Under the pieces are notes generated by a model. It worked only from the letters and a program-made list of their open reading frames with translations, was not told where the DNA came from and did not search any database. Shown here piece by piece: positions 1-64,000 of a stretch of 64,000 nucleotides of DNA (positions within the stretch are counted from its first letter, which is position 1; every line of letters starts with the position of its first letter). The translations under genes and the position numbers were made by a program. Origin of the DNA: Planctomycetota bacterium (GTDB taxonomy: Bacteria > Planctomycetota > MHYJ01 > JACQXL01); contig JACRIK010000021.1 in the NCBI GenBank assembly GCA_016235865.1, positions 97,226 to 161,225 of the forward strand, written 5' to 3'.

Positions 1-170
1 AAGAGGGATATGAGGGGATTGGAAACAATGGGGATGATAAAAAGCTTTTCTTTATTTGACTCCATCAGGCAGAAGTGGTATTGATTCATTATTAACCGGT
101 GGCGGACGATTGTCTTTGGCAAGGATGCCATTGACGGTGATTTCGTTAAACTTTAACCTGCATAGAGCTA

Positions 171-230
171 AGAGCGTAGAGCGTATAGTAAATTCCTTAA
201 CATCTATGCTATAAGCCCTATGCTCTAAGC
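171..230. repeat. repeat family A (agagcgtagagcgtatag ... ctatgctataagccctatgct)
   Basis: same bipartite architecture as 4479-4534. Confidence 0.7.
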
Positions 231-238
231 TGTAAATT

Positions 239-1783
239 ATGGAAGACAAATTGAAGTTATTGCGCCAGAAGAAGGCCGAGTCGCTCCTGGGCGGCGGTAA
301 GGACAAAATCGCCAAACAACACCAGCAGGGTAAACTCTCGGCCCGGGAACGGATTGACCTGTTGCTGGACAAGGATAGTTTCCAGGAACTGGACGCCTTT
401 GTGGTCCACCAGTGCGACCATTTCGGTATGGAGGATAAAAAGGTCTTGGGCGACGGCGTGGTCACCGGCTACGGCACGATTGACGGCCGGCTGGTCTATG
501 TCTTCAGCCAGGATTTCACGGTCTTCGGCGGCTCGCTGGGCGAGGCCTTTGCCAACAAGATTTGCAAGGTGATGGATTTGGCTATGAAGGTGGGCGCGCC
601 AATCATCGGCATCAACGATTCCGGCGGCGCCAGAATCCAGGAAGGCGTGGTCTCGCTGGGCGGATATGCCGAGATTTTCTTCCGCAATACTTTGGCCTCC
701 GGAGTCATACCACAGCTTTCCATTATTATGGGACCCTGCGCCGGCGGCGCGGTTTATTCGCCGGCACTGACCGATTTCATCGTCATGGTCAAGAACACCA
801 GCCATATGTTTATCACCGGGCCTGAGGTCATCAAGTCCGTGACGGCCGAGGAAATCACCTTTGAGCAATTAGGCGGGGCGATGACCCACAACGCCAAGTC
901 CGGCGTGGCCCATTTTGCGGCTGATGACGAGAAGGCCGGCATCAAACTGATTCGGGAGTTGATGGGATTTATCCCGGCCAATAATATGGAAGAGCCGCCG
1001 TATGCCAAGCCCAAGGACAAGCCCAACCGGATGGCCAAGGAATTGCTCAAGGTCATACCGGATGATTCTAACAAGCCCTATAATATCATTGATGTCATTA
1101 AGCACGTGGTTGACGACGCGGAGTTCCTGGAGATACACAGCGAGTGGGCTAAGAATATGGTCATTGGCTTTGCCCGGCTGAACGGGCACAGTATCGGAAT
1201 AGTGGGTAATCAACCGGCTCATCTGGCCGGATGCCTGGATATCAATGCATCGGTCAAGGCCGGACGCTTTGTCCGGTTCTGCGACGCCTTTAATATTCCG
1301 CTGGTGACCTTTGTGGATGTGCCGGGATTCCTGCCGGGCAGCGCACAGGAATACGGCGGCATTATCCGGCACGGCGCTAAACTACTTTACGCTTATTGCG
1401 AGGCGACGGTGCCGAAGCTGACTGTGATTACCCGCAAGGCCTACGGCGGGGCATACGACGTGATGTGCAGTAAGCATGTCCGGGCGGATATGAATTTCGC
1501 CTGGCCGACGGCTGAGATTGCCGTGATGGGTCCGGATGGCGCGGTGAATATTATTTTCCGTAAGGAGATTATCGAGAGCAAGGACGCCAAGAAGACCAAG
1601 GATAAGCTGGTGTCCGAATACCAGGAAAAGTTTGAGAATCCCTATATCGCGGCCGAGCGCGGGTATATTGACGAGGTGATTGAGCCGCAGGAGACCCGGC
1701 CGAAACTGATTACGGCCCTGGAGAGTTTGTTGAATAAGCGGGAGTCCCGGCCGCCTAAGAAACACGGGAATATACCGCTCTAA
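239..1783 (+). CDS. acyl-CoA carboxylase carboxyltransferase subunit (methylmalonyl-CoA/propionyl-CoA carboxyltransferase, 12S-type)
   Basis: 514 aa ORF; strong family resemblance to PccB/MmdA carboxyltransferases (GGARIQEG..., two CoA-carboxyltransferase halves). Confidence 0.9.
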
Positions 1784-1789
1784 GAAGAG

Positions 1790-2020
1790 ATGAGAGATGA
1801 GAGTGGAGAGATGAGAGAGAATGACCTGGCGCTTATCAGCGCGGCGGTTTATGCGTATCTGTCGGATGGTCAGCCAGTCCTTCAGTCGGCCAGTCAACCG
1901 GCAGACAGGCAGACCGGCAGACCTTTTATCAGGCAAACCGGTAGACGTAACCGCTGGAAGCAGGCGTTTTTCCCTCAGGTAAATGAAAAAGGGATGAGGT
2001 GTAACCAATGGTCAAGATAA
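1790..2020 (+). CDS. putative small acyl-CoA carboxylase epsilon-like subunit
   Basis: 76 aa ORF between the 12S and 5S genes; 'ENDLALISAAVYAYL' resembles the EE(L)AA(I)xAA motif of AccE/PccE-type epsilon subunits; preceded by tandem gagatga repeats; overlaps next gene start by 13 nt. Confidence 0.35.
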   Translation: MRDESGEMRENDLALISAAVYAYLSDGQPVLQSASQPADRQTGRPFIRQTGRRNRWKQAFFPQVNEKGMRCNQWSR

Positions 2021-3864
2021 CCGAAACTGTTTTGCGTGACGGGCACCAGTCATTGATTGCCACCCGGATGGCAACTGAGGATATGCTGCCGATTCTGGAA
2101 AAGATGGACCGGGTCGGATTCTTTTCCCTGGAGATGTGGGGCGGGGCGACCTTTGACGTCTGCCTGCGTTATCTCAAGGAGGATCCCTGGCAACGGCTGA
2201 GGCAAATCCGGGAGCGGGTTAAGTCCACCAAGCTTCAGATGCTCCTGCGCGGCCAGAATCTGGTCGGCTACCGCCATTATCCGGATGATATCGTGGTCAA
2301 GTTTATCCAAAAGTCGCGAGACAATGGCATCGATGTGTTCCGTATCTTTGACGCCCTGAATGATATCCGGAATCTGGAACTGTCCATCAAGACGGCCAAG
2401 AAGACCGGGGCCATGGTGGAAGGCACCATATCATACACGGTCAGTCCGATTCATACCATTGCGAAATTCATCAGTTTCGCCAGCGAGCTCAAGGATGCCG
2501 GGTCTGATATTATCTGCATCAAGGATATGAGCGGGATTATCACGCCGACCGCGGCTTACGACCTGATTAATGCTTTGAAGAAAGAGATTAAACTGCCGGT
2601 GCATCTGCATACCCATTGCACCAGCGGCATGGCGCCGATGGTATATCTGCTGGCTTGTGAGGCCGGGGTTGATTACCTGGACACAGCCATTTCGCCGTTC
2701 GGCTGGGGCACCTCACAGCCGCCGACCGAGAGCATTGTCGGCGCGCTCAAAGGCACGCCGTTTGATACCGGACTTAATTTAGACATTATTGTTGAGATTT
2801 CAGAACATTTCCAGAAGGTGCGCGAGAAATATAAGAGCATTTTAGACCCGATTTCAGAACGGGTGGACCCGAAGATATTAGTGCATCAGACCCCGGGCGG
2901 GATGATTTCCAATCTGATATCGCAGCTCAAGGAGCAGAATGCGCTGGATAAATACGATGAGGCGCTCAAGGAAACCGCGTTGGTGCGCAAGGATTTGGGC
3001 TATCCGCCGCTGGTCACGCCGACCAGCCAGATCGTCGGTACCCAGGCGGTCTTTAATGTCATTCTGGGCGAGCGCTATAAGATGATTTCCAATGAGGTCA
3101 AGGATTACATCAAGGGATTATACGGCCGCTCGCCCGGGCTGATTGACGAGGAGCTGCAGAAGAAGGCTATCGGGAATGAAACTCCGATTACCACCCGGCC
3201 GGCCGAGTCCATTGCGCCGGAATGGGACAAATCGCTTGAGACAGTCAAGGCCTTAAAGCAGACCGACCAGCCGTCAGATGAGGATGTGCTGGCCTATGCG
3301 CTTTTCCCGTTGGTGGCCAAGGAATTCTGGGCTAACCCGGCAGTGGTTGCAGCGCCGGCGCCAGCAGTAAGCCCTGTAGAGGCGAAACAACCCAAGGAGG
3401 AGGTAGATTCATATTCTTCTAAGGCTACATTGGTACTGGAGTTGAACAACAAGAAATATTCGGTCAAGGTTACGCCGGCTTCATCCGGCAGTTTAAAGGT
3501 GGATGTAGAGGGCCGGCCTTATGATGTCAAGGTTTCTTATTCGGGAAAATCCGGATTAAAGAAGCCGGCAGCAGAAATTAAGCCCGAGCCGGCCGCGGTA
3601 AAATCCGCCCAGCCAATAGCGCCGGTTCAGGCTGCGACTGAGGGCGGTATGACCAATGTCACGGTGCCGATGCCCGGCAAGGTGGTAAATATCAAGGTGA
3701 AAATATCAGATAAGGTCAAGAAAGGGGAAGTGCTTTTTATACTTGAGGCGATGAAGATGCAGAATGAAATCTGCGCGCCCGGCGACGGTATTATCAGCGA
3801 GATTTCAATAAAGGTGGGCGATACAGTTGATAACCAAACAATACTGATGAAGATAAAGGGGTAA
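2008..3864 (+). CDS. oxaloacetate decarboxylase alpha / pyruvate carboxylase subunit B-like carboxyltransferase (5S-type) with C-terminal biotinyl domain
   Basis: 618 aa; N-terminal 'VLRDGHQSL' TIM-barrel carboxyltransferase; C-terminal 'EAMKMQNEI' biotin attachment motif. Confidence 0.9.
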   Translation: MVKITETVLRDGHQSLIATRMATEDMLPILEKMDRVGFFSLEMWGGATFDVCLRYLKEDPWQRLRQIRERVKSTKLQMLLRGQNLVGYRHYPDDIVVKFIQKSRDNGIDVFRIFDALNDIRNLELSIKTAKKTGAMVEGTISYTVSPIHTIAKFISFASELKDAGSDIICIKDMSGIITPTAAYDLINALKKEIKLPVHLHTHCTSGMAPMVYLLACEAGVDYLDTAISPFGWGTSQPPTESIVGALKGTPFDTGLNLDIIVEISEHFQKVREKYKSILDPISERVDPKILVHQTPGGMISNLISQLKEQNALDKYDEALKETALVRKDLGYPPLVTPTSQIVGTQAVFNVILGERYKMISNEVKDYIKGLYGRSPGLIDEELQKKAIGNETPITTRPAESIAPEWDKSLETVKALKQTDQPSDEDVLAYALFPLVAKEFWANPAVVAAPAPAVSPVEAKQPKEEVDSYSSKATLVLELNNKKYSVKVTPASSGSLKVDVEGRPYDVKVSYSGKSGLKKPAAEIKPEPAAVKSAQPIAPVQAATEGGMTNVTVPMPGKVVNIKVKISDKVKKGEVLFILEAMKMQNEICAPGDGIISEISIKVGDTVDNQTILMKIKG

Positions 3865-3869
3865 AGATT

Positions 3870-4472
3870 ATGTACAGCAAGATTAGTTTGGAAAAATATC
3901 TGGAGATGATAGCGGCGCCGACGGCCACGCCGGGCGGCGGGAGCGTTTCGGCATACGCCGGAGCCCTGGGCGCATCGCTGGGCAGTATGGCCAGCGGTAT
4001 CGCGCTCAAGAAGGTGCTGGCCCATTCGCATGATTTTGAGACGCTCAAGGAAGCGCAGAAGATATTCCGCCGGAATTATTACGCGCTTTTGAAACTGGCC
4101 GAGGCGGATAGCGCGGCATACGATAAGGTTAGTCAGGCATATAAACTCCCGCATCACGTCCTTAAGCGCCGGGGCGAGATTAACAAGGCCCTTAAAGCCG
4201 CCACAGAAGTGCCGTATAGGACAATGCTCCTGTCGCTGGAAAACCTCAACGAGATAAGCAAGGTCCGGAAACTTCTGCCGGTCCAGATATTGAGCGACAT
4301 CAACGTGGCGGCCCTGCTCAGCAAAGCGGCTTATAACGGGGCCCGGCTGAACGTTATTGTCAACGTCGAATCGCTCACTGACAAGAAGGTCTCGCGCAAG
4401 ATAGAAAAAGATATAGAGAAGGTGGAGCAGGCATTTGCCGAGACCATTCTCTGGCTTGATGATTGGATGTAG
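3870..4472 (+). CDS. cyclodeaminase/cyclohydrolase family protein (formiminotetrahydrofolate cyclodeaminase-like)
   Basis: 200 aa; 'AAPTATPGGGSVSAYAGALGASLGSMA' typical FTCD C-terminal-domain family. Confidence 0.75.
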   Translation: MYSKISLEKYLEMIAAPTATPGGGSVSAYAGALGASLGSMASGIALKKVLAHSHDFETLKEAQKIFRRNYYALLKLAEADSAAYDKVSQAYKLPHHVLKRRGEINKALKAATEVPYRTMLLSLENLNEISKVRKLLPVQILSDINVAALLSKAAYNGARLNVIVNVESLTDKKVSRKIEKDIEKVEQAFAETILWLDDWM

Positions 4473-4478
4473 GAGCAA

Positions 4479-4534
4479 AGAGCGTAGGGCGTATAGCGTA
4501 GAAACTATAAGCTCTATGCTATAAGCTCTATGCT
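4479..4534. repeat. repeat family A copy
   Basis: agagcgtagggcgtatagcgtag...ctataagctctatgctataagctctatgct. Confidence 0.7.
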
Positions 4535-4537
4535 ATT

Positions 4538-5125
4538 ATGTGGCAGATAGAAAAAACCACCAAACGCTGTCAGGAATGTAACTCAACTATAGAGGTCAGC
4601 CAGCATTATTTTTCGGCGCTGTTCCCTAATCCAACGGATAAAACAGGGGAGCCGCGCCTATTGCGCCGGGATTTTTGCGCTAATTGTTGGGAGCGGCGGA
4701 CCGCGGCCGGTGAAGAGCCACCCTTTTCCTTCTGGCAGACTGTCATAGAACCACCGGCTGAGCCGCCCAAGACCCCGCGCGAGGTTCTGCTTAATTTCTT
4801 TGATAACCTATTTAAGGAAGCAACTGAAGTGCCCGCGGCAGAGAATACGTCTGTGCCGGTGGTTCAGGACACCAGATTAAAATCCCAGGTAAAATACCTC
4901 TTTGCTTTGATTATGATGCGCAAGAAATTATTGCGGCTGAAGAGCCCGCTGACCCGGGACAATACCCGGTATCTGGTCCTGGAGCGGTTTGCGAAGCCGC
5001 AGCGGAGTCCCGATAACTTCGGGGGTGATGCTAAGGTTTATGAGGTGGCCGAAGTAAACATTTCGGATGAGGAGTTAGATTCCCTAAGGCAGGAATTTTC
5101 ACAACTCTTTGAATTCAGGATATAA
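4538..5125 (+). CDS. hypothetical protein with N-terminal CxxC...CxxC zinc-ribbon
   Basis: 195 aa ORF; CQEC...CANC; no recognisable family. Confidence 0.5.
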   Translation: MWQIEKTTKRCQECNSTIEVSQHYFSALFPNPTDKTGEPRLLRRDFCANCWERRTAAGEEPPFSFWQTVIEPPAEPPKTPREVLLNFFDNLFKEATEVPAAENTSVPVVQDTRLKSQVKYLFALIMMRKKLLRLKSPLTRDNTRYLVLERFAKPQRSPDNFGGDAKVYEVAEVNISDEELDSLRQEFSQLFEFRI

Positions 5126-5141
5126 TCCGGTCTACTCCAGC

Positions 5142-6269
5142 TTATTTAACCTTGAAATCAAAGTCAGAGGCATCGCCTTTGGTAATCCCGCGCAGTTCCA
5201 GTTTCAGTTCATCAGGCCGGTCCGCAAAGGCCAGGGCATCTTCCACGCTGATGAAATTATTCTGGTAGAGGTACTTTAACGACTGGTTAAAGGTCTGGGT
5301 GCCGTAGTAGGTATTGCCTTCCTTGATGGCATCATATAATTCGCGGGTCTTGCCTTCATAAAGCATATCTTTGATAGTCGGCGTGGCCAGCAGTATTTCA
5401 GCGGCCGGAACCATTCCCTTGCCGTCGTGCCGGGCGATTAACCGCTGGGAAATCACGCCCTGCAGGAGCATCGACAACTGCTGGCGCAGAAGTGGATGCT
5501 GGTGGGGCGGAAAGAAATTGATAATCCGTTCCACGGTCTGGAATGAATTGATGCTGTGCAGGGTGCTGATGACCAGGTGACCGGTTTCGGCCGCACCGAT
5601 GGCCGCTTCCATCGTGTCTTTGTCGCGCATTTCGCCGATCATAATGATATCCGGGCTCTGGCGGACCGCATGTTTCAGCGCCGAGGTGAATGAAAACGTG
5701 TCAATTCCCAATTCTCTCTGGTCAATCAGTGATTTTTCGTCCATAAAGAGGTATTCTATCGGGTCTTCTATGGTGACCACGTGTTTGCGCCAGTTTTTAT
5801 TGATGTAATTTATCAGGGCGGCAATGGTGGTGGATTTTCCGCTGCCGGCGATGCCGGTGACAATGACCAGACCGCGGGTGGTGGTAGCTAATTTCTGCAA
5901 CGGTTTCATTGGTAGTCCCAGTTCTTCTATCGGCGGGATATTGGAGCGGATATAGCGCATGGCCATTCCGATAAAACCTTTTTGCCTGAAAATATTTACC
6001 CGAAACCGGCCCATGCCAAAGACCTCATAAGCAGTATCCACTTCACCCTGGTCCACGAATTTTTGCCTTAATTTTTCAGTGGTGATTTCCAGGAAGAGTT
6101 TTTCTACCATCTCCGGGGTGAGCGGGAAAGTCTGAGGGAGAACTTCCAATTTTCCGGTCAGTCGGATCATGGGTGGGGCGCCGACTTTGATGAACAAATC
6201 AGAGGCGTTCTTGGCCACCACGGCGGCAAATAATCCCTTGACGTCTAATTCCTTTTTAGTTTCAGACAT
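5142..6269 (-). CDS. pilT: type IV pilus retraction ATPase PilT
   Basis: 375 aa; Walker A GSGKSTT, PilT/PilU family signature regions. Confidence 0.85.
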   Translation of the reverse strand: MSETKKELDVKGLFAAVVAKNASDLFIKVGAPPMIRLTGKLEVLPQTFPLTPEMVEKLFLEITTEKLRQKFVDQGEVDTAYEVFGMGRFRVNIFRQKGFIGMAMRYIRSNIPPIEELGLPMKPLQKLATTTRGLVIVTGIAGSGKSTTIAALINYINKNWRKHVVTIEDPIEYLFMDEKSLIDQRELGIDTFSFTSALKHAVRQSPDIIMIGEMRDKDTMEAAIGAAETGHLVISTLHSINSFQTVERIINFFPPHQHPLLRQQLSMLLQGVISQRLIARHDGKGMVPAAEILLATPTIKDMLYEGKTRELYDAIKEGNTYYGTQTFNQSLKYLYQNNFISVEDALAFADRPDELKLELRGITKGDASDFDFKVK

Positions 6270-6315
6270 ATTTGATTCCTTTCAGTTTGACTTCCCGTAC
6301 TCTTAATGTAACAAA

Positions 6316-9294
6316 TTATAGATATTTCTTCAATATTTTTCCAGTATAAGAGCGTTCTTGCCTGGCAATCTCTTCAGGGGTGCCGGAAGCGACTACTCGG
6401 CCGCCTTCATCACCGCCTTCGGGTCCCAGATCAATGATATAGTCAGCCATTTTGATGACGTGCATATTATGTTCGATGACCACAACGCTGTTACCGCGGT
6501 CCACCAGTCGATTGAGGACATTGAGCAGTTTATTGATATCGGAGAAATGCAGGCCGGTAGTCGGCTCGTCAAGTATGTAAAGGGTTTTATTGGTGGCGGT
6601 CTTGCCTAATTCAGCTGATAGCTTGACCCGCTGGGCTTCGCCGCCTGAGAGCGTGATGCTGGATTGGCCCAGGGCGATATAGCCCAGTCCGACGTTATCG
6701 AGTGTCTTGAGGATGCGCACGATATGCGGGAAGTTCTGGAAGAATTCCACGGCGGCTGAGACCTCCATTTCCAGGACATCGGCGATATTCTTACCCCGGT
6801 AGGTGATGTCCAGGGTCTCGCGGTTATATCTTTTGCCTTTGCACTGTTCACAGGTGATGTAGACATCAGGCAGGAAGTGCATCTCGATTAGTTTAGTGCC
6901 TTGGCCCTGGCAGTCGGCGCATCGGCCGGCCTTGAGATTAAAACTAAATCGGCCGGACTGGTAACCCCGTAATCGGGCTTCCTTAGTCATGGTAAAGACC
7001 TTGCGTATCTCGTCAAAGACGCCGGTATAAGTGGCCGGATTTGAACGAGGCGTCCGGCCAATCGGCGACTGGTCAATGATAATTACTTTGTCAACATGTT
7101 CGGCACCGATAATGTCGTCGCATTCACCTGAACGAATCCGGCTCCGGTAAATTTTCTTCATCAGCCCTTTATAGAGGATTTCATTGACCAGCGTGCTTTT
7201 GCCTGAGCCGGATACGCCGGTTACACAGGTAAAGCAACCTAATGGGATGGGTACATTGATGTCTTTCAGGTTGAATTCCCGGGCCCTGATGATGTTTAGC
7301 CAGTTATGTTCGCTCGCGCGGTCTCTGCGGAGTTCGCTGGCGCGGTCACTGCGGCCTTCTGATTTGTCATTTTTTATTTTATTATTAGCAGTATTTGGCT
7401 GCGGGAATAGATTGCGGTCAAAACGCCTTTTCTTTGGCACTTCTATTCTTAATTTATTGGTCAGGTATTGCAGGGTCAGGGAATGGTTATTATTATTTTC
7501 TCCTGAAGTTCCGTTAGGCGGTTTTACAGTATTATTATTGTTTGTCATTTTACCGTTTAGGACATCCTTACTCGGAGCCGAGATGATTACCTGTCCACCC
7601 CGGGTGCCGGCGCCCGGACCGACATCAATCAGATAATCCGATGCCCTGATGGTGTCTTCGTCGTGCTCAACTACAATGACTGTATTGCCTAAGTTTCTTA
7701 ATTTTATCAGGGTATTGAGCAGGCGTTGGTTATCGCGTTGGTGCAGTCCGATGGTTGGTTCGTCAAGGACATAGCAGACCCCGACCAGACCTGAACCGAC
7801 CTGGGAAGCCAGCCGTATCCGTTGGGCCTCGCCGCCTGAAAGCGTCAAACTGCGCCGGTCTAATGTCAGGTAGGACAGTCCCACGTCTATCAGAAATGAA
7901 AGGCGGTTCTTGATTTCCTTTAACGCCATCTGTCCGATAAGCGTCTGTTCAGCGGTTAGGACGAGTTTATCAAAGAAGTGATAGGCGTCCTTAACCGCCA
8001 TCTGAATCACCTCGGAGATATTTTTTCCGCCGATGCGGACGGCCAGTGGCTCTGGTTTTAAGCGCGCGCCTTTGCAGGTTGGGCAGGGCAGTTCGCTCAT
8101 ATATGAGTGTATCCGGTGCTTGACTCCTTCGCTCTGGGTTTTGTAGAACCGGTTCTCCAAGTCCGGTATCACGCCGGTAAAACTGCGTTTATATTTGGCT
8201 TCATCTGGTTGATTGGTGCCGTACATCAGGATCCGTTTCTTATCTTCAGGCAGGTTGTAGAAAGGCGCATCCATAGCTATGTTGAAATCGCCGGCGAACT
8301 CCTTGATAACATACGAATAATAAATAGCCATCCGGTGTCCGGATTTACGCCAAGCCTCGATGGCTCCGTTAGCCAGCGAGAGCGACTTGTCAGGCACAAT
8401 CAGGTCCATATCCAGTTCCATCCGTGTGCCCAGGCCGTTGCAGCGTGGGCAGGCGCCATAAGGTGAATTAAACGAGAATATCCGCGGGCTTAATTCCGAT
8501 AAACTTATCTGGCATTCCGGACAGGCAAAATGCTCCGAGAATACCAGGTCGGAAAACCGTTTGCCCTGGGGCTGATGCGAGATGATGACCAATCCTTCGC
8601 CTAATCTCAATGCGGTTTCGACCGAATCAGCCAGCCGGCTCTTTTCTATGCCGGCAGGCTCAACGCTCAGTCTGTCGATGACTATCTCGATATTATGACG
8701 TTTGTATTTATCCAGTTTAGGGACGGATGAGCCGAGTTCTATAACCTTGTTGTCAACCCGGACTCGGACAAAGCCATTGCGCCGGATGCGTTCAAAGACA
8801 TCCCGATGTTCGCCTTTTTTGCCTCGGATAATCGGAGCCAGGACAATAATCCGGGAATAAGCCGGGAATGATTGGATATGCTGGATAATCTGCTGGGCGG
8901 ACTGTTTGACAATTGGTTTATTGCACTTGGGGCAGAAGGGTTGGCCCAACCGGGCGAAGATAACGCGCAGATAATCATATATCTCGGTAGTGGTAGCCAC
9001 GATCGAGCGAGGTGTGCCGGTTCCGCCCCGTTGTTCTATAGAAATCGTGGGAGGCAGGCCTTCGATAGATTCCACATCCGGTTTGGCAATTTGTTCCAGG
9101 AACTGCCGGGCGTAGGCCGAGAGCGATTCGATATAACGGCGTTGTCCCTCGGCGTAAATGGTATCAAAAGCCAGGGAGGTCTTGCCTGAGCCGGAGACAC
9201 CGGTTACCACAATTAGTTTATCACGCGGGATATCAATGTTGATATTCCTGAGATTATGCTCCTTGGCTCCGCGTATGGATATATGATTGGTCAT
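6316..9294 (-). CDS. uvrA: excinuclease ABC subunit A (UvrA) with internal low-complexity/repeat insertion
   Basis: 992 aa; two ABC ATPase modules, Zn fingers; N-term '[42 protein letters not shown]'. Confidence 0.9.
7311..7356. repeat. dispersed repeat family B (modules X+Y) inserted in-frame in uvrA
   Basis: cgcgcggtctctgcggagttcgctggcgcggtcactgcggcc; translated '[13 protein letters not shown]' on minus strand. Confidence 0.85.
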
Positions 9295-9458
9295 AGGGGT
9301 AATTAATCCTGCAGTATATATTATTTTGTAAACTGTGTCTACGTTTTGGGATTTATTCTTTGACGATGGCTAGTGGTTTTTGGTATAGAATAAAGGTAAT
9401 GAACTAAGCGAAGCGTGAACTCGAAGAGGCCGCGAAGCGTGACCCTGAGCGAAGCGAA

Positions 9459-10304
9459 ATGAAAACCTTAATGCAATGTACTATTAAAAAGCCTGTTTTC
9501 TGTGAAGGCATCGGACTTTTTACCGGGCAGAAAGTGAAATTGTGTTTCCAGCCCGCTAAAGTTAATGATGGCATAACATTCATTGCCAATGGCGCCAGAA
9601 TTTCTGCTTCTATCAGTAACGTGCTGACCCAATACCGCCGCAATGCCATCGGGAAAGACGGCATCATTATCGAGACTATAGAACACCTAATGGCAGCTTT
9701 GAACGGATTAGGTATTACCAATATTGATATCGAGATTTATTCTGATAGTCAATCTGCAACCTATGAGATACCGAATACGGACGGCAGCGCTAAGTTATTT
9801 GTGGATTTATTATTAAAAGCCGGTATTGAGGAACAGCGCGCACCCAGGAGAGTCCTGCGAATAAATGCGCCGGTTAATTACAGGGATGGCGAGTGCTCTA
9901 TTATTGCCTTGCCAGCCGCTGACGATTCATTAACTGTTGACTATACCTTTTCGCATAGCGCCGTGATTATCGGCAATCAGCATTTATCAGTGGAACTGGT
10001 ACAGGATAACTTTATTTCGGAGATAGCCCCGGCCCGAACGTTTTGTATGGCCGACGAAGTGGCGTCTCTTCAGGCACAGGGAATAGGTAAGTCAGCCAAT
10101 TATCAGAATGTTCTGGTGGTGGATAATGACAAAATCGTCCAGAACACCTTGCGCTTTAAAGACGAATTCGTGCGCCATAAAATACTTGATTTAATCGGCG
10201 ATTTATACTTGTTAAATGCCTCGTTATTTGCTAAAATAGCAGCGGTTAAGACCGGCCATAGACAAAATGTAGAATTTGTCAGGAAATTGGTTGGATTACT
10301 CTAA
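9459..10304 (+). CDS. lpxC: UDP-3-O-acyl-N-acetylglucosamine deacetylase
   Basis: 281 aa; LpxC family; gene order lpxC-fabZ-lpxA. Confidence 0.85.
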   Translation: MKTLMQCTIKKPVFCEGIGLFTGQKVKLCFQPAKVNDGITFIANGARISASISNVLTQYRRNAIGKDGIIIETIEHLMAALNGLGITNIDIEIYSDSQSATYEIPNTDGSAKLFVDLLLKAGIEEQRAPRRVLRINAPVNYRDGECSIIALPAADDSLTVDYTFSHSAVIIGNQHLSVELVQDNFISEIAPARTFCMADEVASLQAQGIGKSANYQNVLVVDNDKIVQNTLRFKDEFVRHKILDLIGDLYLLNASLFAKIAAVKTGHRQNVEFVRKLVGLL

Positions 10305-10326
10305 GGCAGCTGAATTAATCAGATAA

Positions 10327-10824
10327 ATGGAGGATAATGTTATGAATCCAGAAAATAGCGAAATTAAATCTTCCGATGGGAATAAAGGCGTGAGGCTTGA
10401 CATCAGGGAAATCCATAATATCCTACCGCATCGGTATCCTTTTCTCCTGGTGGATCGGGTTATAGAAATGGAAGGATACCAGCGTGCGGTCGGGATAAAG
10501 AACGTCACGATGAATGAACCGTATTTCCAGGGGCATTTTCCGGGTATGCCAATTATGCCCGGCGTTCTGCAGATTGAGGCGATGGCGCAGTTGACTGGTA
10601 TTATGCTTCTTTCCCGGGCCGGTAACGAAAAGAAAATAGCCATGTTTTTGTCGATTGACGAGGCTAAGTTCCGGCGATCGGTCATTCCGGGAGACCAGTT
10701 GCGCATAGAAGTCAATACCACCAAGGTCAAGTCCAGAATTGTTGAAGCCGAAGCCAAGATTACCGTGGAAGGAGAGGTGGCTTCAGAATCAAAGTTCAAG
10801 TTTATGCTGGTAGATAAGGAATAA
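10327..10824 (+). CDS. fabZ: 3-hydroxyacyl-ACP dehydratase FabZ
   Basis: 165 aa; 'HRYPFLLVDRV...GHFPGMPIMPGVLQIEAMAQ' hot-dog fold signature. Confidence 0.9.
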   Translation: MEDNVMNPENSEIKSSDGNKGVRLDIREIHNILPHRYPFLLVDRVIEMEGYQRAVGIKNVTMNEPYFQGHFPGMPIMPGVLQIEAMAQLTGIMLLSRAGNEKKIAMFLSIDEAKFRRSVIPGDQLRIEVNTTKVKSRIVEAEAKITVEGEVASESKFKFMLVDKE

Positions 10825-10826
10825 TT

Positions 10827-11642
10827 ATGACAAATATTCATCCGACGGCCATTATTGACAAGAGCGCGGAGATTGACCAGAGCGTTACCATCGGTCCATA
10901 TACGACTATCGGGCCTGATGTCAGAATCGGCGCGGGTAATATTATCGGCCCTTATTGCCATTTTGAATCGCATACCACTATCGGCCGGAATAATAAGTTC
11001 CTGGCCTATTGCAGTGTTGGCACCCCGCCCCAGGATGTCGGCTACAAGAATGAGCCGACCCGCCTGATTATCGGCGATAATAATACCTTCAAGGAATTTG
11101 TCACGCTCAACCGCGGTACTATGAAGGACAGGCAGGAGACGGTTATCGGCAACAATAATTATCTGATGGCATATGCCCATGTCGGACACGACAGCGTTTT
11201 AAGCAATAATATCATTATGGCCAACGCCGTTCAGGTGGGCGGACACGTTCACATAGAGGATTACGCGGCTTTAGGCGGGATGGTCGGGGTTCACCATCTG
11301 GTTACTGTTGGAGCCCATGCTTTTATCGGAGGAATTGCCCGGGTGATTCAGGATGTGCCTCCCTATATGATTGCCGAAGGCCATCCGGCCAAGGTGCGCG
11401 CCCTTAATGCCATCGGCCTGGAAAGAAGAGGGTTCCCGCCGGAGATTATCAGCGCTTTAGAAGCGGCGTACAAACTTATCTGGCGCGGTAAGATAACAAC
11501 CGCCGAGGCATTTCAGAAACTGCTTTCGCCTGAAAAGAATCCCTGCAAAGAGGTTCAGTATCTGATAAAATCACTGCAAAACACCCGGGACGGCAAACAC
11601 GGGCGCTATCGCGAATCGCTCCGCAAGGTGCCGGCCAGGTAG
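10827..11642 (+). CDS. lpxA: acyl-ACP--UDP-N-acetylglucosamine O-acyltransferase
   Basis: 271 aa; left-handed beta-helix hexapeptide repeats, LpxA family. Confidence 0.85.
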   Translation: MTNIHPTAIIDKSAEIDQSVTIGPYTTIGPDVRIGAGNIIGPYCHFESHTTIGRNNKFLAYCSVGTPPQDVGYKNEPTRLIIGDNNTFKEFVTLNRGTMKDRQETVIGNNNYLMAYAHVGHDSVLSNNIIMANAVQVGGHVHIEDYAALGGMVGVHHLVTVGAHAFIGGIARVIQDVPPYMIAEGHPAKVRALNAIGLERRGFPPEIISALEAAYKLIWRGKITTAEAFQKLLSPEKNPCKEVQYLIKSLQNTRDGKHGRYRESLRKVPAR

Positions 11643-11708
11643 TCAATAGTGAATTGTGGAATGCGAATTGTGAATTGACTAATCCGCAATCCGCAATTCG
11701 TATCCATT

Positions 11709-13805
11709 ATGTTCCAAAAAAGGATTACGGTCATTGTCGGATTTATCGCGATAACCTTTTTTATCATTGTCATTAGGTTATTCGCCTTGCAGGTTATCAA
11801 TAATTCTTATTATCGAACCCAGGCGCGTAAATATGCGACTCGGATTGAACTCATCGCCGACCCGCGCGGCAAGATTCTTGACCGTAACGGTAATACCCTG
11901 GTTAGCAACAAACTTGCCTTTGATCTTTTTATCACACCGGCAATATACCTAAAACCGAAGACGCCGGCCGGCAAGACCGCAGTCAGTCCCGCTAATAGCG
12001 ACAAAACCGCCGGCAAGAATGATTTGCCGTCTAAATCTGATGTTTCTAAGGCGGCTGATTACAATACGGATGACGATTTGGTTCAGTGGGAAGTGATCAG
12101 GAAGCTGACCGGGCTGCTAAATATTAAATCAGACTTGTTTATTTCAAAGATAAAAGCCATTCAGGAGAAAATCATTGCTCAGGCCCAGACCAGACCGGAG
12201 CGGGAACAAAAACGTTATATCAAGCAACAATACCGCAATAAATACCGGATTTTCTCGGGCCTGACGCTCAATCAAGCCATGCAGATAGAGTCGCACCCGG
12301 AGATTTTCAGGGGCTTCAGCGTTTCGGAAACCATCTCGCGTAATTATATCTATAACGATCTGGCCTGTCATGTTATCGGATATACCGGTCCGATCTGGAA
12401 AGAGGAATATGACCAGTTTGTGGAGAACGGCTATTTTGACGATATGCTCAACCAGGAGATAGACGAGAATACCTACCAGGCGTTGATTGATATGGGCGAA
12501 TTTAAGAATGTGTTCATCGGCCGGAGCGGTATCGAACGGATGCATAACCGCTTGCTGACCGGGCGATACGGTGTTCGGATGAGTGAATTCGATTTTGCCA
12601 CCAGGCAGAAGGACGAGTTGAGCCGGACCGAGTCCGTTCCGCCGACGGATATTATGCTGACCATTGACCTGAATCTGCAGAAGAAACTGGAAGCGGCGCT
12701 TAAAAATAAGTCAGCCGGCGCCGGAATCGTAATGGATATACATACCGGTGAGATCCTGGCCATGGCCAGCGCGCCGTCGTTTAATCTCAACCTGCTTCAG
12801 CCGCCGGTGGATAGTCAGGTAACCGAGTTTATCTCCAAGTCGCCCCTGAAACCATTGTATAACCGGGCCATTTCCGGCGAATACCCGCCCGGGTCGGTCT
12901 TTAAGATTATCACCGCCCTGGCCGCCTTGGAAGAAGGCAAGATTACGCCTTATACGCCCTTTTACTGCAACGGCCATTTTTCGCCTAAATACAAGAAATT
13001 CAAATGTTGGATTGCCGAGCATAACCGGGAGCATGGTTCTCTTTCTTTAGAAGAGGGTTTCAAGCATTCCTGCAATATTTTCTTCTTTAATGCGGGTAAT
13101 TTAGCCGGCGGTGAGGCGATTACCAGATGGGCGCGGAATATGGGGTTCGGTGAGCGCGCCGGCATAGATGTCTCGGGCGAGAAAAAAGGCCGGGTGCCTA
13201 AGTCGCCGGCTGATAAAGACCTGAAAACAGGTAGACCTAATTGGGCGCTGGCTGATACCCTCAATATGTCCATCGGCCAGGGTGACTTGATGGTTACGCC
13301 GCTCCAGATAGTCCGGATGGTGGCGGCCATTGCCAACGGCGGCACGCTGGTCAAGCCGCGGATTATCAAGACCGATATACCGAAAGAGCCGTTAGAATCA
13401 TTACATGAAAACGATTCAAAACTTTCTGTTTCATTCAAGCCCGGAGACAGCAAGCCGGCTGTGGTTCAAAAGAATGAGCCGCCTCAAAAGATAAATATCT
13501 CCGAAAGCACGCTGACGCATATCCGTAACGGGATGTATAAAGTGGTGCATTCCGAGGGCGGGACCGCCCACGGTAGCGGGGTGCGGAATTTCCCAGCCGC
13601 CGGCAAGACCGGCACGGCCGAGGTCTGGGGCAAGAAATCGCACGCCTGGTTTGCCGGATTCGCGCCTTTTGACAAACCGCAATTCGCCTTTGTGGTCGTG
13701 GTGGAATACGGCGGCAAGGGTTCTGAGGTCTCGGCGCCCATCGTGGCCTCATTCCTGCCCGAAGCCCTGGCCATATATCAGCCGGCCCAACCGCAGGGAA
13801 AATAA
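11709..13805 (+). CDS. mrdA: penicillin-binding protein 2-type peptidoglycan D,D-transpeptidase
   Basis: 698 aa; N-terminal TM, SxxK (SVFK), KTG motifs; PBP dimerisation + transpeptidase domains. Confidence 0.8.
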   Translation: MFQKRITVIVGFIAITFFIIVIRLFALQVINNSYYRTQARKYATRIELIADPRGKILDRNGNTLVSNKLAFDLFITPAIYLKPKTPAGKTAVSPANSDKTAGKNDLPSKSDVSKAADYNTDDDLVQWEVIRKLTGLLNIKSDLFISKIKAIQEKIIAQAQTRPEREQKRYIKQQYRNKYRIFSGLTLNQAMQIESHPEIFRGFSVSETISRNYIYNDLACHVIGYTGPIWKEEYDQFVENGYFDDMLNQEIDENTYQALIDMGEFKNVFIGRSGIERMHNRLLTGRYGVRMSEFDFATRQKDELSRTESVPPTDIMLTIDLNLQKKLEAALKNKSAGAGIVMDIHTGEILAMASAPSFNLNLLQPPVDSQVTEFISKSPLKPLYNRAISGEYPPGSVFKIITALAALEEGKITPYTPFYCNGHFSPKYKKFKCWIAEHNREHGSLSLEEGFKHSCNIFFFNAGNLAGGEAITRWARNMGFGERAGIDVSGEKKGRVPKSPADKDLKTGRPNWALADTLNMSIGQGDLMVTPLQIVRMVAAIANGGTLVKPRIIKTDIPKEPLESLHENDSKLSVSFKPGDSKPAVVQKNEPPQKINISESTLTHIRNGMYKVVHSEGGTAHGSGVRNFPAAGKTGTAEVWGKKSHAWFAGFAPFDKPQFAFVVVVEYGGKGSEVSAPIVASFLPEALAIYQPAQPQGK

Positions 13806-13824
13806 GATATAATCCATAAATTCC

Positions 13825-13913
13825 TTGACCCCGCACATAAATAGTGTTAGAAAACCACACTACAAATAATAACTAAATTAGTACTGTATGTACTGCTTAT
13901 GTGCGGGGTTGAC
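13825..13913. repeat. TTGACCCCGCACATAA...TTATGTGCGGGGTTGAC inverted-repeat element upstream of efp
   Basis: 16/17-bp arms separated by 56 bp. Confidence 0.8.
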
Positions 13914-13976
13914 TAATTACCTTTTACATAAAATGAGCTTGTAATCTCTAACGGGATGAATGAGAAGATTTAACCT

Positions 13977-14549
13977 ATGTCTACTATTAATGCGACCGAG
14001 ATAAAGAAGGGGATGATCATTAAGTTCAATAATGACCTTTACGAGGTGGCGGACTATGACCACGTCACGCCCGGCAACTGGCGGGCCATGATGCAGGTCA
14101 AGATGCGCAGTGTCAAGACCGGCTCCACCCTTGAATACCGTTTCCGTTCGGTGGACAAAGTAGAACAGTTATCCGTGGAAGTAAAGCCGGCAGATTATCT
14201 TTACCAAAAAGGGAATTTCTTCGTATTTATGAGCACTGAGAACTACGAAGAGATTTCCATTGCCCTGGATGTCATTAAGGAAAAAGCCAAGTATATGAAA
14301 GAGAACCAGTCCGTGATGCTGGTTTATTGCGACGGCGGGCTGATTGATGTCCAGTTGCCGGTAACGGTTGACCTGAAAATCACCGAGACTACGCCGCCTT
14401 TGAAGACCGCCACGATTACCAATGTTTCCAAACCCGCCACCCTGGAAACAGGACTGGTGGCTCAGGTACCGGCATTTATCGAGCAGGGGGAAACCATCCG
14501 CATTGATACGCGCGACGGGCGCTACGTGGAACGCGTTAAAGTGGAATAA
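13977..14549 (+). CDS. efp: elongation factor P
   Basis: 190 aa; canonical EF-P N-terminus and three beta-barrel domains. Confidence 0.9.
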   Translation: MSTINATEIKKGMIIKFNNDLYEVADYDHVTPGNWRAMMQVKMRSVKTGSTLEYRFRSVDKVEQLSVEVKPADYLYQKGNFFVFMSTENYEEISIALDVIKEKAKYMKENQSVMLVYCDGGLIDVQLPVTVDLKITETTPPLKTATITNVSKPATLETGLVAQVPAFIEQGETIRIDTRDGRYVERVKVE

Positions 14550-14567
14550 GGTCTCTGCACTTTCTGT

Positions 14568-15263
14568 ATGAAACCATTAACTGTCTTCAAATTGGGCCCT
14601 ACTGCCTATGATGAGGCGCTTTCTTTCCAGTTCGAACTGGTGGAAAGGGTTCGGGAGTCAAAAGGCAAGAATTCATTCCTGATGCTTCTGGAACACCAGC
14701 CGGTTATCACCAAGGGCAAGAATGCCAACGGCAATAATATCCTGGCCTCTCCTGAGGCGCTTAAGAGAAAAGGCATCTCGGTAAAACAGATTGACCGGGG
14801 CGGCGATGTGACATATCACGGCCCGGGACAGCTGGTCGGCTATCCGATAATACAATTAGCATACCACAAGAAAACGCTCCGGGAATATGTCCGCCTGCTC
14901 GAGCAGACCCTGATTAAAACCCTGGCTGGTTTCGGCATAGATGCCCAGACCAATGATAACAGCTCGGCCGGCGTCTGGGTCGGTGATTCCAAAATCGGAT
15001 TCATCGGCATGCGGGTTTCCAAAGGCGTCACTTATCATGGGTTTTCGTTTAATGTCAATAACACTCTCGATGCCTTTGAACTGATTAATCCCTGCGGTAT
15101 GAAAAACCCCCAGATTACCTCGTTGGCCAAACTGCTTAATAAACCGGTGTCAATCAGTGAGGTGACTGCCAAATATCTTGAGGCGTTCCGGGAATTATTT
15201 AATGTCGGGATAACCGAGGTCAAGACCCATCTATCGTATATACCCAAAGAAATACCGTCATAA
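14568..15263 (+). CDS. lipB: lipoyl(octanoyl) transferase
   Basis: 231 aa; 'RGGDVTYHGPGQLVGYPI' LipB motif. Confidence 0.85.
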   Translation: MKPLTVFKLGPTAYDEALSFQFELVERVRESKGKNSFLMLLEHQPVITKGKNANGNNILASPEALKRKGISVKQIDRGGDVTYHGPGQLVGYPIIQLAYHKKTLREYVRLLEQTLIKTLAGFGIDAQTNDNSSAGVWVGDSKIGFIGMRVSKGVTYHGFSFNVNNTLDAFELINPCGMKNPQITSLAKLLNKPVSISEVTAKYLEAFRELFNVGITEVKTHLSYIPKEIPS

Positions 15264-15267
15264 AATT

Positions 15268-16119
15268 ATGTTGCCGTCCTGGTTAAAACAGAATAAACCA
15301 TCGCTGGGCAAATCCATGGCAATTAATAATATCATCAAGAGTCATGGTCTTCATACGGTCTGCCAGAGCGCCAAATGCCCCAATATCTTCGAATGCTTTG
15401 CCAAAGGCACGGCTACCTTTATGATTCTGGGCGATGCCTGCACCAGGCACTGCCGGTTCTGCTCGGTCAAGAAACAAGCGCCTCTGCCGTTGGCTTCCAA
15501 TGAAGCGAAGGAAGTGGCGGATGCCTGTTGCAAGATGAAACTAAAACATGTCGTGATTACTTCGGTTACCCGCGATGATTTGCCGGACGGCGGGGCAGGC
15601 GTATTCTATGATACGATTATGGAAGTGCGTAAGACGTCTCCTGGAGTGGCTATTGAGGTCCTGACTCCGGATTTCCAGGGTAATCAAACAAGCATCCGCC
15701 AGGTTGTCTCAGCCCAACCCGATATATTTAATCACAATATCGAAACCGTGCCCCGGCTTTACTCCGAGATTAGACCCGAAGCGGATTATCAGCGCTCATT
15801 AAAACTGCTGGCCTATGTTAAGGAGTTAAACCCGGCCATGCGGACCAAGTCAGGCCTGATGTTGGGATTAGGAGAAAGAGAAGACGAGGTGCTGTCGGTG
15901 CTCAAAGACCTGAGGGTCGTGGATTGCGATATGGTTACCATCGGTCAATACCTGCGCCCGTCATTAAGCGCCGGAACCGTGGAGGTGGCCAGATTCGTCC
16001 CGCCCGAGGAATTCGAGGCATACCGCGCCAAGGCATCAGAGATGGGTTTTAAGGCCGTGGCCTCGGGTCCTTTTGTTCGCTCGTCATACATGGCTGCGGA
16101 GTTGTACGGAGTTCGCTAG
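15268..16119 (+). CDS. lipA: lipoyl synthase
   Basis: 283 aa; radical-SAM CxxxCxxC (CTRHCRFC) plus N-terminal auxiliary cluster cysteines. Confidence 0.9.
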   Translation: MLPSWLKQNKPSLGKSMAINNIIKSHGLHTVCQSAKCPNIFECFAKGTATFMILGDACTRHCRFCSVKKQAPLPLASNEAKEVADACCKMKLKHVVITSVTRDDLPDGGAGVFYDTIMEVRKTSPGVAIEVLTPDFQGNQTSIRQVVSAQPDIFNHNIETVPRLYSEIRPEADYQRSLKLLAYVKELNPAMRTKSGLMLGLGEREDEVLSVLKDLRVVDCDMVTIGQYLRPSLSAGTVEVARFVPPEEFEAYRAKASEMGFKAVASGPFVRSSYMAAELYGVR

Positions 16120-16138
16120 CGCGGTCACTGCGGTGTTC
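16096..16138. repeat. repeat family B module Y overlapping lipA stop codon
   Basis: gcggagttgtacggagttcgctagcgcggtcactgcggtgttcc. Confidence 0.85.
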
Positions 16139-16275
16139 CGATAATTTCGGGGAAGAATTAGGATTAACCCCTCGACTTCGCTCGGGATAAGACATTGTAA
16201 CGTTCTCCCGCCCCAAAGGGACGGCATAACTAACAATCTCTAAAGTTTAGCCGCTAAACAACCGAGAGTCATATA

Positions 16276-16452
16276 ATGGGTTTTTTCTTTTATCTTATCG
16301 GATTTCTTGCCATTGGAGTGTTTTTTGTTATGCTTTGGAAAACCAGGTCCCGGAAAGAGGCCATGAGGCAAGAAGACGAGTGGATGCAGAGTTTGCCTCC
16401 TGAAGAGTGGGGTAGTAGTGAACATGAAGAAGAAGACGAAGAAAAAGATAGC
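16276..16452 (+). CDS. possible small membrane protein (58 aa, below ORF-track cutoff)
   Basis: ATG at 16276, hydrophobic 'GFFFYLIGFLAIGVFFVMLW' followed by acidic tail; overlaps annotated topA start in another frame. Confidence 0.25.
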
Positions 16453-18988
16453 TAAGGCTTCTGGTGCAGGCGCTAAGGCCAAACCGGCCACCAAGATTAA
16501 GTTCAAGTCGCCAGTTGATGCCTCTGGCGCCCCTGAAGCAAAATCAGAACCGGTAGCTAAGGTCAAAAAAGCCAAGGTGGTGTTGCCGGCAACGAAAGGT
16601 AAGTCACTGGTGATTGTCGAATCGCCGGCCAAAATCAAAACCATCAGCAAGATTCTGGGCAGCGATTATGTCATCACCTCGTCTTACGGCCATATCCGTG
16701 ACCTGCCCAAGAGCAAGCTCGGCATAGATATCGAGGACAATTTCAAGCCCGGCTATATCATCATGCGCAAGCAGATAAAGAATGTCAACGCGCTGAAAAA
16801 GATGGCGGCCGCGTCCAATGGCGTGTATCTGGCCACTGATCCGGACCGGGAAGGCGAGGCCATTGCCTGGCACCTGTCCGAGATTCTGGGCATGCCGCCA
16901 GATAAGTTCTGGCGGGTGAGTTTTGACGAGATTACCGCGCCGGCCGTTAAGGAGGCGTTCAGCCATCCCCGTAAGATTTCCATAACCCTGGTCAATGCCC
17001 AGCAGACCCGGCGTTTCCTGGACCGGATTATGGGCTATAAATTATCACCGCTCCTCTGGGACAAGATAACCCGGGGCCTGTCAGCCGGCCGGGTCCAGTC
17101 CGTGGCGCTTCGGCTGGTGGTGGAACGGGAAAGGGCCATCCGGTCATTCAAGCCCCAGGAGCACTGGAAAATAACGGCTGACCTGTCCCACGCGATGCCG
17201 CATGGCTGTCGCGCCCATCAGGGCAAGGACATATTTAACGCGACACTTTACAAACTTAACGACTCCAATGTCGGCAGTCCGATGGACGGCAGCGCCAATA
17301 TCTGGATTGGCTCGGAAACCGAATCCAAGAAACTGGTCGAGCGCCTCGGGAAAAGCGATTTCAAGGTGCTGGGTATAACCGAACGCGAAAGCAACCAGTA
17401 TCCGGCGCCGCCGTTTATCACCAGCACGCTCCAGCAGACCGCGTCCATCAAGCTCAATTTCAGCCCGCGCAAGACCATGATGATTGCCCAGCAATTATAT
17501 GAAGGCGTGGAACTGCCGGAAGGCCCGGCCGGCCTGATTACCTATATGCGCACCGACTCGGTCCGGGTCAGCGAGGTGGCTATCAAGGAATGCCGGAGTT
17601 TTATCGCTAAGCACTTCGGAGAGGGGTTGCTTAATCCGGAAGCCCGGCATTACAAGCCCAGCAAACAGTCCCAGCAGGCGCACGAGGCCATCCGGCCGAC
17701 CTATCCGGCCAAGATGCCGGATGATATCGCCCAATACCTGACCAGAGACCAGTATAAACTCTACACCCTTATCTGGAAACGGTTCACGGCCACCCAGATG
17801 AAACCGGCGGCCTGGAAGAGCAAATCAGTGGAGATTGAATCGCAGTTGGCGCCAGCACTGGAACTGGAGGTCTTCTCCAATGACAAGCGGCACAAGCTCA
17901 TCGCCGAAAAGATACTCGCCTCAGTTGGGTCCGGCCAGAACGGGGCAGTGCTGGAAAAAATCATAACCATATTAAGCCGGAACAAGCAGGACGATGAGAC
18001 GGCCCGGAAAATCATTGAAGCCCTGGGGCAGAATGTGGAAGACAAGGCATTAACCGCCCGGATAATCGGCATCATGGATGAAACCGTGGACGGTGCTCTG
18101 ATACTTGAGAAGATGAACGTAGCCAGATGCCTTTGGAGCGCCAATGAACGCCGGCTGGTGGCTCCGGGATTTATGACCCTCTATAATCCCGAGGAGCAGT
18201 TATTGCCCGGCTTAAAAGAATCCGGCAAGCTGGACGTAGCGCAAATCATCCCGGCCCAGTCGTTTACCGAACCGCCGCCTTATTACAACGAGGCATCGCT
18301 GGTCAAGGTCCTGGAAAAATACGGCATCGGCCGCCCGTCCACCTACGCGCCGATTATTGCCACCATCCAGGACCGGGGCTATGTCATCAAGCGGGCCCGG
18401 CAGTTGACGCCGACTGATTTAGGCCTGCTGGTCAACGACAAACTCGTGCCGTTCTTTGAGGATATCATCAATACCCAGTTCACGGCCCGGATAGAAGAGG
18501 AACTGGATTTGATTGAGGAAGGCCAGAAGGAATTGGTCCCGACATTAAAGGAATTCTACGCGCCGTTTGCCAAGGACTTGGAAAAGGCCCAGGCCGAGAT
18601 GACCAGCGAAAAGGGCAAGGAGAGCGGCGGGAAATGCCCACTGTGCAATAGTCCGATTGTCGAACGCTGGTCCCGGTTCGGCAAATTCCTATCCTGTTCG
18701 GCATTCCCGGAATGCCGGCATACCGCATCGCTCAAGCCAAAGGCTGAGCCGGAAAAGACCGACCAGGTCTGCGAAAAATGCGGCAAGCCCATGGTCATCC
18801 GGTTCAACCGCCGGCGCAGAACCCGGTTCATCGCCTGCTCCGGATATCCGGACTGCAAAAACGCCAAGCCGTTCAAGAAACCCGGTGAAGAGGCAGAAGC
18901 GGCCCCGGAGCCGGCCCGGAAACAAAGCCCGTCGGTTGAAGAGACCGAAGCCAACGGCACTTCAGCAGAAGAGACAGCCGCTAACTAA
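16418..18988 (+). CDS. topA: DNA topoisomerase I
   Basis: 856 aa; TOPRIM 'VIVESPAKIKTI', C-terminal Zn ribbons; Lys-rich N-terminal extension (true start uncertain). Confidence 0.9.
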   Translation: MNMKKKTKKKIAKASGAGAKAKPATKIKFKSPVDASGAPEAKSEPVAKVKKAKVVLPATKGKSLVIVESPAKIKTISKILGSDYVITSSYGHIRDLPKSKLGIDIEDNFKPGYIIMRKQIKNVNALKKMAAASNGVYLATDPDREGEAIAWHLSEILGMPPDKFWRVSFDEITAPAVKEAFSHPRKISITLVNAQQTRRFLDRIMGYKLSPLLWDKITRGLSAGRVQSVALRLVVERERAIRSFKPQEHWKITADLSHAMPHGCRAHQGKDIFNATLYKLNDSNVGSPMDGSANIWIGSETESKKLVERLGKSDFKVLGITERESNQYPAPPFITSTLQQTASIKLNFSPRKTMMIAQQLYEGVELPEGPAGLITYMRTDSVRVSEVAIKECRSFIAKHFGEGLLNPEARHYKPSKQSQQAHEAIRPTYPAKMPDDIAQYLTRDQYKLYTLIWKRFTATQMKPAAWKSKSVEIESQLAPALELEVFSNDKRHKLIAEKILASVGSGQNGAVLEKIITILSRNKQDDETARKIIEALGQNVEDKALTARIIGIMDETVDGALILEKMNVARCLWSANERRLVAPGFMTLYNPEEQLLPGLKESGKLDVAQIIPAQSFTEPPPYYNEASLVKVLEKYGIGRPSTYAPIIATIQDRGYVIKRARQLTPTDLGLLVNDKLVPFFEDIINTQFTARIEEELDLIEEGQKELVPTLKEFYAPFAKDLEKAQAEMTSEKGKESGGKCPLCNSPIVERWSRFGKFLSCSAFPECRHTASLKPKAEPEKTDQVCEKCGKPMVIRFNRRRRTRFIACSGYPDCKNAKPFKKPGEEAEAAPEPARKQSPSVEETEANGTSAEETAAN

Positions 18989-18991
18989 CGA
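18878..18991. repeat. direct repeat L (topA 3' end), paired with 19949-20047
   Basis: 72-bp core identical but 2 mismatches to 19949-20020, both end in ctaactaacga. Confidence 0.85.
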
Positions 18992-19103
18992 CCTTACCCC
19001 TAAAGACATTCCGATTGACAATTCTTGCCCGGCAAAGGCCAAAATGGTAGGATGGAATAAATGGGTCTTCCGGGAATTCCACTGGTTTCGGAAGGAGTAA
19101 ATT

Positions 19104-19943
19104 ATGAATAATGAACTTGTGCCGGTTACAAAAATAGCCGTTTTTCGCGGCCGGAAAATACGCAAAACCATCCACAAAAACGAATGGTGGTTTTCTATAG
19201 AAGATGTAGTTCGGGTCCTTACAGATTCATTACAACCAGCCGGATATATTAAGGATATGCGGCGCCGGGACCCGGAGATAGCCAAAGGGTGGGGGCAAAT
19301 TGCCACCCCCCTTTTGATTCAAACAGCCGGCGGTCCGCAAAAGGTGAATTGCGCTAATACCGAAGGCATGTTCCGTATTATCCAGTCCATTCCCTCGCCC
19401 AAAGCCGAGCCGTTCAAACGCTGGCTGGCTAAGGTGGGCTACGAGCGGGTCCGGGAGATAGAAGACCCGGAACTCGGCACCAAACGCACCCGGGCATTGT
19501 ATAAAGCCAAGGGCTACAGCGATGACTGGATAGAAAAACGGATGCGCGGCATTGCCATCCGCGAGGAACTGACCGACGAATGGAAAAAGCACGGAGTTGA
19601 AAGGGACAAGGAATACGAGATTCTGACCGCGGAAATCTCCCAAGCGACATTCGGGCTTACCCCGAGCCAGTATAAGAAACTCAAAAACCTGAAGCGTCAA
19701 AACCTGCGCGACCATATGACCGACCTGGAACTGATTTTCTCTATGTTAGGCGAGGCGTCAACCACCCAGATTACCAAGGTGGAACATCCGGACGGATTTG
19801 TGGAAAACAAGAAAGTGGCCCGGCGGGGCGGCAATGTGTCCGGAATAGCCCGCAAGAAACTGGAGCAGGAAACCGGCGGCCGGGTGGTCAGTCCGCAAAA
19901 CTATCTGGCAAATCAGCAGAATAAACGGCTAAAAGATAAGTAA
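19104..19943 (+). CDS. DinD-like DNA-damage-inducible protein with Bro-N-like N-terminal domain
   Basis: 279 aa; N-term 'KIRKTIHKNEWWFSIEDVVRVL' Bro-N-like; C-terminal region resembles E. coli DinD. Confidence 0.6.
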   Translation: MNNELVPVTKIAVFRGRKIRKTIHKNEWWFSIEDVVRVLTDSLQPAGYIKDMRRRDPEIAKGWGQIATPLLIQTAGGPQKVNCANTEGMFRIIQSIPSPKAEPFKRWLAKVGYERVREIEDPELGTKRTRALYKAKGYSDDWIEKRMRGIAIREELTDEWKKHGVERDKEYEILTAEISQATFGLTPSQYKKLKNLKRQNLRDHMTDLELIFSMLGEASTTQITKVEHPDGFVENKKVARRGGNVSGIARKKLEQETGGRVVSPQNYLANQQNKRLKDK

Positions 19944-19948
19944 TGGCA

Positions 19949-20047
19949 AAACCCGGTGAAGAGGCAGAAGCGGCCCCGGAGCCGGCCCGGAAACAAAGCC
20001 CGTCAGTGGAAGAGACCGAAAGCAGCGACGAAGCTACTAACTAACGA
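19949..20047. repeat. direct repeat R (orphan copy of topA 3' tail)
   Basis: copy of aaacccggtgaagaggcagaagcggccccggagccggcccggaaacaaagcccgtc...gagaccgaa...ctaactaacga. Confidence 0.85.
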
Positions 20048-20163
20048 ATCAATTCCCACAACCAGTTAATTGCTGGACATTCCGGGCGGGATTTTCTAAG
20101 TTTAAGGCATAAAATCAACCTCTATCAATAAAGAATTAGTGTATCCCCGGAATTAGAATTCGT

Positions 20164-22026
20164 ATGAATTTTCTGCGTAAAATATTTAAGAAGAAAGCGC
20201 AGGTTGATCCTGCCAATGATCCTAACATGGTAAAGGCCTATGATGGATATGGTCGGGAAATATTTATCTCCAAACAGCAATGGAAGGACAAGGTACTCCT
20301 GAAGAATCTAGAGGAGAAACGCAACAATCCTAATCAGCTTTATGATTGGCTTTTCTTGGCACTGAAAGATGGATTTGTGCAAGATATTGTTCCTTATGCC
20401 GAGCATTTATGGCGCACTGACCCTATTCCATCCAGGGGAGCCGCAGTACTCGGTATTGTCTATATGAAGAATAACCGCTTGGATGAGGCGGAACGAGTAT
20501 TAAATGATTTCCTGTCAGCACATGGCGATAATGGGGTTGTTCTGACTAACTTGGCAAAGGTATACGATAAACGGGGGGATAAAGCAAAAGCCGAATCAAT
20601 TCTTTGGCATGCCTTGGAGGTTGACCCTAATCAGGAAAATGGGCTTGCTTGGTATATTGCAATTCAGAGTGAGCGGGGAGGCGAAGCGTCGGTACTCGAT
20701 GCCTATCATCATATCGCCGCTTGGCCCAAAAGCTGGAGGGTCCAGCTTTGGTTGGCGCGTGAGGCGCTTGCACGCAAAGATTTGCCAGCTGCGGAGGCAT
20801 TTTACGCGGAAGTATTTGCCAGGGCTGAGCGTCCGGTTCCCGATTATGTCCTTACACAAATAAGTGGAGACTTAGGTAAGAACGGATATCTGGCAGAGAT
20901 GTTTCGTCTGGTCGAGCCTCATTTTGACCCGGCTATTCACGGCTTTAATGTTGGAAATAATCTTATAATGGCCAATCGTGAACTTGGTCGCACAGATATT
21001 GCCCGGCGTATTCTAAATCAGCTTTATGCCCAGAAACGTCCTGATTGGCAGCATGCGTTAAAGTACTGGGACACTGAACTTGCCAAAGACGAAGTAGCGC
21101 GCAAGGCGCAACAAAACCCCGGACAATCTATTGTTTTCATTTCAACAGAAGGTCCGTTATGGGCAAGTAAGGAATCCCCATTTGCAGTTCTCATGCCGGC
21201 TAAATCTGGTAACACACCGCAGATTGCCGTTTTGGGAAGCATGGCCTTGTTTTCGGAGTTATCCAAAAAGCCTGTGCCTCAACTCAGCGATGCTCCGGGC
21301 CGTATCAGCCGGATTGTTGCTCTTTTTCTGGCTGAAAAAATCCACCTTCAAACCGATGCGGTTGGTATAGCTTTAACTCCTTGGGCGCAAAAACTAGGGT
21401 TTGCTGTTTTTGGTAATCCCTACGGCGACAAGGATCTCTGTGAAGTTGCATGTAAGAGTGTGAAAGTTCCGCATTTTATCGTTGCTGTCAATTTTGATGC
21501 TACCCAGTTAAAATGGAAAATGATACTACGCTTATTGAGGGTGAGTGATTGTGTGCGTGTTGCAGAAGAACAGATTGAAGCCGATCCGCTGAATCCCGGA
21601 CCAGCTATTGAGCTTTTAGCTCAAACGCTTCAACAGTTGCTTGCTAAATACGCCGGGGTGCATATTACGGCACATCCGCAATGGTACCAGAATCTATCCG
21701 GACCGGATTTATCTGACTATCTTCTGCGGCTTGAGCAACAACTTGCAGTAATATGTAAAAATCTCGATTTCCTCGAAGGAGGAGGTTTGTTCGGGGAACA
21801 TGAAATCATTGATGGTGTTTTGCAACTCTGTCTAAGTCAGCCGGCAAGCCAATTGGTTAGAATGGTTCTGGCCCAAACGCTCCGGCAGATGAGCAAATTG
21901 CACCCGGAACTTATTTCCGAATATAAAGATAAGATTAATTTACTCCAACGGACTCATCTTCTGACAGGAGAAGTTGGCGAATTGATTAATAAAGCCATTA
22001 ATCAGACAATGACACGGACGGCTTAG
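20164..22026 (+). CDS. hypothetical protein, TPR-like N-terminal region; atypical codon usage
   Basis: 620 aa ORF; codon usage (cgt/gca/ctt, lower GC3) differs from neighbours. Confidence 0.55.
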   Translation: MNFLRKIFKKKAQVDPANDPNMVKAYDGYGREIFISKQQWKDKVLLKNLEEKRNNPNQLYDWLFLALKDGFVQDIVPYAEHLWRTDPIPSRGAAVLGIVYMKNNRLDEAERVLNDFLSAHGDNGVVLTNLAKVYDKRGDKAKAESILWHALEVDPNQENGLAWYIAIQSERGGEASVLDAYHHIAAWPKSWRVQLWLAREALARKDLPAAEAFYAEVFARAERPVPDYVLTQISGDLGKNGYLAEMFRLVEPHFDPAIHGFNVGNNLIMANRELGRTDIARRILNQLYAQKRPDWQHALKYWDTELAKDEVARKAQQNPGQSIVFISTEGPLWASKESPFAVLMPAKSGNTPQIAVLGSMALFSELSKKPVPQLSDAPGRISRIVALFLAEKIHLQTDAVGIALTPWAQKLGFAVFGNPYGDKDLCEVACKSVKVPHFIVAVNFDATQLKWKMILRLLRVSDCVRVAEEQIEADPLNPGPAIELLAQTLQQLLAKYAGVHITAHPQWYQNLSGPDLSDYLLRLEQQLAVICKNLDFLEGGGLFGEHEIIDGVLQLCLSQPASQLVRMVLAQTLRQMSKLHPELISEYKDKINLLQRTHLLTGEVGELINKAINQTMTRTA

Positions 22027-22077
22027 TGATACGACTTTCTAGTCCAGGGACACAACAAATTATCCTCCATCCTTACA

Positions 22078-22455
22078 GCGACCATAGAGTATCCCCTAAG
22101 CGGGGGCGGTCTATCCCCTAAGCGGGGATGGGCTATCCCCTAAGCGGGGAGGGGCTATCCCCTAAGCGGGGACGGGCTATCCTCTAAGCGGGGAGGGACT
22201 ACCCCCTAAGCGAGGGTGGACTATCCCCTAAGCTGGGAGGGGCTACCCCCTAAGCGGGGTGGGGCTACCCCCTAAGCGGGGATGGGCTATCCCCTAAGCG
22301 AGGTGGGGCTATCCCCTATGCGAGGTAGGGCTATCCCCTAAGCGAGGTGGGACTATTCCCTAAGCCGGGACGGGCTATCCCCTAAGCGGGGACGGACTAT
22401 CCCCTAAGCCGGGAGGGGCTACCCCCTAAGCGGGGATGGGCTATCCCCTATGCGA
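22078..22455. repeat. tandem array, ~17 copies of 22-bp unit CTATCCCCTAAGCGGGGATGGG
   Basis: head-to-tail copies with point variation, no spacers; stops in all frames. Confidence 0.9.
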
Positions 22456-22661
22456 GGATGGGGTATCACGGGTGCGGGGATGGGGGGAGGGGGGAGGGGG
22501 GATACCCCACCCCCCACCGTCTGAACCGGTTTTTGAGATAATAACTTTATGGATAAATGGTTACGCCAAAACCCGAGTGATTTTGGTAGCAGATTTCAGC
22601 CCGGATTACTTATTTAACGAGACATTAGACGACTTTTGGGGGTCGATATTGGCCTTTTGTT

Positions 22662-23636
22662 CTATGTCCCGCCAGAAGATAGGGCCAATGCGGCTGCGCC
22701 TAAGAGGCCGGCATCCTCGCCTAATTTGGCCGGGACAATCAGGGGCTTGCGATAGGGGTGTTTCATTATACTTGCCTTGACTACCTGACGCAGGGGTTTG
22801 AACAGAATCTCACCGGCCTGAGCCACTCCGCCGCCGATTACCACCATCTCCGGGTCAAAGATGTTAATCAGCGATGCGCAGGCCAGACCGAGATAATGGG
22901 CGGTGTCTTGAACAACTTCGCGGGCGAGTTTGTCGCCTTTTCTGGCTTTGTCAAATATTGTTTTAGCAGTAATGTCGTGCGTCTTGCGTCCTACGTCTTG
23001 CGTCCGGACGCCCAACGCATAACGCCCAACGCATAACGCATAGCGTTCTACAATGGCCGGTGCGCTGACCAGCGCTTCCAGATGCCCGGGTTTCCCGCAA
23101 CTGCAGTCCGGGCCATTGGGGTCTACGTTCATATGCCCGATTTCAGCGGCATAGAAATGCGAGCCGCGATATATCTGGTTGTCAATGATAATCCCGCCGC
23201 CTACGCCGGTGCCTAAGGTCAGGCAGATGAGATTCGTTGCTTTCTTCCCAGCGCCCCAGCATTTCTCACCCCAGCCGGCCAAATTGGCATCGTTGTCTAT
23301 GAAGACGGGTATTTTGAGCGCCTTCTCAAGCTCCTGTTTTACCTTCGTGCCTTTCCAGCCAATCAGATTGGGGGAGTCAGCCAGGATAATGCCTCTTTCA
23401 GCGTCAATAGAGCCGGGACAGGCGAGGCCGACACCGCGAACGGAATGACGAATGACGAATGACGAATGACGAATAACTTGATTGACTAATTGGGCAATGA
23501 GCCGGATGCCTTGTTTGCCATTGGGTGCTTTCGAGAAAGAGACCTTTTTCCTGGCCTTGATATGGCCGTTTTGGTCCACCAGCGCCGCGGTGATGTGGCT
23601 GCCGCCTAAATCGATACCAATAGCAAATTTGGTCAT
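22662..23636 (-). CDS. ROK family sugar kinase (glucokinase-like)
   Basis: 324 aa; 'KFAIGIDLGGSHITAALVD', CxCGxxGHLE zinc motif; contains in-frame repeat insertions. Confidence 0.8.
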   Translation of the reverse strand: MTKFAIGIDLGGSHITAALVDQNGHIKARKKVSFSKAPNGKQGIRLIAQLVNQVIRHSSFVIRHSVRGVGLACPGSIDAERGIILADSPNLIGWKGTKVKQELEKALKIPVFIDNDANLAGWGEKCWGAGKKATNLICLTLGTGVGGGIIIDNQIYRGSHFYAAEIGHMNVDPNGPDCSCGKPGHLEALVSAPAIVERYALCVGRYALGVRTQDVGRKTHDITAKTIFDKARKGDKLAREVVQDTAHYLGLACASLINIFDPEMVVIGGGVAQAGEILFKPLRQVVKASIMKHPYRKPLIVPAKLGEDAGLLGAAALALSSGGT

Positions 23637-23653
23637 AAGATGTATATAGTAAA

Positions 23654-23696
23654 ATCCCCCTTAATCCCCCTTTTGCAAAGGGGGAAGGGGGATTAG
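23654..23696 (-). terminator. nested poly-C/poly-G palindrome, candidate terminator for por operon
   Basis: atcccccttaatcccccttttgcaaagggggaagggggat, perfect nested inverted repeat directly downstream of porB. Confidence 0.4.
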
Positions 23697-23715
23697 AGCA
23701 AATAGTCCTATAACC

Positions 23716-24717
23716 TTAAGTGCCAACCGTCTCAAGGTCAGGTTTTTTGTCGCCCTGATTACACTTCTTGAGCAGTTTTTCCCATTCCTTATCCACATTG
23801 GCCTGGAGTTTGTTGATAAGCTCCTGGTTCGGTCCGCTCCGGTGGGTGCTCCCGGTCTCTGCGGAGTTCCCGCCCTTGGCGAAGATGTGCTTGAACCGGC
23901 CCTGGGGCTTGAGCCATTCGGTGATGGGTTTCTTTTCCTTGGGGATATAATTGAGTTTGTATTCCCCGTTTTCCACTTCATAAAGCGGCCAGTAGCAGGT
24001 ATCAGCCGCAATCCGGGCCAGGTTGATGGAGTCCTTCATCTCGTTTCGCCAGCCCCGGTGGCAGGGCGAGAGGATATTCAGGAAGCTCGGGCCGTCAGCG
24101 GCCAGTGCCTTTTTGACCTTGGTCATCAGGTCGCGCCAATGGGCCGGCGTGGTCTGGGCCAGGTAGGGGATATTATGGGCTGCCACGATGCCGGTCAGGT
24201 CCTTGCGGAAGACCGGTTTGCCGTAACTGGCCGAGCCGGCCGGGGTAGTGGTGGTGGAAGCGCCCATTGGGGTGGCGCCGGAGCGCTGGATGCCGGTATT
24301 CATATAGGCCTCGTTGTTGTAGCAGACATAGAGGAACTTGTGGCCGCGTTCCAATGCGCCGGAAAGCGCCTGCAAGCCGATATCAAAGGTCCCGCCGTCG
24401 CCGCCCACGGCGATGAATTTAATGGTCTTGGTAACCTTGCCCTGGCGTTTGAGCGACTGGTAAGCGGCCTCGATGCCGGAGATGGTCGCGGCCGAATTCT
24501 CGAAGGCGCTGTGAATCCAGTTGCATTTCCAGGCCGTATACGGATAGGTGGCGGTGGCCACATAGAGACAGCCGGTAGCCACGGACATAACCACCGGGTC
24601 TTCGGCGGCCATCAATATCTGGCGGAAGGTGGTTCCGGCGCCGCAACCGGCGCAAAGCCGGTGTCCGGAGACGAATGTTTCTTCCTTCTTGGATAATTCT
24701 TTTAAACTTAGTGCCAT
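23716..24717 (-). CDS. porB: pyruvate:ferredoxin oxidoreductase beta subunit (TPP-binding)
   Basis: 333 aa; 2-oxoacid:ferredoxin oxidoreductase beta family. Confidence 0.85.
   Translation of the reverse strand: MALSLKELSKKEETFVSGHRLCAGCGAGTTFRQILMAAEDPVVMSVATGCLYVATATYPYTAWKCNWIHSAFENSAATISGIEAAYQSLKRQGKVTKTIKFIAVGGDGGTFDIGLQALSGALERGHKFLYVCYNNEAYMNTGIQRSGATPMGASTTTTPAGSASYGKPVFRKDLTGIVAAHNIPYLAQTTPAHWRDLMTKVKKALAADGPSFLNILSPCHRGWRNEMKDSINLARIAADTCYWPLYEVENGEYKLNYIPKEKKPITEWLKPQGRFKHIFAKGGNSAETGSTHRSGPNQELINKLQANVDKEWEKLLKKCNQGDKKPDLETVGT
23828..23874. repeat. repeat family B module X inside porB 3' coding region
   Basis: ttcggtccgctccggtgggtgctcccggtctctgcggagttcccgcc. Confidence 0.85.
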
Positions 24718-24758
24718 AAAATTCCTTTCTTACTTAATTTTTGCGAAACGCCCCTTCC

Positions 24759-24827
24759 GTCATTCCCGTGTAAACGGGAATCCAGTAATCACATGGGGTC
24801 TGGATTCCTGCTTTCGCAGGAATGACA
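24759..24827. repeat. compound palindromic element (ATTCCC-N8-GGGAAT + ATTCCT-N8-AGGAAT) between porB and porA
   Basis: gtcattcccgtgtaaacgggaatccag...tggattcctgctttcgcaggaatgaca. Confidence 0.85.
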
Positions 24828-24838
24828 TAAAAGGGAAA

Positions 24839-26074
24839 TTATTCTCTTACCGTTAAATAGTCAAACACCTTATCAACCTTGCCGGCCTTGGCCACATCAA
24901 ACAATTTCTGGAATACCTTGTTGATGTCTTCCAGCCGGATATCGCGTCCGCCGATTCCATAGATGTAATTAATCATCAGGGGCTGTTTGGGCAGTCCGTA
25001 CATGGCAGACCTGACCTCGGTAAAGGTCGGGGTGCCGCCGGCGCCGAAGGCATCGACCCGGTCCATAACCGCGATGGCCTTGAGATGTTTCAGCGCGTTC
25101 TTGATTTCCTCTGCCGGGAACGGCCTGAAGATGCGGGGCTTGAGCAGCCCGACCTTGACGCCCTTGGCCCGGAGTTCATTGACCACCATCTTGGCCACGC
25201 CGGCCGCGGAATTGATGATGACCAGCGCGTATTCGGCGTCATCCAATTTGTAGGATTCGAACAGCCCGTATTTCCGGCCGGACATCTTGGCGAATTCCTC
25301 GGCCACCTCAAGTATCTTGGCCTTGCTGTTTATAATCGCCTCGGAATGCTGGCGTTTGTGTTCGGTATAATAATCCTGCAGGGCGCAGGCGCCGATAGTC
25401 ACCGGGTTATCCACATCCAGCAGTGAATTTATGGCTTTGAACTCGCCCACGAATTTCCTGACCGCCTCGTCATCGAGCAGGTCAACCCGTTCCACGGAAT
25501 GGGTGGTGATGAATCCGTCCATCGAGACCATGACCGGCAGGCGGATGTCCATATCTTCGCCGATGCGGACGGCCTGGATGAGGTTGTCATACATCTCCTG
25601 GGCGTTTTCGGAGTATATTTGGATCCAGCCGGAATCGCGTCCGCCCATGGTATCATCGTGCCCGCAGTGGATATTTAGCGGCGCGCTTAAGGAGCGGTTG
25701 GCTACATACATTATCACCGGTGTGCGCAGTCCGGCGGCGATGGGCAGCATCTCCCACATCAGGGCGAATCCGGCTGATGAGGTGGCGGTCATGGTCCGGG
25801 CGCCGGCGGCTGAAGAGCCGATACAGGCGCTCATGGAACTATGCTCGCTTTCCACCGGCACGTATTGGGTCTTGACCAGTCCGTTGGCCACGAACTCGGC
25901 GAATTCCTCCACGGCCTCGGTCTGGGGCGTAATCGGATAGGCGGCCACCACGTCCGGATTAATCTGGCGCATGGCCTCGGATACCGCGTTGTTTCCGGTC
26001 ATTGCAGCTATTCGGTTCGCTCCGGTAGGTGCTCCCGGTCTCTGCGGAGTTCTGGCGTTTTTGTTGTCTGTCAT
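24839..26074 (-). CDS. porA: pyruvate:ferredoxin oxidoreductase alpha subunit
   Basis: 411 aa; POR alpha family; repeat-derived N-terminal extension. Confidence 0.85.
   Translation of the reverse strand: MTDNKNARTPQRPGAPTGANRIAAMTGNNAVSEAMRQINPDVVAAYPITPQTEAVEEFAEFVANGLVKTQYVPVESEHSSMSACIGSSAAGARTMTATSSAGFALMWEMLPIAAGLRTPVIMYVANRSLSAPLNIHCGHDDTMGGRDSGWIQIYSENAQEMYDNLIQAVRIGEDMDIRLPVMVSMDGFITTHSVERVDLLDDEAVRKFVGEFKAINSLLDVDNPVTIGACALQDYYTEHKRQHSEAIINSKAKILEVAEEFAKMSGRKYGLFESYKLDDAEYALVIINSAAGVAKMVVNELRAKGVKVGLLKPRIFRPFPAEEIKNALKHLKAIAVMDRVDAFGAGGTPTFTEVRSAMYGLPKQPLMINYIYGIGGRDIRLEDINKVFQKLFDVAKAGKVDKVFDYLTVRE
26011..26057. repeat. repeat family B module X inside porA 5' coding region
   Basis: ttcggttcgctccggtaggtgctcccggtctctgcggagttctggcg (about 2 mismatches vs 23828-23874). 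Confidence 0.85.
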
Positions 26075-26134
26075 CTTAACGTCCCTTCTATAAGATACTT
26101 ACTTTTTTTACCGCGTCATTCCCGCCCCGTGTTT

Positions 26135-26227
26135 GTCATTCCCGCGAAAGCGGGAATCCACGGGATAAACTCCAGCGGGAATCTATACTTCTGGATTCCT
26201 GCCTACGCAGGAATGACAGAGAGTGAA
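26135..26227. repeat. compound palindromic element between porA and porD
   Basis: gtcattcccgcgaaagcgggaatcca...ctggattcctgcctacgcaggaatgaca. Confidence 0.85.
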
Positions 26228-26230
26228 TAG

Positions 26231-26524
26231 TTACTTCTTATCCTCCACCATCTGGATGGCCTTGACTTTATCCGGGCATTCCTCGGCGCAGATGCCGCAA
26301 CCCTTGCAGTATTTCAGGTCAAACTCGGCAATCTTGCCGTCCTTGACCTTGATGCAGCCATCCGGGCAGTAAATCCAGCAGAGCAGGCAGTTGGTGCATT
26401 TCTTGTTATCGTGCACCGGCTTGAGGTTGCGCCAGCCGCCGGTTTCATACTGCATACTACAGCCCGGGTCTTTGATAATTGAGCCGATAGGCATCTCGTG
26501 GCGATTCATTGTCTTCTTTGCCAT
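26231..26524 (-). CDS. porD: pyruvate:ferredoxin oxidoreductase delta subunit (2x[4Fe-4S] ferredoxin)
   Basis: 97 aa; two CxxCxxCxxxCP motifs. Confidence 0.85.
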   Translation of the reverse strand: MAKKTMNRHEMPIGSIIKDPGCSMQYETGGWRNLKPVHDNKKCTNCLLCWIYCPDGCIKVKDGKIAEFDLKYCKGCGICAEECPDKVKAIQMVEDKK

Positions 26525-26607
26525 ATTATTAATCTCCTTTTTAGAGCCAGTTAGGAACAGAGTGACTTACTGGGTCTTATCCCGGCAGTTTTTGCCGGGA
26601 CACCTCA

Positions 26608-27177
26608 TTATTCCTTTACTTCTGCGAAACCCTTTTTAATAGAGTTCAGGTTGCCCTCGACCACCTTGGCGGCGAATTTCTCGCCGAATGAATGTTTGAT
26701 ATCAGCCAGCAGACCGTCCAGCGAAACCACGTTGGTGGTCTTGACGATAGCGCCCATTATCGGCGTATTGGGCATGGTCCGGCCCAGTTCTGCGATGGAG
26801 ATGCCGGTGGCGTCCACGGTATAGATTTTATTGCCGTCCATCTTAAGTTTAGCGCGAAGTTCGGCCGGTGTCTTGGTGGTATTGACGATGATAATTCCGC
26901 CTTTATTAAGGCCTTCGGCCACGTTGACCGTATCCAGCAGCGAATCATCCAGCACCACCACCACATCCGGGTTGACCACGGAGCAGTAGAGCGAGAAATT
27001 ATCCTGGCTGACCCGGTTATAGGCGCGCATCGGAGCGCCCATCCGTTCCGGCCCGAACTCCGGCATGCCCTGGGCGTATTTGCCTTCGGTAATGGCGATT
27101 CTGGCCAGGGTCCGGGCGGCTAACATCGCTCCTTGCCCGCCCCGGGCGTGCCATCTGATTTCTGTTATTTTAGACAT
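26608..27177 (-). CDS. porG: pyruvate:ferredoxin oxidoreductase gamma subunit
   Basis: 189 aa; POR gamma family; gene order porG-D-A-B. Confidence 0.85.
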   Translation of the reverse strand: MSKITEIRWHARGGQGAMLAARTLARIAITEGKYAQGMPEFGPERMGAPMRAYNRVSQDNFSLYCSVVNPDVVVVLDDSLLDTVNVAEGLNKGGIIIVNTTKTPAELRAKLKMDGNKIYTVDATGISIAELGRTMPNTPIMGAIVKTTNVVSLDGLLADIKHSFGEKFAAKVVEGNLNSIKKGFAEVKE

Positions 27178-27207
27178 GTTTAGCGCTCCATTCTATTTCG
27201 TCTAAAT

Positions 27208-27237
27208 GTCATTGCGAGTATAGTCCCTCGCAATGAC
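27208..27237. repeat. related hairpin (gtcattgcgag..ctcgcaatgac) between porG and accD
   Basis: gtcattgcgagtatagtccctcgcaatgac. Confidence 0.6.
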
Positions 27238-27262
27238 AGAAAGAGGGTCTTTCAATAATCTC

Positions 27263-28102
27263 CTACACCAAATATTCTAACATCTTGGCCAGTTCTGCCT
27301 TCATATTCTTGCGGTCGATGACCCGGTCCACCAAACCGTGCTGGAGCATAAATTCCGAGGTTTGGAAACCCTCGGGCAGTTCCTTGCCGATGGTTTGGGC
27401 AATGACTCTCGGACCGGTGAATCCGATAAGCGCCCTGGGTTCGGCCAGGATGATATCGCCCAATCCGGCGAAACTGGCCATCACGCCGGCCATGGTCGGA
27501 TTGGTTAATATTGAGATATAAGCCACGCCGGCATCGTGCAAACGGGCCAGGGCAGCCGAGGTCTTGGCCATCTGCATCAGGGAGATGCAACCCTCATACA
27601 TCCGGGCGCCGCCGCCGGAGCCGGATACGAATATAAACGGAATCTTGAGTTCCATGGACTTTTCCGCGGCCCGGGCGAATTTCTCGCCTACCACCGAGCC
27701 CATCGAACCCATAATAAAACGGGAATCGGTCACGCCGAACATCACGTCTATGCCGTTGATTTTACCCTTGCCGACTATAACCGCGTCATTCATGCCCGTG
27801 GCCTTCTGGTCTTCGGCAACCTTATCCTTATAGGTGGACAGGGCCTTAAAACCGAGCGGGTCTTTGGAAACCATATCAGTCCAGTATTCCTCAAAGCTTC
27901 CCTTATCCATGGTTAGGGCGACGCGTTCCCGGGCGGTGATGGAGAAATGGTAATGGCATTCCGGGCAGACATTGAGCAGTTCCTTGACCTCGTTCTTGCG
28001 GACCAGGTTCTTGCAACCATCGCACTTGGTCCACTGGCCGTCCGGCATCTCCTTCTGGCGCTGGAGCACGAACTTCTTAAGGTTTCCCCATCCTTCAGAC
28101 AT
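27263..28102 (-). CDS. accD: acetyl-CoA carboxylase carboxyltransferase beta subunit
   Basis: 279 aa; N-terminal CxxC...CxxC zinc finger, AccD family. Confidence 0.85.
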   Translation of the reverse strand: MSEGWGNLKKFVLQRQKEMPDGQWTKCDGCKNLVRKNEVKELLNVCPECHYHFSITARERVALTMDKGSFEEYWTDMVSKDPLGFKALSTYKDKVAEDQKATGMNDAVIVGKGKINGIDVMFGVTDSRFIMGSMGSVVGEKFARAAEKSMELKIPFIFVSGSGGGARMYEGCISLMQMAKTSAALARLHDAGVAYISILTNPTMAGVMASFAGLGDIILAEPRALIGFTGPRVIAQTIGKELPEGFQTSEFMLQHGLVDRVIDRKNMKAELAKMLEYLV

Positions 28103-28191
28103 AGTTAGTGTTCTCCTTTATTGGTAAATTAATTTATGTAGTGTATCAAACACCAATGACCGGGTCAAGAGAAATCCTGATAAATAATTAC

Positions 28192-28220
28192 TTGACCCTG
28201 GCAGGACGGGCTGATATATA
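28192..28220 (+). promoter_or_regulatory. sigma70-like promoter TTGACC-N17-TATATA upstream of rimO
   Basis: TTGACC 28192-28197, 17-nt spacer, TATATA 28215-28220, ATG at 28231. Confidence 0.45.
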
Positions 28221-28230
28221 AAGGGCTAAT

Positions 28231-29616
28231 ATGCCAAAAAAGCCAAATGTTAGATTTGTCAGTTTGGGATGTCCCAAGAATCTGGTGGATTCTGAGGTGA
28301 TGTTAGGCCATTTGACCGGCGCCGGTTATCGGATATGTCCGGACAACCAGTTAAATCAGGCCCAAAGCGACCTGTTTATGGTCAATACCTGTTGTTTTAT
28401 CAACGAGGCCGAGCAGGAGTCGCGGGATATCATTGGACAGGCCATAGATATCAGGGATAAATTCCGCAAAGCGCATCCGGGCCGGAGCGGTTATAAGATA
28501 GTGGTCAGCGGATGCCTGGCCCAGCGGTATGCCGACCGTTTGAATAATGATTTTAAAGGACAGATTGACGGCATTATCGGGATATCCGAACGGGATAAGG
28601 TTATTGACCTATGCGATGGTTTGGTGAATAATGGGCATAGTAAAAATACCGTGTACCGGGCTAAGCCCAATACCGGATGCCGGACCGATGGTCAACGTCT
28701 GAGAATCACGCCGGCGCATTATGCCTATCTGCGGATAGCCGAGGGGTGCGACAACCGATGCAGTTATTGCGTGATTCCGGCGTTGCACGGCGCGTATCGC
28801 AGTAAGCCACTGGATAAGGTGATAGCCGAGGCATCATCATTGGTAGCAGGCGGGGCCATGGAGATTAATCTGATTGCCCAGGACATTTCTTCTTACGGCA
28901 AGGACATCGGCAGTTCCCTGCCAAAGTTGCTTGAGAAACTGTCCGGCATCAAAGGCCTAAAATGGATTCGGCTGTTATATACCCATCCGGCCCATTTTAC
29001 GGATGAATTGATATATGCCATACGCGATATTGACAAGGTGGTCAAATATGTGGATCTGCCGATTCAGCATATCAGCGACCGGATGCTGGCCTCAATGGGT
29101 CGGCACACAACCTCAGCCCGGGTCAGGCGCCTGATAGACAAAATCAGGCAGGAGATACCGGGCGTATTCATCAGGACCTCGGTGATTGTCGGGTTTCCGG
29201 GCGAGACCGCCCAGGATTTCCGGGAACTGATGAACTTTATCAAGGATACGGAATTTGAACGGCTGGGGGCATTTGAATATTCTCGGGAAAAGGATACCTT
29301 GGCCTATAAGATGGCGCATCAGGTTCCGGCTAAGATTAAAAAGCAGCGGCTGGACAAGGTGATGTTATTACAGCAGGGCATTGCCTTCAGGCAGAATCAG
29401 GCGCTCAAGGGTAAATTAATGGATGCTATTATTGATAAGTCCGGTAAGAACGGGTTTTATTTAGGGCGGATTTATGGAGACGCGCCTGACGTGGATGGTA
29501 ATATTATTATCAAGCCAAAAACTAAACTTTCAGCCGGGGATATTGTAAATATTAAAGTCACCGGCAGTAAAGGTTATGATCTTAAAGGAGAATTAGCAGA
29601 TGAACATACCAAATAA
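28231..29616 (+). CDS. rimO: ribosomal protein S12 methylthiotransferase RimO (MiaB-family radical SAM + TRAM)
   Basis: 461 aa; MTTase N-domain cysteines, radical SAM CDNRCSYC, C-terminal TRAM. Confidence 0.75.
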   Translation: MPKKPNVRFVSLGCPKNLVDSEVMLGHLTGAGYRICPDNQLNQAQSDLFMVNTCCFINEAEQESRDIIGQAIDIRDKFRKAHPGRSGYKIVVSGCLAQRYADRLNNDFKGQIDGIIGISERDKVIDLCDGLVNNGHSKNTVYRAKPNTGCRTDGQRLRITPAHYAYLRIAEGCDNRCSYCVIPALHGAYRSKPLDKVIAEASSLVAGGAMEINLIAQDISSYGKDIGSSLPKLLEKLSGIKGLKWIRLLYTHPAHFTDELIYAIRDIDKVVKYVDLPIQHISDRMLASMGRHTTSARVRRLIDKIRQEIPGVFIRTSVIVGFPGETAQDFRELMNFIKDTEFERLGAFEYSREKDTLAYKMAHQVPAKIKKQRLDKVMLLQQGIAFRQNQALKGKLMDAIIDKSGKNGFYLGRIYGDAPDVDGNIIIKPKTKLSAGDIVNIKVTGSKGYDLKGELADEHTK

Positions 29617-30202
29617 GATTACGGTATCGCGGTTGGTGCTGGCTATAATTTATTTTATCCTGCTCTATCTGGCCGGCCTGGATACGATACCCGAGAAGTT
29701 TGACAAGGCCATATTCTACGCCGGGATGGTGGTTTTTAGCGTTGCGGCCCTGACCGATGTTTTGGACGGCTACCTGGCCCGGCGTTACAATATTGTGACC
29801 AAGTTCGGCCGGATAGCCGACCCGTTCGTGGATAAGGTCCTGATTTGCGGCTCGTTTATATTCTTCGTGAGCTGGCCGTCGCTGAAGCCGTTTATCAGCA
29901 GCTGGATGGTGCTGGTGATTGTCTTCAGGGAATTCCTGGTGCACGGCCTGAGGACCATTGCCGAGTCCAAGGGTATATCTTTCGGCAGCACTGTCTGGGG
30001 CAAGCAGAAGACCTTTACCCAGTGCATCACCGTTATCTGGACGCTGTTCTACCTGGTCTATATGAGATATACCGAGGGACAATGGTGGAGCGCGGTGCTG
30101 TTGAAGTCCCTGGTCTGGCTGACTCTGTTCTCCACGGTTTTTTCCGCCCTGACTTATTTTTATAAGATAAGAAAGATGCTCAGGGAAGTAGTGGATGAAT
30201 AA
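29600..30202 (+). CDS. pgsA: CDP-diacylglycerol--glycerol-3-phosphate 3-phosphatidyltransferase
   Basis: 200 aa; CDP-alcohol phosphatidyltransferase motif DGxxAR...G...D...D. Confidence 0.8.
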   Translation: MNIPNKITVSRLVLAIIYFILLYLAGLDTIPEKFDKAIFYAGMVVFSVAALTDVLDGYLARRYNIVTKFGRIADPFVDKVLICGSFIFFVSWPSLKPFISSWMVLVIVFREFLVHGLRTIAESKGISFGSTVWGKQKTFTQCITVIWTLFYLVYMRYTEGQWWSAVLLKSLVWLTLFSTVFSALTYFYKIRKMLREVVDE

Positions 30203-30653
30203 GCTGTTAGTTATTATCGGGAGCGGGGGAGTGGGGTACAAATTGCCCCTGATGCAGGGTACAGTCGGCACCCTGGAGGCCGTGGTTTTGTATCTGGCGG
30301 TATTAAATTGGGCGCCGAAACAGGTTAATCTCTGGGCCTACGGTTTCATTGTTCTGTTTACGGTTTTGAGCTTGGCTTTGGGCGGTCTGGCTGAAGAGTA
30401 TTTTAAGGCCAGAGACCCGCGTCCCTTTGTGCTGGATGAATTAGCAGGATTTTTCTGCGCGGTAATATTTTTACCGGCCACATATTTTTATATAATATGC
30501 GCGTTTATCCTGTTCCGGATATTTGATGTCTGGAAACCTTTCCCGGTCAGGAGATTGCAGGATTTGCCGGCCGGGGTGGGCATCGTGGCTGATGATTTAT
30601 GGGCCGGTTTTTATGCTAATATCTGTTGCCAGATAATCAGGTATTTGATTTAA
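30195..30653 (+). CDS. pgpA: phosphatidylglycerophosphatase A
   Basis: 152 aa; PgpA family. Confidence 0.75.
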   Translation: MNKLLVIIGSGGVGYKLPLMQGTVGTLEAVVLYLAVLNWAPKQVNLWAYGFIVLFTVLSLALGGLAEEYFKARDPRPFVLDELAGFFCAVIFLPATYFYIICAFILFRIFDVWKPFPVRRLQDLPAGVGIVADDLWAGFYANICCQIIRYLI

Positions 30654-32422
30654 TATTACGTATGCAAAAAGGTAAACCAACATCGTCTTCGGTTAGTGGC
30701 GCTTCCGGCATCAATAAGCCTGGTAGTGCTTCCAAGGTTGTTCGTCCGGGCCGGCCGGACAGTCGACCGGGCGGACCTTCAGGCAAATCTTCCAAGATAA
30801 TGCCGGTTCCGGCTAATCTTGCCCCGGCCCAGAATGACAAGGCTACACCCGCCACGCATAAGGGGATATCATTGGGTATCAAATATGCCTTGCTGACCGC
30901 CCTGACCGTTAGTTTGGCCGTGATTTTACTGGTGGTTATCTATAATAATTTTTCCAGCAAAGTGATAGATGAGAATATTACCGAACAAGGTGTTAGATTC
31001 GTTCAATGGGCTGCCACCTTTAAGCCTTCCTATTGGAAATCAGCTGATAAAGACACCATAGAACTCCTGGCATCCAAAAAAGGTGATGCGATGGGTCTTA
31101 ATGTGCCGAATATTTTAAATCTGGTGATTACCGATTTGGATAAGCGCCCACTGGCCGGGATAGACCAAAGCGAGACTACTTTGAGGAATCCTAAGAAATT
31201 GCCATTGGTGACATCAGAGACTATCACGCTAATGGAAGGCGAATACCAGGATAAAATAACCGGACGCTGGGTTCGGACCAGGTTGTTCATAAAGAAGATT
31301 GTTGATTCCGAACTGAAAGGCCAGGGTTATGTCATCCTGTTTCTTGATGCCAGAAAGATAGATGAGCAGTTGAGTAAGATACTGGCGGCGTCTATATTCC
31401 CGGCAATACTGGCAATTATCATTGGCGGGATTATCGGGTTCTTTATGGCCCGCTGGGTAACCAGGCCGGTCCAGGTCCTGATGGAGGATATGGCCATCGT
31501 CAGCGCCGGTGACCTGACCCATAAAAGCCGGGTGGAGAGCACTGATGAAGTGGGTGTTCTGGCGTCGTCATTTGATAAGATGACCAATAGTTTAAAGGTG
31601 GCTCACCAGCGGGAACTCGAGAGCAAGGCATTGGAACATGAACTTAACATCGCCCGGGAAATCCAGTATAACCTTTTACCCAAGGAGATTCCGACCATTC
31701 CCGGGTACGATATCGCGGCCCGCTATTTCCCCTGTTTTGAGGTCAGCGGCGATTATTATGATATTATGCAGCTTGATAACGATAATCTGGGCATTATTGT
31801 GGCCGACGTTTCCGGTAAGGGCGTGCCGGCTTCGATGATTATGACCATGGCCCGGAGTCTGGTCCGGATGGAATCGGAACGGAATCTTTCCACAGCCGAT
31901 ACCCTGAAGAAGGTCAACCGCATCTTAGCCCGGGACCTCAGGCGCGGGATGTTTGTCACCGCCATGTATTGTATCCTGAATATCAAGACCGGAATGATTA
32001 AGGTTTCCAGCGCCGGACATAATCCGCTGGTGGTCTGGCGCAATGATCAGCAGCGCTATGAATTGTTCAACCCCAACGGTATTGCCCTGGGCTTTGACCG
32101 CGGGCCGGTCTTTGACCGGACCATCAAGGAGGAAACTATCATGATTAATCCGGGTGATTTGGTGGTGGGTTTTACGGACGGCGTTACCGAGTCAATGGAT
32201 ACGGACGATAACGAATTGGGCGGGGATAAATTTTATAAGTTAGTCGGCGAACTGCATCATCTGGAATCACAGCGTGTTATTGACAGCGTGATGAAATTCC
32301 TGAGTGATTTTAAGGGCAGCGCGCCCCAGCATGATGATATTACACTAGTTTGCGTCAAGCGGACGGCTATCCCGGCCGGAAATGTTCCGGTGACGGAAGG
32401 GCTGAAACCGCCGGACGCATAA
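30626..32422 (+). CDS. membrane-anchored HAMP-domain PP2C-type phosphatase (RsbU/SpoIIE-like)
   Basis: 598 aa; TM + HAMP + PPM phosphatase ('VADVSGKGVPASMIMTMARS'). Confidence 0.8.
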   Translation: MPDNQVFDLILRMQKGKPTSSSVSGASGINKPGSASKVVRPGRPDSRPGGPSGKSSKIMPVPANLAPAQNDKATPATHKGISLGIKYALLTALTVSLAVILLVVIYNNFSSKVIDENITEQGVRFVQWAATFKPSYWKSADKDTIELLASKKGDAMGLNVPNILNLVITDLDKRPLAGIDQSETTLRNPKKLPLVTSETITLMEGEYQDKITGRWVRTRLFIKKIVDSELKGQGYVILFLDARKIDEQLSKILAASIFPAILAIIIGGIIGFFMARWVTRPVQVLMEDMAIVSAGDLTHKSRVESTDEVGVLASSFDKMTNSLKVAHQRELESKALEHELNIAREIQYNLLPKEIPTIPGYDIAARYFPCFEVSGDYYDIMQLDNDNLGIIVADVSGKGVPASMIMTMARSLVRMESERNLSTADTLKKVNRILARDLRRGMFVTAMYCILNIKTGMIKVSSAGHNPLVVWRNDQQRYELFNPNGIALGFDRGPVFDRTIKEETIMINPGDLVVGFTDGVTESMDTDDNELGGDKFYKLVGELHHLESQRVIDSVMKFLSDFKGSAPQHDDITLVCVKRTAIPAGNVPVTEGLKPPDA

Positions 32423-32468
32423 TCGGACGCCGGAGAAGCTGTTTTGAGTCAGCGAGATAGGAGAAAGA

Positions 32469-32903
32469 ATGACAGACAATGTTAAAGACCGGTTGGTTAT
32501 TAACAGTGAACTGAAGCATCTGAATTTAGCGCGGCATTTTATCGTCAGGACTATCAGGAAGGTTAACCTGGCCCCGAGCGACGAGAATAAGATAGTCCTG
32601 GCTACTGATGAGGCATTGAGCAATATTGTTGAGCATGCCTACGAGTTTAACAAGAGCGGGTATATTGATATCAATGTCGAGGTTACCCCCAAGCAGTTCC
32701 AGATTCGGATACTGAACGGAGGGCGGGATTTTGATCTGGAGAAGGTGAAAATTAAGGATATTATGGAGCACGTCAAACAGGGGAAGAGGAGGGGACTGGG
32801 TATTTTTCTGATGAGACGGATAATGGACGAGGTGAAATACTCATTCAAGAACGGGCAGAATCAATTAATTCTAATAAAATATTTGACAACTTCCGATAGA
32901 TAA
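32469..32903 (+). CDS. anti-sigma regulatory factor, Ser/Thr kinase (RsbW/SpoIIAB-like GHKL ATPase)
   Basis: 144 aa; 'DEALSNIVEHAY' HATPase_c N-box. Confidence 0.75.
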   Translation: MTDNVKDRLVINSELKHLNLARHFIVRTIRKVNLAPSDENKIVLATDEALSNIVEHAYEFNKSGYIDINVEVTPKQFQIRILNGGRDFDLEKVKIKDIMEHVKQGKRRGLGIFLMRRIMDEVKYSFKNGQNQLILIKYLTTSDR

Positions 32904-32933
32904 TTAGATTGTTTGAGAAATAAGGAGGAATGA

Positions 32934-33281
32934 ATGGCAGAAATCAAGATAGAAATGCAGAAATTACCCAACGGAGCTATTCTTGTTAAGCTTAAAGGTT
33001 TTCTGGATGCTTACACTTACGGCGAGTTCGAGCAAACGATAAATAATTTATTTAACCAGAAAATGTACAGGTTGATTGTGGATATGTCAGCGGTGGATTA
33101 TATTTCCAGCGCCGGGGCCGGCGTTTTTATCGGTTCCATCGGCGTGGCTCAGGAAAATCAGGGTAATATCGTCATCGTCCGTCCCAAGCCGGCTGTTAAA
33201 GAGGTTTTTGACCTTCTGGGATTGTCGCAGATATTTACTATCGTTGAGAATATGGAATCCGCTCTGACCGCTCTGGCATAA
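32934..33281 (+). CDS. STAS-domain anti-sigma factor antagonist (RsbV/SpoIIAA-like)
   Basis: 115 aa; STAS fold with conserved phosphorylatable Ser region 'DYISSAGAGV'. Confidence 0.75.
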   Translation: MAEIKIEMQKLPNGAILVKLKGFLDAYTYGEFEQTINNLFNQKMYRLIVDMSAVDYISSAGAGVFIGSIGVAQENQGNIVIVRPKPAVKEVFDLLGLSQIFTIVENMESALTALA

Positions 33282-33302
33282 CAGGATTCTCATTGGAGCG
33301 TT

Positions 33303-34589
33303 GTGCATAAAATAAAACTCCCTTACGGCAAGAAATATCAGTATTTCCGTATTCCTTCATCGGTAAAATACAGGATATTGGAGGTGCGCGAGCCGGTACC
33401 GATTACTGATTTTTCAGGCAATTTGATACATGCCGTCAATCACCCGATTAATTCAGCTCGATTTGATTCTTTCTTTAACGTCCAGGATAAAATAGCCATT
33501 CTTATCCCGGATAAAACCCGTCGGTGCCCATCTGATAAGGTGCTTGATATTGTTATCAAACGCCTTACTGGTATGGGCGTGGACCGGGCAAATATCACCG
33601 TTATTCTGGCCCGGGGTTCTCATTCTGCTCACGCCCCGGCGGAGATAACTAAATTGGTTGGTCGGAGTACTTCCCGGGCTATAAAAGTCATAGACCACGA
33701 TGCCAATAAATCCACCGAGCTATCATATATCGGGACGACCTCAAGAGGTACGCAGGTAAGAATTAACAAGCATTGCGCCGATGCCGATAAAATCATTATT
33801 ATCGGGACAGTTGGCTATCATTATTACGCCGGCTTTTCAGGCGGCCGGAAACTCATCCTGCCCGGTATTTCCGCCTATCAGACCATCCAGCAGAATCACA
33901 GTTTGGTCCTGAATAAACCGCCTCTGAAAGGCAAGAATTCTGATGCCTGCCTAGGTAAACTTGACGGCAATCCGGTAAATGAGGATATGATAGAAGCCGC
34001 CCGGTTAGCCGGACGGGGAAGAGTTTTCTCCATCAATCTGGCGATTAATAGCCGGGATGAAATAATCAGAATGTTTTGCGGTGATATTATTGATGCGCAT
34101 CGTCGCGGGTGTGACTTTGTGGACAGGATTTATCAAGTACCGCTTAAAGGTAAGGCGGATTATATTATTGCTTCGGCAGGCGGGTATCCTACGGATGTTA
34201 ATTTTATTCAGACTCATAAAGCAATAGAAAACGCTGTTTATGCCTTAAAGGATAGAGGGAAAATGCTGATTTTGGCCGAATGCAAAGAGGGCATTGGTTC
34301 GGATATATTTATGGGTTTTTTGCAGCACCGGACACCGGAAAAAATGGAAGCCGAACTGCGCAAGAAGTTTGTGGTTTCAGGCCATACGGCCTTATGCACC
34401 TTGATAAAGGCAAATAGGTTTGATATCTACCTTTATTCTGGGCTCAAGGATTCTCTTGTCAGGAATTTACACTTTACGCCGATGGATGACGTCCAGCGGG
34501 CGATGGATATTTTCTTCAGGCAGATGCCTGATGACGCGACGGTATTTGTTCTGCCCAAGGGGTGCGGTGTCAGGCCGGTTGTTTCTTAG
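33303..34589 (+). CDS. LarA-like (nickel-dependent lactate racemase family, DUF2088) protein
   Basis: 428 aa; LarA N- and C-terminal domain family resemblance. Confidence 0.65.
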   Translation: MHKIKLPYGKKYQYFRIPSSVKYRILEVREPVPITDFSGNLIHAVNHPINSARFDSFFNVQDKIAILIPDKTRRCPSDKVLDIVIKRLTGMGVDRANITVILARGSHSAHAPAEITKLVGRSTSRAIKVIDHDANKSTELSYIGTTSRGTQVRINKHCADADKIIIIGTVGYHYYAGFSGGRKLILPGISAYQTIQQNHSLVLNKPPLKGKNSDACLGKLDGNPVNEDMIEAARLAGRGRVFSINLAINSRDEIIRMFCGDIIDAHRRGCDFVDRIYQVPLKGKADYIIASAGGYPTDVNFIQTHKAIENAVYALKDRGKMLILAECKEGIGSDIFMGFLQHRTPEKMEAELRKKFVVSGHTALCTLIKANRFDIYLYSGLKDSLVRNLHFTPMDDVQRAMDIFFRQMPDDATVFVLPKGCGVRPVVS

Positions 34590-35032
34590 ATGGCTTTTTG
34601 CTCATCCTGTAGTTCAGAAGGATGTTCCTTAAAATCACCTGGTTTATAACCAGGTTTTTTAGCCCGTTCCACTTCATCCTTATATGCCTGCAGGACTTTG
34701 TTTTGAATCATATCACGGCATTGAGTATTAATCGGGTGGCAGATATCGGCGAATACCTGAATCCGTCCGTTCAGATCACGAGGTCCTCGTCCGGAATCTA
34801 ATTTACAGCCGCACTCGCAGCAGAATCTTGAGAGCATGGTATTCTTACCACGGCATTTGGGGCAATGGTCTGTTATCTTGCGGCTGGGCATAGCCACAAA
34901 AATCCCGTTGGATCCTTCAATAACCTTCAAATCCCTGACGACAAAGGCATTGTCAAAAGTGATGCTGCAGAATGCCTTCAGCCGGTCTGCGGCCCGTCCC
35001 AGTAATCTTACTCTTGTCTCTGTTATTTCCAT
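34586..35032 (-). CDS. spoVG: SpoVG-family protein with inserted zinc-ribbon
   Basis: 148 aa; 'ITFDNAFVVRDLKVIEGSNGIFVAMPSRK...HPIN' SpoVG core interrupted by CPKCRGKNTMLSRFCCECGC. Confidence 0.7.
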   Translation of the reverse strand: MEITETRVRLLGRAADRLKAFCSITFDNAFVVRDLKVIEGSNGIFVAMPSRKITDHCPKCRGKNTMLSRFCCECGCKLDSGRGPRDLNGRIQVFADICHPINTQCRDMIQNKVLQAYKDEVERAKKPGYKPGDFKEHPSELQDEQKAI

Positions 35033-35122
35033 AAGAACACTGTCTTCTCCAGTTTATCCGGATACAAAAATGCCTCTTTTAGGATGTTTAATCTATGGAA
35101 GTATATACTTAAGAGACGTTTA

Positions 35123-35157
35123 CCCAGCCCTTGCATGCAAAGGCTGGGTTTATTTAT
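35123..35157 (+). terminator. rho-independent terminator-like hairpin + T-tract
   Basis: cccagcccttgcatgcaaaggctggg followed by tttatttat. Confidence 0.4.
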
Positions 35158-35162
35158 CAGCC

Positions 35163-36047
35163 CTAATCAAGGCCGTTAACAATAAAGGATTGGCCTAAAT
35201 TCCTTCTAGATAGTACGGTAGCCAGAGTTTTGGCTTCGGTTCGGCTACTGCATAGTTTAAAAATGGTAGACCCGCTGCCGGAAAGCAATATTCCCGGGTG
35301 GGATATTTTCTGGAATGCTCGGTGCGTGTCTTTTAAAACAGGATATAGTTTCATCGCCACGTTCTCTAATCTATTGTATAGCAACTTCTGGATTTCTTTG
35401 TAACCTGCCTGTTTCTGTTGGAGTTTATTAACTAATGGTAATATACCATTAGAGGCCGGTTTTGTCAAGTAGAATCTGATATTTTTGTAAATATTTTTGG
35501 TCGGGATGGATATCGGCGGTTTGAGTAGGAGATAGTGAAATTTTGCACTAATCATTAATGGCAAGATAATCTCACCCCGGCCTTTGACCAGGGCGGTTCC
35601 GCCGTATGTGAAAAAAGGTACGTCAGAGCCCAATCTGGCGCCCAGAAAAGACATTTCTTCCTGGCTTAATCCCAGGTTCCAGAGCCGGTTCAGGCCTAAT
35701 AAAACAGCGGCCGCATTGCTGCTCCCGCCGCCTAATCCGCCGCCTATCGGGATTCGTTTCTCCAGGATTATCCGAACGCCTTTCCCGATACCGTATTCCT
35801 TCTTTACAAGTTCAGCCGCTTTATAAACCAGGTTAGCCCTGCTTGATGCCAGTTCCGGATGGGTGGTTACTACTTCGATTCCTTTGCTTATTGGATGCAG
35901 GTAGAGCGTATCAAAGAGGGAGACTGTTTGCATGATGCTTTCTATCTCGTGGAATCCGTCCTGGCGCTTACCCAGCACCTCGAGAAACAGGTTAATCTTG
36001 GCCGGCGAAAGTATCTTCAGTCCTTTTCGGGTCTTTGTGATTAGCAT
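35163..36047 (-). CDS. ispE: 4-diphosphocytidyl-2-C-methyl-D-erythritol kinase
   Basis: 294 aa; GHMP kinase, 'KINLFLEVLGKRQDGFHEI'. Confidence 0.85.
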   Translation of the reverse strand: MLITKTRKGLKILSPAKINLFLEVLGKRQDGFHEIESIMQTVSLFDTLYLHPISKGIEVVTTHPELASSRANLVYKAAELVKKEYGIGKGVRIILEKRIPIGGGLGGGSSNAAAVLLGLNRLWNLGLSQEEMSFLGARLGSDVPFFTYGGTALVKGRGEIILPLMISAKFHYLLLKPPISIPTKNIYKNIRFYLTKPASNGILPLVNKLQQKQAGYKEIQKLLYNRLENVAMKLYPVLKDTHRAFQKISHPGILLSGSGSTIFKLCSSRTEAKTLATVLSRRNLGQSFIVNGLD

Positions 36048-36880
36048 AAAATATTATCTATCAGCCTGGTCTTACCTGCATATACGGCCAGGGCAATAAG
36101 CGTATGCCCCTTTTTTATCTTTTCTATAGTTTTAAGCGTTTCCGGGTCTGCGATTTCCACATAGTCAATCCGGCTGCCGGGGATGGTTTTGATGACGGCC
36201 AGCATGGCATCTCGGATTTTCCTGCAGTCCTTCTCGCCCGATATAATCAATTCCTTTGCCTTGAGCAATGACCGGTAAAGGCGCTGGGCATAATATCGTT
36301 CTGGCACACTCAGGTATTTATTGCGTGAACTCATGGCCAATCCGTCCGGTTCGCGGACCGTGGGCAGGGTTTTTATCTCAAGATTCATATCCAGGTCTCT
36401 GGCCATTTTTCTTATAATCAGCGCTTGCTGGAAATCCTTCTGTCCGAAATAGGCGACATCCGGCTGGACAATATTTAATAACTTGGTCACCACGGTCATC
36501 ACACCCCGGAAATGACCGGGCCGGGACTGGCCGCAGAGTTTATCGGTCAGGTTAGACATGTCAACGAAGGTAGAGGTGTTATGATACATTGCTTTTACAG
36601 TCGGTGCAAAGATGATATCTACTCCGGCCGTTTTGGCCAATTTGGCATCACCTTTGAGATTACGGGGATAGCGCTTGAAATCTTCTTTGGGCCCGAATTG
36701 GAGCGGGTTGACGAATATGCTGATGACCACCAGGTCGTTATCCTTCTTTGCCTGCCGCATCAGTTCCAGGTGTCCCTGATGCAATGCCCCCATGGTCGGC
36801 ACAAAACCAATCATTAATCCCTTGCGTCTGGCCCGGTTGATTTCTGTCCTGATGCTTTTGAGCGTGGTGATTATTTTCAT
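36041..36880 (-). CDS. panC: pantoate--beta-alanine ligase
   Basis: 279 aa; 'FVPTMGALHQGHLEL' HIGH-type motif. Confidence 0.9.
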   Translation of the reverse strand: MKIITTLKSIRTEINRARRKGLMIGFVPTMGALHQGHLELMRQAKKDNDLVVISIFVNPLQFGPKEDFKRYPRNLKGDAKLAKTAGVDIIFAPTVKAMYHNTSTFVDMSNLTDKLCGQSRPGHFRGVMTVVTKLLNIVQPDVAYFGQKDFQQALIIRKMARDLDMNLEIKTLPTVREPDGLAMSSRNKYLSVPERYYAQRLYRSLLKAKELIISGEKDCRKIRDAMLAVIKTIPGSRIDYVEIADPETLKTIEKIKKGHTLIALAVYAGKTRLIDNILC

Positions 36881-36881
36881 A

Positions 36882-37340
36882 TTACAGTTTTTTTAGCAAA
36901 GCGCATATCGGTTTATTCAGCACCGGGTGCATCAATTCCGGGGCCAGCTCGCAGAGCGGCTCCAGGACAAATCTGCGTTTGTGCATCCGCGGATGCGGTA
37001 TGGTCAGATGTGGCAGGCGATATATTTTTTGTCCATACAGTAAGATATCCAGGTCAATGGTCCTGGGTAATAATCTGTCGTTAATCCTGACCCGGCCCAG
37101 TGTCTTTTCTATCCGTGATGATTCCTTTAGCAGGGCTATTGCGGACAGCGATGTTTTCATCTCAATTACCGCATTGATATAATTAGGCTGCTGGATATTG
37201 CCTTCAGCCGGCGTCCGGTAAATCCCGGAAACGCCTGTGACCCGGGTGTCTTTTATTTGTTTTATAGAGCGGATGGCTATTTTGATATTCTGTTGCTTAT
37301 CACCCAGGTTGGAACCCAAAGCAATATAGGCGGTTATCAT
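36882..37340 (-). CDS. folK: 6-hydroxymethyl-7,8-dihydropterin pyrophosphokinase
   Basis: 152 aa; HPPK family 'YIALGSNLGD'. Confidence 0.85.
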   Translation of the reverse strand: MITAYIALGSNLGDKQQNIKIAIRSIKQIKDTRVTGVSGIYRTPAEGNIQQPNYINAVIEMKTSLSAIALLKESSRIEKTLGRVRINDRLLPRTIDLDILLYGQKIYRLPHLTIPHPRMHKRRFVLEPLCELAPELMHPVLNKPICALLKKL

Positions 37341-37345
37341 TTATT

Positions 37346-38104
37346 CTAACCTGATTCATTCGATTCAGCCGTAGCCGCGCGCCGGGTGAATATCTTTAGC
37401 TTGAAATGGTTGGCCACTCCGCTCAGGGCGTATAATAAAAAAGTTACGCTCAGGGTAATCTCAAACCACTGGAGCAGGGAAAATCCGACCACGATTATTT
37501 CCACCAGTTTGATAAGCGGGCGCGCTTTCAGGAACCGGTTCATAAAATGGGAATAACGAAAACGACTGATCATCAATGCGGAAATCAACAGTAATATGAA
37601 AGGCAGTGCTGTGATGATTATTTTAAGCTGGAGATGCTGGTAGAGGATAACCAAACTGGCCACCACGGCCGCGGCCCCGGGGGTGGGCAGCCCGAAGAAA
37701 AACTGGTGGTCCTCTTCCTTGGTGGTGGTTTCGGTGTTAAAACGGGCCAGCCGCAGAGTGGCGCAGACCAGATAAAACGCCGCCAGCGCCCAGATAAGCC
37801 GAACCGGGAAATTAGCGGAGTTGACTACCAGCTTCAGGGCTATAAATGCCGGCACCAGCCCGAATGAGATGACATCGGCCAGTGAATCCAGATGCACTCC
37901 GAATTGCGATGACGAATTGGTGAACCGGGCCATCTTGCCGTCCAGCATATCAAAGGCCATGGCCACGAATATCATCCAGGCCGCCGTGGCATAATCCATC
38001 TTCATCAGGTAGTATAATGACGCGAATCCGGACAGCAGATTGCCTATGGTCAGCAATGACGGCAGAATCGGCACAACTTTCAGCTTTCTAAATTTTACTT
38101 TCAT
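37346..38104 (-). CDS. pssA: CDP-diacylglycerol--serine O-phosphatidyltransferase
   Basis: 252 aa; CDP-alcohol phosphatidyltransferase motif 'DMLDGKMAR...G...DSLADVISFG'. Confidence 0.75.
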   Translation of the reverse strand: MKVKFRKLKVVPILPSLLTIGNLLSGFASLYYLMKMDYATAAWMIFVAMAFDMLDGKMARFTNSSSQFGVHLDSLADVISFGLVPAFIALKLVVNSANFPVRLIWALAAFYLVCATLRLARFNTETTTKEEDHQFFFGLPTPGAAAVVASLVILYQHLQLKIIITALPFILLLISALMISRFRYSHFMNRFLKARPLIKLVEIIVVGFSLLQWFEITLSVTFLLYALSGVANHFKLKIFTRRAATAESNESG

Positions 38105-38754
38105 TTCTTGTATACTCCTATGATACTTTCACCGCCTTTGACCTTGTCGTTAACCTTAACCTCCAGCCGCTCTAATTTATTCTTGGATATATAGACCTCG
38201 GTGCGCGAGCCGAATTTTATCATTCCGATTCGGTCGCCCCGCTTGACTTGCTGATTCATCTCCAGGCCGCAGACGATCCGTTGGGCAATGATGCCGGCGA
38301 TCTGGCGGACCAGGATTTTGAGGGAATGGCCGGCCGTTATGCCGATGCTGTTGCGCTCGTTCTGGCTGGACGCCTCGGGTTCGGATGCCACCAGAAACCG
38401 GCCCTTGCGGTAATCCAGCAGGGTGATTTTGCCGTCACAGGGCGCCCGGTTGATGTGGACATTGAACACCGACAGGAATATCGCCACCTTGACCGACGGC
38501 TCCTTGATAAAGGTGTCCTCATTAACATCGGCAATTTCTATGATGGTGCCGTCGGCCGGGGATACAATCAGGTTATCGCCCTCAGGAATCTTGCGATAGG
38601 GGTCGCGGAAGAAATAGAGCGTGAACAGGAATAACAAGGCCGGTAATATGACCAAAACCGGCATCATCTGGTAGAGCACATAGCCCATTACTCCGGTGAT
38701 GACCAGCATCACCGCTATCTCTCCGGCCGAATATTTTGCTAAAGGTAAACGCAT
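38101..38754 (-). CDS. psd: phosphatidylserine decarboxylase proenzyme
   Basis: 217 aa; Psd family with GSR/T self-cleavage region 'FGSRTEV'. Confidence 0.8.
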   Translation of the reverse strand: MRLPLAKYSAGEIAVMLVITGVMGYVLYQMMPVLVILPALLFLFTLYFFRDPYRKIPEGDNLIVSPADGTIIEIADVNEDTFIKEPSVKVAIFLSVFNVHINRAPCDGKITLLDYRKGRFLVASEPEASSQNERNSIGITAGHSLKILVRQIAGIIAQRIVCGLEMNQQVKRGDRIGMIKFGSRTEVYISKNKLERLEVKVNDKVKGGESIIGVYKK

Positions 38755-38857
38755 GTATTTAACAATTAATTAAAGGTTTAGAAATATAATGACGATATAC
38801 CAAACACTCTGAGAGGGGTCAACTAATTGTGGATAGTTTTAGATAAAGCGGGGATAT

Positions 38858-39163
38858 ATGAATACCTACTATTCTTCTCAGAGGCCCAGGACATCCGGCG
38901 TAACCAAATACTTCTGGCATTTCATCTTCGGCGCTATTATCATATTCCTGGTCACCAGTTCGCTGGCGGCTTATATCAAGAATAACCGTCTGGAGAATTA
39001 CATCCGGACGCTTGATAACGAGATAGCGGCCATCAAGAGTGAAAACATCTCTTTGGCCAGACAGGTGAACGCCATTTCCAGTGACCCGGTCTATCGCGAA
39101 GCGGTGATTCGCCGGGAACTCAAACTCGGCCTGCCCGGCGAGATGATTATCCTGCCCCGGTAG
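38858..39163 (+). CDS. septum formation initiator family protein (FtsB/DivIC-like)
   Basis: 101 aa; N-terminal TM + coiled coil. Confidence 0.55.
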   Translation: MNTYYSSQRPRTSGVTKYFWHFIFGAIIIFLVTSSLAAYIKNNRLENYIRTLDNEIAAIKSENISLARQVNAISSDPVYREAVIRRELKLGLPGEMIILPR

Positions 39164-39198
39164 ATATAAAACGTTATTCTGTCATTCCAGTCCCGCTT

Positions 39199-39330
39199 GT
39201 CATTCCCGTGAAAACGGGAATCCAGAGGGATAAACTCCGGCGGGAAGCCAGTCCCTCTGACGGGATGGTGGGAACCGTAAGCCCAAAGATGTCTGGATTC
39301 TGTGTCAAGCACGGAATGCCAGTTTAATAG
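39199..39330. repeat. compound palindromic element (partly degenerate) between ftsB-like and ruvB
   Basis: gtcattcccgtgaaaacgggaatccagagggataaactccggcgggaagcc...tggattctgtgtcaagcacggaatgcc. Confidence 0.7.
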
Positions 39331-39354
39331 AATAGATTCATTGTGCAAGCAGCA

Positions 39355-40359
39355 CTAAAATAATCTCGGCTCTTTGGGATGCTTACCAAGATGCTCGTGC
39401 GCCTTGGAGGTGGTCTTGCGGCCGCGCGGGGTCTTTTCCAGCATACAGCACTTAATCAGATACGGCTCATAGACATCCTCAATCGTATCTTCTTCCTCGC
39501 CGATGGAGATGGAAATGGTTTTCAGCCCGATTGGTCCGCCGCCGTTGTCAATAATAGTCTGGAGAATCTTGCGGTCGGTCTGGACCAGGCCATATTCATC
39601 TATGCCCAGCATCTTCAGGCCCTCTTCAGCCGTTTCCTTGGTGATGAAATTATTGGTCTTGACCTGGGCCACGTCCCGGACTCGCTTGAGAATCTGATTA
39701 GCAATCCGGGGTGTGCCCCGGCTGCGTGAGGCCACCATCTTTAACGCCTCTTCATCGCCCTGGACGTTCAGAATCCGGGCTGAGCGCTTGATAATCTTCA
39801 AGAGGTCGGCTTCCGGATAGAGTTCCAGTTTCTCAAAGATGCCGAATCTGGAACGGAACGGGTCGGTCAGGAGTCCTTCCCGGGTGGTGGCGCCAATCAG
39901 AGTGAATGGCGCGATAGTCAACTGGACCGTCCGAGCGTGCGGGCCTTGGTCTATCATGATATTTAAGTTGAAATCCTCCATGGCCGAATAGAGATATTCA
40001 GCCACGGTTACCGGAATCCGGTGAATCTCGTCGATGAATAGGACGTTCCGATTCTCCAGTCCGGTCAGAATCCCGGCCAGGTCAGCCGGCCTTTCCAGAG
40101 ACGGTCCCTGGATGACCTTGATATTGGTGCTCATCTCCTTGGCCACCAGATATGATAGGGTGGTTTTGCCCAGTCCCGGTCCGCCGGAAAAGAGGATATG
40201 GTCCAACGATTCCTGTCTTTTCTGGGCAGCGGTGATGTAGATTTTGAGATTGCTGACTATTTTGGGCTGGCCGACGAATTCCGAGAAATCAGCCGGCCTT
40301 AAAGTAGAGTCCAGTTTGAGGTCGTCTTCGGGCTTGTTGATGGAGATAGCTTTGCCCAT
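39355..40359 (-). CDS. ruvB: Holliday junction branch migration DNA helicase RuvB
   Basis: 334 aa; AAA+ Walker A 'GPPGLGKTTL', RuvB C-terminal winged helix. Confidence 0.9.
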   Translation of the reverse strand: MGKAISINKPEDDLKLDSTLRPADFSEFVGQPKIVSNLKIYITAAQKRQESLDHILFSGGPGLGKTTLSYLVAKEMSTNIKVIQGPSLERPADLAGILTGLENRNVLFIDEIHRIPVTVAEYLYSAMEDFNLNIMIDQGPHARTVQLTIAPFTLIGATTREGLLTDPFRSRFGIFEKLELYPEADLLKIIKRSARILNVQGDEEALKMVASRSRGTPRIANQILKRVRDVAQVKTNNFITKETAEEGLKMLGIDEYGLVQTDRKILQTIIDNGGGPIGLKTISISIGEEEDTIEDVYEPYLIKCCMLEKTPRGRKTTSKAHEHLGKHPKEPRLF

Positions 40360-40371
40360 AACAAGATAGAA

Positions 40372-40839
40372 TTATTTCTTAGCCTCTTCAGCCGGTTTCT
40401 CGTGCGTCTTGGGCTCTTCTGCCTTTGGGGTTTCGGCCTTAGGCGCTTCTGGCAGAGGGGCTTCTTCCTCAATGGTCTCAAAGCCTGGAATCGCGCCCAG
40501 CTGTTCCCTGACCTTGGCTGACTTGCCGGTCCGGTCCCTGAGATAATATAACTTGGCCCGGCGGACTACGCCTCTCTTTTTGACCACGATATTAGCCACC
40601 ACCGGCGCATGGACCGGGAATACCCGTTCTACGCCTTCGCCGTGCACGATCCGGCGTACTGTAAAGGTCTCGTGGATGCCGCTGCCTTTGCGGCCGATGA
40701 CCACGCCGTTGAATATCTGTATTCTCTCCTTGTCGCCTTCCTTAATCTTGACGTGCACATCCACGATATCGCCGATATCAAAGTGGGGCACCTTCTTCTT
40801 GCGTTGTTCTTTGTCGATTTCCTGCATCAGGTTTAACAT
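40372..40839 (-). CDS. rplS: 50S ribosomal protein L19 with Lys/Glu-rich C-terminal tail
   Basis: 155 aa; L19 core plus charged extension. Confidence 0.85.
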   Translation of the reverse strand: MLNLMQEIDKEQRKKKVPHFDIGDIVDVHVKIKEGDKERIQIFNGVVIGRKGSGIHETFTVRRIVHGEGVERVFPVHAPVVANIVVKKRGVVRRAKLYYLRDRTGKSAKVREQLGAIPGFETIEEEAPLPEAPKAETPKAEEPKTHEKPAEEAKK

Positions 40840-40921
40840 ACACTTACTCCTATTCTTACTGGCTGTTAGACCGAAGGTCGTTACAGCCAGTTAGACCCCG
40901 CAGAATTGCGGGGCATTCATT

Positions 40922-41563
40922 CTATTTACCTTTTCTCCATTTTTCTATCTGCTGGTGATTACCCGAAACCAGCACCTCCGGGACAGTATGGCCCCGGAAA
41001 TCGCGCGGCCTGGTGTATTGGGGGTAATCCAGTTCATTTCCCTTGCTAAACGACTCCTGTTCAGCCGACGAAGCGTTACCCAAGACGCCGGGTATCAGCC
41101 GGATGACGCTGTCCATCACGACCATTGAAGGCAATTCGCCGCCGCTTAGCACATATCGGCCGATGGATATAATATCATCAAATTTAATAATGTCAAAGAT
41201 TCTCTGGTCAAATCCTTCATAATGTCCGCAGAGAATAATCAGCCCCTTTTTCTTACTCAAGGCCCGGGCCTTGGGCTGTCCAAAGGTCTTTCCGGCCGGG
41301 GTCAGGACAATCTTATGGGCATCTGAGCGCCCGTTGGCCTTAAGATACTCAAAAGCCCGGACAATCGGCTCGGCCAGCAGGAGCATTCCCGGCCCGCCCC
41401 CGAACGGACGGTCATCCACCTTATGGTGTTTGTCCGTTGAAAAGTCCCGCAGGTCATGGAGATTGATTTTAACCAGCCGCTTTGCCTGGGCCCGCTTGAT
41501 GATGCTCTCCTTTAAGAACCCCTTGAACATCCCGGGGAACAGGGTAATTACGTCAATGACCAT
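40922..41563 (-). CDS. trmD: tRNA (guanine37-N1)-methyltransferase
   Basis: 213 aa; SPOUT knot family 'MVIDVITLFPGMF'. Confidence 0.85.
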   Translation of the reverse strand: MVIDVITLFPGMFKGFLKESIIKRAQAKRLVKINLHDLRDFSTDKHHKVDDRPFGGGPGMLLLAEPIVRAFEYLKANGRSDAHKIVLTPAGKTFGQPKARALSKKKGLIILCGHYEGFDQRIFDIIKFDDIISIGRYVLSGGELPSMVVMDSVIRLIPGVLGNASSAEQESFSKGNELDYPQYTRPRDFRGHTVPEVLVSGNHQQIEKWRKGK

Positions 41564-41619
41564 AACCGGTAATCAATATCAAATATCCTGGATGTAGTCA
41601 ACAAAATGCAACCACAGAT

Positions 41620-41697
41620 TTCGCGGATGACACAGATTAAAAATAATCAGTGAAATCTGTGAACACCGCAGTGACCGCGACAGCGAAATCTGTGGTT
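41620..41697. repeat. AACCACAGAT...ATCTGTGGTT terminal-inverted-repeat element
   Basis: 10-bp perfect TIRs, internal cacagatt/aatctgtg sub-repeats. Confidence 0.8.
41663..41693. repeat. repeat family B module Y (reverse orientation), intergenic, nested in AACCACAGAT element
   Basis: RC = ttcgctgtcgcggtcactgcggtgttcac. Confidence 0.8.
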
Positions 41698-41709
41698 ACG
41701 AGGTTTCCC

Positions 41710-41738
41710 TTGACATTTCCGGCGGAATAATCTATATT
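41710..41738 (+). promoter_or_regulatory. sigma70-like promoter TTGACA-N17-TATATT
   Basis: TTGACA 41710-41715, TATATT 41733-41738; upstream of OM-barrel gene. Confidence 0.45.
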
Positions 41739-41866
41739 ATCCACACCTACATTGAGACAGCACCATTGATTTAACCAAACTTATACTTGTAATCCGTGGA
41801 AAACCTTATGTTCCTTCAGGGGTATATATAATAGAGGGAATTCCCCGACATTCAGAGGTTTCAACA

Positions 41867-42601
41867 ATGCAAGTAATAAGAAATCTTACTGTTCTTATAG
41901 TTTTAGGATGTTTTATCTCAGCCAGCGGCTGCACAAGCATGATAAATCGATCCAGTTATTCTTTAAGGACTTTAAGCACGTTAAGTGGAGCAGGTCTTAC
42001 CGTTACTGGTACCAAAGAAAGTAATGCCGTAAACCCCCAGTCACAAACCACCAGTTCAGTCAACAAGCAATCGGGAACAGAAAAGCCGGGCGGGAATGAG
42101 AACCAGTCCACATTCGCCTTGAGATTCGGTGATTATGTTTTTTATAATAAAAGCAATCGGGAATATTATGGCAGTAGCGTGGGCGATAATTCATTGGATA
42201 TGACTTTCGGAACGGCTAATCCCAATATTTCTTGGCGGATTGCGATTGACGGCGCGGCCACGGAATCAGACGAACTGTTTTTCGGCGGATTTTCCGGCTC
42301 GGTTGTTTTTCACACTTCACGGGCAGAAATGGTAAGATGGTTCGGCGGATTAGGTTTGGGCTCCTATTCGGCCGAAGAATATGGCGTAGATAACTATGGC
42401 TATTCCGTTTTGTATGAAGGACGCGGCATCGGCTATAAGGCGTTCGGAGGCGTTGAAGTTGCCTTATCATCCGGATTTGCTCTAAGTATGGAGCTGGCCC
42501 TGAGAGAACTGACAGCCAGAATGGCGGCTTCTAACGCATCAACTACAAATGTAAGTTACAGCGGACAGGCGTTACTTTTCGGATTAAACTTTAGTTTCTG
42601 A
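41867..42601 (+). CDS. putative outer-membrane beta-barrel lipoprotein
   Basis: 244 aa; signal peptide + lipobox-like SASGC; alternating beta-strand pattern; C-terminal ...LNFSF aromatic terminus. Confidence 0.5.
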   Translation: MQVIRNLTVLIVLGCFISASGCTSMINRSSYSLRTLSTLSGAGLTVTGTKESNAVNPQSQTTSSVNKQSGTEKPGGNENQSTFALRFGDYVFYNKSNREYYGSSVGDNSLDMTFGTANPNISWRIAIDGAATESDELFFGGFSGSVVFHTSRAEMVRWFGGLGLGSYSAEEYGVDNYGYSVLYEGRGIGYKAFGGVEVALSSGFALSMELALRELTARMAASNASTTNVSYSGQALLFGLNFSF

Positions 42602-42623
42602 GCCGGAGCGGAGGTAATAATAT

Positions 42624-43853
42624 ATGCCAATAAAGTTTATTAAGGTGGTTGCATCAGTATTGATTATAATCTGTGCTTTTATTCTTAACTATGGTTGCCT
42701 TGACAGTGGCGGGCATACACCGCATACTTCTCCTTCCGAACCGCCTCCCAAGATACCCATAATAGACGGCTGGGCTAAGATTTCAGCCGGATACGGGCAT
42801 ACCCTGGCCCTGCAAACCGACGGTACGCTCTGGGCTTGGGGAGATAATTCTTATAATCAATTAGGTTTGGGGGAATATTACTATTATTATGGGGATTATT
42901 ATGCGGGCAGTTCCGGTTATTATAACTATTATTCTAAAAATATTCCGACCATAGTTGGGAGCGATACGGATTGGGTTTCTGTGGCGGCCGGCGAGAAACA
43001 TAGTGCGGCCCTGAAAACCGACGGCACGCTCTGGGTTTGGGGCAACAACTCCGATGGCCAATTGGGCGACGCGACTCATACGTATAAAAGCACTCCGACC
43101 AAGATTAGCGACACTGATTGGGCAACTATCGCGGTTGGTTACAATCACACCATTGCGCTTAAAACCGGCGGCACGCTCTGGGCCTGGGGCAAGAATGATT
43201 TCGGGCAGGTAGGCGACGGCACAACCTTCAGCAAGAGCATTCCCACCCAGATTGGAATAGATACGAATTGGTCGGCGATTACCGCCGGGCAGGGGCATAC
43301 CATAGCATTGAAAAGCAATGGCGAACTCTGGGCCTGGGGCAAGAATGATTTCGGGCAATTAGGCGATGGAACAACGACATCTATAAACCAGCCAATTAAG
43401 ATAACCGGCACCAACTGGTCCGCGGCGGCTTGCGGCGCCAATCACACGGTAGCGCTGAAAAGCGACAATTCGCTCTGGGTTTGGGGCGACAACACCAGCG
43501 GCCAATTAGGCGACGGCACAATCATATCCCGGACCCAGCCCACCCAGATAACTGGCACCAACTGGGCCGGGATTGCCTGCGGCGCAAATCATACCCTGGC
43601 TACCAAGGCCGATGGCACTTTCTGGGCCTGGGGCTATAACTACTATGGTCAATTAGGCAATGGCATACCGGACAATACAAGCAATCCGATTCAAATTACC
43701 GGCACAACCTGGTCAATTATTGCGGCCGGCAGTGACCGTTCATCTGCCATTAAATCAGATGGCACGCTCTGGTCCTGGGGCAAAAATTATAGTGGCGCTT
43801 TAGGATTAGGCAATTATGCCGATAAATTTATCCCAACCCAGGTCGGGGAATAA
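42624..43853 (+). CDS. RCC1-repeat (beta-propeller) lipoprotein with Tyr-rich insertion
   Basis: 409 aa; seven 'DGTLWAWGxNxxGQLGDG' RCC1 repeats; N-terminal signal/Cys; 'YYYYGDYYAGSSGYYNYY' segment. Confidence 0.8.
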   Translation: MPIKFIKVVASVLIIICAFILNYGCLDSGGHTPHTSPSEPPPKIPIIDGWAKISAGYGHTLALQTDGTLWAWGDNSYNQLGLGEYYYYYGDYYAGSSGYYNYYSKNIPTIVGSDTDWVSVAAGEKHSAALKTDGTLWVWGNNSDGQLGDATHTYKSTPTKISDTDWATIAVGYNHTIALKTGGTLWAWGKNDFGQVGDGTTFSKSIPTQIGIDTNWSAITAGQGHTIALKSNGELWAWGKNDFGQLGDGTTTSINQPIKITGTNWSAAACGANHTVALKSDNSLWVWGDNTSGQLGDGTIISRTQPTQITGTNWAGIACGANHTLATKADGTFWAWGYNYYGQLGNGIPDNTSNPIQITGTTWSIIAAGSDRSSAIKSDGTLWSWGKNYSGALGLGNYADKFIPTQVGE

Positions 43854-43879
43854 CCGGAATTCTAAGAAAGGATGCGATT

Positions 43880-44575
43880 ATGTCCGACTTCACTAAGAAA
43901 TCCTGGAAGTGCGTTGATATCAAGGATATTGATTGGGGCCAGAGGTTTGAGTTTAACGAGGATAAGGTGGATACCTATGTGTCGGACCTGCCCGGGGTCT
44001 ATCGCCTGGTTTATCGGACAATCCATGAGGGCAAGGATGGGTATTTTGTATTTTATAACGGCGAGACGGATGATTTATACAAGACACTGTGCGGGCATCT
44101 TAATCTCCTGAAGATTGAACTGCCACCGCCCAAGAATCCCTATAATGCCCCGGAGCATTGCATACAAAAGACCCTGCAGGAATACCCGTGCTATTTCAGG
44201 TTTATAATAGTCCGTTCAAAAAAGGAGCGGGTCCGGATTAAGAAGGAGCTTGATGATTCCATTATCCCCAAGGGCGAGATGGAATTCGCGGCCTGGGCCG
44301 ATAATTTCTTCCGGGTGTTGTCGGCCAACGCGGACAAGTGGTTTCCTCCGGCGGAGCGTCCTGCTGATTTTAGCGATGCTCTTGATAAATTTAATGACAA
44401 GCACAAGAAGTTTATGGCGTCCTATGATGAGCATCTCAAGGTGCAGATTAATCTTAGGGCCGCTGAGAAGAAACTGAAAGACGCCGAGCAGAAACTCAAG
44501 GATGAACAGCAGAAACGCAAGGAAGCTGAGAATGAAGGCGAGGAGTGGAAAGAGGGGAAGAATAAGCCGGACTGA
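43880..44575 (+). CDS. hypothetical protein with C-terminal coiled coil
   Basis: 231 aa ORF; weak GIY-YIG-like 'PGVYRL...GYFVFYNGETDDLYKTL'. Confidence 0.45.
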   Translation: MSDFTKKSWKCVDIKDIDWGQRFEFNEDKVDTYVSDLPGVYRLVYRTIHEGKDGYFVFYNGETDDLYKTLCGHLNLLKIELPPPKNPYNAPEHCIQKTLQEYPCYFRFIIVRSKKERVRIKKELDDSIIPKGEMEFAAWADNFFRVLSANADKWFPPAERPADFSDALDKFNDKHKKFMASYDEHLKVQINLRAAEKKLKDAEQKLKDEQQKRKEAENEGEEWKEGKNKPD

Positions 44576-44745
44576 TGATTAAAGCAACCCCCTGGACGGC
44601 TCAGGGGGACTGACCGATGACTGAAGCAACCCCCTGGATGACTCAGGGGGACTGACGGATGACTGAAGCAACCCCCTGGATGGCTCAGGGGGGCTGCGGA
44701 ATGACTGAATAAACCCCCTGGACGGTCCAGGGGAGCCATTTGCGG
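44574..44745. repeat. 4 tandem copies of ~42-bp unit each containing a CCCCCTGG..CCAGGGGG hairpin
   Basis: tgactgaagcaaccccctggatgactcagggggactgacgga x4 with point variation. Confidence 0.85.
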
Positions 44746-44788
44746 AGCGACAGCGGAGTCCCGACCAAATCGGGGAAGGAGTTTTGAT

Positions 44789-45490
44789 ATGCCACAACAC
44801 GATTTTATCCCTAAATCAGACCCGGGTATGGCTGCTTTCCTGCGGAATTTGGCCAATAAGATAGGCGGATATGCGGCTACCTTTAATCTGACCCCGGCTG
44901 AAGTGGCTTCGGCCAAGAACGATGCGGCCAGGTTTACCTATATCCTCAAGGTTCAGGAGGCGTATAAGACATTTAAGCAGGCGATTTCAGGGTATAAGGA
45001 TATGCTCCGGGATGGTCCTGGCGACGCTCCTGTAGGCGATCTGGTTTTTCCGACCATGCCGGCGGCTCCGGCCCTGGTTAACTCCGGTATTTTTCCCCGC
45101 ATTCGCAAACTAGTGGGCCGCATCAAGGCCACGCCTGGTTATACCGAGGCCATCGGCGAGGACCTCGGGCTGGTGGCAGATGAAGAGGCGATTGATATCC
45201 TAAACCTGAAACCGGTGTTGAAGAGCCGTCTGGATGGCGGGCGTCCGGTGATTATCTGGACCAAGGGGGCGGCTGGTTTCCTGGTCATCTACGTTGACCG
45301 GAAGGACGGCAAGGGATTTGTCTATCTGACCACCGATATGTATCCGGATTATATGGATAAATTCCCGGTGCCGGACGGCAAGGATGCGGTGGTCTGGGAT
45401 TATAAGGCCATTTACAAAATCGGTGATGAACAGGTCGGGCAATTCTCGGAGCCGATTTCGGTCACCGTGACCAGGCAACCCGGGGGGTAG
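44789..45490 (+). CDS. hypothetical protein
   Basis: 233 aa ORF with host-like codon usage; no recognisable motifs. Confidence 0.45.
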   Translation: MPQHDFIPKSDPGMAAFLRNLANKIGGYAATFNLTPAEVASAKNDAARFTYILKVQEAYKTFKQAISGYKDMLRDGPGDAPVGDLVFPTMPAAPALVNSGIFPRIRKLVGRIKATPGYTEAIGEDLGLVADEEAIDILNLKPVLKSRLDGGRPVIIWTKGAAGFLVIYVDRKDGKGFVYLTTDMYPDYMDKFPVPDGKDAVVWDYKAIYKIGDEQVGQFSEPISVTVTRQPGG

Positions 45491-45595
45491 AATTAAGGAA
45501 AGATTCACCACAAAGGACACAAAGAATTAATTTTTCTGCGTAATCTGTGGTCGAATTTACTTGACATTTCTTGCCTTCTGTTTCACAATTGAATT

Positions 45596-46168
45596 ATGAA
45601 TATCCAGACCCCGTTAACTGATGGGATAGTGGAGAATCTGCATATCGGCGACAAGGTGTTACTTTCCGGGGTAATCTACACAGCCCGGGACGCGGCCCAT
45701 AAGCGTATCTTTGACGAGATTCAATTAGCCCGCACCGAGAAACGCGCACCCAAACTGCCTTTTGACCTTAATGGCGCTGTAATCTATTATGTCGGTCCCA
45801 CCCCAGCCAAGCCGGGTCAGGTTATCGGCTCGGCCGGTCCGACCACGGCTTACCGGATGGACCCCTACACGCCCGCGTTGCTGGAACTGGGCCTGAAGGC
45901 CAGTATTGCCAAGGGCGAACGTTCTCCAGCTGTGTTAGAGGCGATGAAGAAATATAAGGCGGTTTATTTCGTGGCGGTCGGTGGCGCCGGGGCGCTCCTG
46001 AGCCAGCGGATTGTCAAGGCCGAGGTGATTGCCTATGACGACCTCGGGGCTGAGGCGGTTCGGAGACTGGAAGTGAAGGATTTTCCGGTCACCGTGGCCA
46101 ATGATATGCACGGCGGCGATTTATACAAGGTCGGGGTAAAGCAATACGCAAGGACAAGTCCCCCTTAA
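45596..46168 (+). CDS. Fe-S hydro-lyase beta subunit (class I fumarate hydratase/tartrate dehydratase beta-type)
   Basis: 190 aa; FumB-C/TtdB family resemblance; no adjacent alpha subunit. Confidence 0.7.
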   Translation: MNIQTPLTDGIVENLHIGDKVLLSGVIYTARDAAHKRIFDEIQLARTEKRAPKLPFDLNGAVIYYVGPTPAKPGQVIGSAGPTTAYRMDPYTPALLELGLKASIAKGERSPAVLEAMKKYKAVYFVAVGGAGALLSQRIVKAEVIAYDDLGAEAVRRLEVKDFPVTVANDMHGGDLYKVGVKQYARTSPP

Positions 46169-46228
46169 CAAAGGGGGATTAAGGGGGTTATAACCCCCTC
46201 GCCCCCTTTAATAAGGGGGAATGGGGAC
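46159..46228 (+). terminator. cluster of three poly-C/poly-G hairpins overlapping stop codon
   Basis: cccccttaacaaaggggg, gggggttataaccccc, ccccctttaataaggggg. Confidence 0.4.
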
Positions 46229-46435
46229 GAGAATAATTTATACAGGGTATGCAGTTTTTCGACCCTCTCAAACATTCTATATATTAGGAAATGCCCCGAT
46301 GTCGCTATGCTCATCGGGGTCTAAGAGCCAGTAACTCGCTACGTTGACCTGCGCGCCCCGACCCCGAAAGCATTCGGGGCGGGGTTCTCGGAGTCACGCT
46401 TCGCTTAGTTCTAACTGGCTCTAAGAGAGGAATAT

Positions 46436-48460
46436 ATGAGTAAAAGGTTAGTTGCCATATTTGTTATCGGTATATTTTTGAGTTTTGGCATAATATCAAT
46501 GGATACTTACGGCTGGTGCCCGAATCCGCCCAAGATGGGTGGATACACTCCGCCGCCCAGGCCCAAGCCGCCTGACCCTGCGCCAGAGGCGCCTAAGGAA
46601 CAACCTAGGCCGCCCGAGGCGCCCAAGGAGGCGCCCAAGACACCCGAGTCACCCAAGGAACAGCCCAAACAGTCCGAGACACCCAAGGAGTCCGAGACGC
46701 CAAAGCAACCCGAGGCGCCCAAGGACCAGCCGGCAACCCCGCCGGTTCCGGCAACACCGGAAGCTCCTAAGGATACTACGCCACCACCGCCTCCTCCTCC
46801 GACCACGGATACGCCTTTTGACCCCAATAGTTCTGTCGGAGGCACAGGAGGCAAGAGGCCAACCAGCGGAGGCGCATCTGTTACCCGTCCGCCATTGGAT
46901 TTCGGACTGCAACCCCGCATTCAGGCAATGACCCAGGGCACCTCTAATCTCCTGGGATATGTTGAACCCTGGGAGGTCTGGTGGACCCGTAACCGGGCCA
47001 AGTACCTGAAATTCCGCCAGCCCATAGAATTTATCAGTAAAACAAACGACGGCTATGTTAACGTGGCCAAGGAATACGACGAGATTTTCAATCTCTTCAA
47101 CAAAGCGCTGCACGACAAGGACCTCTATGTCCGGGTGGCGGCCGCCCAGGGATTGAGCAAGATGGGCGATAACAAGGTCAATCCCATCCTTAAAAAGGCA
47201 TTTTACGATGAGAAGCAGTTGTACGTGGAGAATAACATTATTTTTGCCATGGGCCTGATGGGCGATGCGACAAACGCCATTGTCCTGAAAGAGATAGCGG
47301 TCAATAAGCAGGAGACCGAGATAAACCGCGCCTATGCCATCCTGGCTTTAGGGTATGTCAAGAACAATGAAGAGGTGATTAAGGTATTAAAGGAATTAGC
47401 CGGCCAGCCGGACAAGGATGAGGTGGTGGCCAGCGCGGCCCTGGCACTGGGCAATCTTAAAGAAGCGTCCGCCGTTCCGATCCTGGCCAAACTTATCCAG
47501 CGGGGCGTTCTTTACCAGGGTGAGAAAAGTGACCGCAAGGTTAGGACGTATGCGGCCTTGGGCCTTGGCCGCATCGGCACTAAAGAGGCCGTGAACGAGC
47601 TGAAGAAATCGTTGGACGATAAGGATAAGGATGTCCAGGAATGCGTGGCCATTGCCCTGGGCTCAACCAAATTGCCCGAGGCCCTGAATCCGTTGATTCA
47701 ACTGCTATCAGACCGCGATTTGTCGGTCCGGGGATTCGCCGCCATTTCTCTAAGCCAGATATTGGATAAGGCGGTGTATCCTTTGCTATCTGATGCTTAC
47801 CGGAATGCCAAAGACCCGCAGGTAGACGGTATGATTGTCCTGGCCATGGGCTTGAACGGCGATAAGCGGGCCATCCCTGAACTGCAGAAGATTCTCACCA
47901 CCAAGACCAAGCGGTCCCTGATTAAAGGTGCAGCGGCTATTGCCCTGGGGCTCTTGAAGGATACCTCATCCGTCCAGATTATCTCCGACCTGCTGGACAA
48001 GAGCAATGACCCGGTGCTGGCGGCTCACCTGACCCTGAGTTTGGGGATGATCGGCGATATTAAGGCCGTGGATGTCATCAAGAAGAAGTGGGCGGATGTC
48101 GGAAGCAAGACGACCAATATTGCCTATACCAATATGGCCGTGGCCCTAACGATGCTGGGCGCCAGGGATGAGCTGGTGCTGCCGATGATTCGCAAGCACT
48201 TTGATAAGAAAGAAATGACCGCCCTGCGCCAGCATGCGATTCATTCGGCCGGACTGATCGGCGGCAAGGATATTATCAGCGATGTGGCCAAATTATATGA
48301 TGACGAGACCAACCCGCAGGTGCGTAATTACATCGTCAGTTCGCTGGGTTTTGTGGTTGACGTCAATGAAACCCCGCTGCTTACCAAGGTTACCGCAGAC
48401 AATGACTACAATGTCTTTATGTGGATTATGGAACACCTTCTGCCGCTGCCGCTGTGGTAA
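46436..48460 (+). CDS. secreted HEAT-repeat (PBS-lyase-type) protein with Pro/Lys/Glu-rich N-terminal linker
   Basis: 674 aa; signal peptide; 'PEAPKEQPRPPEAPKEAPKTPESPKE' repeats; multiple 'VRxxAAxALGxxGD' HEAT-like repeats. Confidence 0.75.
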   Translation: MSKRLVAIFVIGIFLSFGIISMDTYGWCPNPPKMGGYTPPPRPKPPDPAPEAPKEQPRPPEAPKEAPKTPESPKEQPKQSETPKESETPKQPEAPKDQPATPPVPATPEAPKDTTPPPPPPPTTDTPFDPNSSVGGTGGKRPTSGGASVTRPPLDFGLQPRIQAMTQGTSNLLGYVEPWEVWWTRNRAKYLKFRQPIEFISKTNDGYVNVAKEYDEIFNLFNKALHDKDLYVRVAAAQGLSKMGDNKVNPILKKAFYDEKQLYVENNIIFAMGLMGDATNAIVLKEIAVNKQETEINRAYAILALGYVKNNEEVIKVLKELAGQPDKDEVVASAALALGNLKEASAVPILAKLIQRGVLYQGEKSDRKVRTYAALGLGRIGTKEAVNELKKSLDDKDKDVQECVAIALGSTKLPEALNPLIQLLSDRDLSVRGFAAISLSQILDKAVYPLLSDAYRNAKDPQVDGMIVLAMGLNGDKRAIPELQKILTTKTKRSLIKGAAAIALGLLKDTSSVQIISDLLDKSNDPVLAAHLTLSLGMIGDIKAVDVIKKKWADVGSKTTNIAYTNMAVALTMLGARDELVLPMIRKHFDKKEMTALRQHAIHSAGLIGGKDIISDVAKLYDDETNPQVRNYIVSSLGFVVDVNETPLLTKVTADNDYNVFMWIMEHLLPLPLW

Positions 48461-48483
48461 TAATTACGATAGGAGTGATCAAA

Positions 48484-48969
48484 ATGTGCCTCAAGTGCGG
48501 TTGTCAGGGGGTGGTTAACCTCAATCAGCGGGAATATCTTAAAATAATCTCTTTACATCCATTCAAGGACAAGGTCATCCATAATAGCGGATATGATTTT
48601 TATATTACGGTTTCGGAGCCGGCGCCTCAGGTGATTGACCTTATTTTCTATGTAGAGAATCCCTTTTTCAAGAGGCCGGTCCATTCAGTCAAGGAGATAT
48701 TATTGTATCCCGATGGTTCTTCAACACCGCAGCGGTTTACTTTAGATACGGATATCGCCGGTGTTTCGTCATTGAGATACCGCTATCAGGAACCATTTGA
48801 GGCGAAACTAAAGATAATAACCGTAGCGTCTGACCGGCAGAATCTTTCGGCAGAAACGACTGTTCAAATCGGCTCGCCCAAGCCGTCTTATTTTTTCCTT
48901 ATTACCTTTGTGATAACAATCCTGCTTGCTGTTGCTTTTGTCTCTCTGAAGAGAGGACGGCGTAGTTAA
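48484..48969 (+). CDS. hypothetical protein with C-terminal TM anchor
   Basis: ORF track gives 48421-48969; Met at 48484 avoids overlap with upstream gene; C-terminal hydrophobic 'YFFLITFVITILLAVAFV'. Confidence 0.4.
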   Translation: MCLKCGCQGVVNLNQREYLKIISLHPFKDKVIHNSGYDFYITVSEPAPQVIDLIFYVENPFFKRPVHSVKEILLYPDGSSTPQRFTLDTDIAGVSSLRYRYQEPFEAKLKIITVASDRQNLSAETTVQIGSPKPSYFFLITFVITILLAVAFVSLKRGRRS

Positions 48970-49008
48970 GCACATATATGATGCCTGTTGCCTGCCGCTT
49001 TCTGAAGT

Positions 49009-50307
49009 ATGAATATCCTTAAATACAGATTCATCCATCGGTTGCTGATAAACCCGGTGTTCATATCTATTATCCGCTTTCCATTTGTCGTTGCCTTTTT
49101 CCTGATAATCTTCAGTGGATTATTCGGCAGTATCTATAGGAATTCCGTTAATCTTATGGTCGGTGTCATCTGGCTGGTCTTTATTTCGTTCACCGCTATT
49201 ATTGGAGGCAAAATCTGGTGTCTGGTCTGCCCCTGGAATACCCTGGCCGAATGGATGCAGTATATCCTACGCCTGCCTGATGCCAAATTCCAGGTTCCAA
49301 GGATATTTCGTAATCTCTGGATCGCCGTCTTTTTCTTCCTGTTAATTATTTGGCTGGAATATGCAATAGGGCTGGCTAACAATGCGCGGTTTATTGCTTA
49401 TCTGGCAATAATTATTTTTGGTATAACATTTATCTCGGTGTTATTATTTCCCAGAAAGTCATTCTGTCGTTATGGCTGTCCGGTCGGCGCCATCTGTGGG
49501 TTATACGGGCTTTTTGCGCCGCTCGAACTGCGCAGCGCTGATAAGGAGACCTGCCGGCAATGCCTGACCAAGGATTGTATTAAGGGCAATGATAAGGGAA
49601 ATGCCTGTCCTGTCTTTGAGTATCCCGGCACGATGGACGATAATCTGTATTGTATCCTCTGCACCGAATGCATCAAAACCTGCCCGAATGACAACATTGC
49701 CGTTAATATCAGGAAGCCCGTCGCAGACCTCTTAAAATTCAGGGTGTTATCATTCAGCGAGATATTTATGATTGTGACCATGCTGGCCTTATCCATATTC
49801 GGCGCAATGAATATAAGCCGCATTTATTTCCTGATAATAGATTGGTCGTTGGCAAAATTGGCATTACCCGAAATAGTTTCTTTATTATTCTTGATACTGA
49901 TACTGGTTCTTATTATTTTATTCCTCTTTTATGCCTTATCGCGTATTTATCGCACAAATCTATCTGTCGTTACCTATACATTTTTGCCAATCGCATTGTT
50001 TAACCATCTGGCAAATACCGTAAAACTGTTCTCTATCAGGGCCGAGGAGGTAATTCCGCTTATCTCAGATCCGCTGGGTTTATCCTGGAATCTCTTTGGC
50101 AGCGCCGGGTACCTGCCCAAACCGCTTTTTGATGCCGGGACTCTTCAGTACATAGCCGGGCCGGTGATGATTATCGGGCTGTTATATTCCATATATCTGG
50201 CATATCGGCTGGTTAGGATGCAATCTAAATCAAAGGCGGCGCTTGTTTTATTGTTAATGCCGATGGCCCTGTTGGTTTGGTTCAACTGGTGGCTGATACC
50301 GCAATAA
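49009..50307 (+). CDS. polytopic membrane 4Fe-4S ferredoxin-type protein (NapH/MauN-like polyferredoxin)
   Basis: 432 aa; multiple TMs; 'CLVCPWN', 'CRYGCPVGAICG', 'CRQCLTKDC...CPVF', 'CILCTECIKTCP'. Confidence 0.65.
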   Translation: MNILKYRFIHRLLINPVFISIIRFPFVVAFFLIIFSGLFGSIYRNSVNLMVGVIWLVFISFTAIIGGKIWCLVCPWNTLAEWMQYILRLPDAKFQVPRIFRNLWIAVFFFLLIIWLEYAIGLANNARFIAYLAIIIFGITFISVLLFPRKSFCRYGCPVGAICGLYGLFAPLELRSADKETCRQCLTKDCIKGNDKGNACPVFEYPGTMDDNLYCILCTECIKTCPNDNIAVNIRKPVADLLKFRVLSFSEIFMIVTMLALSIFGAMNISRIYFLIIDWSLAKLALPEIVSLLFLILILVLIILFLFYALSRIYRTNLSVVTYTFLPIALFNHLANTVKLFSIRAEEVIPLISDPLGLSWNLFGSAGYLPKPLFDAGTLQYIAGPVMIIGLLYSIYLAYRLVRMQSKSKAALVLLLMPMALLVWFNWWLIPQ

Positions 50308-50311
50308 AATC

Positions 50312-51376
50312 TTGCTAAAACAAATCTATCTTGATAAAATAGCAGATATGAGAAGATATAATATCGCCATTGTCGGTGCCACGGGTATTGTCGGGCTGGA
50401 GTTGCTTAAGATACTGGTGGAACGCAGATTCCCGGTAAGAGAATTGCGCCTGTTTGCTTCTGCCGGATCGGCTGGGAAAAGTATGAGGTATAAAGGTAAA
50501 GGGTTGAAAGTAAACAATATAACCAATAACTCATTTGAGGGCATAGATATCGCCTTCTTTGCTGTTGATGGTTCAATCAGTAAAAAATGGGCGCCGGTGG
50601 CGGTGAAAAGCGGGGCGGTGGTGATTGATAAGTCCAGCGCCTTCAGGATGGGCAAGAATGTGCCGCTGGTTATTCCGGAAATTAATGCCGATGCTATTAA
50701 CACAAACTCCCCTTTAGTAAGAGGGGGTAGGGGGTGTGTTATCGCCAGCCCTAATTGCTCGACCACGCCTCTGGCCATGGCCTTAAAGCCGCTCAATGAT
50801 TACGCTAAGGTGAAACGGGTGGTCGTGTCCACATATCAATCAGTCTCCGGCGCCGGTCTGCAGGCAGTGCAAGCGTTGACCGAACAAACAAAGCAAGTAT
50901 TAAATCTGAAATCTAAAATCTTAAATCTTAAATCTCAAAGATACGCCTTCAACGCCATCCCGCAGATTGATTCGTTCTGCGAGGACGATTATACCGGTGA
51001 AGAAGTCAAGATGATTAACGAGACCCGCAAGATACTCAATGATTATTCCATAAAGATAACCGCCACATGTGTGAGGATTCCGGTCTATTGCGGGCATAGC
51101 GAATCAGTCAATATCGAAACAGCCAGACCCATAACTGTTGCCCAGGCTAGGAATCTGTTAAGCAGGGCAAAGGGTATTAAGGTAATGGACAATCCTTTAA
51201 AGGGTAGTTATCCTATGCCGATTGATGTTGCAGGTAAGGACGAAGTATTCGTGGGCCGGATTCGCAAAGACCGGTCCGTCAGGAACGGAATCAACCTTTG
51301 GCTGGTTTCTGACAACCTTCGCAAAGGCGCGGCCTTGAATGCGGTGCAAATAGCGGAATATCTGATAAAAACATGA
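50312..51376 (+). CDS. asd: aspartate-semialdehyde dehydrogenase
   Basis: 354 aa; 'IAIVGATGIVG', active-site 'NCSTT'; contains two short in-frame repeat insertions. Confidence 0.85.
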   Translation: MLKQIYLDKIADMRRYNIAIVGATGIVGLELLKILVERRFPVRELRLFASAGSAGKSMRYKGKGLKVNNITNNSFEGIDIAFFAVDGSISKKWAPVAVKSGAVVIDKSSAFRMGKNVPLVIPEINADAINTNSPLVRGGRGCVIASPNCSTTPLAMALKPLNDYAKVKRVVVSTYQSVSGAGLQAVQALTEQTKQVLNLKSKILNLKSQRYAFNAIPQIDSFCEDDYTGEEVKMINETRKILNDYSIKITATCVRIPVYCGHSESVNIETARPITVAQARNLLSRAKGIKVMDNPLKGSYPMPIDVAGKDEVFVGRIRKDRSVRNGINLWLVSDNLRKGAALNAVQIAEYLIKT

Positions 51377-51415
51377 GTTATGAATTAATAATTGATAACT
51401 TATAATTCATAATTT

Positions 51416-53227
51416 ATGGTTCTCTATGATGTTGTTGTAGTCGGTGCCGGACATGCCGGAATAGAAGCCGCTCTGGTCTCTGCCCGAATGGGCTGTCAGA
51501 CCCTTCTCCTGACTATATCCTTTGACACCATTGCTCAGATGTCCTGCAATCCGGCTATCGGTGGATTAGCCAAAGGGCAATTGGTCCGTGAGATTGATGC
51601 CCTGGGCGGCGAGATGGCTAAGGCCACGGATGCCACCGGCATCCAATTCCGTATGCTCAATACCGGCAAGGGTCCGGCCGTTCAATCACTCCGCGCCCAG
51701 TGCGATAAGAAACAATATCACCTTTACATGAAGAAAGTTTTGAAGAATCAGGATAATCTCATCCTGCAAGAGGATATGGTTAACGAGATTATGGCCAAAG
51801 GCAATTGCGCAGTCGGCGTAAAGGGTAAAAAGGAGTCATACTACGGAAAAGCTGTGATTATTACCACCGGTACCTTTATGAAAGGGCTGATTCATATCGG
51901 TGAAGACAAGACCAAGGGCGGGAGAATCAATGAGCCGTCAGCCGAAAACATTTCGGATAGTCTGGTTAAGCTTGGCTTGGAATTAGGCCGCTTGAAGACC
52001 GGCACGCCGCCCCGGCTGGATACCAAAAGTATAGATTACCCCGGGCTGATAGAGCAGCCCGGCGATGAGATGCCGAAACCATTTTCATTCTCTACTGAAA
52101 AGATTATTCAGAAACAGATTCCTTGTTACATCACGCATACAAATAATAAGACGCACGAGATAATTCGCAAGAATCTTGATCGGGCGCCGCTTTATACCGG
52201 TCAGATTAAGGCCATCGGCCCGCGGTATTGTCCTTCCATTGAAGATAAGATAGTCAGATTCGCCGGCCGGGAACAGCATCAGGTTTTCCTGGAGCCGGAA
52301 GGCCGCAAGATTCCTGAGGTCTACTGCAACGGAATTTCCACCAGTTTGCCCAAGGATGTCCAGGAAGAAATGGTGCATTCTATCGAGGGGCTGGAGGATG
52401 CTGAATTTATCCGTTATGGTTATGCCATAGAATATGATGTGGTCCTGCCGCACCAGATAAAGCCGACATTGGAAACCAAGAAAGTGGAGAACCTTTTTGT
52501 AGCCGGTCAGATAAATGGCACATCCGGTTATGAGGAAGCCGGGGCCCAGGGGTTGATGGCCGGCATCAATGCGGTACTGAAGATAAGAAATGACCCGTCA
52601 TTTATTCTCGGGCGGGATGAAGCATATATCGGGGTTTTGATAGATGATTTAGTCACGCTCGGGCCGACCGAACCGTATCGGATGTTTACCTCGCGGGCCG
52701 AATATCGCCTGCTTCTGCGTTCTGATAACGCCGACCGGCGCCTGATGCCTTATGCGAATAAATTGGGATTGCTTGATAGGGCGCTGAAAAAGAGATTAGA
52801 TAATAAGGAACGCTTGATAAGAGATACGCTCAACGTATTAAGTCGGACGTTCAAGGGAACTAAGAATTTGAAGACGCTGCTCAAACAGCCGGAGATTACG
52901 CTGAAGGAATTAGAACATAAGTCAGCACCTTTGCGTAAGCTTAAACTGACCGACGATATCCGGGAACAGGTGGAGATTGAGGCTAAATATGAAGGGTATA
53001 TCCAGCGCCAATTGCGCCAGATTGAAAAGGCCAGAAAGATGGAGGATTATCCGTTGCCGCCTGGTTTTGATTACGGCAAGATAGGGCATCTCAGCAAGGA
53101 AGCCCGGACCCAACTCAATAAATTCAAGCCGGCTTCATTAGGCCAGGCATCGCGTATTGCCGGCGTCTCTCCGGCAGATATCACAGTTCTGATGGTATAT
53201 TTTCTATATGGCAGGAGAGCGCCATAA
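51416..53227 (+). CDS. mnmG: tRNA uridine-5-carboxymethylaminomethyl synthesis enzyme MnmG
   Basis: 603 aa; FAD-binding 'YDVVVVGAGHAGIEAA', GidA family. Confidence 0.9.
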   Translation: MVLYDVVVVGAGHAGIEAALVSARMGCQTLLLTISFDTIAQMSCNPAIGGLAKGQLVREIDALGGEMAKATDATGIQFRMLNTGKGPAVQSLRAQCDKKQYHLYMKKVLKNQDNLILQEDMVNEIMAKGNCAVGVKGKKESYYGKAVIITTGTFMKGLIHIGEDKTKGGRINEPSAENISDSLVKLGLELGRLKTGTPPRLDTKSIDYPGLIEQPGDEMPKPFSFSTEKIIQKQIPCYITHTNNKTHEIIRKNLDRAPLYTGQIKAIGPRYCPSIEDKIVRFAGREQHQVFLEPEGRKIPEVYCNGISTSLPKDVQEEMVHSIEGLEDAEFIRYGYAIEYDVVLPHQIKPTLETKKVENLFVAGQINGTSGYEEAGAQGLMAGINAVLKIRNDPSFILGRDEAYIGVLIDDLVTLGPTEPYRMFTSRAEYRLLLRSDNADRRLMPYANKLGLLDRALKKRLDNKERLIRDTLNVLSRTFKGTKNLKTLLKQPEITLKELEHKSAPLRKLKLTDDIREQVEIEAKYEGYIQRQLRQIEKARKMEDYPLPPGFDYGKIGHLSKEARTQLNKFKPASLGQASRIAGVSPADITVLMVYFLYGRRAP

Positions 53228-53279
53228 TGGCGCCATGGCGCTTCGGCACCAAAAGACAATCTGGTTTCCAAGCAATAGG

Positions 53280-54449
53280 TTATCCGACTATCTTATGGCT
53301 GTCCGACAGGAATATGCCTTTTATCAGCATCTTCAGTTGTTCGGGATTAGGAGAATATTTTAATCCGGTTTCCTCCCTGATTAACCCATCCTTGATTAGT
53401 TGATGGAGTGATTGGTTGAAATCCTGCATTCCTTCTTCTTCGCTGGAGCGCATTATGTCGGTGATTTTCTTGTCTTCCTTGTTCTGAATCAGTTTCTGGA
53501 TGGAAGGATTATTCAGCAGCACCTCCACAGCCGGAACCAGGCGGGCCTCTTTCTTGGCGCCGGGCAGCAGCCGCTGGCAGAATATGGCCCTGAGATTCAT
53601 CATCAAACTTTGGCGAATCAACTCCTGCCGTTCGGTCGGGAACAGGTCCAGGATGCGCGAGACGCTCTGGGCGGCCGTCGAGGCGTGCAGCGTGCCCAAT
53701 ACCAGATGCCCGGTCTCAGCCGCCATCAGGCCGGCTTCCAGGCTTTCCGAATCGCGCATCTCGCCCATCAGGATGACATCTGGATTCTGGCGCACGATAT
53801 ACCTCAGCGCATCGTGGAATGAAGCCACGTCAATGCCGACCTCGCGTTGGTTGACAAATGATTTGATATCCGTAAAGAGATATTCTATCGGGTCTTCCAC
53901 GGTAATAATATGGCATTTGCGGTTTTCGTTGATGTATTGCAGCATCGAGGCCAGGGTGGTGGATTTCCCCGATGAGGTCGGGCCTGAAACAATAACCAAT
54001 CCTTCCTTATAAGAAACCACCTTCTGAACAGCCGTCGGCAGGTTCAGCTCTTTGAAATTCGGTATCTGGGTGTTGACCCGCCGGGCGGCCAGGGCAATAT
54101 TGCCGCGTTCCTTGAAGACGTTGACCCGGAACCGGCCCGTGCTTTCAACGCTATAGGCAAAGTCAAGGTTGTTGTGTGCCTCAAAATGCGTCCGCTGTTC
54201 ATCGGTCAGTATTTCGTAAACTATCTTCTTGATATCTTCATTGCTCAGGGCGCGGCTGCCGACTTCATAAAGGACCGTGGAAATCCGGAATACCGGTTTC
54301 ATGTCGGCCTTGAGATGCAGGTCAGAACCCTTGTTTTTGGCTAATCCCACAAATAGTTTTTCCATATCCTTTAGGTTCGCCGGAGCCGAAATATCTGGTT
54401 GAACTGTCTGGGATTGGGAAGCCGGATGTTCTTTCTTGGATTCTGTCAT
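53280..54449 (-). CDS. PilT/PilU-family type IV pilus retraction ATPase (second paralog)
   Basis: 389 aa; Walker A 'GPTSSGKSTT'; N-terminal extension. Confidence 0.8.
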   Translation of the reverse strand: MTESKKEHPASQSQTVQPDISAPANLKDMEKLFVGLAKNKGSDLHLKADMKPVFRISTVLYEVGSRALSNEDIKKIVYEILTDEQRTHFEAHNNLDFAYSVESTGRFRVNVFKERGNIALAARRVNTQIPNFKELNLPTAVQKVVSYKEGLVIVSGPTSSGKSTTLASMLQYINENRKCHIITVEDPIEYLFTDIKSFVNQREVGIDVASFHDALRYIVRQNPDVILMGEMRDSESLEAGLMAAETGHLVLGTLHASTAAQSVSRILDLFPTERQELIRQSLMMNLRAIFCQRLLPGAKKEARLVPAVEVLLNNPSIQKLIQNKEDKKITDIMRSSEEEGMQDFNQSLHQLIKDGLIREETGLKYSPNPEQLKMLIKGIFLSDSHKIVG

Positions 54450-54460
54450 AAGGTTTCACC

Positions 54461-55873
54461 TCATTTCCATTCGATAACAGGTGGAATATCCTGAACGCTA
54501 AGCCAGGTTTTATTCGCAAGCGTTAGGGTGGTTCGTGTGTTATCAGGAAGAGTATAGGTAATTGTTTTTTTGCCATTTATGACTTCTTGTACCTGCGCAT
54601 CCGGGTATAATTTATTCAGAACCTTTTGATACGCATTAAACGATTCGTAGGCATCGTTATCTGAATCCCATATGGTCGAGAGGAATAAAACAATATCCTT
54701 GGTTTTATTGTTTTGGAGCAGGAAATATTTATCGCCATCCCAGCCCTCCGATGCCTCGCCGGCTTTTCCTTTGGCATAACTGCTGAATAGAATCCAAAAG
54801 CCGAATTCCCCCATGGTGTTTTCGGCCAGTATGGTCCATTCATCGCCAGCCTGGGGCGGTGTAATCGATTCAGGGGTATCGCGCGGTTCGGCCAATTTTT
54901 TGGTATGAATCATCTGTTCGGTTGATATAGGCGGATTCTTATATGTCCCGCTAACCAGCTGCCAGTTTTTTTGCTTCTCATCAATGGTCACCATGGTATG
55001 AATGGAGTAGGCGCCGTGGTAATAAGGCGCTATCAGCAGCCAGAAAAGATAATCCGGCACATCCTTGAGGGCTATTATGGATTCATATAAGTCAGGCGCT
55101 GTTTCTTTATACTGTTCAGCCATTGATGTTGATAACTCCAGTAAATCTTTGCGCCCCAGATTTTTGTAGCGGCTGAAAGCCATTTCCATCATCGGGCTGT
55201 CCGGCGCAAAGGTGATGCCCATTTTCTCTAACTGGGCAATGGTCATGACATAAGTGGCTTCTCCTTCTACCAGATATCTGATAGCGGTTTCCTGGTCGCT
55301 ATTATTCGCTGTTTTGATCAGTTTTCCCAGGTCATAATACTGGTCCTGGAGGGCGTGAGTCAGTTCGTGGATAACCATGGTTTCCATTTCCATCTGCGGC
55401 ATATTGATTTTTATGAAATACATACACTTGGTTTCGGGGTCATAATAAGCTCCGGCCTGGCTGACCAGCAGGTTTTCCAGTCCTTTTTTCATGTCATAAT
55501 TCTTGGGTAACAATCCCAGTTTAGATAATGCCAGCTGGTTCCATCTGCTTTCCTCATCAAATGATTTATCCAGGTCTTTTTTCACGAAAGTCCTAAATTC
55601 CTCAACGGATTGTACCGCTCCTTTGACATCAGACTTAAACTTCTTGCCGCTGATTCTTTCCACGATTTCCTGGCAGGATTTCAGGTTGACCGGGATTCCC
55701 GGCGTAGCAGCGGCGGAGTCCGCCGGCGCGGTCACTGCGGTTGTTCCCCGAAGGCTTTCGGGGGGCGCAGCGGCTGATTTGTCATCCGGTTTATTACTGC
55801 CGCCAGCGCAGCTAATAGAGGCGATAGAAATTAGTGTCAATGCTAATACTAAGGCAATATGTTTTTTATGCAT
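54461..55873 (-). CDS. putative lipoprotein zinc metallopeptidase (HExxH)
   Basis: 470 aa; lipoprotein signal 'LISIASISCAG'; 'MVIHELTHALQDQ' HExxH motif. Confidence 0.5.
   Translation of the reverse strand: MHKKHIALVLALTLISIASISCAGGSNKPDDKSAAAPPESLRGTTAVTAPADSAAATPGIPVNLKSCQEIVERISGKKFKSDVKGAVQSVEEFRTFVKKDLDKSFDEESRWNQLALSKLGLLPKNYDMKKGLENLLVSQAGAYYDPETKCMYFIKINMPQMEMETMVIHELTHALQDQYYDLGKLIKTANNSDQETAIRYLVEGEATYVMTIAQLEKMGITFAPDSPMMEMAFSRYKNLGRKDLLELSTSMAEQYKETAPDLYESIIALKDVPDYLFWLLIAPYYHGAYSIHTMVTIDEKQKNWQLVSGTYKNPPISTEQMIHTKKLAEPRDTPESITPPQAGDEWTILAENTMGEFGFWILFSSYAKGKAGEASEGWDGDKYFLLQNNKTKDIVLFLSTIWDSDNDAYESFNAYQKVLNKLYPDAQVQEVINGKKTITYTLPDNTRTTLTLANKTWLSVQDIPPVIEWK
55709..55765. repeat. 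repeat family B module Y inside lipoprotein peptidase gene, plus poly-C/G hairpin
   Basis: gcggcggagtccgccggcgcggtcactgcggttgttccccgaaggctttcgggggg. Confidence 0.85.
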
Positions 55874-55886
55874 TATGTTGTTGTCT

Positions 55887-56894
55887 TCAACGTTGGTAGT
55901 GTTTATGATAGAATTTCATGTATTCGCCGGTTTTTATCTGCTGCCACCACGCCTGATTATTCAGGTACCATAATATGGTTTTCTTGATGCCGTCCTCAAA
56001 CCGGTATTTGGGCCGCCAGCCCAGTTGCCGTTTGATTTTGGAGATATTGAGCGCATACCGGCGGTCATGCCCGGGCCGGTCCTTGACATAGGTAACCAGC
56101 GATATGGGCTGGTTCAGGAGTTTTAAGATAGTCTTGGTGATATAAAGGTTGGTCTGCTCGCAGTTGCCGCCGATATTATAAATTTCGCCCGGTTGGCCCT
56201 TGAGCATAACCGTCGCGATGGCCCGGCAGTTATCCTCGACATAGAGCCAGTCCCGGACATTGAGCCCGTCTCCGTAAAGCGGCAGCGGTTTGTCCGACAT
56301 GGCGTTGGTGACAAAAAGCGGTATCACCTTTTCCGGGAACTGGTATGGCCCGTAATTATTACTGCTTCGGGTGATAAGCGCCTTGTAGCCAAAGGTTTTT
56401 TCGTACGACTTGACCAGCAGGTCAGCCGCGGCCTTGCTGGCGGAATACGGACTGCTGGCTTCAAGCGGATAATCCTCCCTGAAGGCTGGCTCGTTTGGTT
56501 TTAGCGACCCATAGACCTCATCGGTTGATATCTGGATGAATCGTTTGATGTTATGCTGGCGGGCTGATTCCAGCATGGTCTGGGCGCCCAATATATTGGT
56601 GCTAAGGAACTCGGCCGGTTTGTATAAACTCCGGTCCACATGCGACTCGGCCGCGAAATTTATCACCACATCAGGATATTCACCCATCAGGCGATTGACC
56701 AATTTGCCGTCTCGGATATCGCCCCGGACGAATTTGTATCTTTTGTCCCTGCGGATATTTTCAAGGTTAGCCGGATTGCCCGCATAGGTCAGCAGGTCAA
56801 GATTGGTTATTTTTACGGAAAGGTAGTTTTTGAGAATGAATCTGATGAAATTAGAGCCGATAAATCCGCATCCGCCGGTCAGTAATATTTTCAT
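55887..56894 (-). CDS. rfbB: dTDP-glucose 4,6-dehydratase
   Basis: 335 aa; 'MKILLTGGCGFIGSNF' Rossmann, SDR-extended. Confidence 0.85.
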   Translation of the reverse strand: MKILLTGGCGFIGSNFIRFILKNYLSVKITNLDLLTYAGNPANLENIRRDKRYKFVRGDIRDGKLVNRLMGEYPDVVINFAAESHVDRSLYKPAEFLSTNILGAQTMLESARQHNIKRFIQISTDEVYGSLKPNEPAFREDYPLEASSPYSASKAAADLLVKSYEKTFGYKALITRSSNNYGPYQFPEKVIPLFVTNAMSDKPLPLYGDGLNVRDWLYVEDNCRAIATVMLKGQPGEIYNIGGNCEQTNLYITKTILKLLNQPISLVTYVKDRPGHDRRYALNISKIKRQLGWRPKYRFEDGIKKTILWYLNNQAWWQQIKTGEYMKFYHKHYQR

Positions 56895-56972
56895 CCTGGT
56901 AATTTAATAATTTCTATTATCTCTGGTCAAGAAAAGGACGATTTTATATAACGATAAGCATATAACCAAGAT

Positions 56973-58064
56973 ATGAAAATCATCTTTGCAGGCGGCGGAA
57001 CCGGCGGTCATCTTTTCCCGGGTATTGCTCTGGCCCAGGCGCTGTCTTCTAAATCATCAATCCTTTTTCTCTGCACCAACCGTCCGTTTGACAAGGCTCA
57101 GCTCGACCGCTATAAGTTTGCTTATCAGGCGCTGTCATCGCCGCGCCTGCCTTCAATAAAGAGACCCTGGACCGTTATTAGTTTCATTATTAATGTTTGG
57201 GCGGCTCTCTATCGAACAAACAGGTGTTTCTCTGGTTTTAAACCTGATATCGTAGTCGGATTGGGCGGTTACGGCGCATTCAGTTCATTAATCATTGCGC
57301 TGTTAAGAGGGGTGCCGTTTGTGTTATTGGAGCAGAATGTTCTGCCCGGTCGAATCTCGCGCCTGTTTTCACCCTTTGCCAGGCAGGTCTTCTGCCAGCG
57401 GGAAAAGTCACTGCGTCATCTCAGGAATAGAAAGAGCCTTATGGCAACCGGCAGTCCAATCCGCCAGGAGATTCTTTCCCATGTTAATCGCGGCAAGGCA
57501 GATGCCCGGAAGCAGCTTGGATTAACCCGGGAGCATATTATGCTGGTTATCGGCGGTAGCCAGGGCGCTGAGGCGTTAAATAGGGCAGTAGTAGATAACA
57601 TGGAACATCTTAAGAGACTGTCTGATAGATTAGGCATCGTTCATCTGACCGGCCAAAGGGATTATCAGCGTATTAAAGAGGCGTATGGGAAATCAGGCAT
57701 AGAGCATCTGGTAAAACCATTCAGCGATGATATGGGCTTGATATATGCCGCCTCGGACCTGGCGTTCAGCCGGTCCGGCGGGATTGCCATTTCTGAGATG
57801 ACGCTCTTCGGTCTGTCCATGTTTTTGGTGCCTTACCCGCAGGCCGCGGATAATCACCAGTTCTTCAATGCAATGGACGTCTATCAAAAAGGCGCCGGGA
57901 TTTTGGTTAGCCAAAACGAGCTCACCAGAAAGATGGCGTATATTCTATCTGATATAGAACGAAACGGCTTTCGGACATTAGGAGGAATTTCTCTTAAAGC
58001 CAAAATGATGGCTCGGCCCGGAGCCGCAGAAGAGATTATAGATTCTCTGCCTGCCCAACGATAA
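56973..58064 (+). CDS. murG: undecaprenyldiphospho-muramoylpentapeptide beta-N-acetylglucosaminyltransferase
   Basis: 363 aa; 'IIFAGGGTGGHLFPGIALAQ' MurG N-terminus. Confidence 0.85.
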   Translation: MKIIFAGGGTGGHLFPGIALAQALSSKSSILFLCTNRPFDKAQLDRYKFAYQALSSPRLPSIKRPWTVISFIINVWAALYRTNRCFSGFKPDIVVGLGGYGAFSSLIIALLRGVPFVLLEQNVLPGRISRLFSPFARQVFCQREKSLRHLRNRKSLMATGSPIRQEILSHVNRGKADARKQLGLTREHIMLVIGGSQGAEALNRAVVDNMEHLKRLSDRLGIVHLTGQRDYQRIKEAYGKSGIEHLVKPFSDDMGLIYAASDLAFSRSGGIAISEMTLFGLSMFLVPYPQAADNHQFFNAMDVYQKGAGILVSQNELTRKMAYILSDIERNGFRTLGGISLKAKMMARPGAAEEIIDSLPAQR

Positions 58065-58088
58065 AAGTTATGATACGGGTGTTCGGGA

Positions 58089-58553
58089 TTACTCGGAATT
58101 TGCTTCTAACGGGGACAGATATTTTATAAGGGTGAGTTTATTACCCGGCGGGGTAAAGATGAGTTCATTAATGCACTTCCTCATCAGGGCCAGGCCCAAG
58201 CCGCCCGGCGATCCGTATTTAACCGTCTTTTCTATCAATTTCGGGGCCTCGAATTCAATCAGCGGAACCTCCAGATGTTTGGTGAAATCGAACCCGTTTC
58301 CCTCGTCCTTGACCGTCAGGGTGATTTTAGACGCCTCATAAATATATTCCACCTCAACGAATTTGGCTGGCGAGAATTTATTTCCGTGAATGACCGCATT
58401 ATCAATGGCCTCGCCCACGGCCAGCATAAATTTCCGTTTGACATCGTCGGCTATTTTCTGGCCATCCAGGCATTTGTTAATCAGTTCAAAAACCCCGCGT
58501 GACATTTCCGGTGAAGTGCTGAATTTTACCTGTAGCTGCTGACGGTTTTTCAT
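58089..58553 (-). CDS. orphan anti-sigma regulatory factor Ser/Thr kinase (RsbW-like GHKL ATPase)
   Basis: 154 aa; 'AVGEAIDNAVIHGN' N-box. Confidence 0.65.
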   Translation of the reverse strand: MKNRQQLQVKFSTSPEMSRGVFELINKCLDGQKIADDVKRKFMLAVGEAIDNAVIHGNKFSPAKFVEVEYIYEASKITLTVKDEGNGFDFTKHLEVPLIEFEAPKLIEKTVKYGSPGGLGLALMRKCINELIFTPPGNKLTLIKYLSPLEANSE

Positions 58554-58768
58554 AAGCTAAGTTGCTTTCTTTCTCGGCACTGTCTCTAACCGCCGTTTGT
58601 GAAACAATATACTAACTCATCGCTAATTAGTTGTCAAGGTTTTTCTGTAAGTTTATTGTGATTATCGCTGGTGCAAATTTATCCGGCGGCGGATAATCCG
58701 CTGATTAGGAAGCGATGGATTTTCGTTGACTCGGGCGGGCATTTTTGATATACTTTGATGCGATTAGG

Positions 58769-58850
58769 GCGCGGGTGGTGGAACTGGCAGACACGTAGGT
58801 TTTAGGAGCCTATGCCTCACGGCTTGCGGGTTCAACTCCCGCCCCGCGCA
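58769..58850 (+). tRNA. tRNA-Leu (anticodon TAG)
   Basis: acceptor gcgcggg/cccgcgc, anticodon stem taggt/gccta with loop ttTAGga, long variable arm, T-loop ttcaact; no encoded CCA. Confidence 0.7.
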
Positions 58851-58886
58851 TTAGAATCTGTTAAGCCGAAGGCTGTTACAGATTCT

Positions 58887-58942
58887 TATCCCGCACATAA
58901 CCAGATTCTGCGCATCAGCAAAGCAGTAGATTATGTGCGGGA
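58887..58942. repeat. ATCCCGCACATAA...TTATGTGCGGGAT inverted-repeat element between tRNA-Leu and clpB
   Basis: 13-bp perfect arms, 30-bp spacer. Confidence 0.8.
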
Positions 58943-58977
58943 TTAGAACGGGGAGAACAAAGAGGATAAATAGAACT

Positions 58978-61578
58978 ATGCGTTTTGATAAATTTACCAT
59001 TAAGTCACAGGAGGCCATGCATCAGGCTGAAACCATTGCCGAGAAAAACGGCCATCAGGAGCTCCAGCCCGAACATCTTCTGCTGGCTTTATTGGAACAG
59101 CCCGAAGGATTGGTTACGCCTATCCTACAAAAAGTCGGCGTTAATATCCAGCAACTGACTCAGCGTATCCAGGACGAGTTCAAGAAATTGCCTAAAATAG
59201 AGGGTTTTATCGGACAGATTTATATCTCTCCCCGCTTAAAGCATATTCTGGAATCGGCGGTCAAGGAAGCCGAACGACTCAAGGACGAATATATTTCGAC
59301 CGAGCATATTCTGCTTGGTATCTTTGAAGACAAACAGGGCGCTCTGGTTAACACGCTCAACGGCTTGGGTATAAGCAAGGACCGTATCTATGCGGCCCTG
59401 ACTGAGGTGCGTGGCTCGCAGCGGGTGACGGACCAGCAGCCGGAGAGCAAATACCAGACCATGGAAAAGTACTGCCGTGACCTGACCAAGCTGGCCCGGG
59501 AGGGCAAACTGGACCCGGTCATCGGACGGGAAGACGAAATCAGGCGGGTGATGCAGGTGCTCTCGCGCCGCACCAAGAACAATCCGGTCCTGATTGGCGA
59601 ACCGGGTGTGGGCAAGACTGCGATTGCCGAAGGTTTGGCTCGGAGAATTATCCAGGGCGACGTGCCGGAGCCATTAAAGAATAAGCGGGTGATGGCTTTG
59701 GATTTAGGTGCGTTGGTGGCCGGCACCAAATACCGGGGTGAGTTTGAAGACCGCCTCAAGGCGCTACTCAAGGAAATCGGCCAGTCCGAAGGCGAAATCA
59801 TATTATTCATAGACGAACTCCACACCGTGGTCGGCGCCGGAGCAGCCGAGGGCGCCCAGGACGCATCAAATATGCTCAAGCCGGCCCTGGCCCGCGGTGA
59901 ATTGCGATGCATCGGCGCCACCACGCTCAATGAATACCGCAAATACATAGAAAAAGACGCGGCCCTGGAACGCCGGTTCCAGCAGGTTCTGATCGGCGAG
60001 CCGACAGTTGAGGATACCATTTCCATCCTGCGCGGATTAAAGGAACGTTATGAGGTCCATCACGGCGTGCGCATTCAGGATGCGGCCCTGGTTGCAGCGG
60101 CAACATTATCGCAGCGCTATATCTCGGACCGGTTTCTGCCGGACAAGGCCATTGACTTGGTGGACGAGGCGGCCTCAGCCCTTCGGTTGGAACTGGACAG
60201 CATGCCCCAGGAGATTGACAACCTCCAGCGCCGGATAATGCAGCTGGAAATCGAAATGCAGGCGCTTAAGAAAGAAACCGATCCGGCCAGCAAAGAGCGT
60301 TTCGCCAAGGCCGACAAGGAGCGCAAGGATCTGAACGAGCAGGTTACCGGTCTGAAGGCCCAATGGCAGAACGAAAAGAAACTGATTCAGGAAACCAGCG
60401 GGCTTAAAGAAAAGATAGAAACTGAAAAGTTAAAATTGGAAGACCTGATGCGCAAGGGTAGTTTGGACAAGGTGGCCGAAATCCAATACGGAATTCTGCC
60501 CGGCCTGCAAAAGCAGCTCGAAGCCCAGAACAAGAAATTAGCCGAGGTTCAGAAGAAATCCCAGATGCTCCGTGAAGAAGTGACTGAGGAGGATATTGCC
60601 GAGGTGGTGGCCAAATGGACCAAGATACCGGTGGCGCGGCTGGTCGAAAGTGAGGTTCAGAAACTGCTCAAGATGGAAGAGCGCTTGAGCCAGCGTGTGG
60701 TTGGCCAGGATGAGGCGCTCAAGGCGATTTCCGATACCATCCGCCGGGCCCGGGCCGGACTCCAGGACCAGAATAAGCCCATTGGTTCATTCATCTTCAT
60801 CGGGCCGACCGGCGTGGGCAAAACCGAACTGGCCAAGGCCTTGGCCGAATTCCTGTTTGATACCGAAGCTGCGCTGGTGCGCATAGATATGTCCGAGTAT
60901 ATGGAAAAGCACACGGTTTCCCGGCTGGTCGGCGCGCCGCCCGGATATGTCGGCTACGAGGAAGGCGGGCAGCTGACCGAGGCCATTCGCCGCCGGCCCT
61001 ATGCCGTGGTCCTGTTCGACGAGATAGAAAAAGCCCATCCTGAGGTGTTCAACGTTTTTCTCCAAATCCTGGACGACGGACGCTTGACTTCCGGGCAGGG
61101 CAAGGTGGTTAATTTCAAGAATACTATTGTCATCATGACATCGAATATTGCCTCTGATGTCATGAAGGAGTATGCTGAGGCCAAATCACCGGACCCGGTC
61201 AAGGTCAGGCAAAAAGTCATGGAAGTCCTGCGCCAGGGTTTCAAGCCGGAATTTATCAACCGGATTGACGATATCATTATCTTCCGTCCGCTGGACAAAG
61301 CAAATATCATCAAGATAGTGGATATCCAGATCGGTCTGTTGCAGAAACGTCTGGATGAGCGCAAGATAAAAATCAGTTTGAACAAGGAGGCCAAGGAAAT
61401 GCTGGTTCTGGACGGCTATGACCCGGTCTACGGGGCCCGGCCGTTAAAGCGCCTGATTCAGCACAAGATCCAGGACCCGCTGGCGCTCCAGATGCTGGAC
61501 GGTGAATTCAAGGCCGGCGATACCATCAAGATTACCCCGAGTAAAAAAGATATCGGTGAGTTTGAGTTTAGCAAGTAA
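58978..61578 (+). CDS. clpB: ATP-dependent chaperone ClpB
   Basis: start at '[18 protein letters not shown]'; two AAA+ modules with coiled-coil middle domain; ORF-track start 58933 lies inside an upstream palindrome. Confidence 0.9.
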
Positions 61579-61603
61579 GATGGTGTTGGCAGAACAATAA
61601 ACC

Positions 61604-61708
61604 TTGACCCCGCGCATAATATTTGTATACTTATGTAATGGGTGTCAGATAAGATTGTTTATTAAAACTACTGACGAATGAATAAAAGGGTTTATGTGCG
61701 GGGTTGAC
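61604..61708. repeat. TTGACCCCGCGCATAA...TTATGTGCGGGGTTGAC inverted-repeat element downstream of clpB
   Basis: 16/17-bp arms separated by 72 bp. Confidence 0.8.
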
Positions 61709-61721
61709 ATCAAGAGGATAA

Positions 61722-62798
61722 TTGGCTACTCTAAATAATATGCAGATTCAGGAATCAATTGTTAATGCGGTGAGTTTGTTGAACGGATGCAAGGATTATT
61801 CCGAGGCGTTATTGAATATCTCGGAGGAAATACTGAATCATCTCAGTGCGGATAGCTGCGTCTTTTTCTCGGTTGATGCGGACGAGGTCATTCCCGATAT
61901 GTTCGCCGTGGTTGGAAGAAAGCCGCAGGCCCTGACCAATAAACTTTCTGCCAATAGTCGAAATACCATGTCATCCTGGGTGGTCCAGAACGGTGAGACT
62001 ATAATACTGGATGCTTCCAGTAATGACCCGCGTTATAGCGAGGAGTTAAAATTACTCGGGGCAATGGCCCAGATCGCGCCGGTTATTATAAGTATCCCGC
62101 TGGTCTGCGTTGGTTCTTTGGTCGGGGTGATGGATGTTATGGTCACCAGCCGGCGACATGTCAATAATGAAGAATTGATTCCGGTTAATCCGCTGATTAA
62201 TATTGCGTCATTGATTTACTCGCGGCGCTATAGCAACGGCCTGACCAAGCTGGCCGAGATATCGGTCCAGCTGCTGGAAGGCCGGGATTATTACACGCAC
62301 GGACACTCTATGCGGGTGGCTAATTATTCCCTGGCCATTGCCGATAAATTGGGGTTGACCGAATTGCAGAAACAAAAAATCAGGTTGGCATCTATCTTGC
62401 ACGATATCGGAAAACTCACCTTCAGCGATACGCTCTTTAAGGCCGACCGGGCCCTGACCAAGTTAGAGCTGAAGATTATCGAGATGCACCCGATTATCGG
62501 TGCCAATATCATCTCGGAAATCAATAAAAGCATCGCCACTGTCATCCGCTCCCATCACGAGCATTATGACGGCTCGGGATACCCGGATGGTTTAAAAGGC
62601 AAGGCCATACCGTTGTTATCCATGATTATTGCCATCAGCGATGCCTTTGACGCCATGCTGACCGAGCGGCCTTACCAGCAGGCCACCGATGTTAAGACGG
62701 CGCTTGAGGAAATCAAAAATAAGAGCGGCACGCAATTCGATCCTGAGGTTGTCAATGTCATGCTGGAATGCTACAACTCCGGGAAATTGCAGTGCTAA
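61722..62798 (+). CDS. GAF-domain HD-GYP phosphodiesterase (c-di-GMP signalling)
   Basis: 358 aa; N-terminal GAF-like; 'HDIGKL' and 'HHEHYDGSGYPDGL' HD-GYP motifs. Confidence 0.75.
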   Translation: MATLNNMQIQESIVNAVSLLNGCKDYSEALLNISEEILNHLSADSCVFFSVDADEVIPDMFAVVGRKPQALTNKLSANSRNTMSSWVVQNGETIILDASSNDPRYSEELKLLGAMAQIAPVIISIPLVCVGSLVGVMDVMVTSRRHVNNEELIPVNPLINIASLIYSRRYSNGLTKLAEISVQLLEGRDYYTHGHSMRVANYSLAIADKLGLTELQKQKIRLASILHDIGKLTFSDTLFKADRALTKLELKIIEMHPIIGANIISEINKSIATVIRSHHEHYDGSGYPDGLKGKAIPLLSMIIAISDAFDAMLTERPYQQATDVKTALEEIKNKSGTQFDPEVVNVMLECYNSGKLQC

Positions 62799-62813
62799 AT
62801 ATCAAGAATAGTA

Positions 62814-62858
62814 ACCACAGATAAACACAGATTAACACTGATTTTATCTAATCTGTGC
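62814..62858. repeat. AACCACAGAT-family palindromic element
   Basis: aaccacagataaacacagattaacactgattttatctaatctgtgc. Confidence 0.7.
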
Positions 62859-62920
62859 TACTCCATTGCCATAGTAATAATTCATATCTGGTATCGACCA
62901 GGAGTTTTTCTCTCCATTAT

Positions 62921-63019
62921 CGTCATTTCCGTGTAAACGGGAATCCAGTATTAGGTTTTTGGATTCTTCCTGAGTTTAATACGTAAATGCCTGGACTCCT
63001 GCCTTCGCAGGCGTGACAA
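62921..63019. repeat. compound palindromic element between GAF-HD-GYP gene and valS
   Basis: gtcatttccgtgtaaacgggaatccag...ctggactcctgccttcgcaggcgtgaca. Confidence 0.75.
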
Positions 63020-63079
63020 ACACGTGGTTGGAATGGTATGGGGAATAAGCTTGATAGATTATGGTGATTTGCGGCTAAT

Positions 63080-63123
63080 AACCACAGATTTAATTATCTG
63101 TGTATATCTGTGTAATCTGTGGT
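63080..63123. repeat. AACCACAGAT-family palindromic element abutting valS stop
   Basis: aaccacagatttaattatctgtgtatatctgtgtaatctgtggtt (3 direct ATCTGTG + inverted CACAGAT). Confidence 0.8.
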
Positions 63124-64000
63124 TTATAGTTCTCTTAGCGATTCCTTCAGATTTGCTTCCTGTTTGGCCAGTTCTTCCTGCCTGAGCAATTCTTTTTGGA
63201 GAATGGCCTGGGGCGCCCGTGATTTGAAATTCTCGTCGGATAATTTATTGGTCACTAAAGCCAGTTGTTCCTTGATTTTGATCAGGCGCTGTTCCAGCCG
63301 TTTTTTCTCCGCCTCCGGGTCAATAATTCCCTCCAACGGTATGAAAAGCTGCAAAGCATTGACGATTTCGGTGGCCGAGTGTTTGGGTTTGGCCAGTTTT
63401 ACGCCCATCTCTATCTTACCCAGATTAGCCTGATGCTTAATCAGTTCTTCATGCGGCCGAATGCCGTCCAGCGCTTTGCTCACTTCAGCCGAGATAATCA
63501 GGTCTAACGCCTGCTTGCGCTCGATTGTCATCTTATTGCGGATATTCCGGACACTCCGGATGATGCCGATATTTATTTCCATTGTCTGCTCAATCTGCTC
63601 GTCTATCTGCTTGGGCTCGGCCGACGGCCAGGTTGCACTCATCACTGATTCGCTCTGGAAATGTTCCGGATATTGCTCCTTAAACTTCTGCCAGAGTTCC
63701 TCGGTGATAAACGGGATGAAGGGATGGAGCATGCGCAGGGTATTGCTGAAGAGATAAAAAAGCGTAGAGCGTGTAGCGTTGAGCGTAGAGGCGTCTTGGC
63801 TGTATAATCTTGGCTTGATGATTTCCAGATACCAGTCGCACAAATCGCTCCAGAAGAAGTGGTAAATCAAGTGGGCCGCCTCGCTGAATTGGTAGGTCTC
63901 TAAGGCCTTGGTATAATCGCGGATGGTGGTGTTCAGGCGGGAGAGAATCCAGCGGTCTTCGAATGTGTCGTGCGTTGTGGGTTGTGTGTCTTGGGTTTTT
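63124..64000 (-). CDS. valS: valine--tRNA ligase, C-terminal part (gene continues beyond window end)
   Basis: 'DRWILSRLN...SEAAHLIYHFFWSDLCDWYLEIIKP' and C-terminal coiled coil; frame stays open to 64000. Confidence 0.8.
   Translation of the reverse strand, partial: KTQDTQPTTHDTFEDRWILSRLNTTIRDYTKALETYQFSEAAHLIYHFFWSDLCDWYLEIIKPRLYSQDASTLNATRSTLFYLFSNTLRMLHPFIPFITEELWQKFKEQYPEHFQSESVMSATWPSAEPKQIDEQIEQTMEINIGIIRSVRNIRNKMTIERKQALDLIISAEVSKALDGIRPHEELIKHQANLGKIEMGVKLAKPKHSATEIVNALQLFIPLEGIIDPEAEKKRLEQRLIKIKEQLALVTNKLSDENFKSRAPQAILQKELLRQEELAKQEANLKESLREL

Follow-up and report, generated by a model that had tools for sequence, protein, structure and literature searches.

The repeat found within the uvrA gene of this planctomycete is a tandem array of two 24-nt units, which probably represent a mobile, non-coding repeat by which the lineage has been colonised. 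At the sequence level, comparisons of filled and empty sites showed new copies to be exact 24-nt insertions directly 3' of a pre-existing TTC, usually in the form of (W)GTTC.

The repeat array in uvrA

The window, meaning the whole analysed stretch of 64,000 nucleotides, contains the uvrA gene on the minus strand (6316..9294, 992 aa), identified from the ORF list, its translation, a homology search and solved UvrA structures. The homology search revealed 100% identity of the window UvrA with the UvrA of an NCBI entry designated 'MAG: Planctomycetes bacterium'; an exact-protein look-up gave no match. The repeat quoted in a first-pass annotation was present inside uvrA where it had been placed, and the ORF translation confirmed that it is read in frame in the linker between the two ABC modules. 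The element described there as 46 bp long proved to be an array of two head-to-tail 24-nt units (7312-7359) with TTC before each, and Tandem Repeats Finder reported 2.0 copies with a period of 24 and 91% matches at 7308-7354. The unit follows the pattern GCTnnCGCGGTC-N-CTGCGG-N'-GTTC.

On the plus strand, the array is preceded on its 5' side by GTTC (7308..7311, GAAC on the coding strand), a candidate target copy. Unit a (7312..7335, T/A type, GCTCGCGCGGTCTCTGCGGAGTTC) encodes UvrA residues E654-S661 (ELRRDRAS) on the minus strand and unit b (7336..7359, GCTGGCGCGGTCACTGCGGCCTTC), an A-type copy whose 3' end has decayed, encodes residues E646-S653 (EGRSDRAS), the minus-strand reading of the entire array corresponding to residues 646-661.

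The window UvrA matched solved UvrA structures with E=0, with the alignment breaking at query residues 578-654, and the AlphaFold pLDDT was below 50 at residues 590-602 and 636-660. According to this model, the array site is a disordered linker between the ABC modules, and both the failure of the segment to align with the solved structures and the low confidence of the model agree with the earlier interpretation. The view of the segment as an insertion was borne out by the alignment of orthologs: the inter-module linker was 81 aa long in 92 of 114 UvrA homologs, and the repeat was absent from these 92 and from two close orthologs. The linker is variable and Asn-rich. The insert is most simply interpreted as a tolerated passenger.

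Among close orthologs, with 83-88% nucleotide identity outside the linker and 87-90% protein identity over the whole protein, the linker alignment revealed 2, 1, 1, 0 and 0 copies at one identical site. Unit a was common to two of them (L107 and L105), unit b was confined to the lineage of the window, and the two orthologs without any unit kept a single GACC/GAAA at their empty sites. The uvrA tree requires one gain, one tandem addition and one loss. The first unit entered uvrA after the split from the MAG219 (JBFMDM01) lineage, the second unit was added in tandem in the lineage of the window, and at least one relative has lost its unit precisely.

Copies in the window and in related genomes

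A search of the window with the 27-nt core proposed in the first-pass annotation, allowing up to 3 mismatches, gave three places, compared with none in 100 shuffles. With a 28-nt consensus and up to 8 mismatches, matches were found at 7308, 7332, 16111, 41661 (minus strand) and 55718, with weaker ones at 23842 and 26025; the shuffled controls gave 0-1 matches per shuffle. The expectation of five or more other loci in the window holds, with five, coding and intergenic, only if a diverged copy and two copies of a sister family are counted.

The consensus search located an intact A/T-type unit at 16115..16138 (plus strand), directly after GTTC (16111-16114). A radical-SAM (LipA-like) ORF (15268..16119) ends within it and takes its final codons and TAG stop (16117-16119) from the unit. 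This unit is nested in a second module, the end of which is the hairpin CCGATAATTTCGGGG (16138-16152), and the composite of the two recurs at the unrelated loci L022, L048, L197 and L205. Another intact A/T-type unit (41661..41684, minus strand) is intergenic, located between a trmD-like gene (40922..41563) and an ORF starting at 41867. It is embedded in a CACAGATT-TC/ACAGATT repeat context, and about 20 similar CACAGATT contexts were present in related contigs.

The diverged copy at 55718..55745 (plus strand, detected by the consensus search) has the sequence GTCCGCCGGCGCGGTCACTGCGGTTGTT, with the hairpin CCCCGAAGGCTTTCGGGG after it. It occupies the linker after the lipobox of a lipoprotein ORF (54461..55873), where another frame is used for its translation (…PPESLRGTTAVTAPADSA…; TTAVTAPADSA). 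Two copies represent a 39-nt sister family, both on the plus strand. The first (23831..23869, …CCCGGTCTCTGCGGAGTTC) has the 3' hairpin of the unit plus GTTC and is read as NSAETGSTHRSGPN near the C-terminus of a TPP-binding (PorB-like) ORF (23716..24717). At the N-terminus of a POR_N (PorA-like) ORF (24839..26074), the second (26014..26052), detected with the consensus, is translated in another frame (TPQRPGAPTGAN). The PorA-like and PorB-like copies use two further frames beyond those of UvrA and the lipoprotein.

In a scan of 185,579 species genomes, two Planctomycetota MAGs, with 7 and 6 loci, were the only ones to have multiple copies. The other matches were scattered, mostly one per genome and many of them in high-GC lineages, and were provisionally read as chance. 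A metagenome scan gave at least 120 matches, mostly from groundwater samples, and at least 91 distinct copies with unrelated flanks were left after the removal of duplicates. The matches listed comprised 85 single units and 6 doublets, with no longer arrays, at about 90 unrelated loci; a simple tandem repeat (VNTR) generated by slippage was rejected because of this dispersal and the occurrence of singles and doublets only. In the related contigs, the density among the matches listed was low, about 1 per 15 kb. A full-text search of the literature gave no paper on interspersed repeats in Planctomycetes.

Among the matches listed, 48 of the 91 copies were located inside open frames of at least 150 aa and 43 were intergenic. 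The coding copies were distributed between one antisense frame (28), another antisense frame (11) and the sense orientation (9), mostly in the orientation and frames in which the translation is hydrophilic, with E[HL]R[SR]DRxSE or N[TS]A[VE]TAxAN as the peptide. Hosts confirmed with Pfam were IleS-like and ValS-like proteins, FtsH (in the C-terminal tail), a Ser/Thr kinase, RpoN (between AID and CBD) and an NtrC-like activator (between the AAA lid and HTH). PheT was also confirmed as a host gene and, like a SHMT-GcvT-like gene, adds to the range of frames and orientations in use. Since 24 nt equal 8 codons, the reading frame is never shifted by the insertion, and copies persist in genes where eight added residues do no harm, i.e., in linkers, tails and loops. 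The wide recurrence in related genomes is in line with the proposed spread without disruption of host ORFs.

The feature could alternatively have arisen at the protein level. Selection or expansion within the UvrA linker would then have produced a charged peptide repeat of low complexity (RSDRASEL-like), to which the other loci would be similar by convergence. Such an origin would fit the tandem repetition of 8 aa, the variable and Asn-rich nature of the linker and the dominance of the E[HL]R[SR]DRxSE frame among the coding copies, but it is highly improbable. At least four frames or orientations are used in real genes (UvrA, the lipoprotein, PorA-like, PorB-like, PheT and SHMT-GcvT-like), intergenic copies exist (at 41661 and in 43 of 91 cases among the matches listed), and conservation is seen at the nucleotide level, including synonymous positions, with paired N/N' changes that fall in different codons and follow no protein logic. 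The same DNA read in different frames, together with the non-coding copies, supports a dispersed DNA-level repeat, as originally described, rather than a protein motif.

The data come exclusively from MAGs and metagenome contigs, as would be expected of an assembly or contamination artefact, but the probability of such an artefact is negligible. Assemblies made independently by different projects (NCBI MAGs, ENA Hainich groundwater and several JGI samples) contain copies, the conserved genes stay in frame, diverged and decayed copies exist and orthologs at ~90% identity have copies too.

Insertion sites, hairpin and proposed mobilisation

Three orthologous filled/empty pairs differed by exactly 24 nt, at AGTTC, CGGTGYTC and AGTTC. 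The empty site of one of these pairs is in the window, where a single AGTTC (19113..19117, minus strand; GAACT on the plus strand) was found in codons 4-5 of a BRO-N gene (19104..19943; MNNEL/VPV), the L055/L130 orthologs of which hold the 24-nt unit MNNELRRDRDSELVPV at this site. A fourth orthologous pair had 2 versus 1 copies, and in one paralogous pair L140 was filled and L120 empty.

The repeat might also be a selected genomic signal, such as a protein-binding site, an uptake-sequence-like motif or an RNA element, arising in place by mutation and selection or drive. In favour of such a signal, the motif is conserved and over-represented in coding and non-coding DNA and shows structure-preserving covariation. 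Uptake sequences are tolerated in variable regions of proteins, as the unit is. Filled and empty sites differ, however, by a 24-nt indel and not by substitutions, and the density is only about 1 per 15 kb among the matches listed. Most coding copies are antisense to the strand carrying the C(UGCG)G loop, and Rfam at gathering thresholds detected in the window only a tRNA (58769-58850), with no family at any repeat copy. An origin as a selected signal is therefore very unlikely.

The 3' GTTC, which was not forced by the search pattern, was present in 103 of 132 core matches. A 5' TTC was found in 8 of 10 copies retrieved without requiring TTC, its presence in most copies being forced by the search patterns that retrieved them. 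The consensus of the upstream flank was G-A-G-TTC, similar to the 3' end of the unit. As insertion takes place 3' of TTC, TTC brackets the unit on both sides, and the head-to-tail pairs are explained by the unit recreating the target at its own 3' end. N' does not track the 5' flank and hence belongs to the element; this independence also ruled out a 5-nt target duplication (WGTTC). The exact gain of 24 nt at a pre-existing (W)GTTC fits a 3-nt duplication and a target combined with the element's own TTC end alike.

The N/N' pairs were T-A in 57 copies, A-T in 47, C-G in 5, G-C in 2, G-T in 2 and mismatched in 1. The 3-bp hairpin was thus maintained by compensatory changes in 113 of 114 copies, a count that overstates the independent events, as the T/A and A/T main types may partly represent two lineages by descent. 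The hairpin loop was variable (TGCG, TTC, AGTA, TGAT and others). The unit has two 3-bp mini-hairpins with a dG of -3.4 to -4 kcal/mol and z of -1.3 to -2.3. A strong palindrome was rejected since the folding energy was no better than that of shuffles; it is the comparative count, and not the energy, that supports the hairpin.

Such a tiny hairpin kept by compensatory substitutions beside the GTTC end, together with a target that equals the element's own 3' end, points to an enzyme of the HUH type. The unit may be moved in single-stranded form by an enzyme specific for its sequence and hairpin. The best candidate would be a transposase of the HUH type (IS200/IS605- or IS91-like) that works in trans. 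In this model, the single-stranded unit with its junctions would be 5'-…GTTC/GCTATCGCGGTCACTGCGGTGTTC/…-3'. Several observations count against it. In stem strength, the unit falls far short of what known HUH transposases or RAYTs use as substrates, and no bias of orientation relative to the local GC skew was detected (34 vs 41), contrary to the reported preference of IS200/IS605 elements for the lagging-strand template.

All-against-all clustering of ORFs within ~1 Mb around the copies revealed no transposase adjoining the units or recurrently near them and no candidate family, returning only low-complexity or unrelated families. Three distinct Y1_Tnp genes were found in related contigs within ~1 Mb around the copies, a presence that lends the HUH model some plausibility, but they were flanked by their own, unrelated 14-nt inverted repeats. 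A phmmer search with E. coli RayT and IS608 TnpA as seeds gave one marginal match to a Y1_Tnp gene, which was genuine and had unrelated inverted repeats of its own. A crude search of the sampled contigs for the IS91 Y2 motif found none. Inverted pairs of units that could flank a transposon (L130, L140) enclosed BRO-N, HNH-like and toxin-like genes and no transposase. The idea of an excision footprint or a solo end of a larger element was also discarded, as no split halves were found.

The spread could also do without a dedicated enzyme. The 24 nt would then be copied between loci by template switching that relies on microhomology or by illegitimate recombination at (W)GTTC, with replication slippage making tandem pairs and precise losses. 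The 5-8 nt of the unit's 3' end that pre-exist in three of three orthologous empty sites fit a microhomology-based mechanism as well, as do the G-A-G-TTC consensus of the upstream flank and the negative search for a mobilising gene around the copies. The precise loss required by the uvrA tree would have occurred between flanking GAAC repeats, as expected for slippage. However, templated insertions normally copy nearby sequence, and here one 24-nt consensus with sharp, identical boundaries occurs at ~90 unrelated loci. Slippage should yield longer, variable arrays in place of the 85 singles and 6 doubles among the matches listed, and the compensatory conservation of the hairpin implies recognition of a folded strand, needless for passive copying. 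Enzyme-free spread is therefore considered unlikely.

Within the preferred reading of a mobile repeat, it is conceivable, though doubtful, that no mobile DNA smaller than this 24-nt unit has yet been described, which would make it a true 'nano-transposon'. An HUH-type enzyme acting in trans and cutting after TTC would excise and paste its folded single strand, and life inside genes would have shaped its 3n length, a property that the 39-nt sister family shares.

Comparison with known repeats and significance

The unit behaves like Rickettsia palindromic elements (RPEs) and intragenic REPs, belongs to neither family and is unusually small. In the passages of PMC10969869 that draw on Ogata et al. 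(2000, 2002), RPEs are dispersed and non-autonomous, inserted in frame in many unrelated genes, including housekeeping ones, and translated at fold-tolerated sites, as is the unit. The same passages describe them as palindromic elements of ~150 bp that are confined to Rickettsia and have a conserved translation product of 30-50 aa, whereas the unit has 24 nt (8 aa) and two 3-bp hairpins, is read in several frames and resides in Planctomycetota. The RPE resemblance noted in the first-pass annotation accordingly extends to behaviour and not to identity, the unit being 4-6 times shorter, with no strong palindrome and with a planctomycete host; the difference in length alone excludes homology to an RPE over the whole element.

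The pattern had also been called rare elsewhere, which was overstated, as intragenic REPs read in frame are on record from several phyla (Di Nocera et al. 2013, PMC3733652); their host genes include tRNA synthetase genes and the uvrA genes of Opitutus terrae and Thioalkalivibrio. GTAG/CGTC REPs share with the unit a size of 20-40 nt, a tetranucleotide tag with a stem-loop, the occurrence as singles or dimers, the occasional supply of a stop codon for an upstream ORF, in-frame location in DNA-repair and tRNA synthetase genes and suspected mobilisation by an HUH tyrosine transposase (PMC3733652). The unit, with its 24 nt or 27-28 nt when the flanking TTC/GTTC is included, falls within the REP size range. 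It differs in having a (G)TTC tag at both ends and a consensus without GTAG or CGTC on either strand, stems of 3 bp compared with 5-13 bp, head-to-tail instead of inverted dimers and about half of its copies intragenic, whereas REPs are mostly extragenic; in addition, no flanked RAYT gene was found in the sampled contigs.

Elements of the IS91 family (IS801, IS1294) insert at GTTC/CTTG without a classical duplication, and their 3' end is a subterminal palindrome followed by GTTC (PMC13181058). They resemble the unit in the specific short target (GTTC), and the unit may share with them the lack of a duplication and the subterminal hairpin. These elements and mini-elements derived from IS200/IS605 also have hairpins recognised on single-stranded DNA (PMC13181058). 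IS91-family elements measure 1.5-1.8 kb, and the smallest IS91 derivative reported to work retained 89 bp at the left and 82 bp at the right end (PMC13181058), compared with 24 nt for the whole unit. A Y2 transposase was not detected in the sampled contigs. Intragenic MITEs (ERIC, BOX, QMITE1 and Anabaena MITEs) are likewise small and non-autonomous and form in-frame fusions with host ORFs. With a length of 70-300 bp, terminal inverted repeats of 15-30 bp and target-site duplications (PMC10969869), they contrast with the unit, which is 3-10 times smaller and has neither terminal inverted repeats nor split halves around a larger body.

Selfish in-frame colonisation of essential genes is thus no peculiarity of Rickettsia and operates in free-living, uncultured Planctomycetota, with hosts including UvrA, three tRNA synthetases, FtsH and sigma-54 and with an element far below any MITE, and also below typical REPs, in size. 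Owing to the precise gain and loss of 24 nt, the TTC/GTTC target and the 3-bp hairpin protected by covariation, the mechanism is open to direct tests with oligonucleotides and candidate enzymes. By creating lineage-specific indels of 8 aa in conserved markers, such units can mislead alignments, phylogenies and gene calling, as illustrated in the window, where the repeat supplies one stop codon and one N-terminus; they can also be used as fine-scale strain markers in groundwater metagenomes. If the 'nano-transposon' reading were true, essential proteins would be colonised eight residues at a time and their linkers continually remodelled.

The uvrA doublet and its place in the linker

The sequence quoted in the first-pass annotation as a 46-bp element was found at 7311-7356 within uvrA (6316..9294, minus strand; ORF of 992 aa), whose product was 100% identical to the UvrA of an NCBI record named 'MAG: Planctomycetes bacterium' (241,667-nt contig). 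Tandem Repeats Finder detected a period-24 repeat at 7308-7354 (2.0 copies, 91% matches). The register of the array, set by alignment with other copies of the unit, placed a GTTC at 7308-7311, followed by unit a at 7312-7335 (GCTCGCGCGGTCTCTGCGGAGTTC) and unit b at 7336-7359 (GCTGGCGCGGTCACTGCGGCCTTC). With two in-register units the feature is a doublet of a 24-nt unit, so that the size of 46 bp was incorrect. The 48 nt of both units encode, on the coding strand, UvrA residues 646-661.

The linker was measured from DxGPG to the second Walker A, both boundaries being located by a motif script in 114 of the 120 best homologs. It was 81 aa long in 92 of these 114 proteins and 80 aa in 11, with expansions confined to the clade of the window's own UvrA (homologs P0001-P0011) and to two sites, after VLNGK and after PKKRRF. 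The DNA of five uvrA orthologs (87-90% protein identity) was retrieved and the linker aligned. At the second site two units were present in the window, one each in the related contigs L105 and L107 and none in MAG219 (L106) or L109; L108 carried there another 24-nt insert, different from the unit. This absence and the restriction of expansions to one clade bear out the proposed insertion. The empty site reads AAATCA/GACCAC and the filled one AAATCA/(GAACnCCGCAGnGACCGCGCnAGC)n/GAACAT (slashes mark junctions). As MAG219, with no copies, falls outside the remaining orthologs in a neighbour-joining uvrA tree built with the linker removed, the history of the site implies a gain, a tandem addition in the lineage of the window and at least one precise loss.

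Since the uvrA linker of relatives also carries hairpin-rich inserts, likewise in-frame, with lengths of 27, 51, 54 and about 100 nt, this linker is a general landing pad for inserts. In the AlphaFold model of UvrA (mean pLDDT 82) the only values under 50 coincide exactly with residues 590-602 and 636-660, and the alignment with the solved Thermotoga UvrA (9gxk) was broken between query residues 578 and 654. Both place the insert in a predicted flexible inter-module linker, in agreement with the earlier description of an element translated in-frame between the two ABC modules. In MAG219 a bAvd/23S-rRNA-IVS-protein-like gene (13033-13434 of L106) separates uvrA from the T2SSE ATPase gene; in the window the two are adjacent and this gene is missing.

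Copies in the window and in other genomes

The 27-nt core proposed earlier gave three matches in the window at up to 3 mismatches versus none in 100 shuffles. A scan with the 28-nt consensus GTTCGCTnnCGCGGTCACTGCGGTGTTC (up to 8 mismatches) gave matches at 7308, 7332, 16111, 41661 (minus strand), 55718, 23842 and 26025, with 0-1 in shuffled sequence, which gives five further loci, coding as well as intergenic, once the diverged copy and the two sister-family copies are counted. A radical-SAM (LipA-like) ORF ends within the copy at 16111-16138, its TAG stop (16117-16119) being part of the unit; that at 41661-41684 (minus strand) is intergenic; and a diverged copy at 55718-55745 lies in the post-lipobox linker of ORF 54461..55873, read in another frame as TTAVTAPADSA. 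Two 39-nt copies of a sister family, at 23831-23869 in a PorB-like gene and at 26014-26052 in a PorA-like gene, share the 3' hairpin and GTTC with the unit and are translated in two further frames (NSAETGSTHRSGPN and TPQRPGAPTGAN, respectively). A protein-level motif was excluded, because the same DNA is read in several frames and is also present in non-coding DNA.

The window holds other repeats as well. A head-to-tail array of TATCCCCTAAGCGGGGAGGGGC (22-nt unit, 17 copies, 85% matches) occupies apparently non-coding DNA at 22090-22467, between ORFs 20164..22026 and 22436..22780; a CRISPR-like array was ruled out there, as spacers are absent. Just upstream of ORF 46436..48460 lies a MITE-like palindrome about 100 nt long (46318-46428; ends CTAAGAGCCAGTAAC and GTTCTAACTGGCTCTAAG, central hairpin CCCCGAAAGCATTCGGGG); the motif at its ends is also read in-frame in the L109 uvrA gene and stands on both sides of 24-nt units in L139, L140 and L199. 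Heptamer tandem arrays with differing units (TAGAGCG, AGAGATG, GAATGAC, TTAAATC and others) were located mostly between ORFs of a mechanical ORF list, at 163-185, 1786-1818, 4479-4536, 11645-11697, 22974-23042, 23443-23474, 50900-50939, 51383-51417 and 63761-63790. Two hairpin-repeat families of about 30 nt, GTCATTCCCGnGnAAnCGGGAATCCAG and TCTGGATTCCTGCnTnCGCAGGAATGACA, often form adjacent pairs in intergenic DNA (24758-24827, 26134-26218, 39198-39227 and 62921-63018). A second short module, GC(R)GCGGAGTYCCGAnnnnTTCGGGG, occurs at 4981-5024 inside ORF 4538..5125, at 44732-44775 upstream of ORF 44789..45490 and at 16094-16152, where the 24-nt unit (16115-16138) interrupts it. A 42-nt tandem repeat (44570-44733; 3.9 copies, 87% matches) begins at the 3' end of ORF 43880..44575 and extends downstream.

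The motif was not unique to the window. Scanning 185,579 genomes, one per species, with the pattern TYCGCNNNCGCGGTCACTGCGG yielded 104 stretches, and only two genomes had many loci, Planctomycetota H41-bin223_1 (7 loci) and Planctomycetota MAG219 (6 loci, 7 copies). The remaining matches were scattered, usually a single one in a genome and often in high-GC lineages, and probably arose by chance. Several Lachnospiraceae, Solobacterium and Clostridiales genomes (L005, L008, L010, L032, L059, L060, L062, L073 and L077) had one exact match each to the 22-nt pattern, probably reflecting a common conserved gene segment, not the repeat family. A metagenome scan with TTCGCTNNCGCGGTCNCTGCGG gave at least 120 matches, most from groundwater (Hainich H41/H43 and several JGI sets); with duplicate contigs dropped, at least 91 distinct full copies with unrelated flanks were left. 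Arrays among the matches listed comprised 85 singles and 6 doublets, with none longer. The density was about one per 15 kb (8 well-formed copies in 121 kb, a sample of the window and five uvrA loci not chosen for the unit).

Anatomy, host genes and precise gain and loss

The consensus of the unit is TTC/GCTnnCGCGGTC-N-CTGCGG-N'-GTTC/. The 3' GTTC, not forced by the search patterns, was present in 103 of 132 core matches among those listed, and the 5' TTC in 8 of 10 copies retrieved without requiring it (GTC or CTC in the other two). By N/N' there are two main types, A…T and T…A: a relaxed pattern without forced complementarity counted, among the matches listed, T-A 57, A-T 47, C-G 5, G-C 2, G-T 2 and C-A 1. 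The loop between N and N' was TGCG in 101 copies and otherwise TTC, AGTA, TGAT, TGGC or TGC. This covariation suggests that compensatory change maintains the 3-bp stem C-N-C/G-N'-G beside the GTTC end. A second 3-bp stem, CGC-TnnC-GCG, has the variable nn inside its loop. Folding (dG about -3.5 kcal/mol, z -1.3 to -2.3) gave no notable palindrome by energy alone, and no Rfam family matched the unit.

Open frames of at least 150 aa held 48 of the 91 copies among the matches listed, 28 of them in the antisense frame reading E[HL]R[SR]DRxSE, 11 in that reading N[TS]A[VE]TAxAN and 9 in sense frames; the third antisense frame of the A-type unit contains TGA. Survival in genes is possible owing to the 3n length. 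Pfam identified genuine host genes, namely IleS-like and ValS-like synthetases, FtsH (copy following M41), RpoN (copy flanked by the AID and CBD domains), an NtrC-like activator (doublet separating the AAA lid from the HTH) and a Ser/Thr kinase, and PheT of MAG219 was confirmed separately. Many copies lay no more than about 40 codons from where an ORF ends. The distribution fits roughly indiscriminate insertion with subsequent purging except at tolerant, hydrophilic-compatible positions. The ValS-like protein (L169), with the unit near its N-terminus, also holds three in-frame copies of another module, TEPSTLNA(Q/P)RSTL.

Flank-based comparison revealed three orthologous filled/empty pairs, each differing by exactly 24 nt. 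In the first, within a BRO-N protein, the window is empty at 19113-19117 and contig L055 is filled (single AGTTC versus AGTTC+19 nt+AGTTC; MNNEL/VPV versus MNNELRRDRDSELVPV); the others are L031 (filled) and L115 (empty) at CGGTGYTC, and L228 (filled) and L220 (empty) at AGTTC. A further pair, L113 and L140, had 2 copies versus 1, and in a paralogous pair AATTC/GTATGTGTCCCC was whole in L120 and interrupted by a unit in L140. The BRO-N gene of the window (19104..19943), directly after topA (16418..18988), is flanked by a 79-nt direct repeat (18878-18956 and 19949-20027, 94% identical), and the region resembles a gene cassette whose insertion duplicated the 3' end of topA.

Units were also nested at a TTC within other short modules in three contexts, CACAGATT-TC/ACAGATT, GCAGCGGAGT-TC/CGATWATTTCGGGG (e.g., window 16111) and CTTCG-TTC/AGAATGACA. 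WGTTC was rejected as the duplication or target in favour of TTC, since N' is independent of the base 5' of the flanking GTTC. The upstream flank consensus, G-A-G-TTC, nevertheless shows that sites similar to the 3' end of the unit itself are preferred. With GTTC as its last bases, the unit remakes a target at each insertion, which explains the head-to-tail doublets. Orientation showed no bias relative to local GC skew (34 vs 41), and no split halves pointing to a larger parent element were found.

Proposed mobilisation and place among known repeats

The precise length, the short fixed target equal to the element's 3' end, the lack of terminal inverted repeats and the covariation-kept hairpin beside a cleavage-like GTTC together follow an HUH-like logic, from which we infer that an HUH single-strand transposase may move the unit. 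In the IS91 family, IS801 and IS1294 insert at GTTC with no duplication and terminate in a subterminal palindrome followed by GTTC (PMC13181058). RAYTs cut at the tag of REPs (PMC3733652). The main rival, enzyme-free spread by microhomology-mediated template switching, is permitted by the junction homologies of 5-8 nt, but it is opposed by the sharp boundaries common to about 90 loci, by the conserved hairpin and by the absence of long arrays.

No recurrent gene family was found near the copies and no IS91-like motif was seen in the sampled contigs, nor did a transposase lie between inverted unit pairs. Three distinct Y1_Tnp genes in these contigs were bracketed by a 14-nt inverted repeat, GGGACACTTCCCAC, unrelated to the unit. 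The IS200-like Y1_Tnp (Pfam PF01797, E=4e-20) was located in L120 (about 2560-3330), in L123 and L222 and as a partial copy at the end of L140; GGGACACTTCCCAC flanks the gene in L120 and L123 and stands beside the partial gene in L140. One Y1_Tnp gene lay about 560 nt from a 24-nt unit, its ends being unrelated to the unit.

Rickettsia palindromic elements (RPEs) are likewise in-frame and translated in housekeeping genes, but with a length of about 150 bp; in R. conorii, ORFs contain nearly half of the 44 copies (PMC10969869). The unit is too short and too weakly palindromic for an RPE, so the original family assignment was wrong. The supposed rarity of such a pattern outside Rickettsia also needs tempering: intragenic REPs (Di Nocera et al.), 20-40-bp stem-loops tagged GTAG or CGTC, are present singly or as dimers encoding up to 20-30 aa and sometimes supply stop codons. 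Their host genes include uvrA in Opitutus terrae and Thioalkalivibrio, uvrB and dnaE in R. conorii, and genes for tRNA synthetases (PMC3733652). The unit behaves like these REPs but differs in lacking their tag and 5-13-bp stem and in its head-to-tail dimers; the terminal inverted repeats of MITEs are also absent. As it fails the defining features of each class, it is filed as a new, very small form of dispersed repeats living in-frame in genes, neither RPE nor REP. The idea that a selfish, dispersed repeat is tolerated in-frame within the linker of UvrA stands in substance, without its family assignment and unit size. The interest of the unit lies in how small it is, in its precise gain and loss linked to TTC, in the intragenic location of roughly 50% of copies, essential genes included, and in a mini-hairpin apparently protected by covariation.

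Follow-up and report, generated by a model that had tools for sequence, protein, structure and literature searches.

Correia elements of Neisseria resemble the elements described here in being ~50–150 bp long and free of open reading frames (ORFs), in ending in terminal inverted repeats, in carrying a short target duplication and in occurring in many intergenic copies, and likewise in being co-transcribed as hairpins, whose junctions can give rise to promoter hexamers or keep existing ones. A second parallel is offered by GIY-YIG homing endonucleases, which reside in group I introns or are free-standing (I-TevI, phage Seg proteins); as in some of our elements, a selfish GIY-YIG gene lies within an RNA element that renders the insertion harmless to the host gene, and the ORF can be lost in situ. 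SLX1, a eukaryotic repair enzyme working with SLX4, cuts branched and stem-loop DNA, whereas no role has been assigned to the UPF0213 proteins (BH0048, EF2693; YhbQ-like), which have not been described as mobile either. In piggyBac, TTAA flanks CCC...GGG. IS1380 transposases serve as the prokaryotic outgroup of piggyBac (PMC10813416). Classical intervening sequences of 23S rRNA, some of them ORF-bearing, are known from Leptospira and Coxiella, and their ORF belongs to the S23p family, which is unrelated to GIY-YIG (PMC4990558). Closer to the present case, insertions in the rRNA genes of CPR bacteria include non-intron insertions with GIY-YIG ORFs and many short ones (<200 bp) that are uncharacterised (Tsurumaki et al. 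2024, PMC11270868). These too are hairpin-like, some have a small ORF, and they occupy the tips of 23S rRNA helices, the helix-25 region among them; the terms ‘inverted repeat’, ‘hairpin’ and ‘palindrom’ are absent from the text of that paper, which does not describe terminal inverted repeats, target duplications or copies outside rRNA genes.

Here, we analyse three inverted-repeat elements in a 64,000-nucleotide stretch of a Planctomycetota genome (GCA_016235865.1, contig JACRIK010000021.1), hereafter the window. The three are mobile-element insertions, and the family to which they belong is mobile. Probably they are non-coding, MITE-like derivatives of a family of small mobile palindromic elements that is moved by a GIY-YIG nuclease.

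An earlier sequence-only reading had placed the elements at 13825–13913, 58887–58942 and 61604–61708, and inspection of the sequence finds all three there, between the neighbours it had named: from PBP2 to efp, from tRNA-Leu to clpB and from clpB to a GAF-HD gene (HD_5), as annotated with Pfam and ARAGORN. With at most one mismatch allowed, CCCGCACATAA matches the window six times, which are the six arms, against 1.28 matches expected and none of 100 shuffles reaching six. The paired-arm pattern occurs at 3 sites (0.00 expected), all three elements have the arm pair CCCGC[A/G]CATAA / TTATGTGCGGG in common, and no extra or degenerate copy beyond them was found on searching the window. The inverted arms are perfect or near-perfect, as had been described, with a complementary part of 12 nt rather than 13–17 bp; the 16–17-nt arms that had been given, TTGACCCCGCACATAA / TTATGTGCGGGGTTGAC, take in the flanking TTGA, a direct repeat whose left and right copies are not complementary to each other. 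The centres vary as proposed (30–72 bp), with gaps of 30, 56 and 72 nt. Folded as single-stranded DNA, copies 1, 2 and 3 give z = -5.5, -5.4 and -3.3 against shuffles (for copy 1, -16.4 kcal/mol and z = -5.48). In Rfam 15 the tRNA alone reaches the gathering threshold in the window, and permissive E-values on the three elements return only generic hairpin matches far below threshold.

The copies differ in their interiors and surroundings (Table 1). The 56-nt interior of copy 1 recurs in no other copy among the 130 census copies listed. Copy 2 is inserted 2 nt past the hairpin at the 3' end of tRNA-Leu (58769–58850; ARAGORN, Rfam) and has only a 3-bp repeat, TTA, at its flanks (58886–58888 and 58943–58945). 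Its interior forms a small subclass common to loci L065 and L072, and the reverse complement of this interior resembles a 51-nt ‘class A’ consensus of Planctomycetota. In L072 (MAG JBBTIZ) an orthologous copy follows tRNA-Leu, with 89% identity to copy 2 across the element; synteny between the window and L072 stops about 6 nt past it.

Table 1 Features of the three elements and their surroundings, in window positions
Feature	Position	Strand	Details and basis
Copy 1, left direct repeat TTGA (target-site duplication)	13825–13828		Sequence; enrichment of target-site duplications in the census
Copy 1, 80 bp, without ORF	13829–13908		Arms CCCCGCACATAA 13829–13840 and TTATGTGCGGGG 13897–13908
Copy 1, right direct repeat TTGA	13909–13912		Sequence; enrichment of target-site duplications in the census
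Hairpin directly after tRNA-Leu, not part of the element	58853–58886	+	AGAATCTGT..ACAGATTCT; sequence
Copy 2, 54 bp	58889–58942		Arms TCCCGCACATAA 58889–58900 and TTATGTGCGGGA 58931–58942
Copy 3, left TTGA target-site duplication	61604–61607		Sequence; comparison with L123
New left promoter-like match TTGACC-16-TATACT	61604–61631		TTGA + arm + interior of copy 3
Copy 3, 96 bp	61608–61703		Arms CCCCGCGCATAA 61608–61619 (one mismatch) and TTATGTGCGGGG 61692–61703
Copy 3, right TTGA duplication	61704–61707		First four bases of the older promoter-like site
Older promoter-like site	TTGACA 61704–61709, 17 nt, TACTCT 61727–61732, ATG 61740		Alignment with L123

The sequence-only reading preferred a MITE because the arm spacing is variable, and this preference is borne out by target-site duplications, an exact empty site, a nested insertion and the many copies and genomes. 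The empty site is that of copy 3. A relative, L123, aligns with window positions 59732–63963 at 85% identity and has the clpB/GAF-HD spacer without the element, base for base, with one TTGA where the window has TTGA-[96 bp]-TTGA. Copy 3 is thereby shown to have inserted after the window's lineage split from this relative. Across the census, 32 of 128 scorable listed copies, against 2.4 expected, have a direct repeat of 4 nt or more immediately outside the 12-nt arms; a recognisable duplication is thus kept in only about a quarter of listed copies. The target duplicated at insertion is usually 4 bp and sometimes 5 (22 duplications of 4 bp, 9 of 5 bp and 1 of 6 bp). These repeats comprise 17 different sequences and represent all four main phyla; both repeat copies show an excess of T as the first base and of A as the last, and among listed copies TTGA is the commonest target in Planctomycetota. 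In L105 (5459–5610) a 93-nt copy is nested within a 51-nt copy. Occupancy also varies between relatives: the window is unoccupied at positions where L120 and L087 bear copies, an absence stated for the window alone, the spacers being too diverged for base-for-base alignment, and junctions between ribosomal-protein genes hold a copy in some Patescibacteria, while in others the genes are tightly spaced. For copies 1 and 2 no empty site was found among the loci compared, and the flanking repeat of copy 2, at 3 bp, counts against our main reading, as does the small share of copies with a recognisable duplication.

The census comprises at least 120 loci with 130 copies in 853 kb, drawn from a collection of 596 Gb in which, by our own arithmetic, about 8 such loci are expected by chance. 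The 12-nt ends are common to copies from Planctomycetota, Patescibacteria, Bacteroidota and one gammaproteobacterial MAG, which means that either the elements have spread horizontally or the enzyme recognising them is very conserved. Single genomes can be densely occupied, with at least 23 loci in the Planctomycetota MAG219 and at least 10 in the gammaproteobacterial MAG CAZSQN. The ends are 12-bp terminal inverted repeats, [C/T]CCCGCACATAA, and all three window copies and the 130 listed census copies have complementary 12-nt arms; of 128 listed copies, 83 have C..G and 24 have T..A as the outermost pair. Arm spacing is 24–88 nt among listed copies within the scan's reach, and rare copies have a centre of 4–6 nt (for example L113 919–946, 11-6-11).

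What lies between the arms is far less uniform. MITEs normally share interiors within a family, and the mostly unique interiors found here are unusual: 78 of 130 listed copies, copies 1 and 3 among them, are singletons in a set in which many genomes are thinly sampled. Subfamilies among the listed copies include a 51-nt class with 12 members and several 93–95-nt classes. In five Patescibacteria copies (four distinct sequences) a small-peptide frame is open; it is not conserved in others, and we rejected coding of a small peptide there.

Recurring neighbours at listed loci are ribosomal-protein genes, rRNA, RNase P RNA and assorted housekeeping genes, the recurrent proteins being ribosomal proteins, ABC transporters, secretion ATPases and similar, and copies are also present in ATP-synthase operons. 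Spacers with copies are convergent in 16 cases, divergent in 23 and co-directional in 48, about random proportions. Some copies sit within structural RNA genes: in 23S rRNA in L071, inside and just before 23S in L049, in the helix-25 region of 23S rRNA in L127, between 23S and 5S in L115 and inside RNase P RNA in L108. At the related loci, too, no Rfam family matches the elements themselves. A search of 2.9 million viral contigs for carriage by phages gave no matches, and a literature search for the exact motif found no paper containing it.

The link to a nuclease comes from longer relatives. Versions of ~300 bp with the same ends bear a single gene, which encodes a 74–88-aa GIY-YIG nuclease of UPF0213/SLX1 type. 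Such arms surround a single GIY-YIG ORF at L066 167–476, L104 3635–3940 and L079 4655–4906, the element ORFs match Pfam PF01541 at E = 2e-17 to 2e-11, and among the loci listed GIY-YIG is the sole ORF type between these arms, at seven distinct loci. Independently fetched homologues (P0002, P0007, P0039 and P0042) likewise lie between CCCCGCACATAA-type repeats of 19–20 bp. More distant homologues are bounded by other inverted repeats, such as a 20-bp repeat with a TTGA duplication in L069 and the repeat CCCCCCACCAC common to L146, L149 and L152; altogether an inverted repeat hugs the ORF in 14 of 16 distinct GIY-YIG loci examined. At one and the same position in RNase P RNA, L130 has a gene-bearing copy and L104 a copy of 65 bp without the gene, and the 19-bp ends of the two are identical.

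The nuclease has the invariant residues Y5, Y16, G18, R26, H30, Y48, E50 and E62, and the closest solved structures are those of UPF0213 (E = 1.6e-16) and SLX1 (E = 1e-6), with which it shares the catalytic residues. It is a bare catalytic domain of ~85 aa without a DNA-binding domain, and I-TevI is less close to it than UPF0213 and SLX1 are. Only the full-length relatives have a GIY-YIG ORF whose catalytic residues are intact, and a tblastn search of the window and ~370 kb of Planctomycetota loci found no GIY-YIG gene, so that in the window's lineage this partner is a candidate only.

From these relatives we infer that the UPF0213/SLX1-related nuclease drives the elements. It may act on a hairpin or cruciform made by the element ends, and by analogy the cutting of branched and stem-loop DNA by SLX1 would suggest an enzyme suited to a hairpin-bounded element. 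The duplication would arise if the target were cut in a staggered manner and host enzymes then filled in the gaps and joined the ends, and gene-less copies may be served by the nuclease in trans. The joining step is speculative, because the GIY-YIG domain is a hydrolytic nuclease and not a strand transferase, and because we know of no GIY-YIG-only transposon with inverted-repeat ends and target duplications, nor did a literature search find one. In a wider form, which we put forward tentatively and as possible rather than probable, the CCCCGCACATAA hairpins are the non-autonomous tail of unrecognised ~0.3-kb autonomous elements whose sole gene, an 85-aa UPF0213/SLX1-like GIY-YIG nuclease, acts on the hairpin or cruciform of its own ends, and which colonise helix tips of RNase P RNA and 23S rRNA as well as spacers of highly expressed operons in at least four phyla.

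The nuclease gene could instead be a passenger that invades hairpin loops. In RNase P RNA P3 the ‘terminal repeat’ takes the place of the native P3 stem and a duplication is not seen, and identical RNase P RNA positions are used repeatedly, which leaves room for some homing. Unlike in homing elements, no intron ribozyme was detected at the related loci examined, and gene-less copies occupy sites that are not homologous and are flanked by target duplications, an outcome that homing does not give. A passenger gene is also part of the alternative that survives best, in which the elements are ordinary MITEs moved by a DDE transposase, with IS1380 as the best fit, and the GIY-YIG genes are passengers or secondary homing-endonuclease invaders. 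The likeness to IS1380 and piggyBac lies in 5'-CCCC...GGGG-3' ends, recalling the CC(C)...(G)GG ends of those families, and in 4–5-bp duplications at T..A targets like TTAA; a DDE enzyme would account for target duplications without further assumptions, and the GIY-YIG gene is absent from the Planctomycetota loci searched. The likeness is confined to ends and duplication, whereas no DDE gene with these ends was found in 853 kb. There, the recurring neighbours of the 130 listed copies include no transposase gene and no long-range arm pair encloses a gene of transposase size, while the seven loci with an ORF between these arms all have GIY-YIG. Moreover, GIY-YIG homologues of other sequence have their own tight inverted repeats, as insertion-sequence families do. 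On balance we consider movement by a DDE enzyme unlikely.

It is very improbable that the host retains the elements for a function in RNA, as a structured module or a processing site at which, for instance, RNase III would split cistrons or excise the hairpin like an intervening sequence. Transcribed places such as operons, 23S rRNA and RNase P RNA do hold copies, and in Patescibacteria operons 10 of 10 copies (about 7 of them independent) have one orientation relative to transcription. G-U pairs are somewhat commoner on the sense strand (88 versus 58), and half of the interiors are more structured than shuffles. Against this, sense and antisense folding energies are alike (21 versus 17, p = 0.18), no Rfam family matches even at permissive thresholds, convergent and divergent spacers have copies too, and the empty site and duplications are those of insertion at the DNA level. 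A hairpin that is tolerated or exapted may be true in addition, and would leave the origin of the elements unexplained.

A role as host cis-regulatory sites, whether as a heat-shock or stress operator or as promoters and terminators of the efp, clpB and GAF-HD genes, is more improbable still. Such a role had been proposed since all three elements lie upstream of same-strand genes and two flank clpB. The stress operator finds no support: among the 120 listed loci (853 kb) none has a clpB homologue, the recurring neighbours are the ribosomal, RNase P RNA and housekeeping genes named above, and the absence of the element from the orthologous clpB/GAF-HD spacer counts against an operator. Nor is there the fixed half-site spacing of CIRCE- or HAIR-like sites, the gaps varying within the window as in the census, and spacer orientations are about random. 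As for termination of the upstream gene, a consensus scan was negative and a T-run follows none of the three elements. Copies also occur inside rRNA and RNase P RNA genes, which counts against any host regulatory role.

The promoter proposal fares somewhat better, in that TTGAC-containing junctions are promoter-like matches; TTGACC is not a feature of the arm, TTGAC being the duplicated TTGA plus the next base. Copy 3 sits in the -35 hexamer of a pre-existing promoter-like site of the GAF-HD gene, which is rebuilt on the right side of the element, and its counterpart in L123 is a single TTGACA-17-TATTCT followed by the same AAATAATATG as in the window. Copy 3 would thus retain the old -35 box and add a second promoter-like match, and each copy would add a stable hairpin to its spacer or to a read-through transcript, in both cases probably with minor effect.

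Least probable of all is that the elements are tyrosine-recombinase sites, Xer/dif-like or folded like integron attC: the arm looks like the XerC half-site of dif in E. coli, GGTGCGCATAA, with inner ends ATAA..TTAT, a few copies have centres of 4–6 nt, and conserved arms around a variable centre recall attC, but nearly all listed copies have centres of 24–88 nt rather than 6–8, genomes hold tens of sites rather than one, flanking duplications are not a tyrosine-recombinase product, the attC R/L-box consensus GTTRRRY is unmatched at the R box by the sequences inspected, and neither an integrase gene nor a cassette context was seen among listed loci. REP/BIME and invertible-promoter readings were dropped on spacing, copy number and flanking duplications.

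Set against the described systems, the GIY-YIG-linked family that we favour differs from Correia elements in that its copies have only the outer 12 bp in common and mostly different interiors, in that its ends recur across several phyla, in that some copies are found within genes for rRNA and RNase P RNA, and in that the gene-bearing relatives carry a GIY-YIG nuclease and not a DDE transposase. Compared with the CPR rRNA insertions (PMC11270868), the same ends here link insertions in rRNA with those in RNase P RNA, in operon spacers and between genes of Planctomycetota. Hairpin insertion at the tip of a structural-RNA helix is seen in the relatives and not in the window copies.

In practice, the three repeats should be annotated as insertions of mobile elements rather than as sites that regulate efp, clpB or the GAF-HD gene. 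The elements account for at least a part of the short insertions that had been reported, uncharacterised, from rRNA genes of CPR bacteria, and they widen the phenomenon to RNase P RNA and to operons for ribosomal proteins and ATP synthase. If the wider form of our reading is true, stand-alone UPF0213-type proteins would gain a role and many short rRNA insertions an origin. If the nuclease drives mobility, the gene-bearing version would be smaller than any other autonomous transposable element known in bacteria, and a nuclease combined with host repair would be a new mode of moving DNA.

The three inverted-repeat elements proposed from a sequence-only reading are present between the genes it named (table), all six arms having been located by reading the sequence and by motif search. 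At one mismatch or fewer, the arm CCCGCACATAA has six matches in the 64-kb window, all of them arms of the three elements (1.28 expected; six reached in 0 of 100 shuffles), and the paired-arm pattern occurs at three sites against 0.00 expected. Searching the window with two mismatches or degenerate pairs gave nothing above chance beyond these elements. They are not regulon operators but copies of a mobile palindromic element, inserted with duplication of a short target and bounded by 12-bp ends, and the relatives described below strongly suggest that they are deletion derivatives of elements in which a GIY-YIG nuclease is the only gene.

Coordinates of the elements, their relatives and other repeats
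Feature	Position	Context
Copy 1 (80 bp)	window 13829-13908	PBP2, then efp
Copy 2 (54 bp)	window 58889-58942	tRNA-Leu, then clpB
Copy 3 (96 bp)	window 61608-61703	clpB, then GAF-HD protein
GAF-HD promoter-like site	window 61704-61742; L123 ~1870-1916	
tRNA-Leu 3' end	window 58843-58853	
Gene-bearing element	L066 167-476	Bacteroidia
Gene-bearing element	L104 3635-3940	Balneolaceae
Gene-bearing element	L079 4655-4906	Patescibacteria, between L24 and L5
GIY-YIG gene	L146 1201-1497	atpF/atpH junction, ATP-synthase operon
GIY-YIG homologue P0119	L156 ~900-1330	in or beside tRNA-like sequence
Other-arm hairpin spacers	L080 5001-5186, 6009-6117, 7146-7276	
Other-arm hairpin spacers	L079 3313-3483, 5533-5748, 6339-6413	
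Other-arm hairpin spacer	L090 3874-3968	
Second inverted-repeat family	window 41610-41697, 63080-63124, 62813-62860	
Tandem array, 17 x 22 nt	window 22090-22467	spacer after ORF ending 22026
Match to 22-nt array	L073 2873-3286	JBFMDM01 MAG
Tandem array, 42 nt x 3.9	window 44570-44733	

Metagenome contig L123, 85% identical to window 59732-63963, shares both the 3' end of clpB and the GAF-HD gene with the window. In the alignment its spacer between them reads ...ATATAAAAATTGACATTCAGGCGATAATCGGGTATTCTAAATAATATG, whereas that of the window reads ...AAACCTTGA[CCCCGCGCATAA...TTATGTGCGGGG]TTGACATCAAGAGGATAATTGGCTACTCTAAATAATATG (element in brackets); the 96 bp of copy 3 are missing base for base and a single TTGA is left. 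As target it used a promoter-like site (TTGACA-17-TA[T/C]TCT), at the -35 hexamer. Copies 1 and 3 both have the form TTGA/C...G/TTGA, which accounts for the TTGACC earlier assigned to the arm: the letters are there, but they are the TTGA duplication plus the arm's first base. A 51-nt copy in L105 is interrupted by a nested 93-nt copy which, together with the exact empty site and the flanking duplications, bears out the suggestion of a MITE, and mini-copies of barely more than two arms are still flanked by repeats (GTCAAG in L009, TAAAG in L048). Two further loci, L087 and L120 (MAG JBFMDM01), are occupied where the window is not, in spacers too diverged for boundary placement. Copy 2 is an older insertion: MAG JBBTIZ (L072) has the unit of tRNA-Leu and element too, at 89% identity over the element, and synteny stops a few bases past it. 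The tRNA-Leu 3' end (CCCGCCCCGCGCATTA), 35 nt upstream of copy 2, resembles the arm (CCCGCGCATTA vs CCCGCGCATAA), probably by chance.

A scan of 596 Gb (one genome per species) for CCCGCRCATAA, a 21-81-nt gap and TTATGYGCGGG returned at least 120 stretches against about 8 expected by arithmetic at equal base frequencies. By record title, at least 46 loci are from Planctomycetota (seven MAGs, JBFMDM01 supplying at least 23), at least 35 from Patescibacteria, at least 12 from Bacteroidota, at least 10 from the gammaproteobacterial MAG CAZSQN and at least 4 from Bifidobacterium dolichotidis; at least 13 are scattered single matches, several of which resemble ordinary terminators and may be chance. 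A search of 2.9 million viral contigs gave no match to the pattern. JBFMDM01 is closely related to the window organism (86-87% nucleotide identity over window 23149-28117). The B. dolichotidis loci (L042, L061, L077 and L092; NZ_QXGM01000002, 160-288 kb) are arranged differently from those of other phyla, CCCGCACATAAGC being very dense there as single arms, same-direction runs and 32-bp palindromes CCCGCACATAAGC-N6-GCTTATGTGCGGG.

The 130 census copies share complementary arms of 12 nt; just beyond the 11-mer, 83 of 128 copies have C at the left end and G at the right end, and 24 have T and A. A direct, not inverted, repeat abuts the arms in 32 of 128 copies, against 2.4 expected with flank pairs shuffled; it is 4 nt long in 22 copies, 5 nt in nine and 6 nt in one. 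The 17 distinct duplications are spread over all four main phyla: TCAA or TTGA ten times, TATG or CATA six times, CAAAG or CTTTG four times, and others including TTTCA and CATAG. Both repeat copies are enriched for an initial T and a final A, which makes T..A the preferred target. That just a quarter of copies retain the duplication is a weak point of the mobile-element interpretation. The inverted repeat runs at least 3 bp further inward in 51 of 129 copies (about 40%; 3 expected), with lineage-specific inner sequence, and, compared with interior-shuffled controls, half of the elements have a better fold (z < -2). Interiors are mostly unrelated (78 of 130 are singletons), the subfamilies being a 51-nt Planctomycetota class of 12 members, a three-member subclass with copy 2 and several 93-95-nt classes.

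Longer arm pairs in the loci collected by the census yielded three elements of about 300 bp (L066, L104 and L079) that share these arms and contain a single ORF each, of 74-88 aa, encoding a GIY-YIG domain (PF01541, E = 2e-17 to 2e-11). A protein search gave 247 homologues, almost all stand-alone and 80-100 aa long. Four of these (P0002, P0007, P0039 and P0042; 66-85% identical) have CCCCGCACATAA-type repeats, 19-20 bp long, at both ends, starting 10-25 nt ahead of the start codon on one side and overlapping the stop codon or coming right after it on the other; CCCCCCACCAC-type repeats flank P0070, P0104 and P0085 (46-53% identical), TCCAGCACCTAATTCA flanks P0078 and an imperfect 18-bp repeat flanks P0105. 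In L069, a homologue caught incidentally has the perfect 20-bp repeat CACTCACACCTAGTCGGCTT with TTGA outside it on both sides. An inverted repeat hugs the ORF in 14 of 16 distinct loci examined, the exceptions being L022 and L156; the latter has no inverted repeat, and the 8-bp direct repeat TGGCCTAG lies on both sides. Invariant in 19 diverse members are Y5, Y16, G18, R26, H30, Y48, E50 and E62, the catalytic constellation, and among solved structures UPF0213 proteins (1zg2, E = 1.6e-16; 1ywl) come nearest, followed by SLX1, a structure-specific endonuclease (E = 1e-6), with I-TevI a weak match.

Gene-bearing copies, like gene-less ones, occupy transcribed RNA genes and operons. By Rfam they lie in RNase P RNA at P3 and two other positions (L124, L126, L130, L149, L104, L148 and L152); at P3 the ends take the place of the native stem, without duplication, which is a weak point of the interpretation. 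One assembly has insertions in three rRNA operons (L127-129), in the helix-25 region of 23S rRNA after model position 583; S23p, the ORF product of classical 23S intervening sequences, is unrelated to this nuclease. In L146 the start and stop codons of the inserted gene are overlapped by its repeat ends, and the ATGA start/stop overlap is intact on either side. At one RNase P position L104 has a 65-bp gene-less copy and L130 a gene-bearing one with identical 19-bp ends, as would be expected if the ORF had been lost in situ.

The main rival explanation is that an unseen DDE transposase moves the elements and the nuclease gene is a passenger. The ends and duplication are IS1380/piggyBac-like, and no GIY-YIG gene is found in the window or in the Planctomycetota loci collected. 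Against this rival, the recurrent neighbour families of the listed census loci are housekeeping genes, with transposases not among them. In the preferred reading the nuclease would itself be the mobility enzyme, possibly recognising a hairpin or cruciform of the element ends, and host fill-in and ligation would complete the insertion. A catalogue of insertions in CPR rRNA genes (Tsurumaki et al. 2024, PMC11270868) places every GIY-YIG ORF in insertions other than group I or group II introns, and many others are short (<200 bp), uncharacterised and at stem-loop tops or bases; its text does not mention an inverted repeat, hairpin or palindrome. The published ORF of classical 23S intervening sequences is that of S23p (PMC4990558). 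Literature searches turned up no account of bacterial GIY-YIG genes with inverted-repeat bounds and target duplications.

The elements may in addition be tolerated or exapted RNA hairpins, although this leaves their origin unexplained. Gene-less copies lie inside 23S rRNA (L071 and L049), between 23S and 5S (L115) and inside RNase P RNA (L108), as identified with Rfam, in which no family matches the elements themselves. Copies of about 100 nt lie within conserved Patescibacteria ribosomal-protein operons at S3/L16, L13/S9, L17/L13 and L24/L5, junctions that are tight in other genomes, with identical orientation to transcription in 10 of 10 copies (about seven independent). Among 40 copies between co-directional genes, sense and antisense folding energies do not differ (21 vs 17, p = 0.18) and G-U pairs are somewhat commoner on the sense strand (88 vs 58). 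In a mobile element, the hairpin could make insertions tolerable in RNA genes by helix extension or RNase III excision. The Patescibacteria ribosomal-protein operons have extra 75-215-nt spacers, each with a hairpin of other arms starting CCC (CCCGCCCCAGTTTTA, CCCGTTAGAAAATT, CCCTCACCCTTTAC), some adjoining or surrounding CCCGCACATAA copies. Downstream of these CCCGCACATAA copies, an extension of 12-25 nt (GTGCTCAATTTT...) is conserved. In five Patescibacteria copies of about 100 nt (L075, L080, L053, L090 and L030) one frame of 41-48 codons in AT-rich DNA is open: its ATG is immediately inside the 5' arm, it crosses the 3' arm (..FMCGVL..) and it ends 30-60 nt downstream; other copies do not conserve it.

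A pure promoter or terminator role is countered by spacer types in about random proportion among the listed census loci (48 co-directional, 23 divergent, 16 convergent), and the stress-regulon operator once suggested by clpB falls away, none of the at least 120 census loci encoding a ClpB homologue.

Other repeats lie in the window. A second inverted-repeat family, AACCACAGATT...AATCTGTGGTT (nine matches at one mismatch or fewer against 0.94 expected), has interiors of more CACAGAT/ATCTGTG heptamers in both orientations and could be another mobile hairpin family or an operator-site cluster. The 22-nt array has a CCCC..GGGG mini-hairpin in each unit (TATCCCCTAAGCGGGGAGGGGC), and the JBFMDM01 locus matches it at several offsets; the 42-nt unit (GACGGATGACTGAAGCAACCCCCTGGACGGCTCAGGGGGACT) has a CCCCCTG..CAGGGGG hairpin.

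Locally, copy 1 would place a hairpin of 80 nt between PBP2 and efp and matches neither a promoter nor a terminator, and copy 2 sits after the tRNA-Leu hairpin with the clpB start 35 nt downstream of it. At copy 3 the right side would keep the old -35 box and the left side gain TTGACC-16-TATACT (10/12 match). The GAF-HD promoter-like site is conserved in the window and L123; the ATG follows the -10 hexamer by 7 nt, without a Shine-Dalgarno sequence, so the mRNA may be leaderless or nearly so. Because L123 has an empty site, it is likely that no window copy is required for expression.

What the first reader, a model, noticed from the sequence alone, without database searches (positions are those of the whole stretch)
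16096..16138. Family-B repeat supplies the lipA stop codon
The lipA ORF ends ...AAELYGVR* inside gcggagttgtacggagttcgcTAGcgcggtcactgcggtgttcc, so the TAG comes from the inserted element. The native C-terminus (normally ...SYMA/DE) appears extended by repeat-derived residues. This shows the element can remodel gene termini.
Basis: partly seen in the sequence, partly recalled or inferred. Interest (0 to 1): 0.65.

Follow-up and report, generated by a model that had tools for sequence, protein, structure and literature searches.

The report
Nested mini-repeats rewrote lipA's end
A 56-base composite of two tiny dispersed repeats was inserted into the last codons of the lipoyl synthase gene, so the enzyme's final seven residues and its stop codon now come from the repeat; this is a clean, stepwise case of a phenomenon already known from other bacteria.

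Summary
lipA (15268-16119) ends ...SSYMAAELYGVR-TAG, and the TAG (16117-16119) lies inside a repeat that has 5 copies in the window against 0 expected. Syntenic loci from related Planctomycetota settle the history. The ancestral tail was ...SSYMAEELGLKFS(C/R)-TAA, 15 nt upstream of a small conserved ORF (L099, L002). A 73-nt repeat was inserted first; L094 keeps that stage, with tail EELGL+IPRPRSG*. In the window's lineage a 56-nt composite (16096-16151) was then inserted after the Ala codon of SSYMA. Both pieces of the old tail survive as non-coding remnants (16152-16167 and 16241-16257, including the old TAA). The composite is a ~35-nt hairpin repeat carrying a nested 24-nt unit, GCTNNCGCGGTC[A/T]CTGCGG[T/A]GTTC. 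That unit always follows TTC, is often tandem, and was found in 64 distinct copies across related genomes. The stop is T plus the unit's variable dinucleotide (AG here); only 5 of 64 copies would give a stop in this frame. Small repeats rewriting gene 3' ends are already known (Coxiella QMITEs, Rickettsia RPEs). What is new is the 24-nt unit family, which also sits in frame inside real genes such as uvrA, rpoN and an aminoacyl-tRNA synthetase gene.

The parts
15268..16119 (+). lipA (lipoyl synthase) CDS, 283 aa. Native sequence runs to the Ala codon GCT at 16093-16095; codons 16096-16119 are repeat-derived.
   Evidence: (100% match to P0001)
16096..16151 (+). Insert 1: a 56-nt composite repeat, absent from all seven other syntenic lipA loci examined (L002, L003, L004, L094, L096, L097, L099). 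The boundary is ambiguous by 1-2 nt because of G's at the right junction.
   Evidence: Multiple alignment and the 3'-end sequences. The same composite occurs at unrelated loci: L011 7588, L025 2952/L046 339, L086 216.
16096..16114 (+). Left arm of the ~35-nt hairpin repeat ('H'), GCGGAGTTGTACGGAGTTC. It encodes A-E-L-Y-G-V. Compared with 9 other H copies it carries two substitutions (TCG>TTG, GCA>GTA) and a 1-nt deletion.
16115..16138 (+). Nested 24-nt unit GCTAGCGCGGTCACTGCGGTGTTC, the core of 'Family B', preceded by TTC at 16112-16114.
16117..16119 (+). Current lipA stop codon TAG. It is unit position 3 (T) plus the unit's variable dinucleotide NN (AG in this copy).
   Evidence: NN = AG in 2 of 64 copies; AT is the commonest
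16139..16151 (+). Right arm of H, CGATAATTTCGGG. Together with the TTC at 16136-16138 it forms the small hairpin CCGA-TAATT-TCGG.
16152..16167 (+). Remnant 1 of the ancestral lipA tail, GAAGAATTAGGATTAA (EELGL + A). It is now non-coding, out of frame, and identical to L099.
16168..16240 (+). Insert 2 ('X'): a 73-nt hairpin-forming repeat flanked by TAA direct repeats (16165-16167 and 16241-16243). L094 has it at the same site (58 of 63 and 46 of 46 aligned positions identical in the two alignment windows that cover it), and there it supplies the LipA tail IPRPRSG and the stop TAA.
   Evidence: A related copy lies at another locus, L051 12545-12607. The minus strand folds at -13.4 kcal/mol, z -3.6.
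16241..16257 (+). Remnant 2 of the ancestral tail, TAAAGTTTAGCCGCTAA ((L)KFSR*), with the ancestral stop TAA at 16255-16257.
16276..16455 (+). Conserved small ORF (59 aa) between lipA and topA. It lay 15 nt after the lipA stop in the ancestral arrangement and now lies 156 nt after it.
7308..7355 (+). Two tandem 24-nt units (each with its preceding TTC) of the same family, inside uvrA, antisense and in frame.
41661..41688 (-). Intergenic copy of the unit upstream of trmD, inserted between CACAGATTTC repeats.
55718..55746 (+). Diverged copy of the unit inside ORF 54461-55873 (minus strand), just after its signal-peptide-like N-terminus.
4990..5024 (+). H repeat without a nested unit, i.e. an 'empty' H.
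   Evidence: (D11)
44742..44775 (+). A second H repeat without a nested unit.
   Evidence: (D11)

Best explanation
The 3' end of lipA was rewritten twice by insertion of small non-coding dispersed repeats. Ancestrally LipA ended ...SSYMAEELGLKFS(C/R)-TAA, 15 nt before a small ORF. First, a 73-nt hairpin repeat (X) was inserted at a TAA inside codons L-K, giving the tail EELGL+IPRPRSG with a stop from X; L094 preserves this state. Then, in the window's lineage, a 56-nt composite was inserted directly after the Ala codon of SSYMA. The composite is a ~35-nt hairpin repeat H carrying a nested 24-nt unit. Translation now runs from native lipA into H (A-E-L-Y-G-V), enters the nested unit (R) and stops at TAG, which is formed by the unit's T plus its variable dinucleotide AG. 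The catalytic core through RSSY is untouched. The new tail is 9 residues after RSSY and reproduces the family's x-A-x-E-L-[FY] pattern, so the enzyme most likely remains functional. Shown: the insertions, their order, their repeat-family membership, and the origin of the stop. Inferred: that the copy-specific changes (S>L, the 1-nt deletion that puts TAG in frame, NN = AG) were selected after insertion; and that the 24-nt unit is a trans-mobilised element that inserts 3' of TTC. Because it ends in TTC it creates its own next target, which would explain the tandem arrays. The mobilising enzyme is unknown.
For: The alignment of five syntenic loci shows a 56-nt gap in all others exactly between atggcT and gaagaatta, and a 73-nt block shared only with L094. 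The 3'-end sequences of L004, L096 and L097 also lack the composite. The window retains GAAGAATTAGGATTAA and TAAAGTTTAGCCGCTAA, which are contiguous in L099/L002 and encode EELGLKFS(C/R)* there. Six of the nine nearest LipA orthologues end in LKFS(R/C), and the outgroup L004 has no insert. The composite recurs at unrelated loci in other genomes (L011, L025/L046, L086), and H occurs without the nested unit (window 4990 and 44742, L074, L029, L002). The 24-nt unit has sharp boundaries in 64 distinct copies, confined among genomes to three related Planctomycetota MAGs; the other genome hits are single chance matches. All ten T-subtype copies, which were not forced by the search pattern, are preceded by TTC. 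Tandem arrays have period 24 and mix subtypes. NN is variable, so only 5 of 64 copies would give a stop in this frame. The tail-length and motif statistics of the LipA family are, and the alignment to solved LipA structures runs through SSYxAxxLY. An independent assembly of the locus is identical.
Against: In the lipA core L094 is nearer to L002 (88%) than to the window (82%). The shared X insert therefore implies recombination between lineages, loss in L002, or repeated site-specific insertion; the 'stage 1' reading is the simplest but is not proven. No transposase or other mobilising gene was identified, and the unit has no terminal inverted repeats and only weak predicted structure (-3.7 kcal/mol, z -1.7). 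Whether TTC is a duplicated target or part of the element cannot be decided. There is no expression or activity evidence that the remodelled LipA is functional.
Confidence: 0.87

Rival explanations
1. AAELYGVR* is the native LipA C-terminus, and its similarity to the repeat is coincidental or reflects repeat capture of lipA sequence.
For: AELY fits the LipA family consensus after RSSY (x-A-[EGA]-E-[LVFM]-[FY]). It also aligns with M. tuberculosis LipA SSYRAGRLY. L004's native tail AAELMNTL has the same length.
Against: The native EELGL codons are still present, intact, 56 nt downstream, followed by the native KFSR*. The whole 56 nt, not just the coding part, matches composites at unrelated loci in other genomes. 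No orthologue ends this way.
Confidence: 0.02
2. The filled state is ancestral, and the 'empty' loci (L002, L099, L004, L097) arose by precise excision or deletion of the repeats.
For: Small repeats flanked by short direct repeats (TAA; TTC) can be lost by slippage. L094 groups with L002 in the lipA core yet carries X.
Against: Deleting both inserts would have to restore an in-frame tail that is homologous across six orthologues and the outgroup. The 56-nt insert is unique to the window. L003 and L096 carry a different element at a different junction.
Confidence: 0.05
3. The insertion inactivated lipA, which is now a decaying pseudogene with a fortuitous stop.
For: No functional data. The C-terminal x-A-x-E-L-[FY] region is conserved and was physically replaced.
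Against: The ORF is full length with all cluster-binding motifs and scores 373-403 bits against LipA models. The tail length is within the family range, and the replacement recreates the conserved residues. lipB-lipA synteny is intact.
Confidence: 0.06
4. Assembly artefact: repeats caused a chimeric join at the lipA 3' end.
For: The region is packed with dispersed repeats, which are a known cause of MAG mis-assembly.
Against: Both flanks are syntenic with seven related loci (efp-lipB-lipA-small ORF-topA). A Logan assembly is identical over 1852 nt. L094, from another sample, shares insert 2.
Confidence: 0.02

Closest known systems
Coxiella burnetii QMITE1/QMITE2 (PMC5896051)
   Same: Small non-coding repeats overlap the 3' ends of functional genes by 1-50 bp and alter C-terminal composition without much change in protein size. 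In strain Dugway, EnhC takes its last 33 residues from QMITE2. All affected functional genes are hit at the 3' end.
   Different: QMITEs are larger elements with terminal inverted repeats and direct repeats. Here the element supplying the stop is a 24-nt unit nested in a ~35-nt hairpin repeat without TIRs, in Planctomycetota. The step-by-step series (empty, one insert, two inserts) is preserved in relatives.
Rickettsia palindromic elements, RPEs (reviewed in PMC10969869)
   Same: Repeats inserted in frame inside unrelated housekeeping genes, tolerated as extra peptide segments. The 24-nt unit does this in uvrA, rpoN, a class I aaRS gene and others, usually read as EHRSDR[DA]SE.
   Different: RPEs are ~100-150 bp and palindromic. 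The unit here is 24 nt (8 codons), about six times smaller, and weakly structured.
Cyanobacterial small dispersed repeats, SDRs (Elhai et al. 2008 Genome Res 18:1484; cited in PMC3116915; paper not held, features given from memory)
   Same: Size class (21-27 nt), dispersed, short forms nested inside longer repeats, presence/absence differences between related genomes, and an unknown mobilising mechanism.
   Different: A different phylum, and the sequences were not compared because the paper is not held. As I recall, SDRs are mainly intergenic, whereas 35 of 64 copies here lie in long open frames.
REP / REPIN elements mobilised by RAYT (TnpA_REP) transposases (PMC3116915, PMC6006769)
   Same: Short (20-40 nt), abundant, lineage-specific repeats with sequence-specific insertion next to a short target, as in IS200/IS605 relatives.
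   Different: REPs are clear imperfect palindromes, extragenic, and typically paired as REPINs. The unit has only two 3-bp mini-hairpins, is often intragenic, and no RAYT was looked for or found.

Membership tests
Lipoyl synthase LipA | Score above the curated cut-off of the LipA equivalog model | tested here: met
   TIGR00510 373.6 bits vs cut-off 310.25; NF009544 403.5 bits vs 210
Lipoyl synthase LipA | N-terminal CX4CX5C, radical-SAM CX3CX2C and C-terminal RSSY (serine ligand of the auxiliary cluster; established from LipA structures 4u0p/5exj) | tested here: met
   CQSAKCPNIFEC, CTRHCRFC and RSSY are present in the translation; it aligns end to end with 4u0o and 5exi
MITE | Terminal inverted repeats | tested here: not met
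   The 24-nt unit and the H composite have no TIRs. Insert 2 (X) has internal inverted repeats, GACATTGTAAC / CTAACAATCTC.
MITE | Target-site duplication | tested here: inconclusive
   TTC is on both sides of the unit and TAA on both sides of X, but a 3-nt duplication cannot be told apart from an element end
MITE | Size about 50-500 bp and related to a parent IS | tested here: not met
   Unit 24 nt, H ~35 nt, composite 56-57 nt, X 73 nt; no parent IS seen in the window ORFs scanned
REP/REPIN | Imperfect palindrome forming a stable hairpin | tested here: not met
   Unit MFE -3.7 kcal/mol, z -1.7, two 3-bp stems. One stem shows linked A..T / T..A variants: 53, 10, and 1 exception.
REP/REPIN | Extragenic location | tested here: not met
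   35 of 64 copies lie in open frames of 150 aa or more, including frames with Pfam domains
REP/REPIN | Associated RAYT gene | not tested
   Only 30 of 56 window ORFs were scanned, none a transposase; whole genomes were not available
Small dispersed repeats (SDR-like very small mobile repeats) | 21-27 nt dispersed unit with sharp boundaries | tested here: met
   24 nt; the flanks are unrelated in 64 copies
Small dispersed repeats (SDR-like very small mobile repeats) | Short form nested within longer repeats; filled and empty sites | tested here: met
   H is found with and without the unit; the unit also lies inside CACAGATTTC and GAGATTCTTCG...AGAATGACA repeats; lipA is empty versus filled
Small dispersed repeats (SDR-like very small mobile repeats) | Sequence relationship to the described cyanobacterial SDR families | not testable with these tools
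   The paper (PMC2527708) is not held
RPE-like in-frame intragenic repeats | Length a multiple of 3, and open reading frames that allow in-frame insertion into genes | tested here: met
   24 nt; 5 of 6 frames are open; two in-frame units in UvrA lie within a 34-aa insertion relative to 3ux8; units also in RpoN, an aaRS and an NtrC-type activator
RPE-like in-frame intragenic repeats | ~100-150 bp palindromic element of Rickettsia | tested here: not met
   Size and taxon differ

The most novel reading that the evidence does not exclude
The 24-nt unit is a genuinely mobile element of minimal size (8 codons). It inserts 3' of TTC and regenerates its own target, which would explain the tandem arrays. 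It spreads through a clade of groundwater Planctomycetota both between genes and in frame inside essential genes (uvrA, rpoN, aaRS), where selection keeps the hydrophilic antisense reading EHRSDRDS. At gene ends it, and the repeats it nests in, repeatedly write new C-termini and stop codons. If its mobilising enzyme is not a known transposase type, this would be a new mode of micro-insertion that shapes protein loops and termini.
Probability: 0.25. Interest if true: 0.7.

Novelty: new member of a known kind. Interest (0 to 1): 0.42.

Why it matters
This is an unusually complete natural record of how selfish mini-repeats edit protein ends. Related genomes preserve the empty site, the one-insert stage and the two-insert stage, and each stage has a different repeat-encoded tail and stop. 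Relatives carry parallel events: a different element in lipA of L003/L096, and an H repeat supplying the topA stop in L002. This shows that C-termini of housekeeping enzymes turn over by insertion rather than point mutation. It also warns annotators that terminal residues in such MAGs may be repeat-derived. The 24-nt unit family gives a second lineage, after cyanobacterial SDRs, in which the unsolved question of how elements this small move could be studied using filled and empty sites.

Tried and rejected
1. Hairpin-loop targeting of the unit. In reconstructed empty sites the junction lies in a hairpin loop in 21 of 56 cases, against 39% for random TTC sites, so there is no enrichment. The sites are only modestly more structured (-13.0 vs -10.4 kcal/mol).
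2. Stable structure of the unit or composite. The energies are not significant: z -1.2 to -1.9, and z -0.6 for the whole region as RNA.
3. Known RNA family or terminator in 15900-16500: none.
4. Replication- or transcription-linked orientation bias. The 30:5 antisense bias holds only for copies inside ORFs. Non-coding copies between co-directional genes are 9 antisense and 6 sense. The bias is therefore better explained by selection on the reading frame.
5. Other copies of insert 2 in the window: none. One relative was found in L051.
6. A transposase in the window. The 30 ORFs scanned with Pfam gave none; the other 26 ORFs were not scanned.
7. CRISPR-like origin was considered and dropped. No regularly spaced arrays appear in any locus.
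8. An uptake-signal-type motif was considered and dropped, because copies differ from empty sites by whole 24-nt insertions and form tandem arrays.
9. The Elhai 2008 SDR paper could not be read.

Full report
**1. The observation**

The quoted sequence is at 16096-16139. The ORF 15268-16119 is lipoyl synthase. It scores 373.6 bits against TIGR00510 (cut-off 310) and 403.5 bits against NF009544. It carries the CX4CX5C, CX3CX2C and RSSY motifs and aligns over its full length with solved LipA structures. It follows lipB, ends ...SSYMAAELYGVR, and stops at TAG 16117-16119. The core GTTCGCTNGCGCGGTCACTGCGG occurs five times in the window with at most 2 mismatches, against zero in 100 shuffles. A Logan assembly of SRR12113407 (L101) is identical over 1852 nt.

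**2. Comparative evidence: where the ancestral stop is**

A protein search gave close orthologues at 81-89% identity. Their contigs are syntenic: PBP, efp, lipB, lipA, a small 56-63-aa ORF, then topA.

- In L099, L002 and L097 lipA ends ...SSYMAEEL(G/R)LKFS(C/R)-TAA, or EESLLKFSR in L097.
- In L099 and L002 the small ORF starts 15 nt after the stop. The outgroup L004 (AAELMNTL*) has a 7-nt gap.
- Six of the nine nearest orthologues share the LKFS(R/C) tail.
- A five-way alignment shows two extra blocks in the window.

The first block is 56 nt (16096-16151), between atggcT and gaagaatta, and is unique to the window. The second is 73 nt (16168-16240), flanked by TAA on both sides, and is shared only with L094.

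The ancestral tail survives in two non-coding pieces. These are GAAGAATTAGGATTAA (16152-16167, identical to L099) and TAAAGTTTAGCCGCTAA (16241-16257), which carries the old stop at 16255-16257.

**3. Two successive remodellings**

L094 carries only the 73-nt block. Its LipA reads EELGL and then runs into the insert, giving IPRPRSG-TAA, so its stop too is repeat-derived. The window adds the 56-nt block upstream. That makes both the native EELGL codons and the X-derived tail non-coding.

The series is therefore:

- L099/L002: EELGLKFSC*
- L094: EELGLIPRPRSG*
- window: AELYGVR*

One caveat applies. In the lipA core, L094 is closer to L002 (88%) than to the window (82%). Downstream of the insert, L094 and the window are nearly identical. 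The shared insert therefore implies some recombination or lineage sorting.

L003 and L096 carry a different element directly after gaagaatta. It gives FAVRTQ* and LVVQTK*, with stops again from the insert. L097 has yet another insertion between the lipA stop and the small ORF. This short stretch is a recurrent landing site.

**4. What the inserted sequence is**

A scan of genome representatives found the core in multiple contigs of three Planctomycetota MAGs: JBBTIZ01 (Hainich H41-bin223_1), JBFMDM01 and JAZDFB01. All other hits were single chance matches in GC-rich genomes. A metagenome scan added 48 loci, mostly Hainich groundwater.

Aligning 64 distinct copies shows a sharply bounded 24-nt unit, GCTNNCGCGGTC[A/T]CTGCGG[T/A]GTTC. 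Its properties:

- It is always preceded by TTC. This includes all ten copies of the T subtype, which the search patterns did not force.
- It often forms tandem arrays of period 24 that mix the two subtypes.
- The subtypes differ by linked changes, CAC..GTG versus CTC..GAG: 53 and 10 copies, with 1 exception.
- Because the unit ends in TTC, insertion 3' of TTC recreates the target. This would explain the tandem arrays, but it is an inference.

The unit is frequently nested in other small repeats: CACAGATTTC repeats, GAGATTCTTCG...AGAATGACA hairpins and CCCGCC/GGCGGG stems.

The lipA block is one such composite. It consists of a ~35-nt hairpin repeat H, consensus TGCGRAGYCGCARCGGAGTYC-CGATWAYTTCGGGG, with the unit nested after GGAGTTC. 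H occurs without the unit at window 4990 and 44742, and in L074, L029 and L002. The same composite occurs at unrelated loci in L011, L025/L046 and L086.

Insert 2 has a relative at another locus (L051 12545-12607). Its minus strand forms a significant hairpin, z -3.6.

**5. Origin of the stop codon**

The TAG is unit position 3 (T) plus the variable dinucleotide NN. NN is AT in 21 copies, GT in 15, GG in 8 and AG in only 2. Only 5 of 64 copies (AG, GA, AA) would give a stop in this frame.

The consensus composite is 57 nt and open in the lipA frame. It would have produced a 19-residue in-frame insertion followed by the old tail.

The lipA copy instead has a 1-nt deletion (GTTGTA-C versus GTCGCAAC) and two substitutions in the translated left arm. 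None of the nine other H copies has these. Together they give A-E-L-Y and bring TAG into frame.

Across the 119 listed LipA sequences carrying RSS[YFM] (the window's own included), the pattern after RSSY is x-A-[EGA]-E-[LVFM]-[FY], with a median tail of 11 residues and a range of 2-39. The repeat-encoded AELY fits this pattern, and the new tail of 9 residues is within range. I infer, but cannot show, that these copy-specific changes were selected and that the enzyme is active.

**6.

Its refutation test fails to refute the claim, because no orthologue ends in the same residues.

The claim of an extension beyond a native ...SYMA/DE end is wrong. Nine native residues were replaced by seven.

**7. 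Behaviour of the unit elsewhere**

Of the 64 copies, 35 lie in open frames of at least 150 aa (the random expectation is 78%). Thirty of those 35 are antisense to the ORF. They are mostly read as EHRSDR[DA]SE, or NTAVTA[IP]AN in the composites.

The host ORFs are real genes:

- UvrA in the window. Two tandem units lie within a 34-residue insertion relative to 3ux8, whose flanks are contiguous.
- A class I aminoacyl-tRNA synthetase.
- RpoN, between the activator-interacting and core-binding domains.
- An NtrC-type activator, between the AAA lid and the HTH.
- TPR, Fe-S and AIRS_C proteins.

Non-coding copies show no orientation bias: 9 antisense versus 6 sense. The coding bias therefore looks like selection for a tolerated hydrophilic reading. 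The lipA copy is unusual in being sense and in the rarely used third frame.

**8. Mechanism of spread**

The mechanism of spread is not resolved.

- The unit has no terminal inverted repeats and only two 3-bp mini-hairpins (-3.7 kcal/mol, z -1.7).
- Insertion sites are not enriched in hairpin loops.
- No Rfam family or terminator matches the region.
- No transposase was seen among the 30 window ORFs scanned.

I favour trans-mobilised insertion 3' of TTC, with modest confidence.

**9. Comparison with known systems**

- Coxiella QMITE1/2 overlap the 3' ends of many functional genes, and QMITE2 supplies the last 33 residues of EnhC in strain Dugway (PMC5896051).
- Rickettsia RPEs insert in frame into housekeeping genes (PMC10969869).
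- REP/REPINs are short repeats mobilised by RAYTs (PMC3116915, PMC6006769).
- Cyanobacterial SDRs are 21-27-nt nested mobile repeats (Elhai 2008, cited in PMC3116915; not readable here).

The lipA event is a new instance of a known phenomenon. The 24-nt unit resembles SDRs in size and nesting, and RPEs in its in-frame intragenic insertion. It meets the definitions of neither MITE nor REP.

**10. Verdict**

The finding is real, and its central interpretation is right. It documents a two-step, repeat-driven replacement of a protein C-terminus. The general phenomenon is known, so interest is moderate. The higher-value lead is the undescribed 24-nt unit family.

Noticed in passing
window 7308-7355 (uvrA, 6316-9294, minus strand): Two tandem 24-nt units lie in frame and antisense inside UvrA. 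They encode [16 protein letters not shown] within a 34-residue insertion just before the second ATPase module. The flanks are contiguous in solved UvrA 3ux8/2r6f.
   Followed up: partly
L002 6618-6650 (topA 3' end): An H hairpin repeat (gtagacgcaacggagtcccgaTAAtttcgggg) sits in the topA tail. Its loop TAA is the called topA stop (6640-6642), and the ancestral gctaacTAA remains about 30 nt downstream. This is a second gene whose stop is supplied by the same repeat family.
   Followed up: partly
window 18878-18956 and 19949-20027: A 79-nt direct repeat (94% identical) of the topA 3' end flanks a 1.07-kb segment carrying a BRO-N-domain ORF (19104-19943). This looks like an insertion into the topA tail with duplication of the target, so the topA C-terminus may also have been replaced.
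   Followed up: no
L003 3849-3975 and L096 2374-2500: A different small element is inserted directly after gaagaatta of lipA. It gives the tails FAVRTQ* and LVVQTK*. The L003 block also contains a reversed variant of the 24-nt unit (gagaccgcgctagcgaa).
   Followed up: partly
L097 2012-2096: Another ~85-nt insertion lies between the intact lipA stop and the start of the small ORF. The lipA/small-ORF spacer is a recurrent landing site for repeats.
   Followed up: no
window 55718-55746 (ORF 54461-55873, minus strand): A diverged unit lies inside a lipoprotein-like ORF just after its signal peptide. It is read antisense as TAVTAPADS and is followed by a CCCCGAAGGCTTTCGGGG hairpin inside the coding sequence.
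   Followed up: no
window 23828-23869 and 26011-26052: The two neighbouring 2-oxoacid:ferredoxin oxidoreductase subunit genes share a 42-nt segment (95% identical), located near the 3' end of ORF 23716-24717 and near the 5' end of ORF 24839-26074 (both minus strand). It ends in CCCGGTCTCTGCGGAGTTC, which resembles the 3' half of the T-subtype unit.
   Followed up: no
window 22011-22538: A long tandem array of a 22-nt period (at least 16 registers at 64-85% identity) lies at the end of, or downstream of, the TPR-protein ORF 20164-22026.
   Followed up: no
window 24758-24827, 26134-26218, 39198-39227, 62921-63018: Another dispersed family, GTCATTCCCGYGWAAACGGGAATCC, is paired with TCTGGATTCCTGCNTWCGCAGGAATGACA (hairpin repeats).
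   Followed up: no
window 44570-44733: Three to four tandem 42-nt copies (GACTGAYGAYTRAAGCAACCCCCTGGAYGRCTCAGGGG) lie immediately upstream of an unnested H repeat (44742-44775). The genome also carries CACAGATTTC-type repeats (41640-41700).
   Followed up: no
L094 822-947: In L094 the called lipA start lies 125 nt after the lipB stop, against 4 nt in the window. There may be another insertion at the lipB/lipA junction.
   Followed up: no
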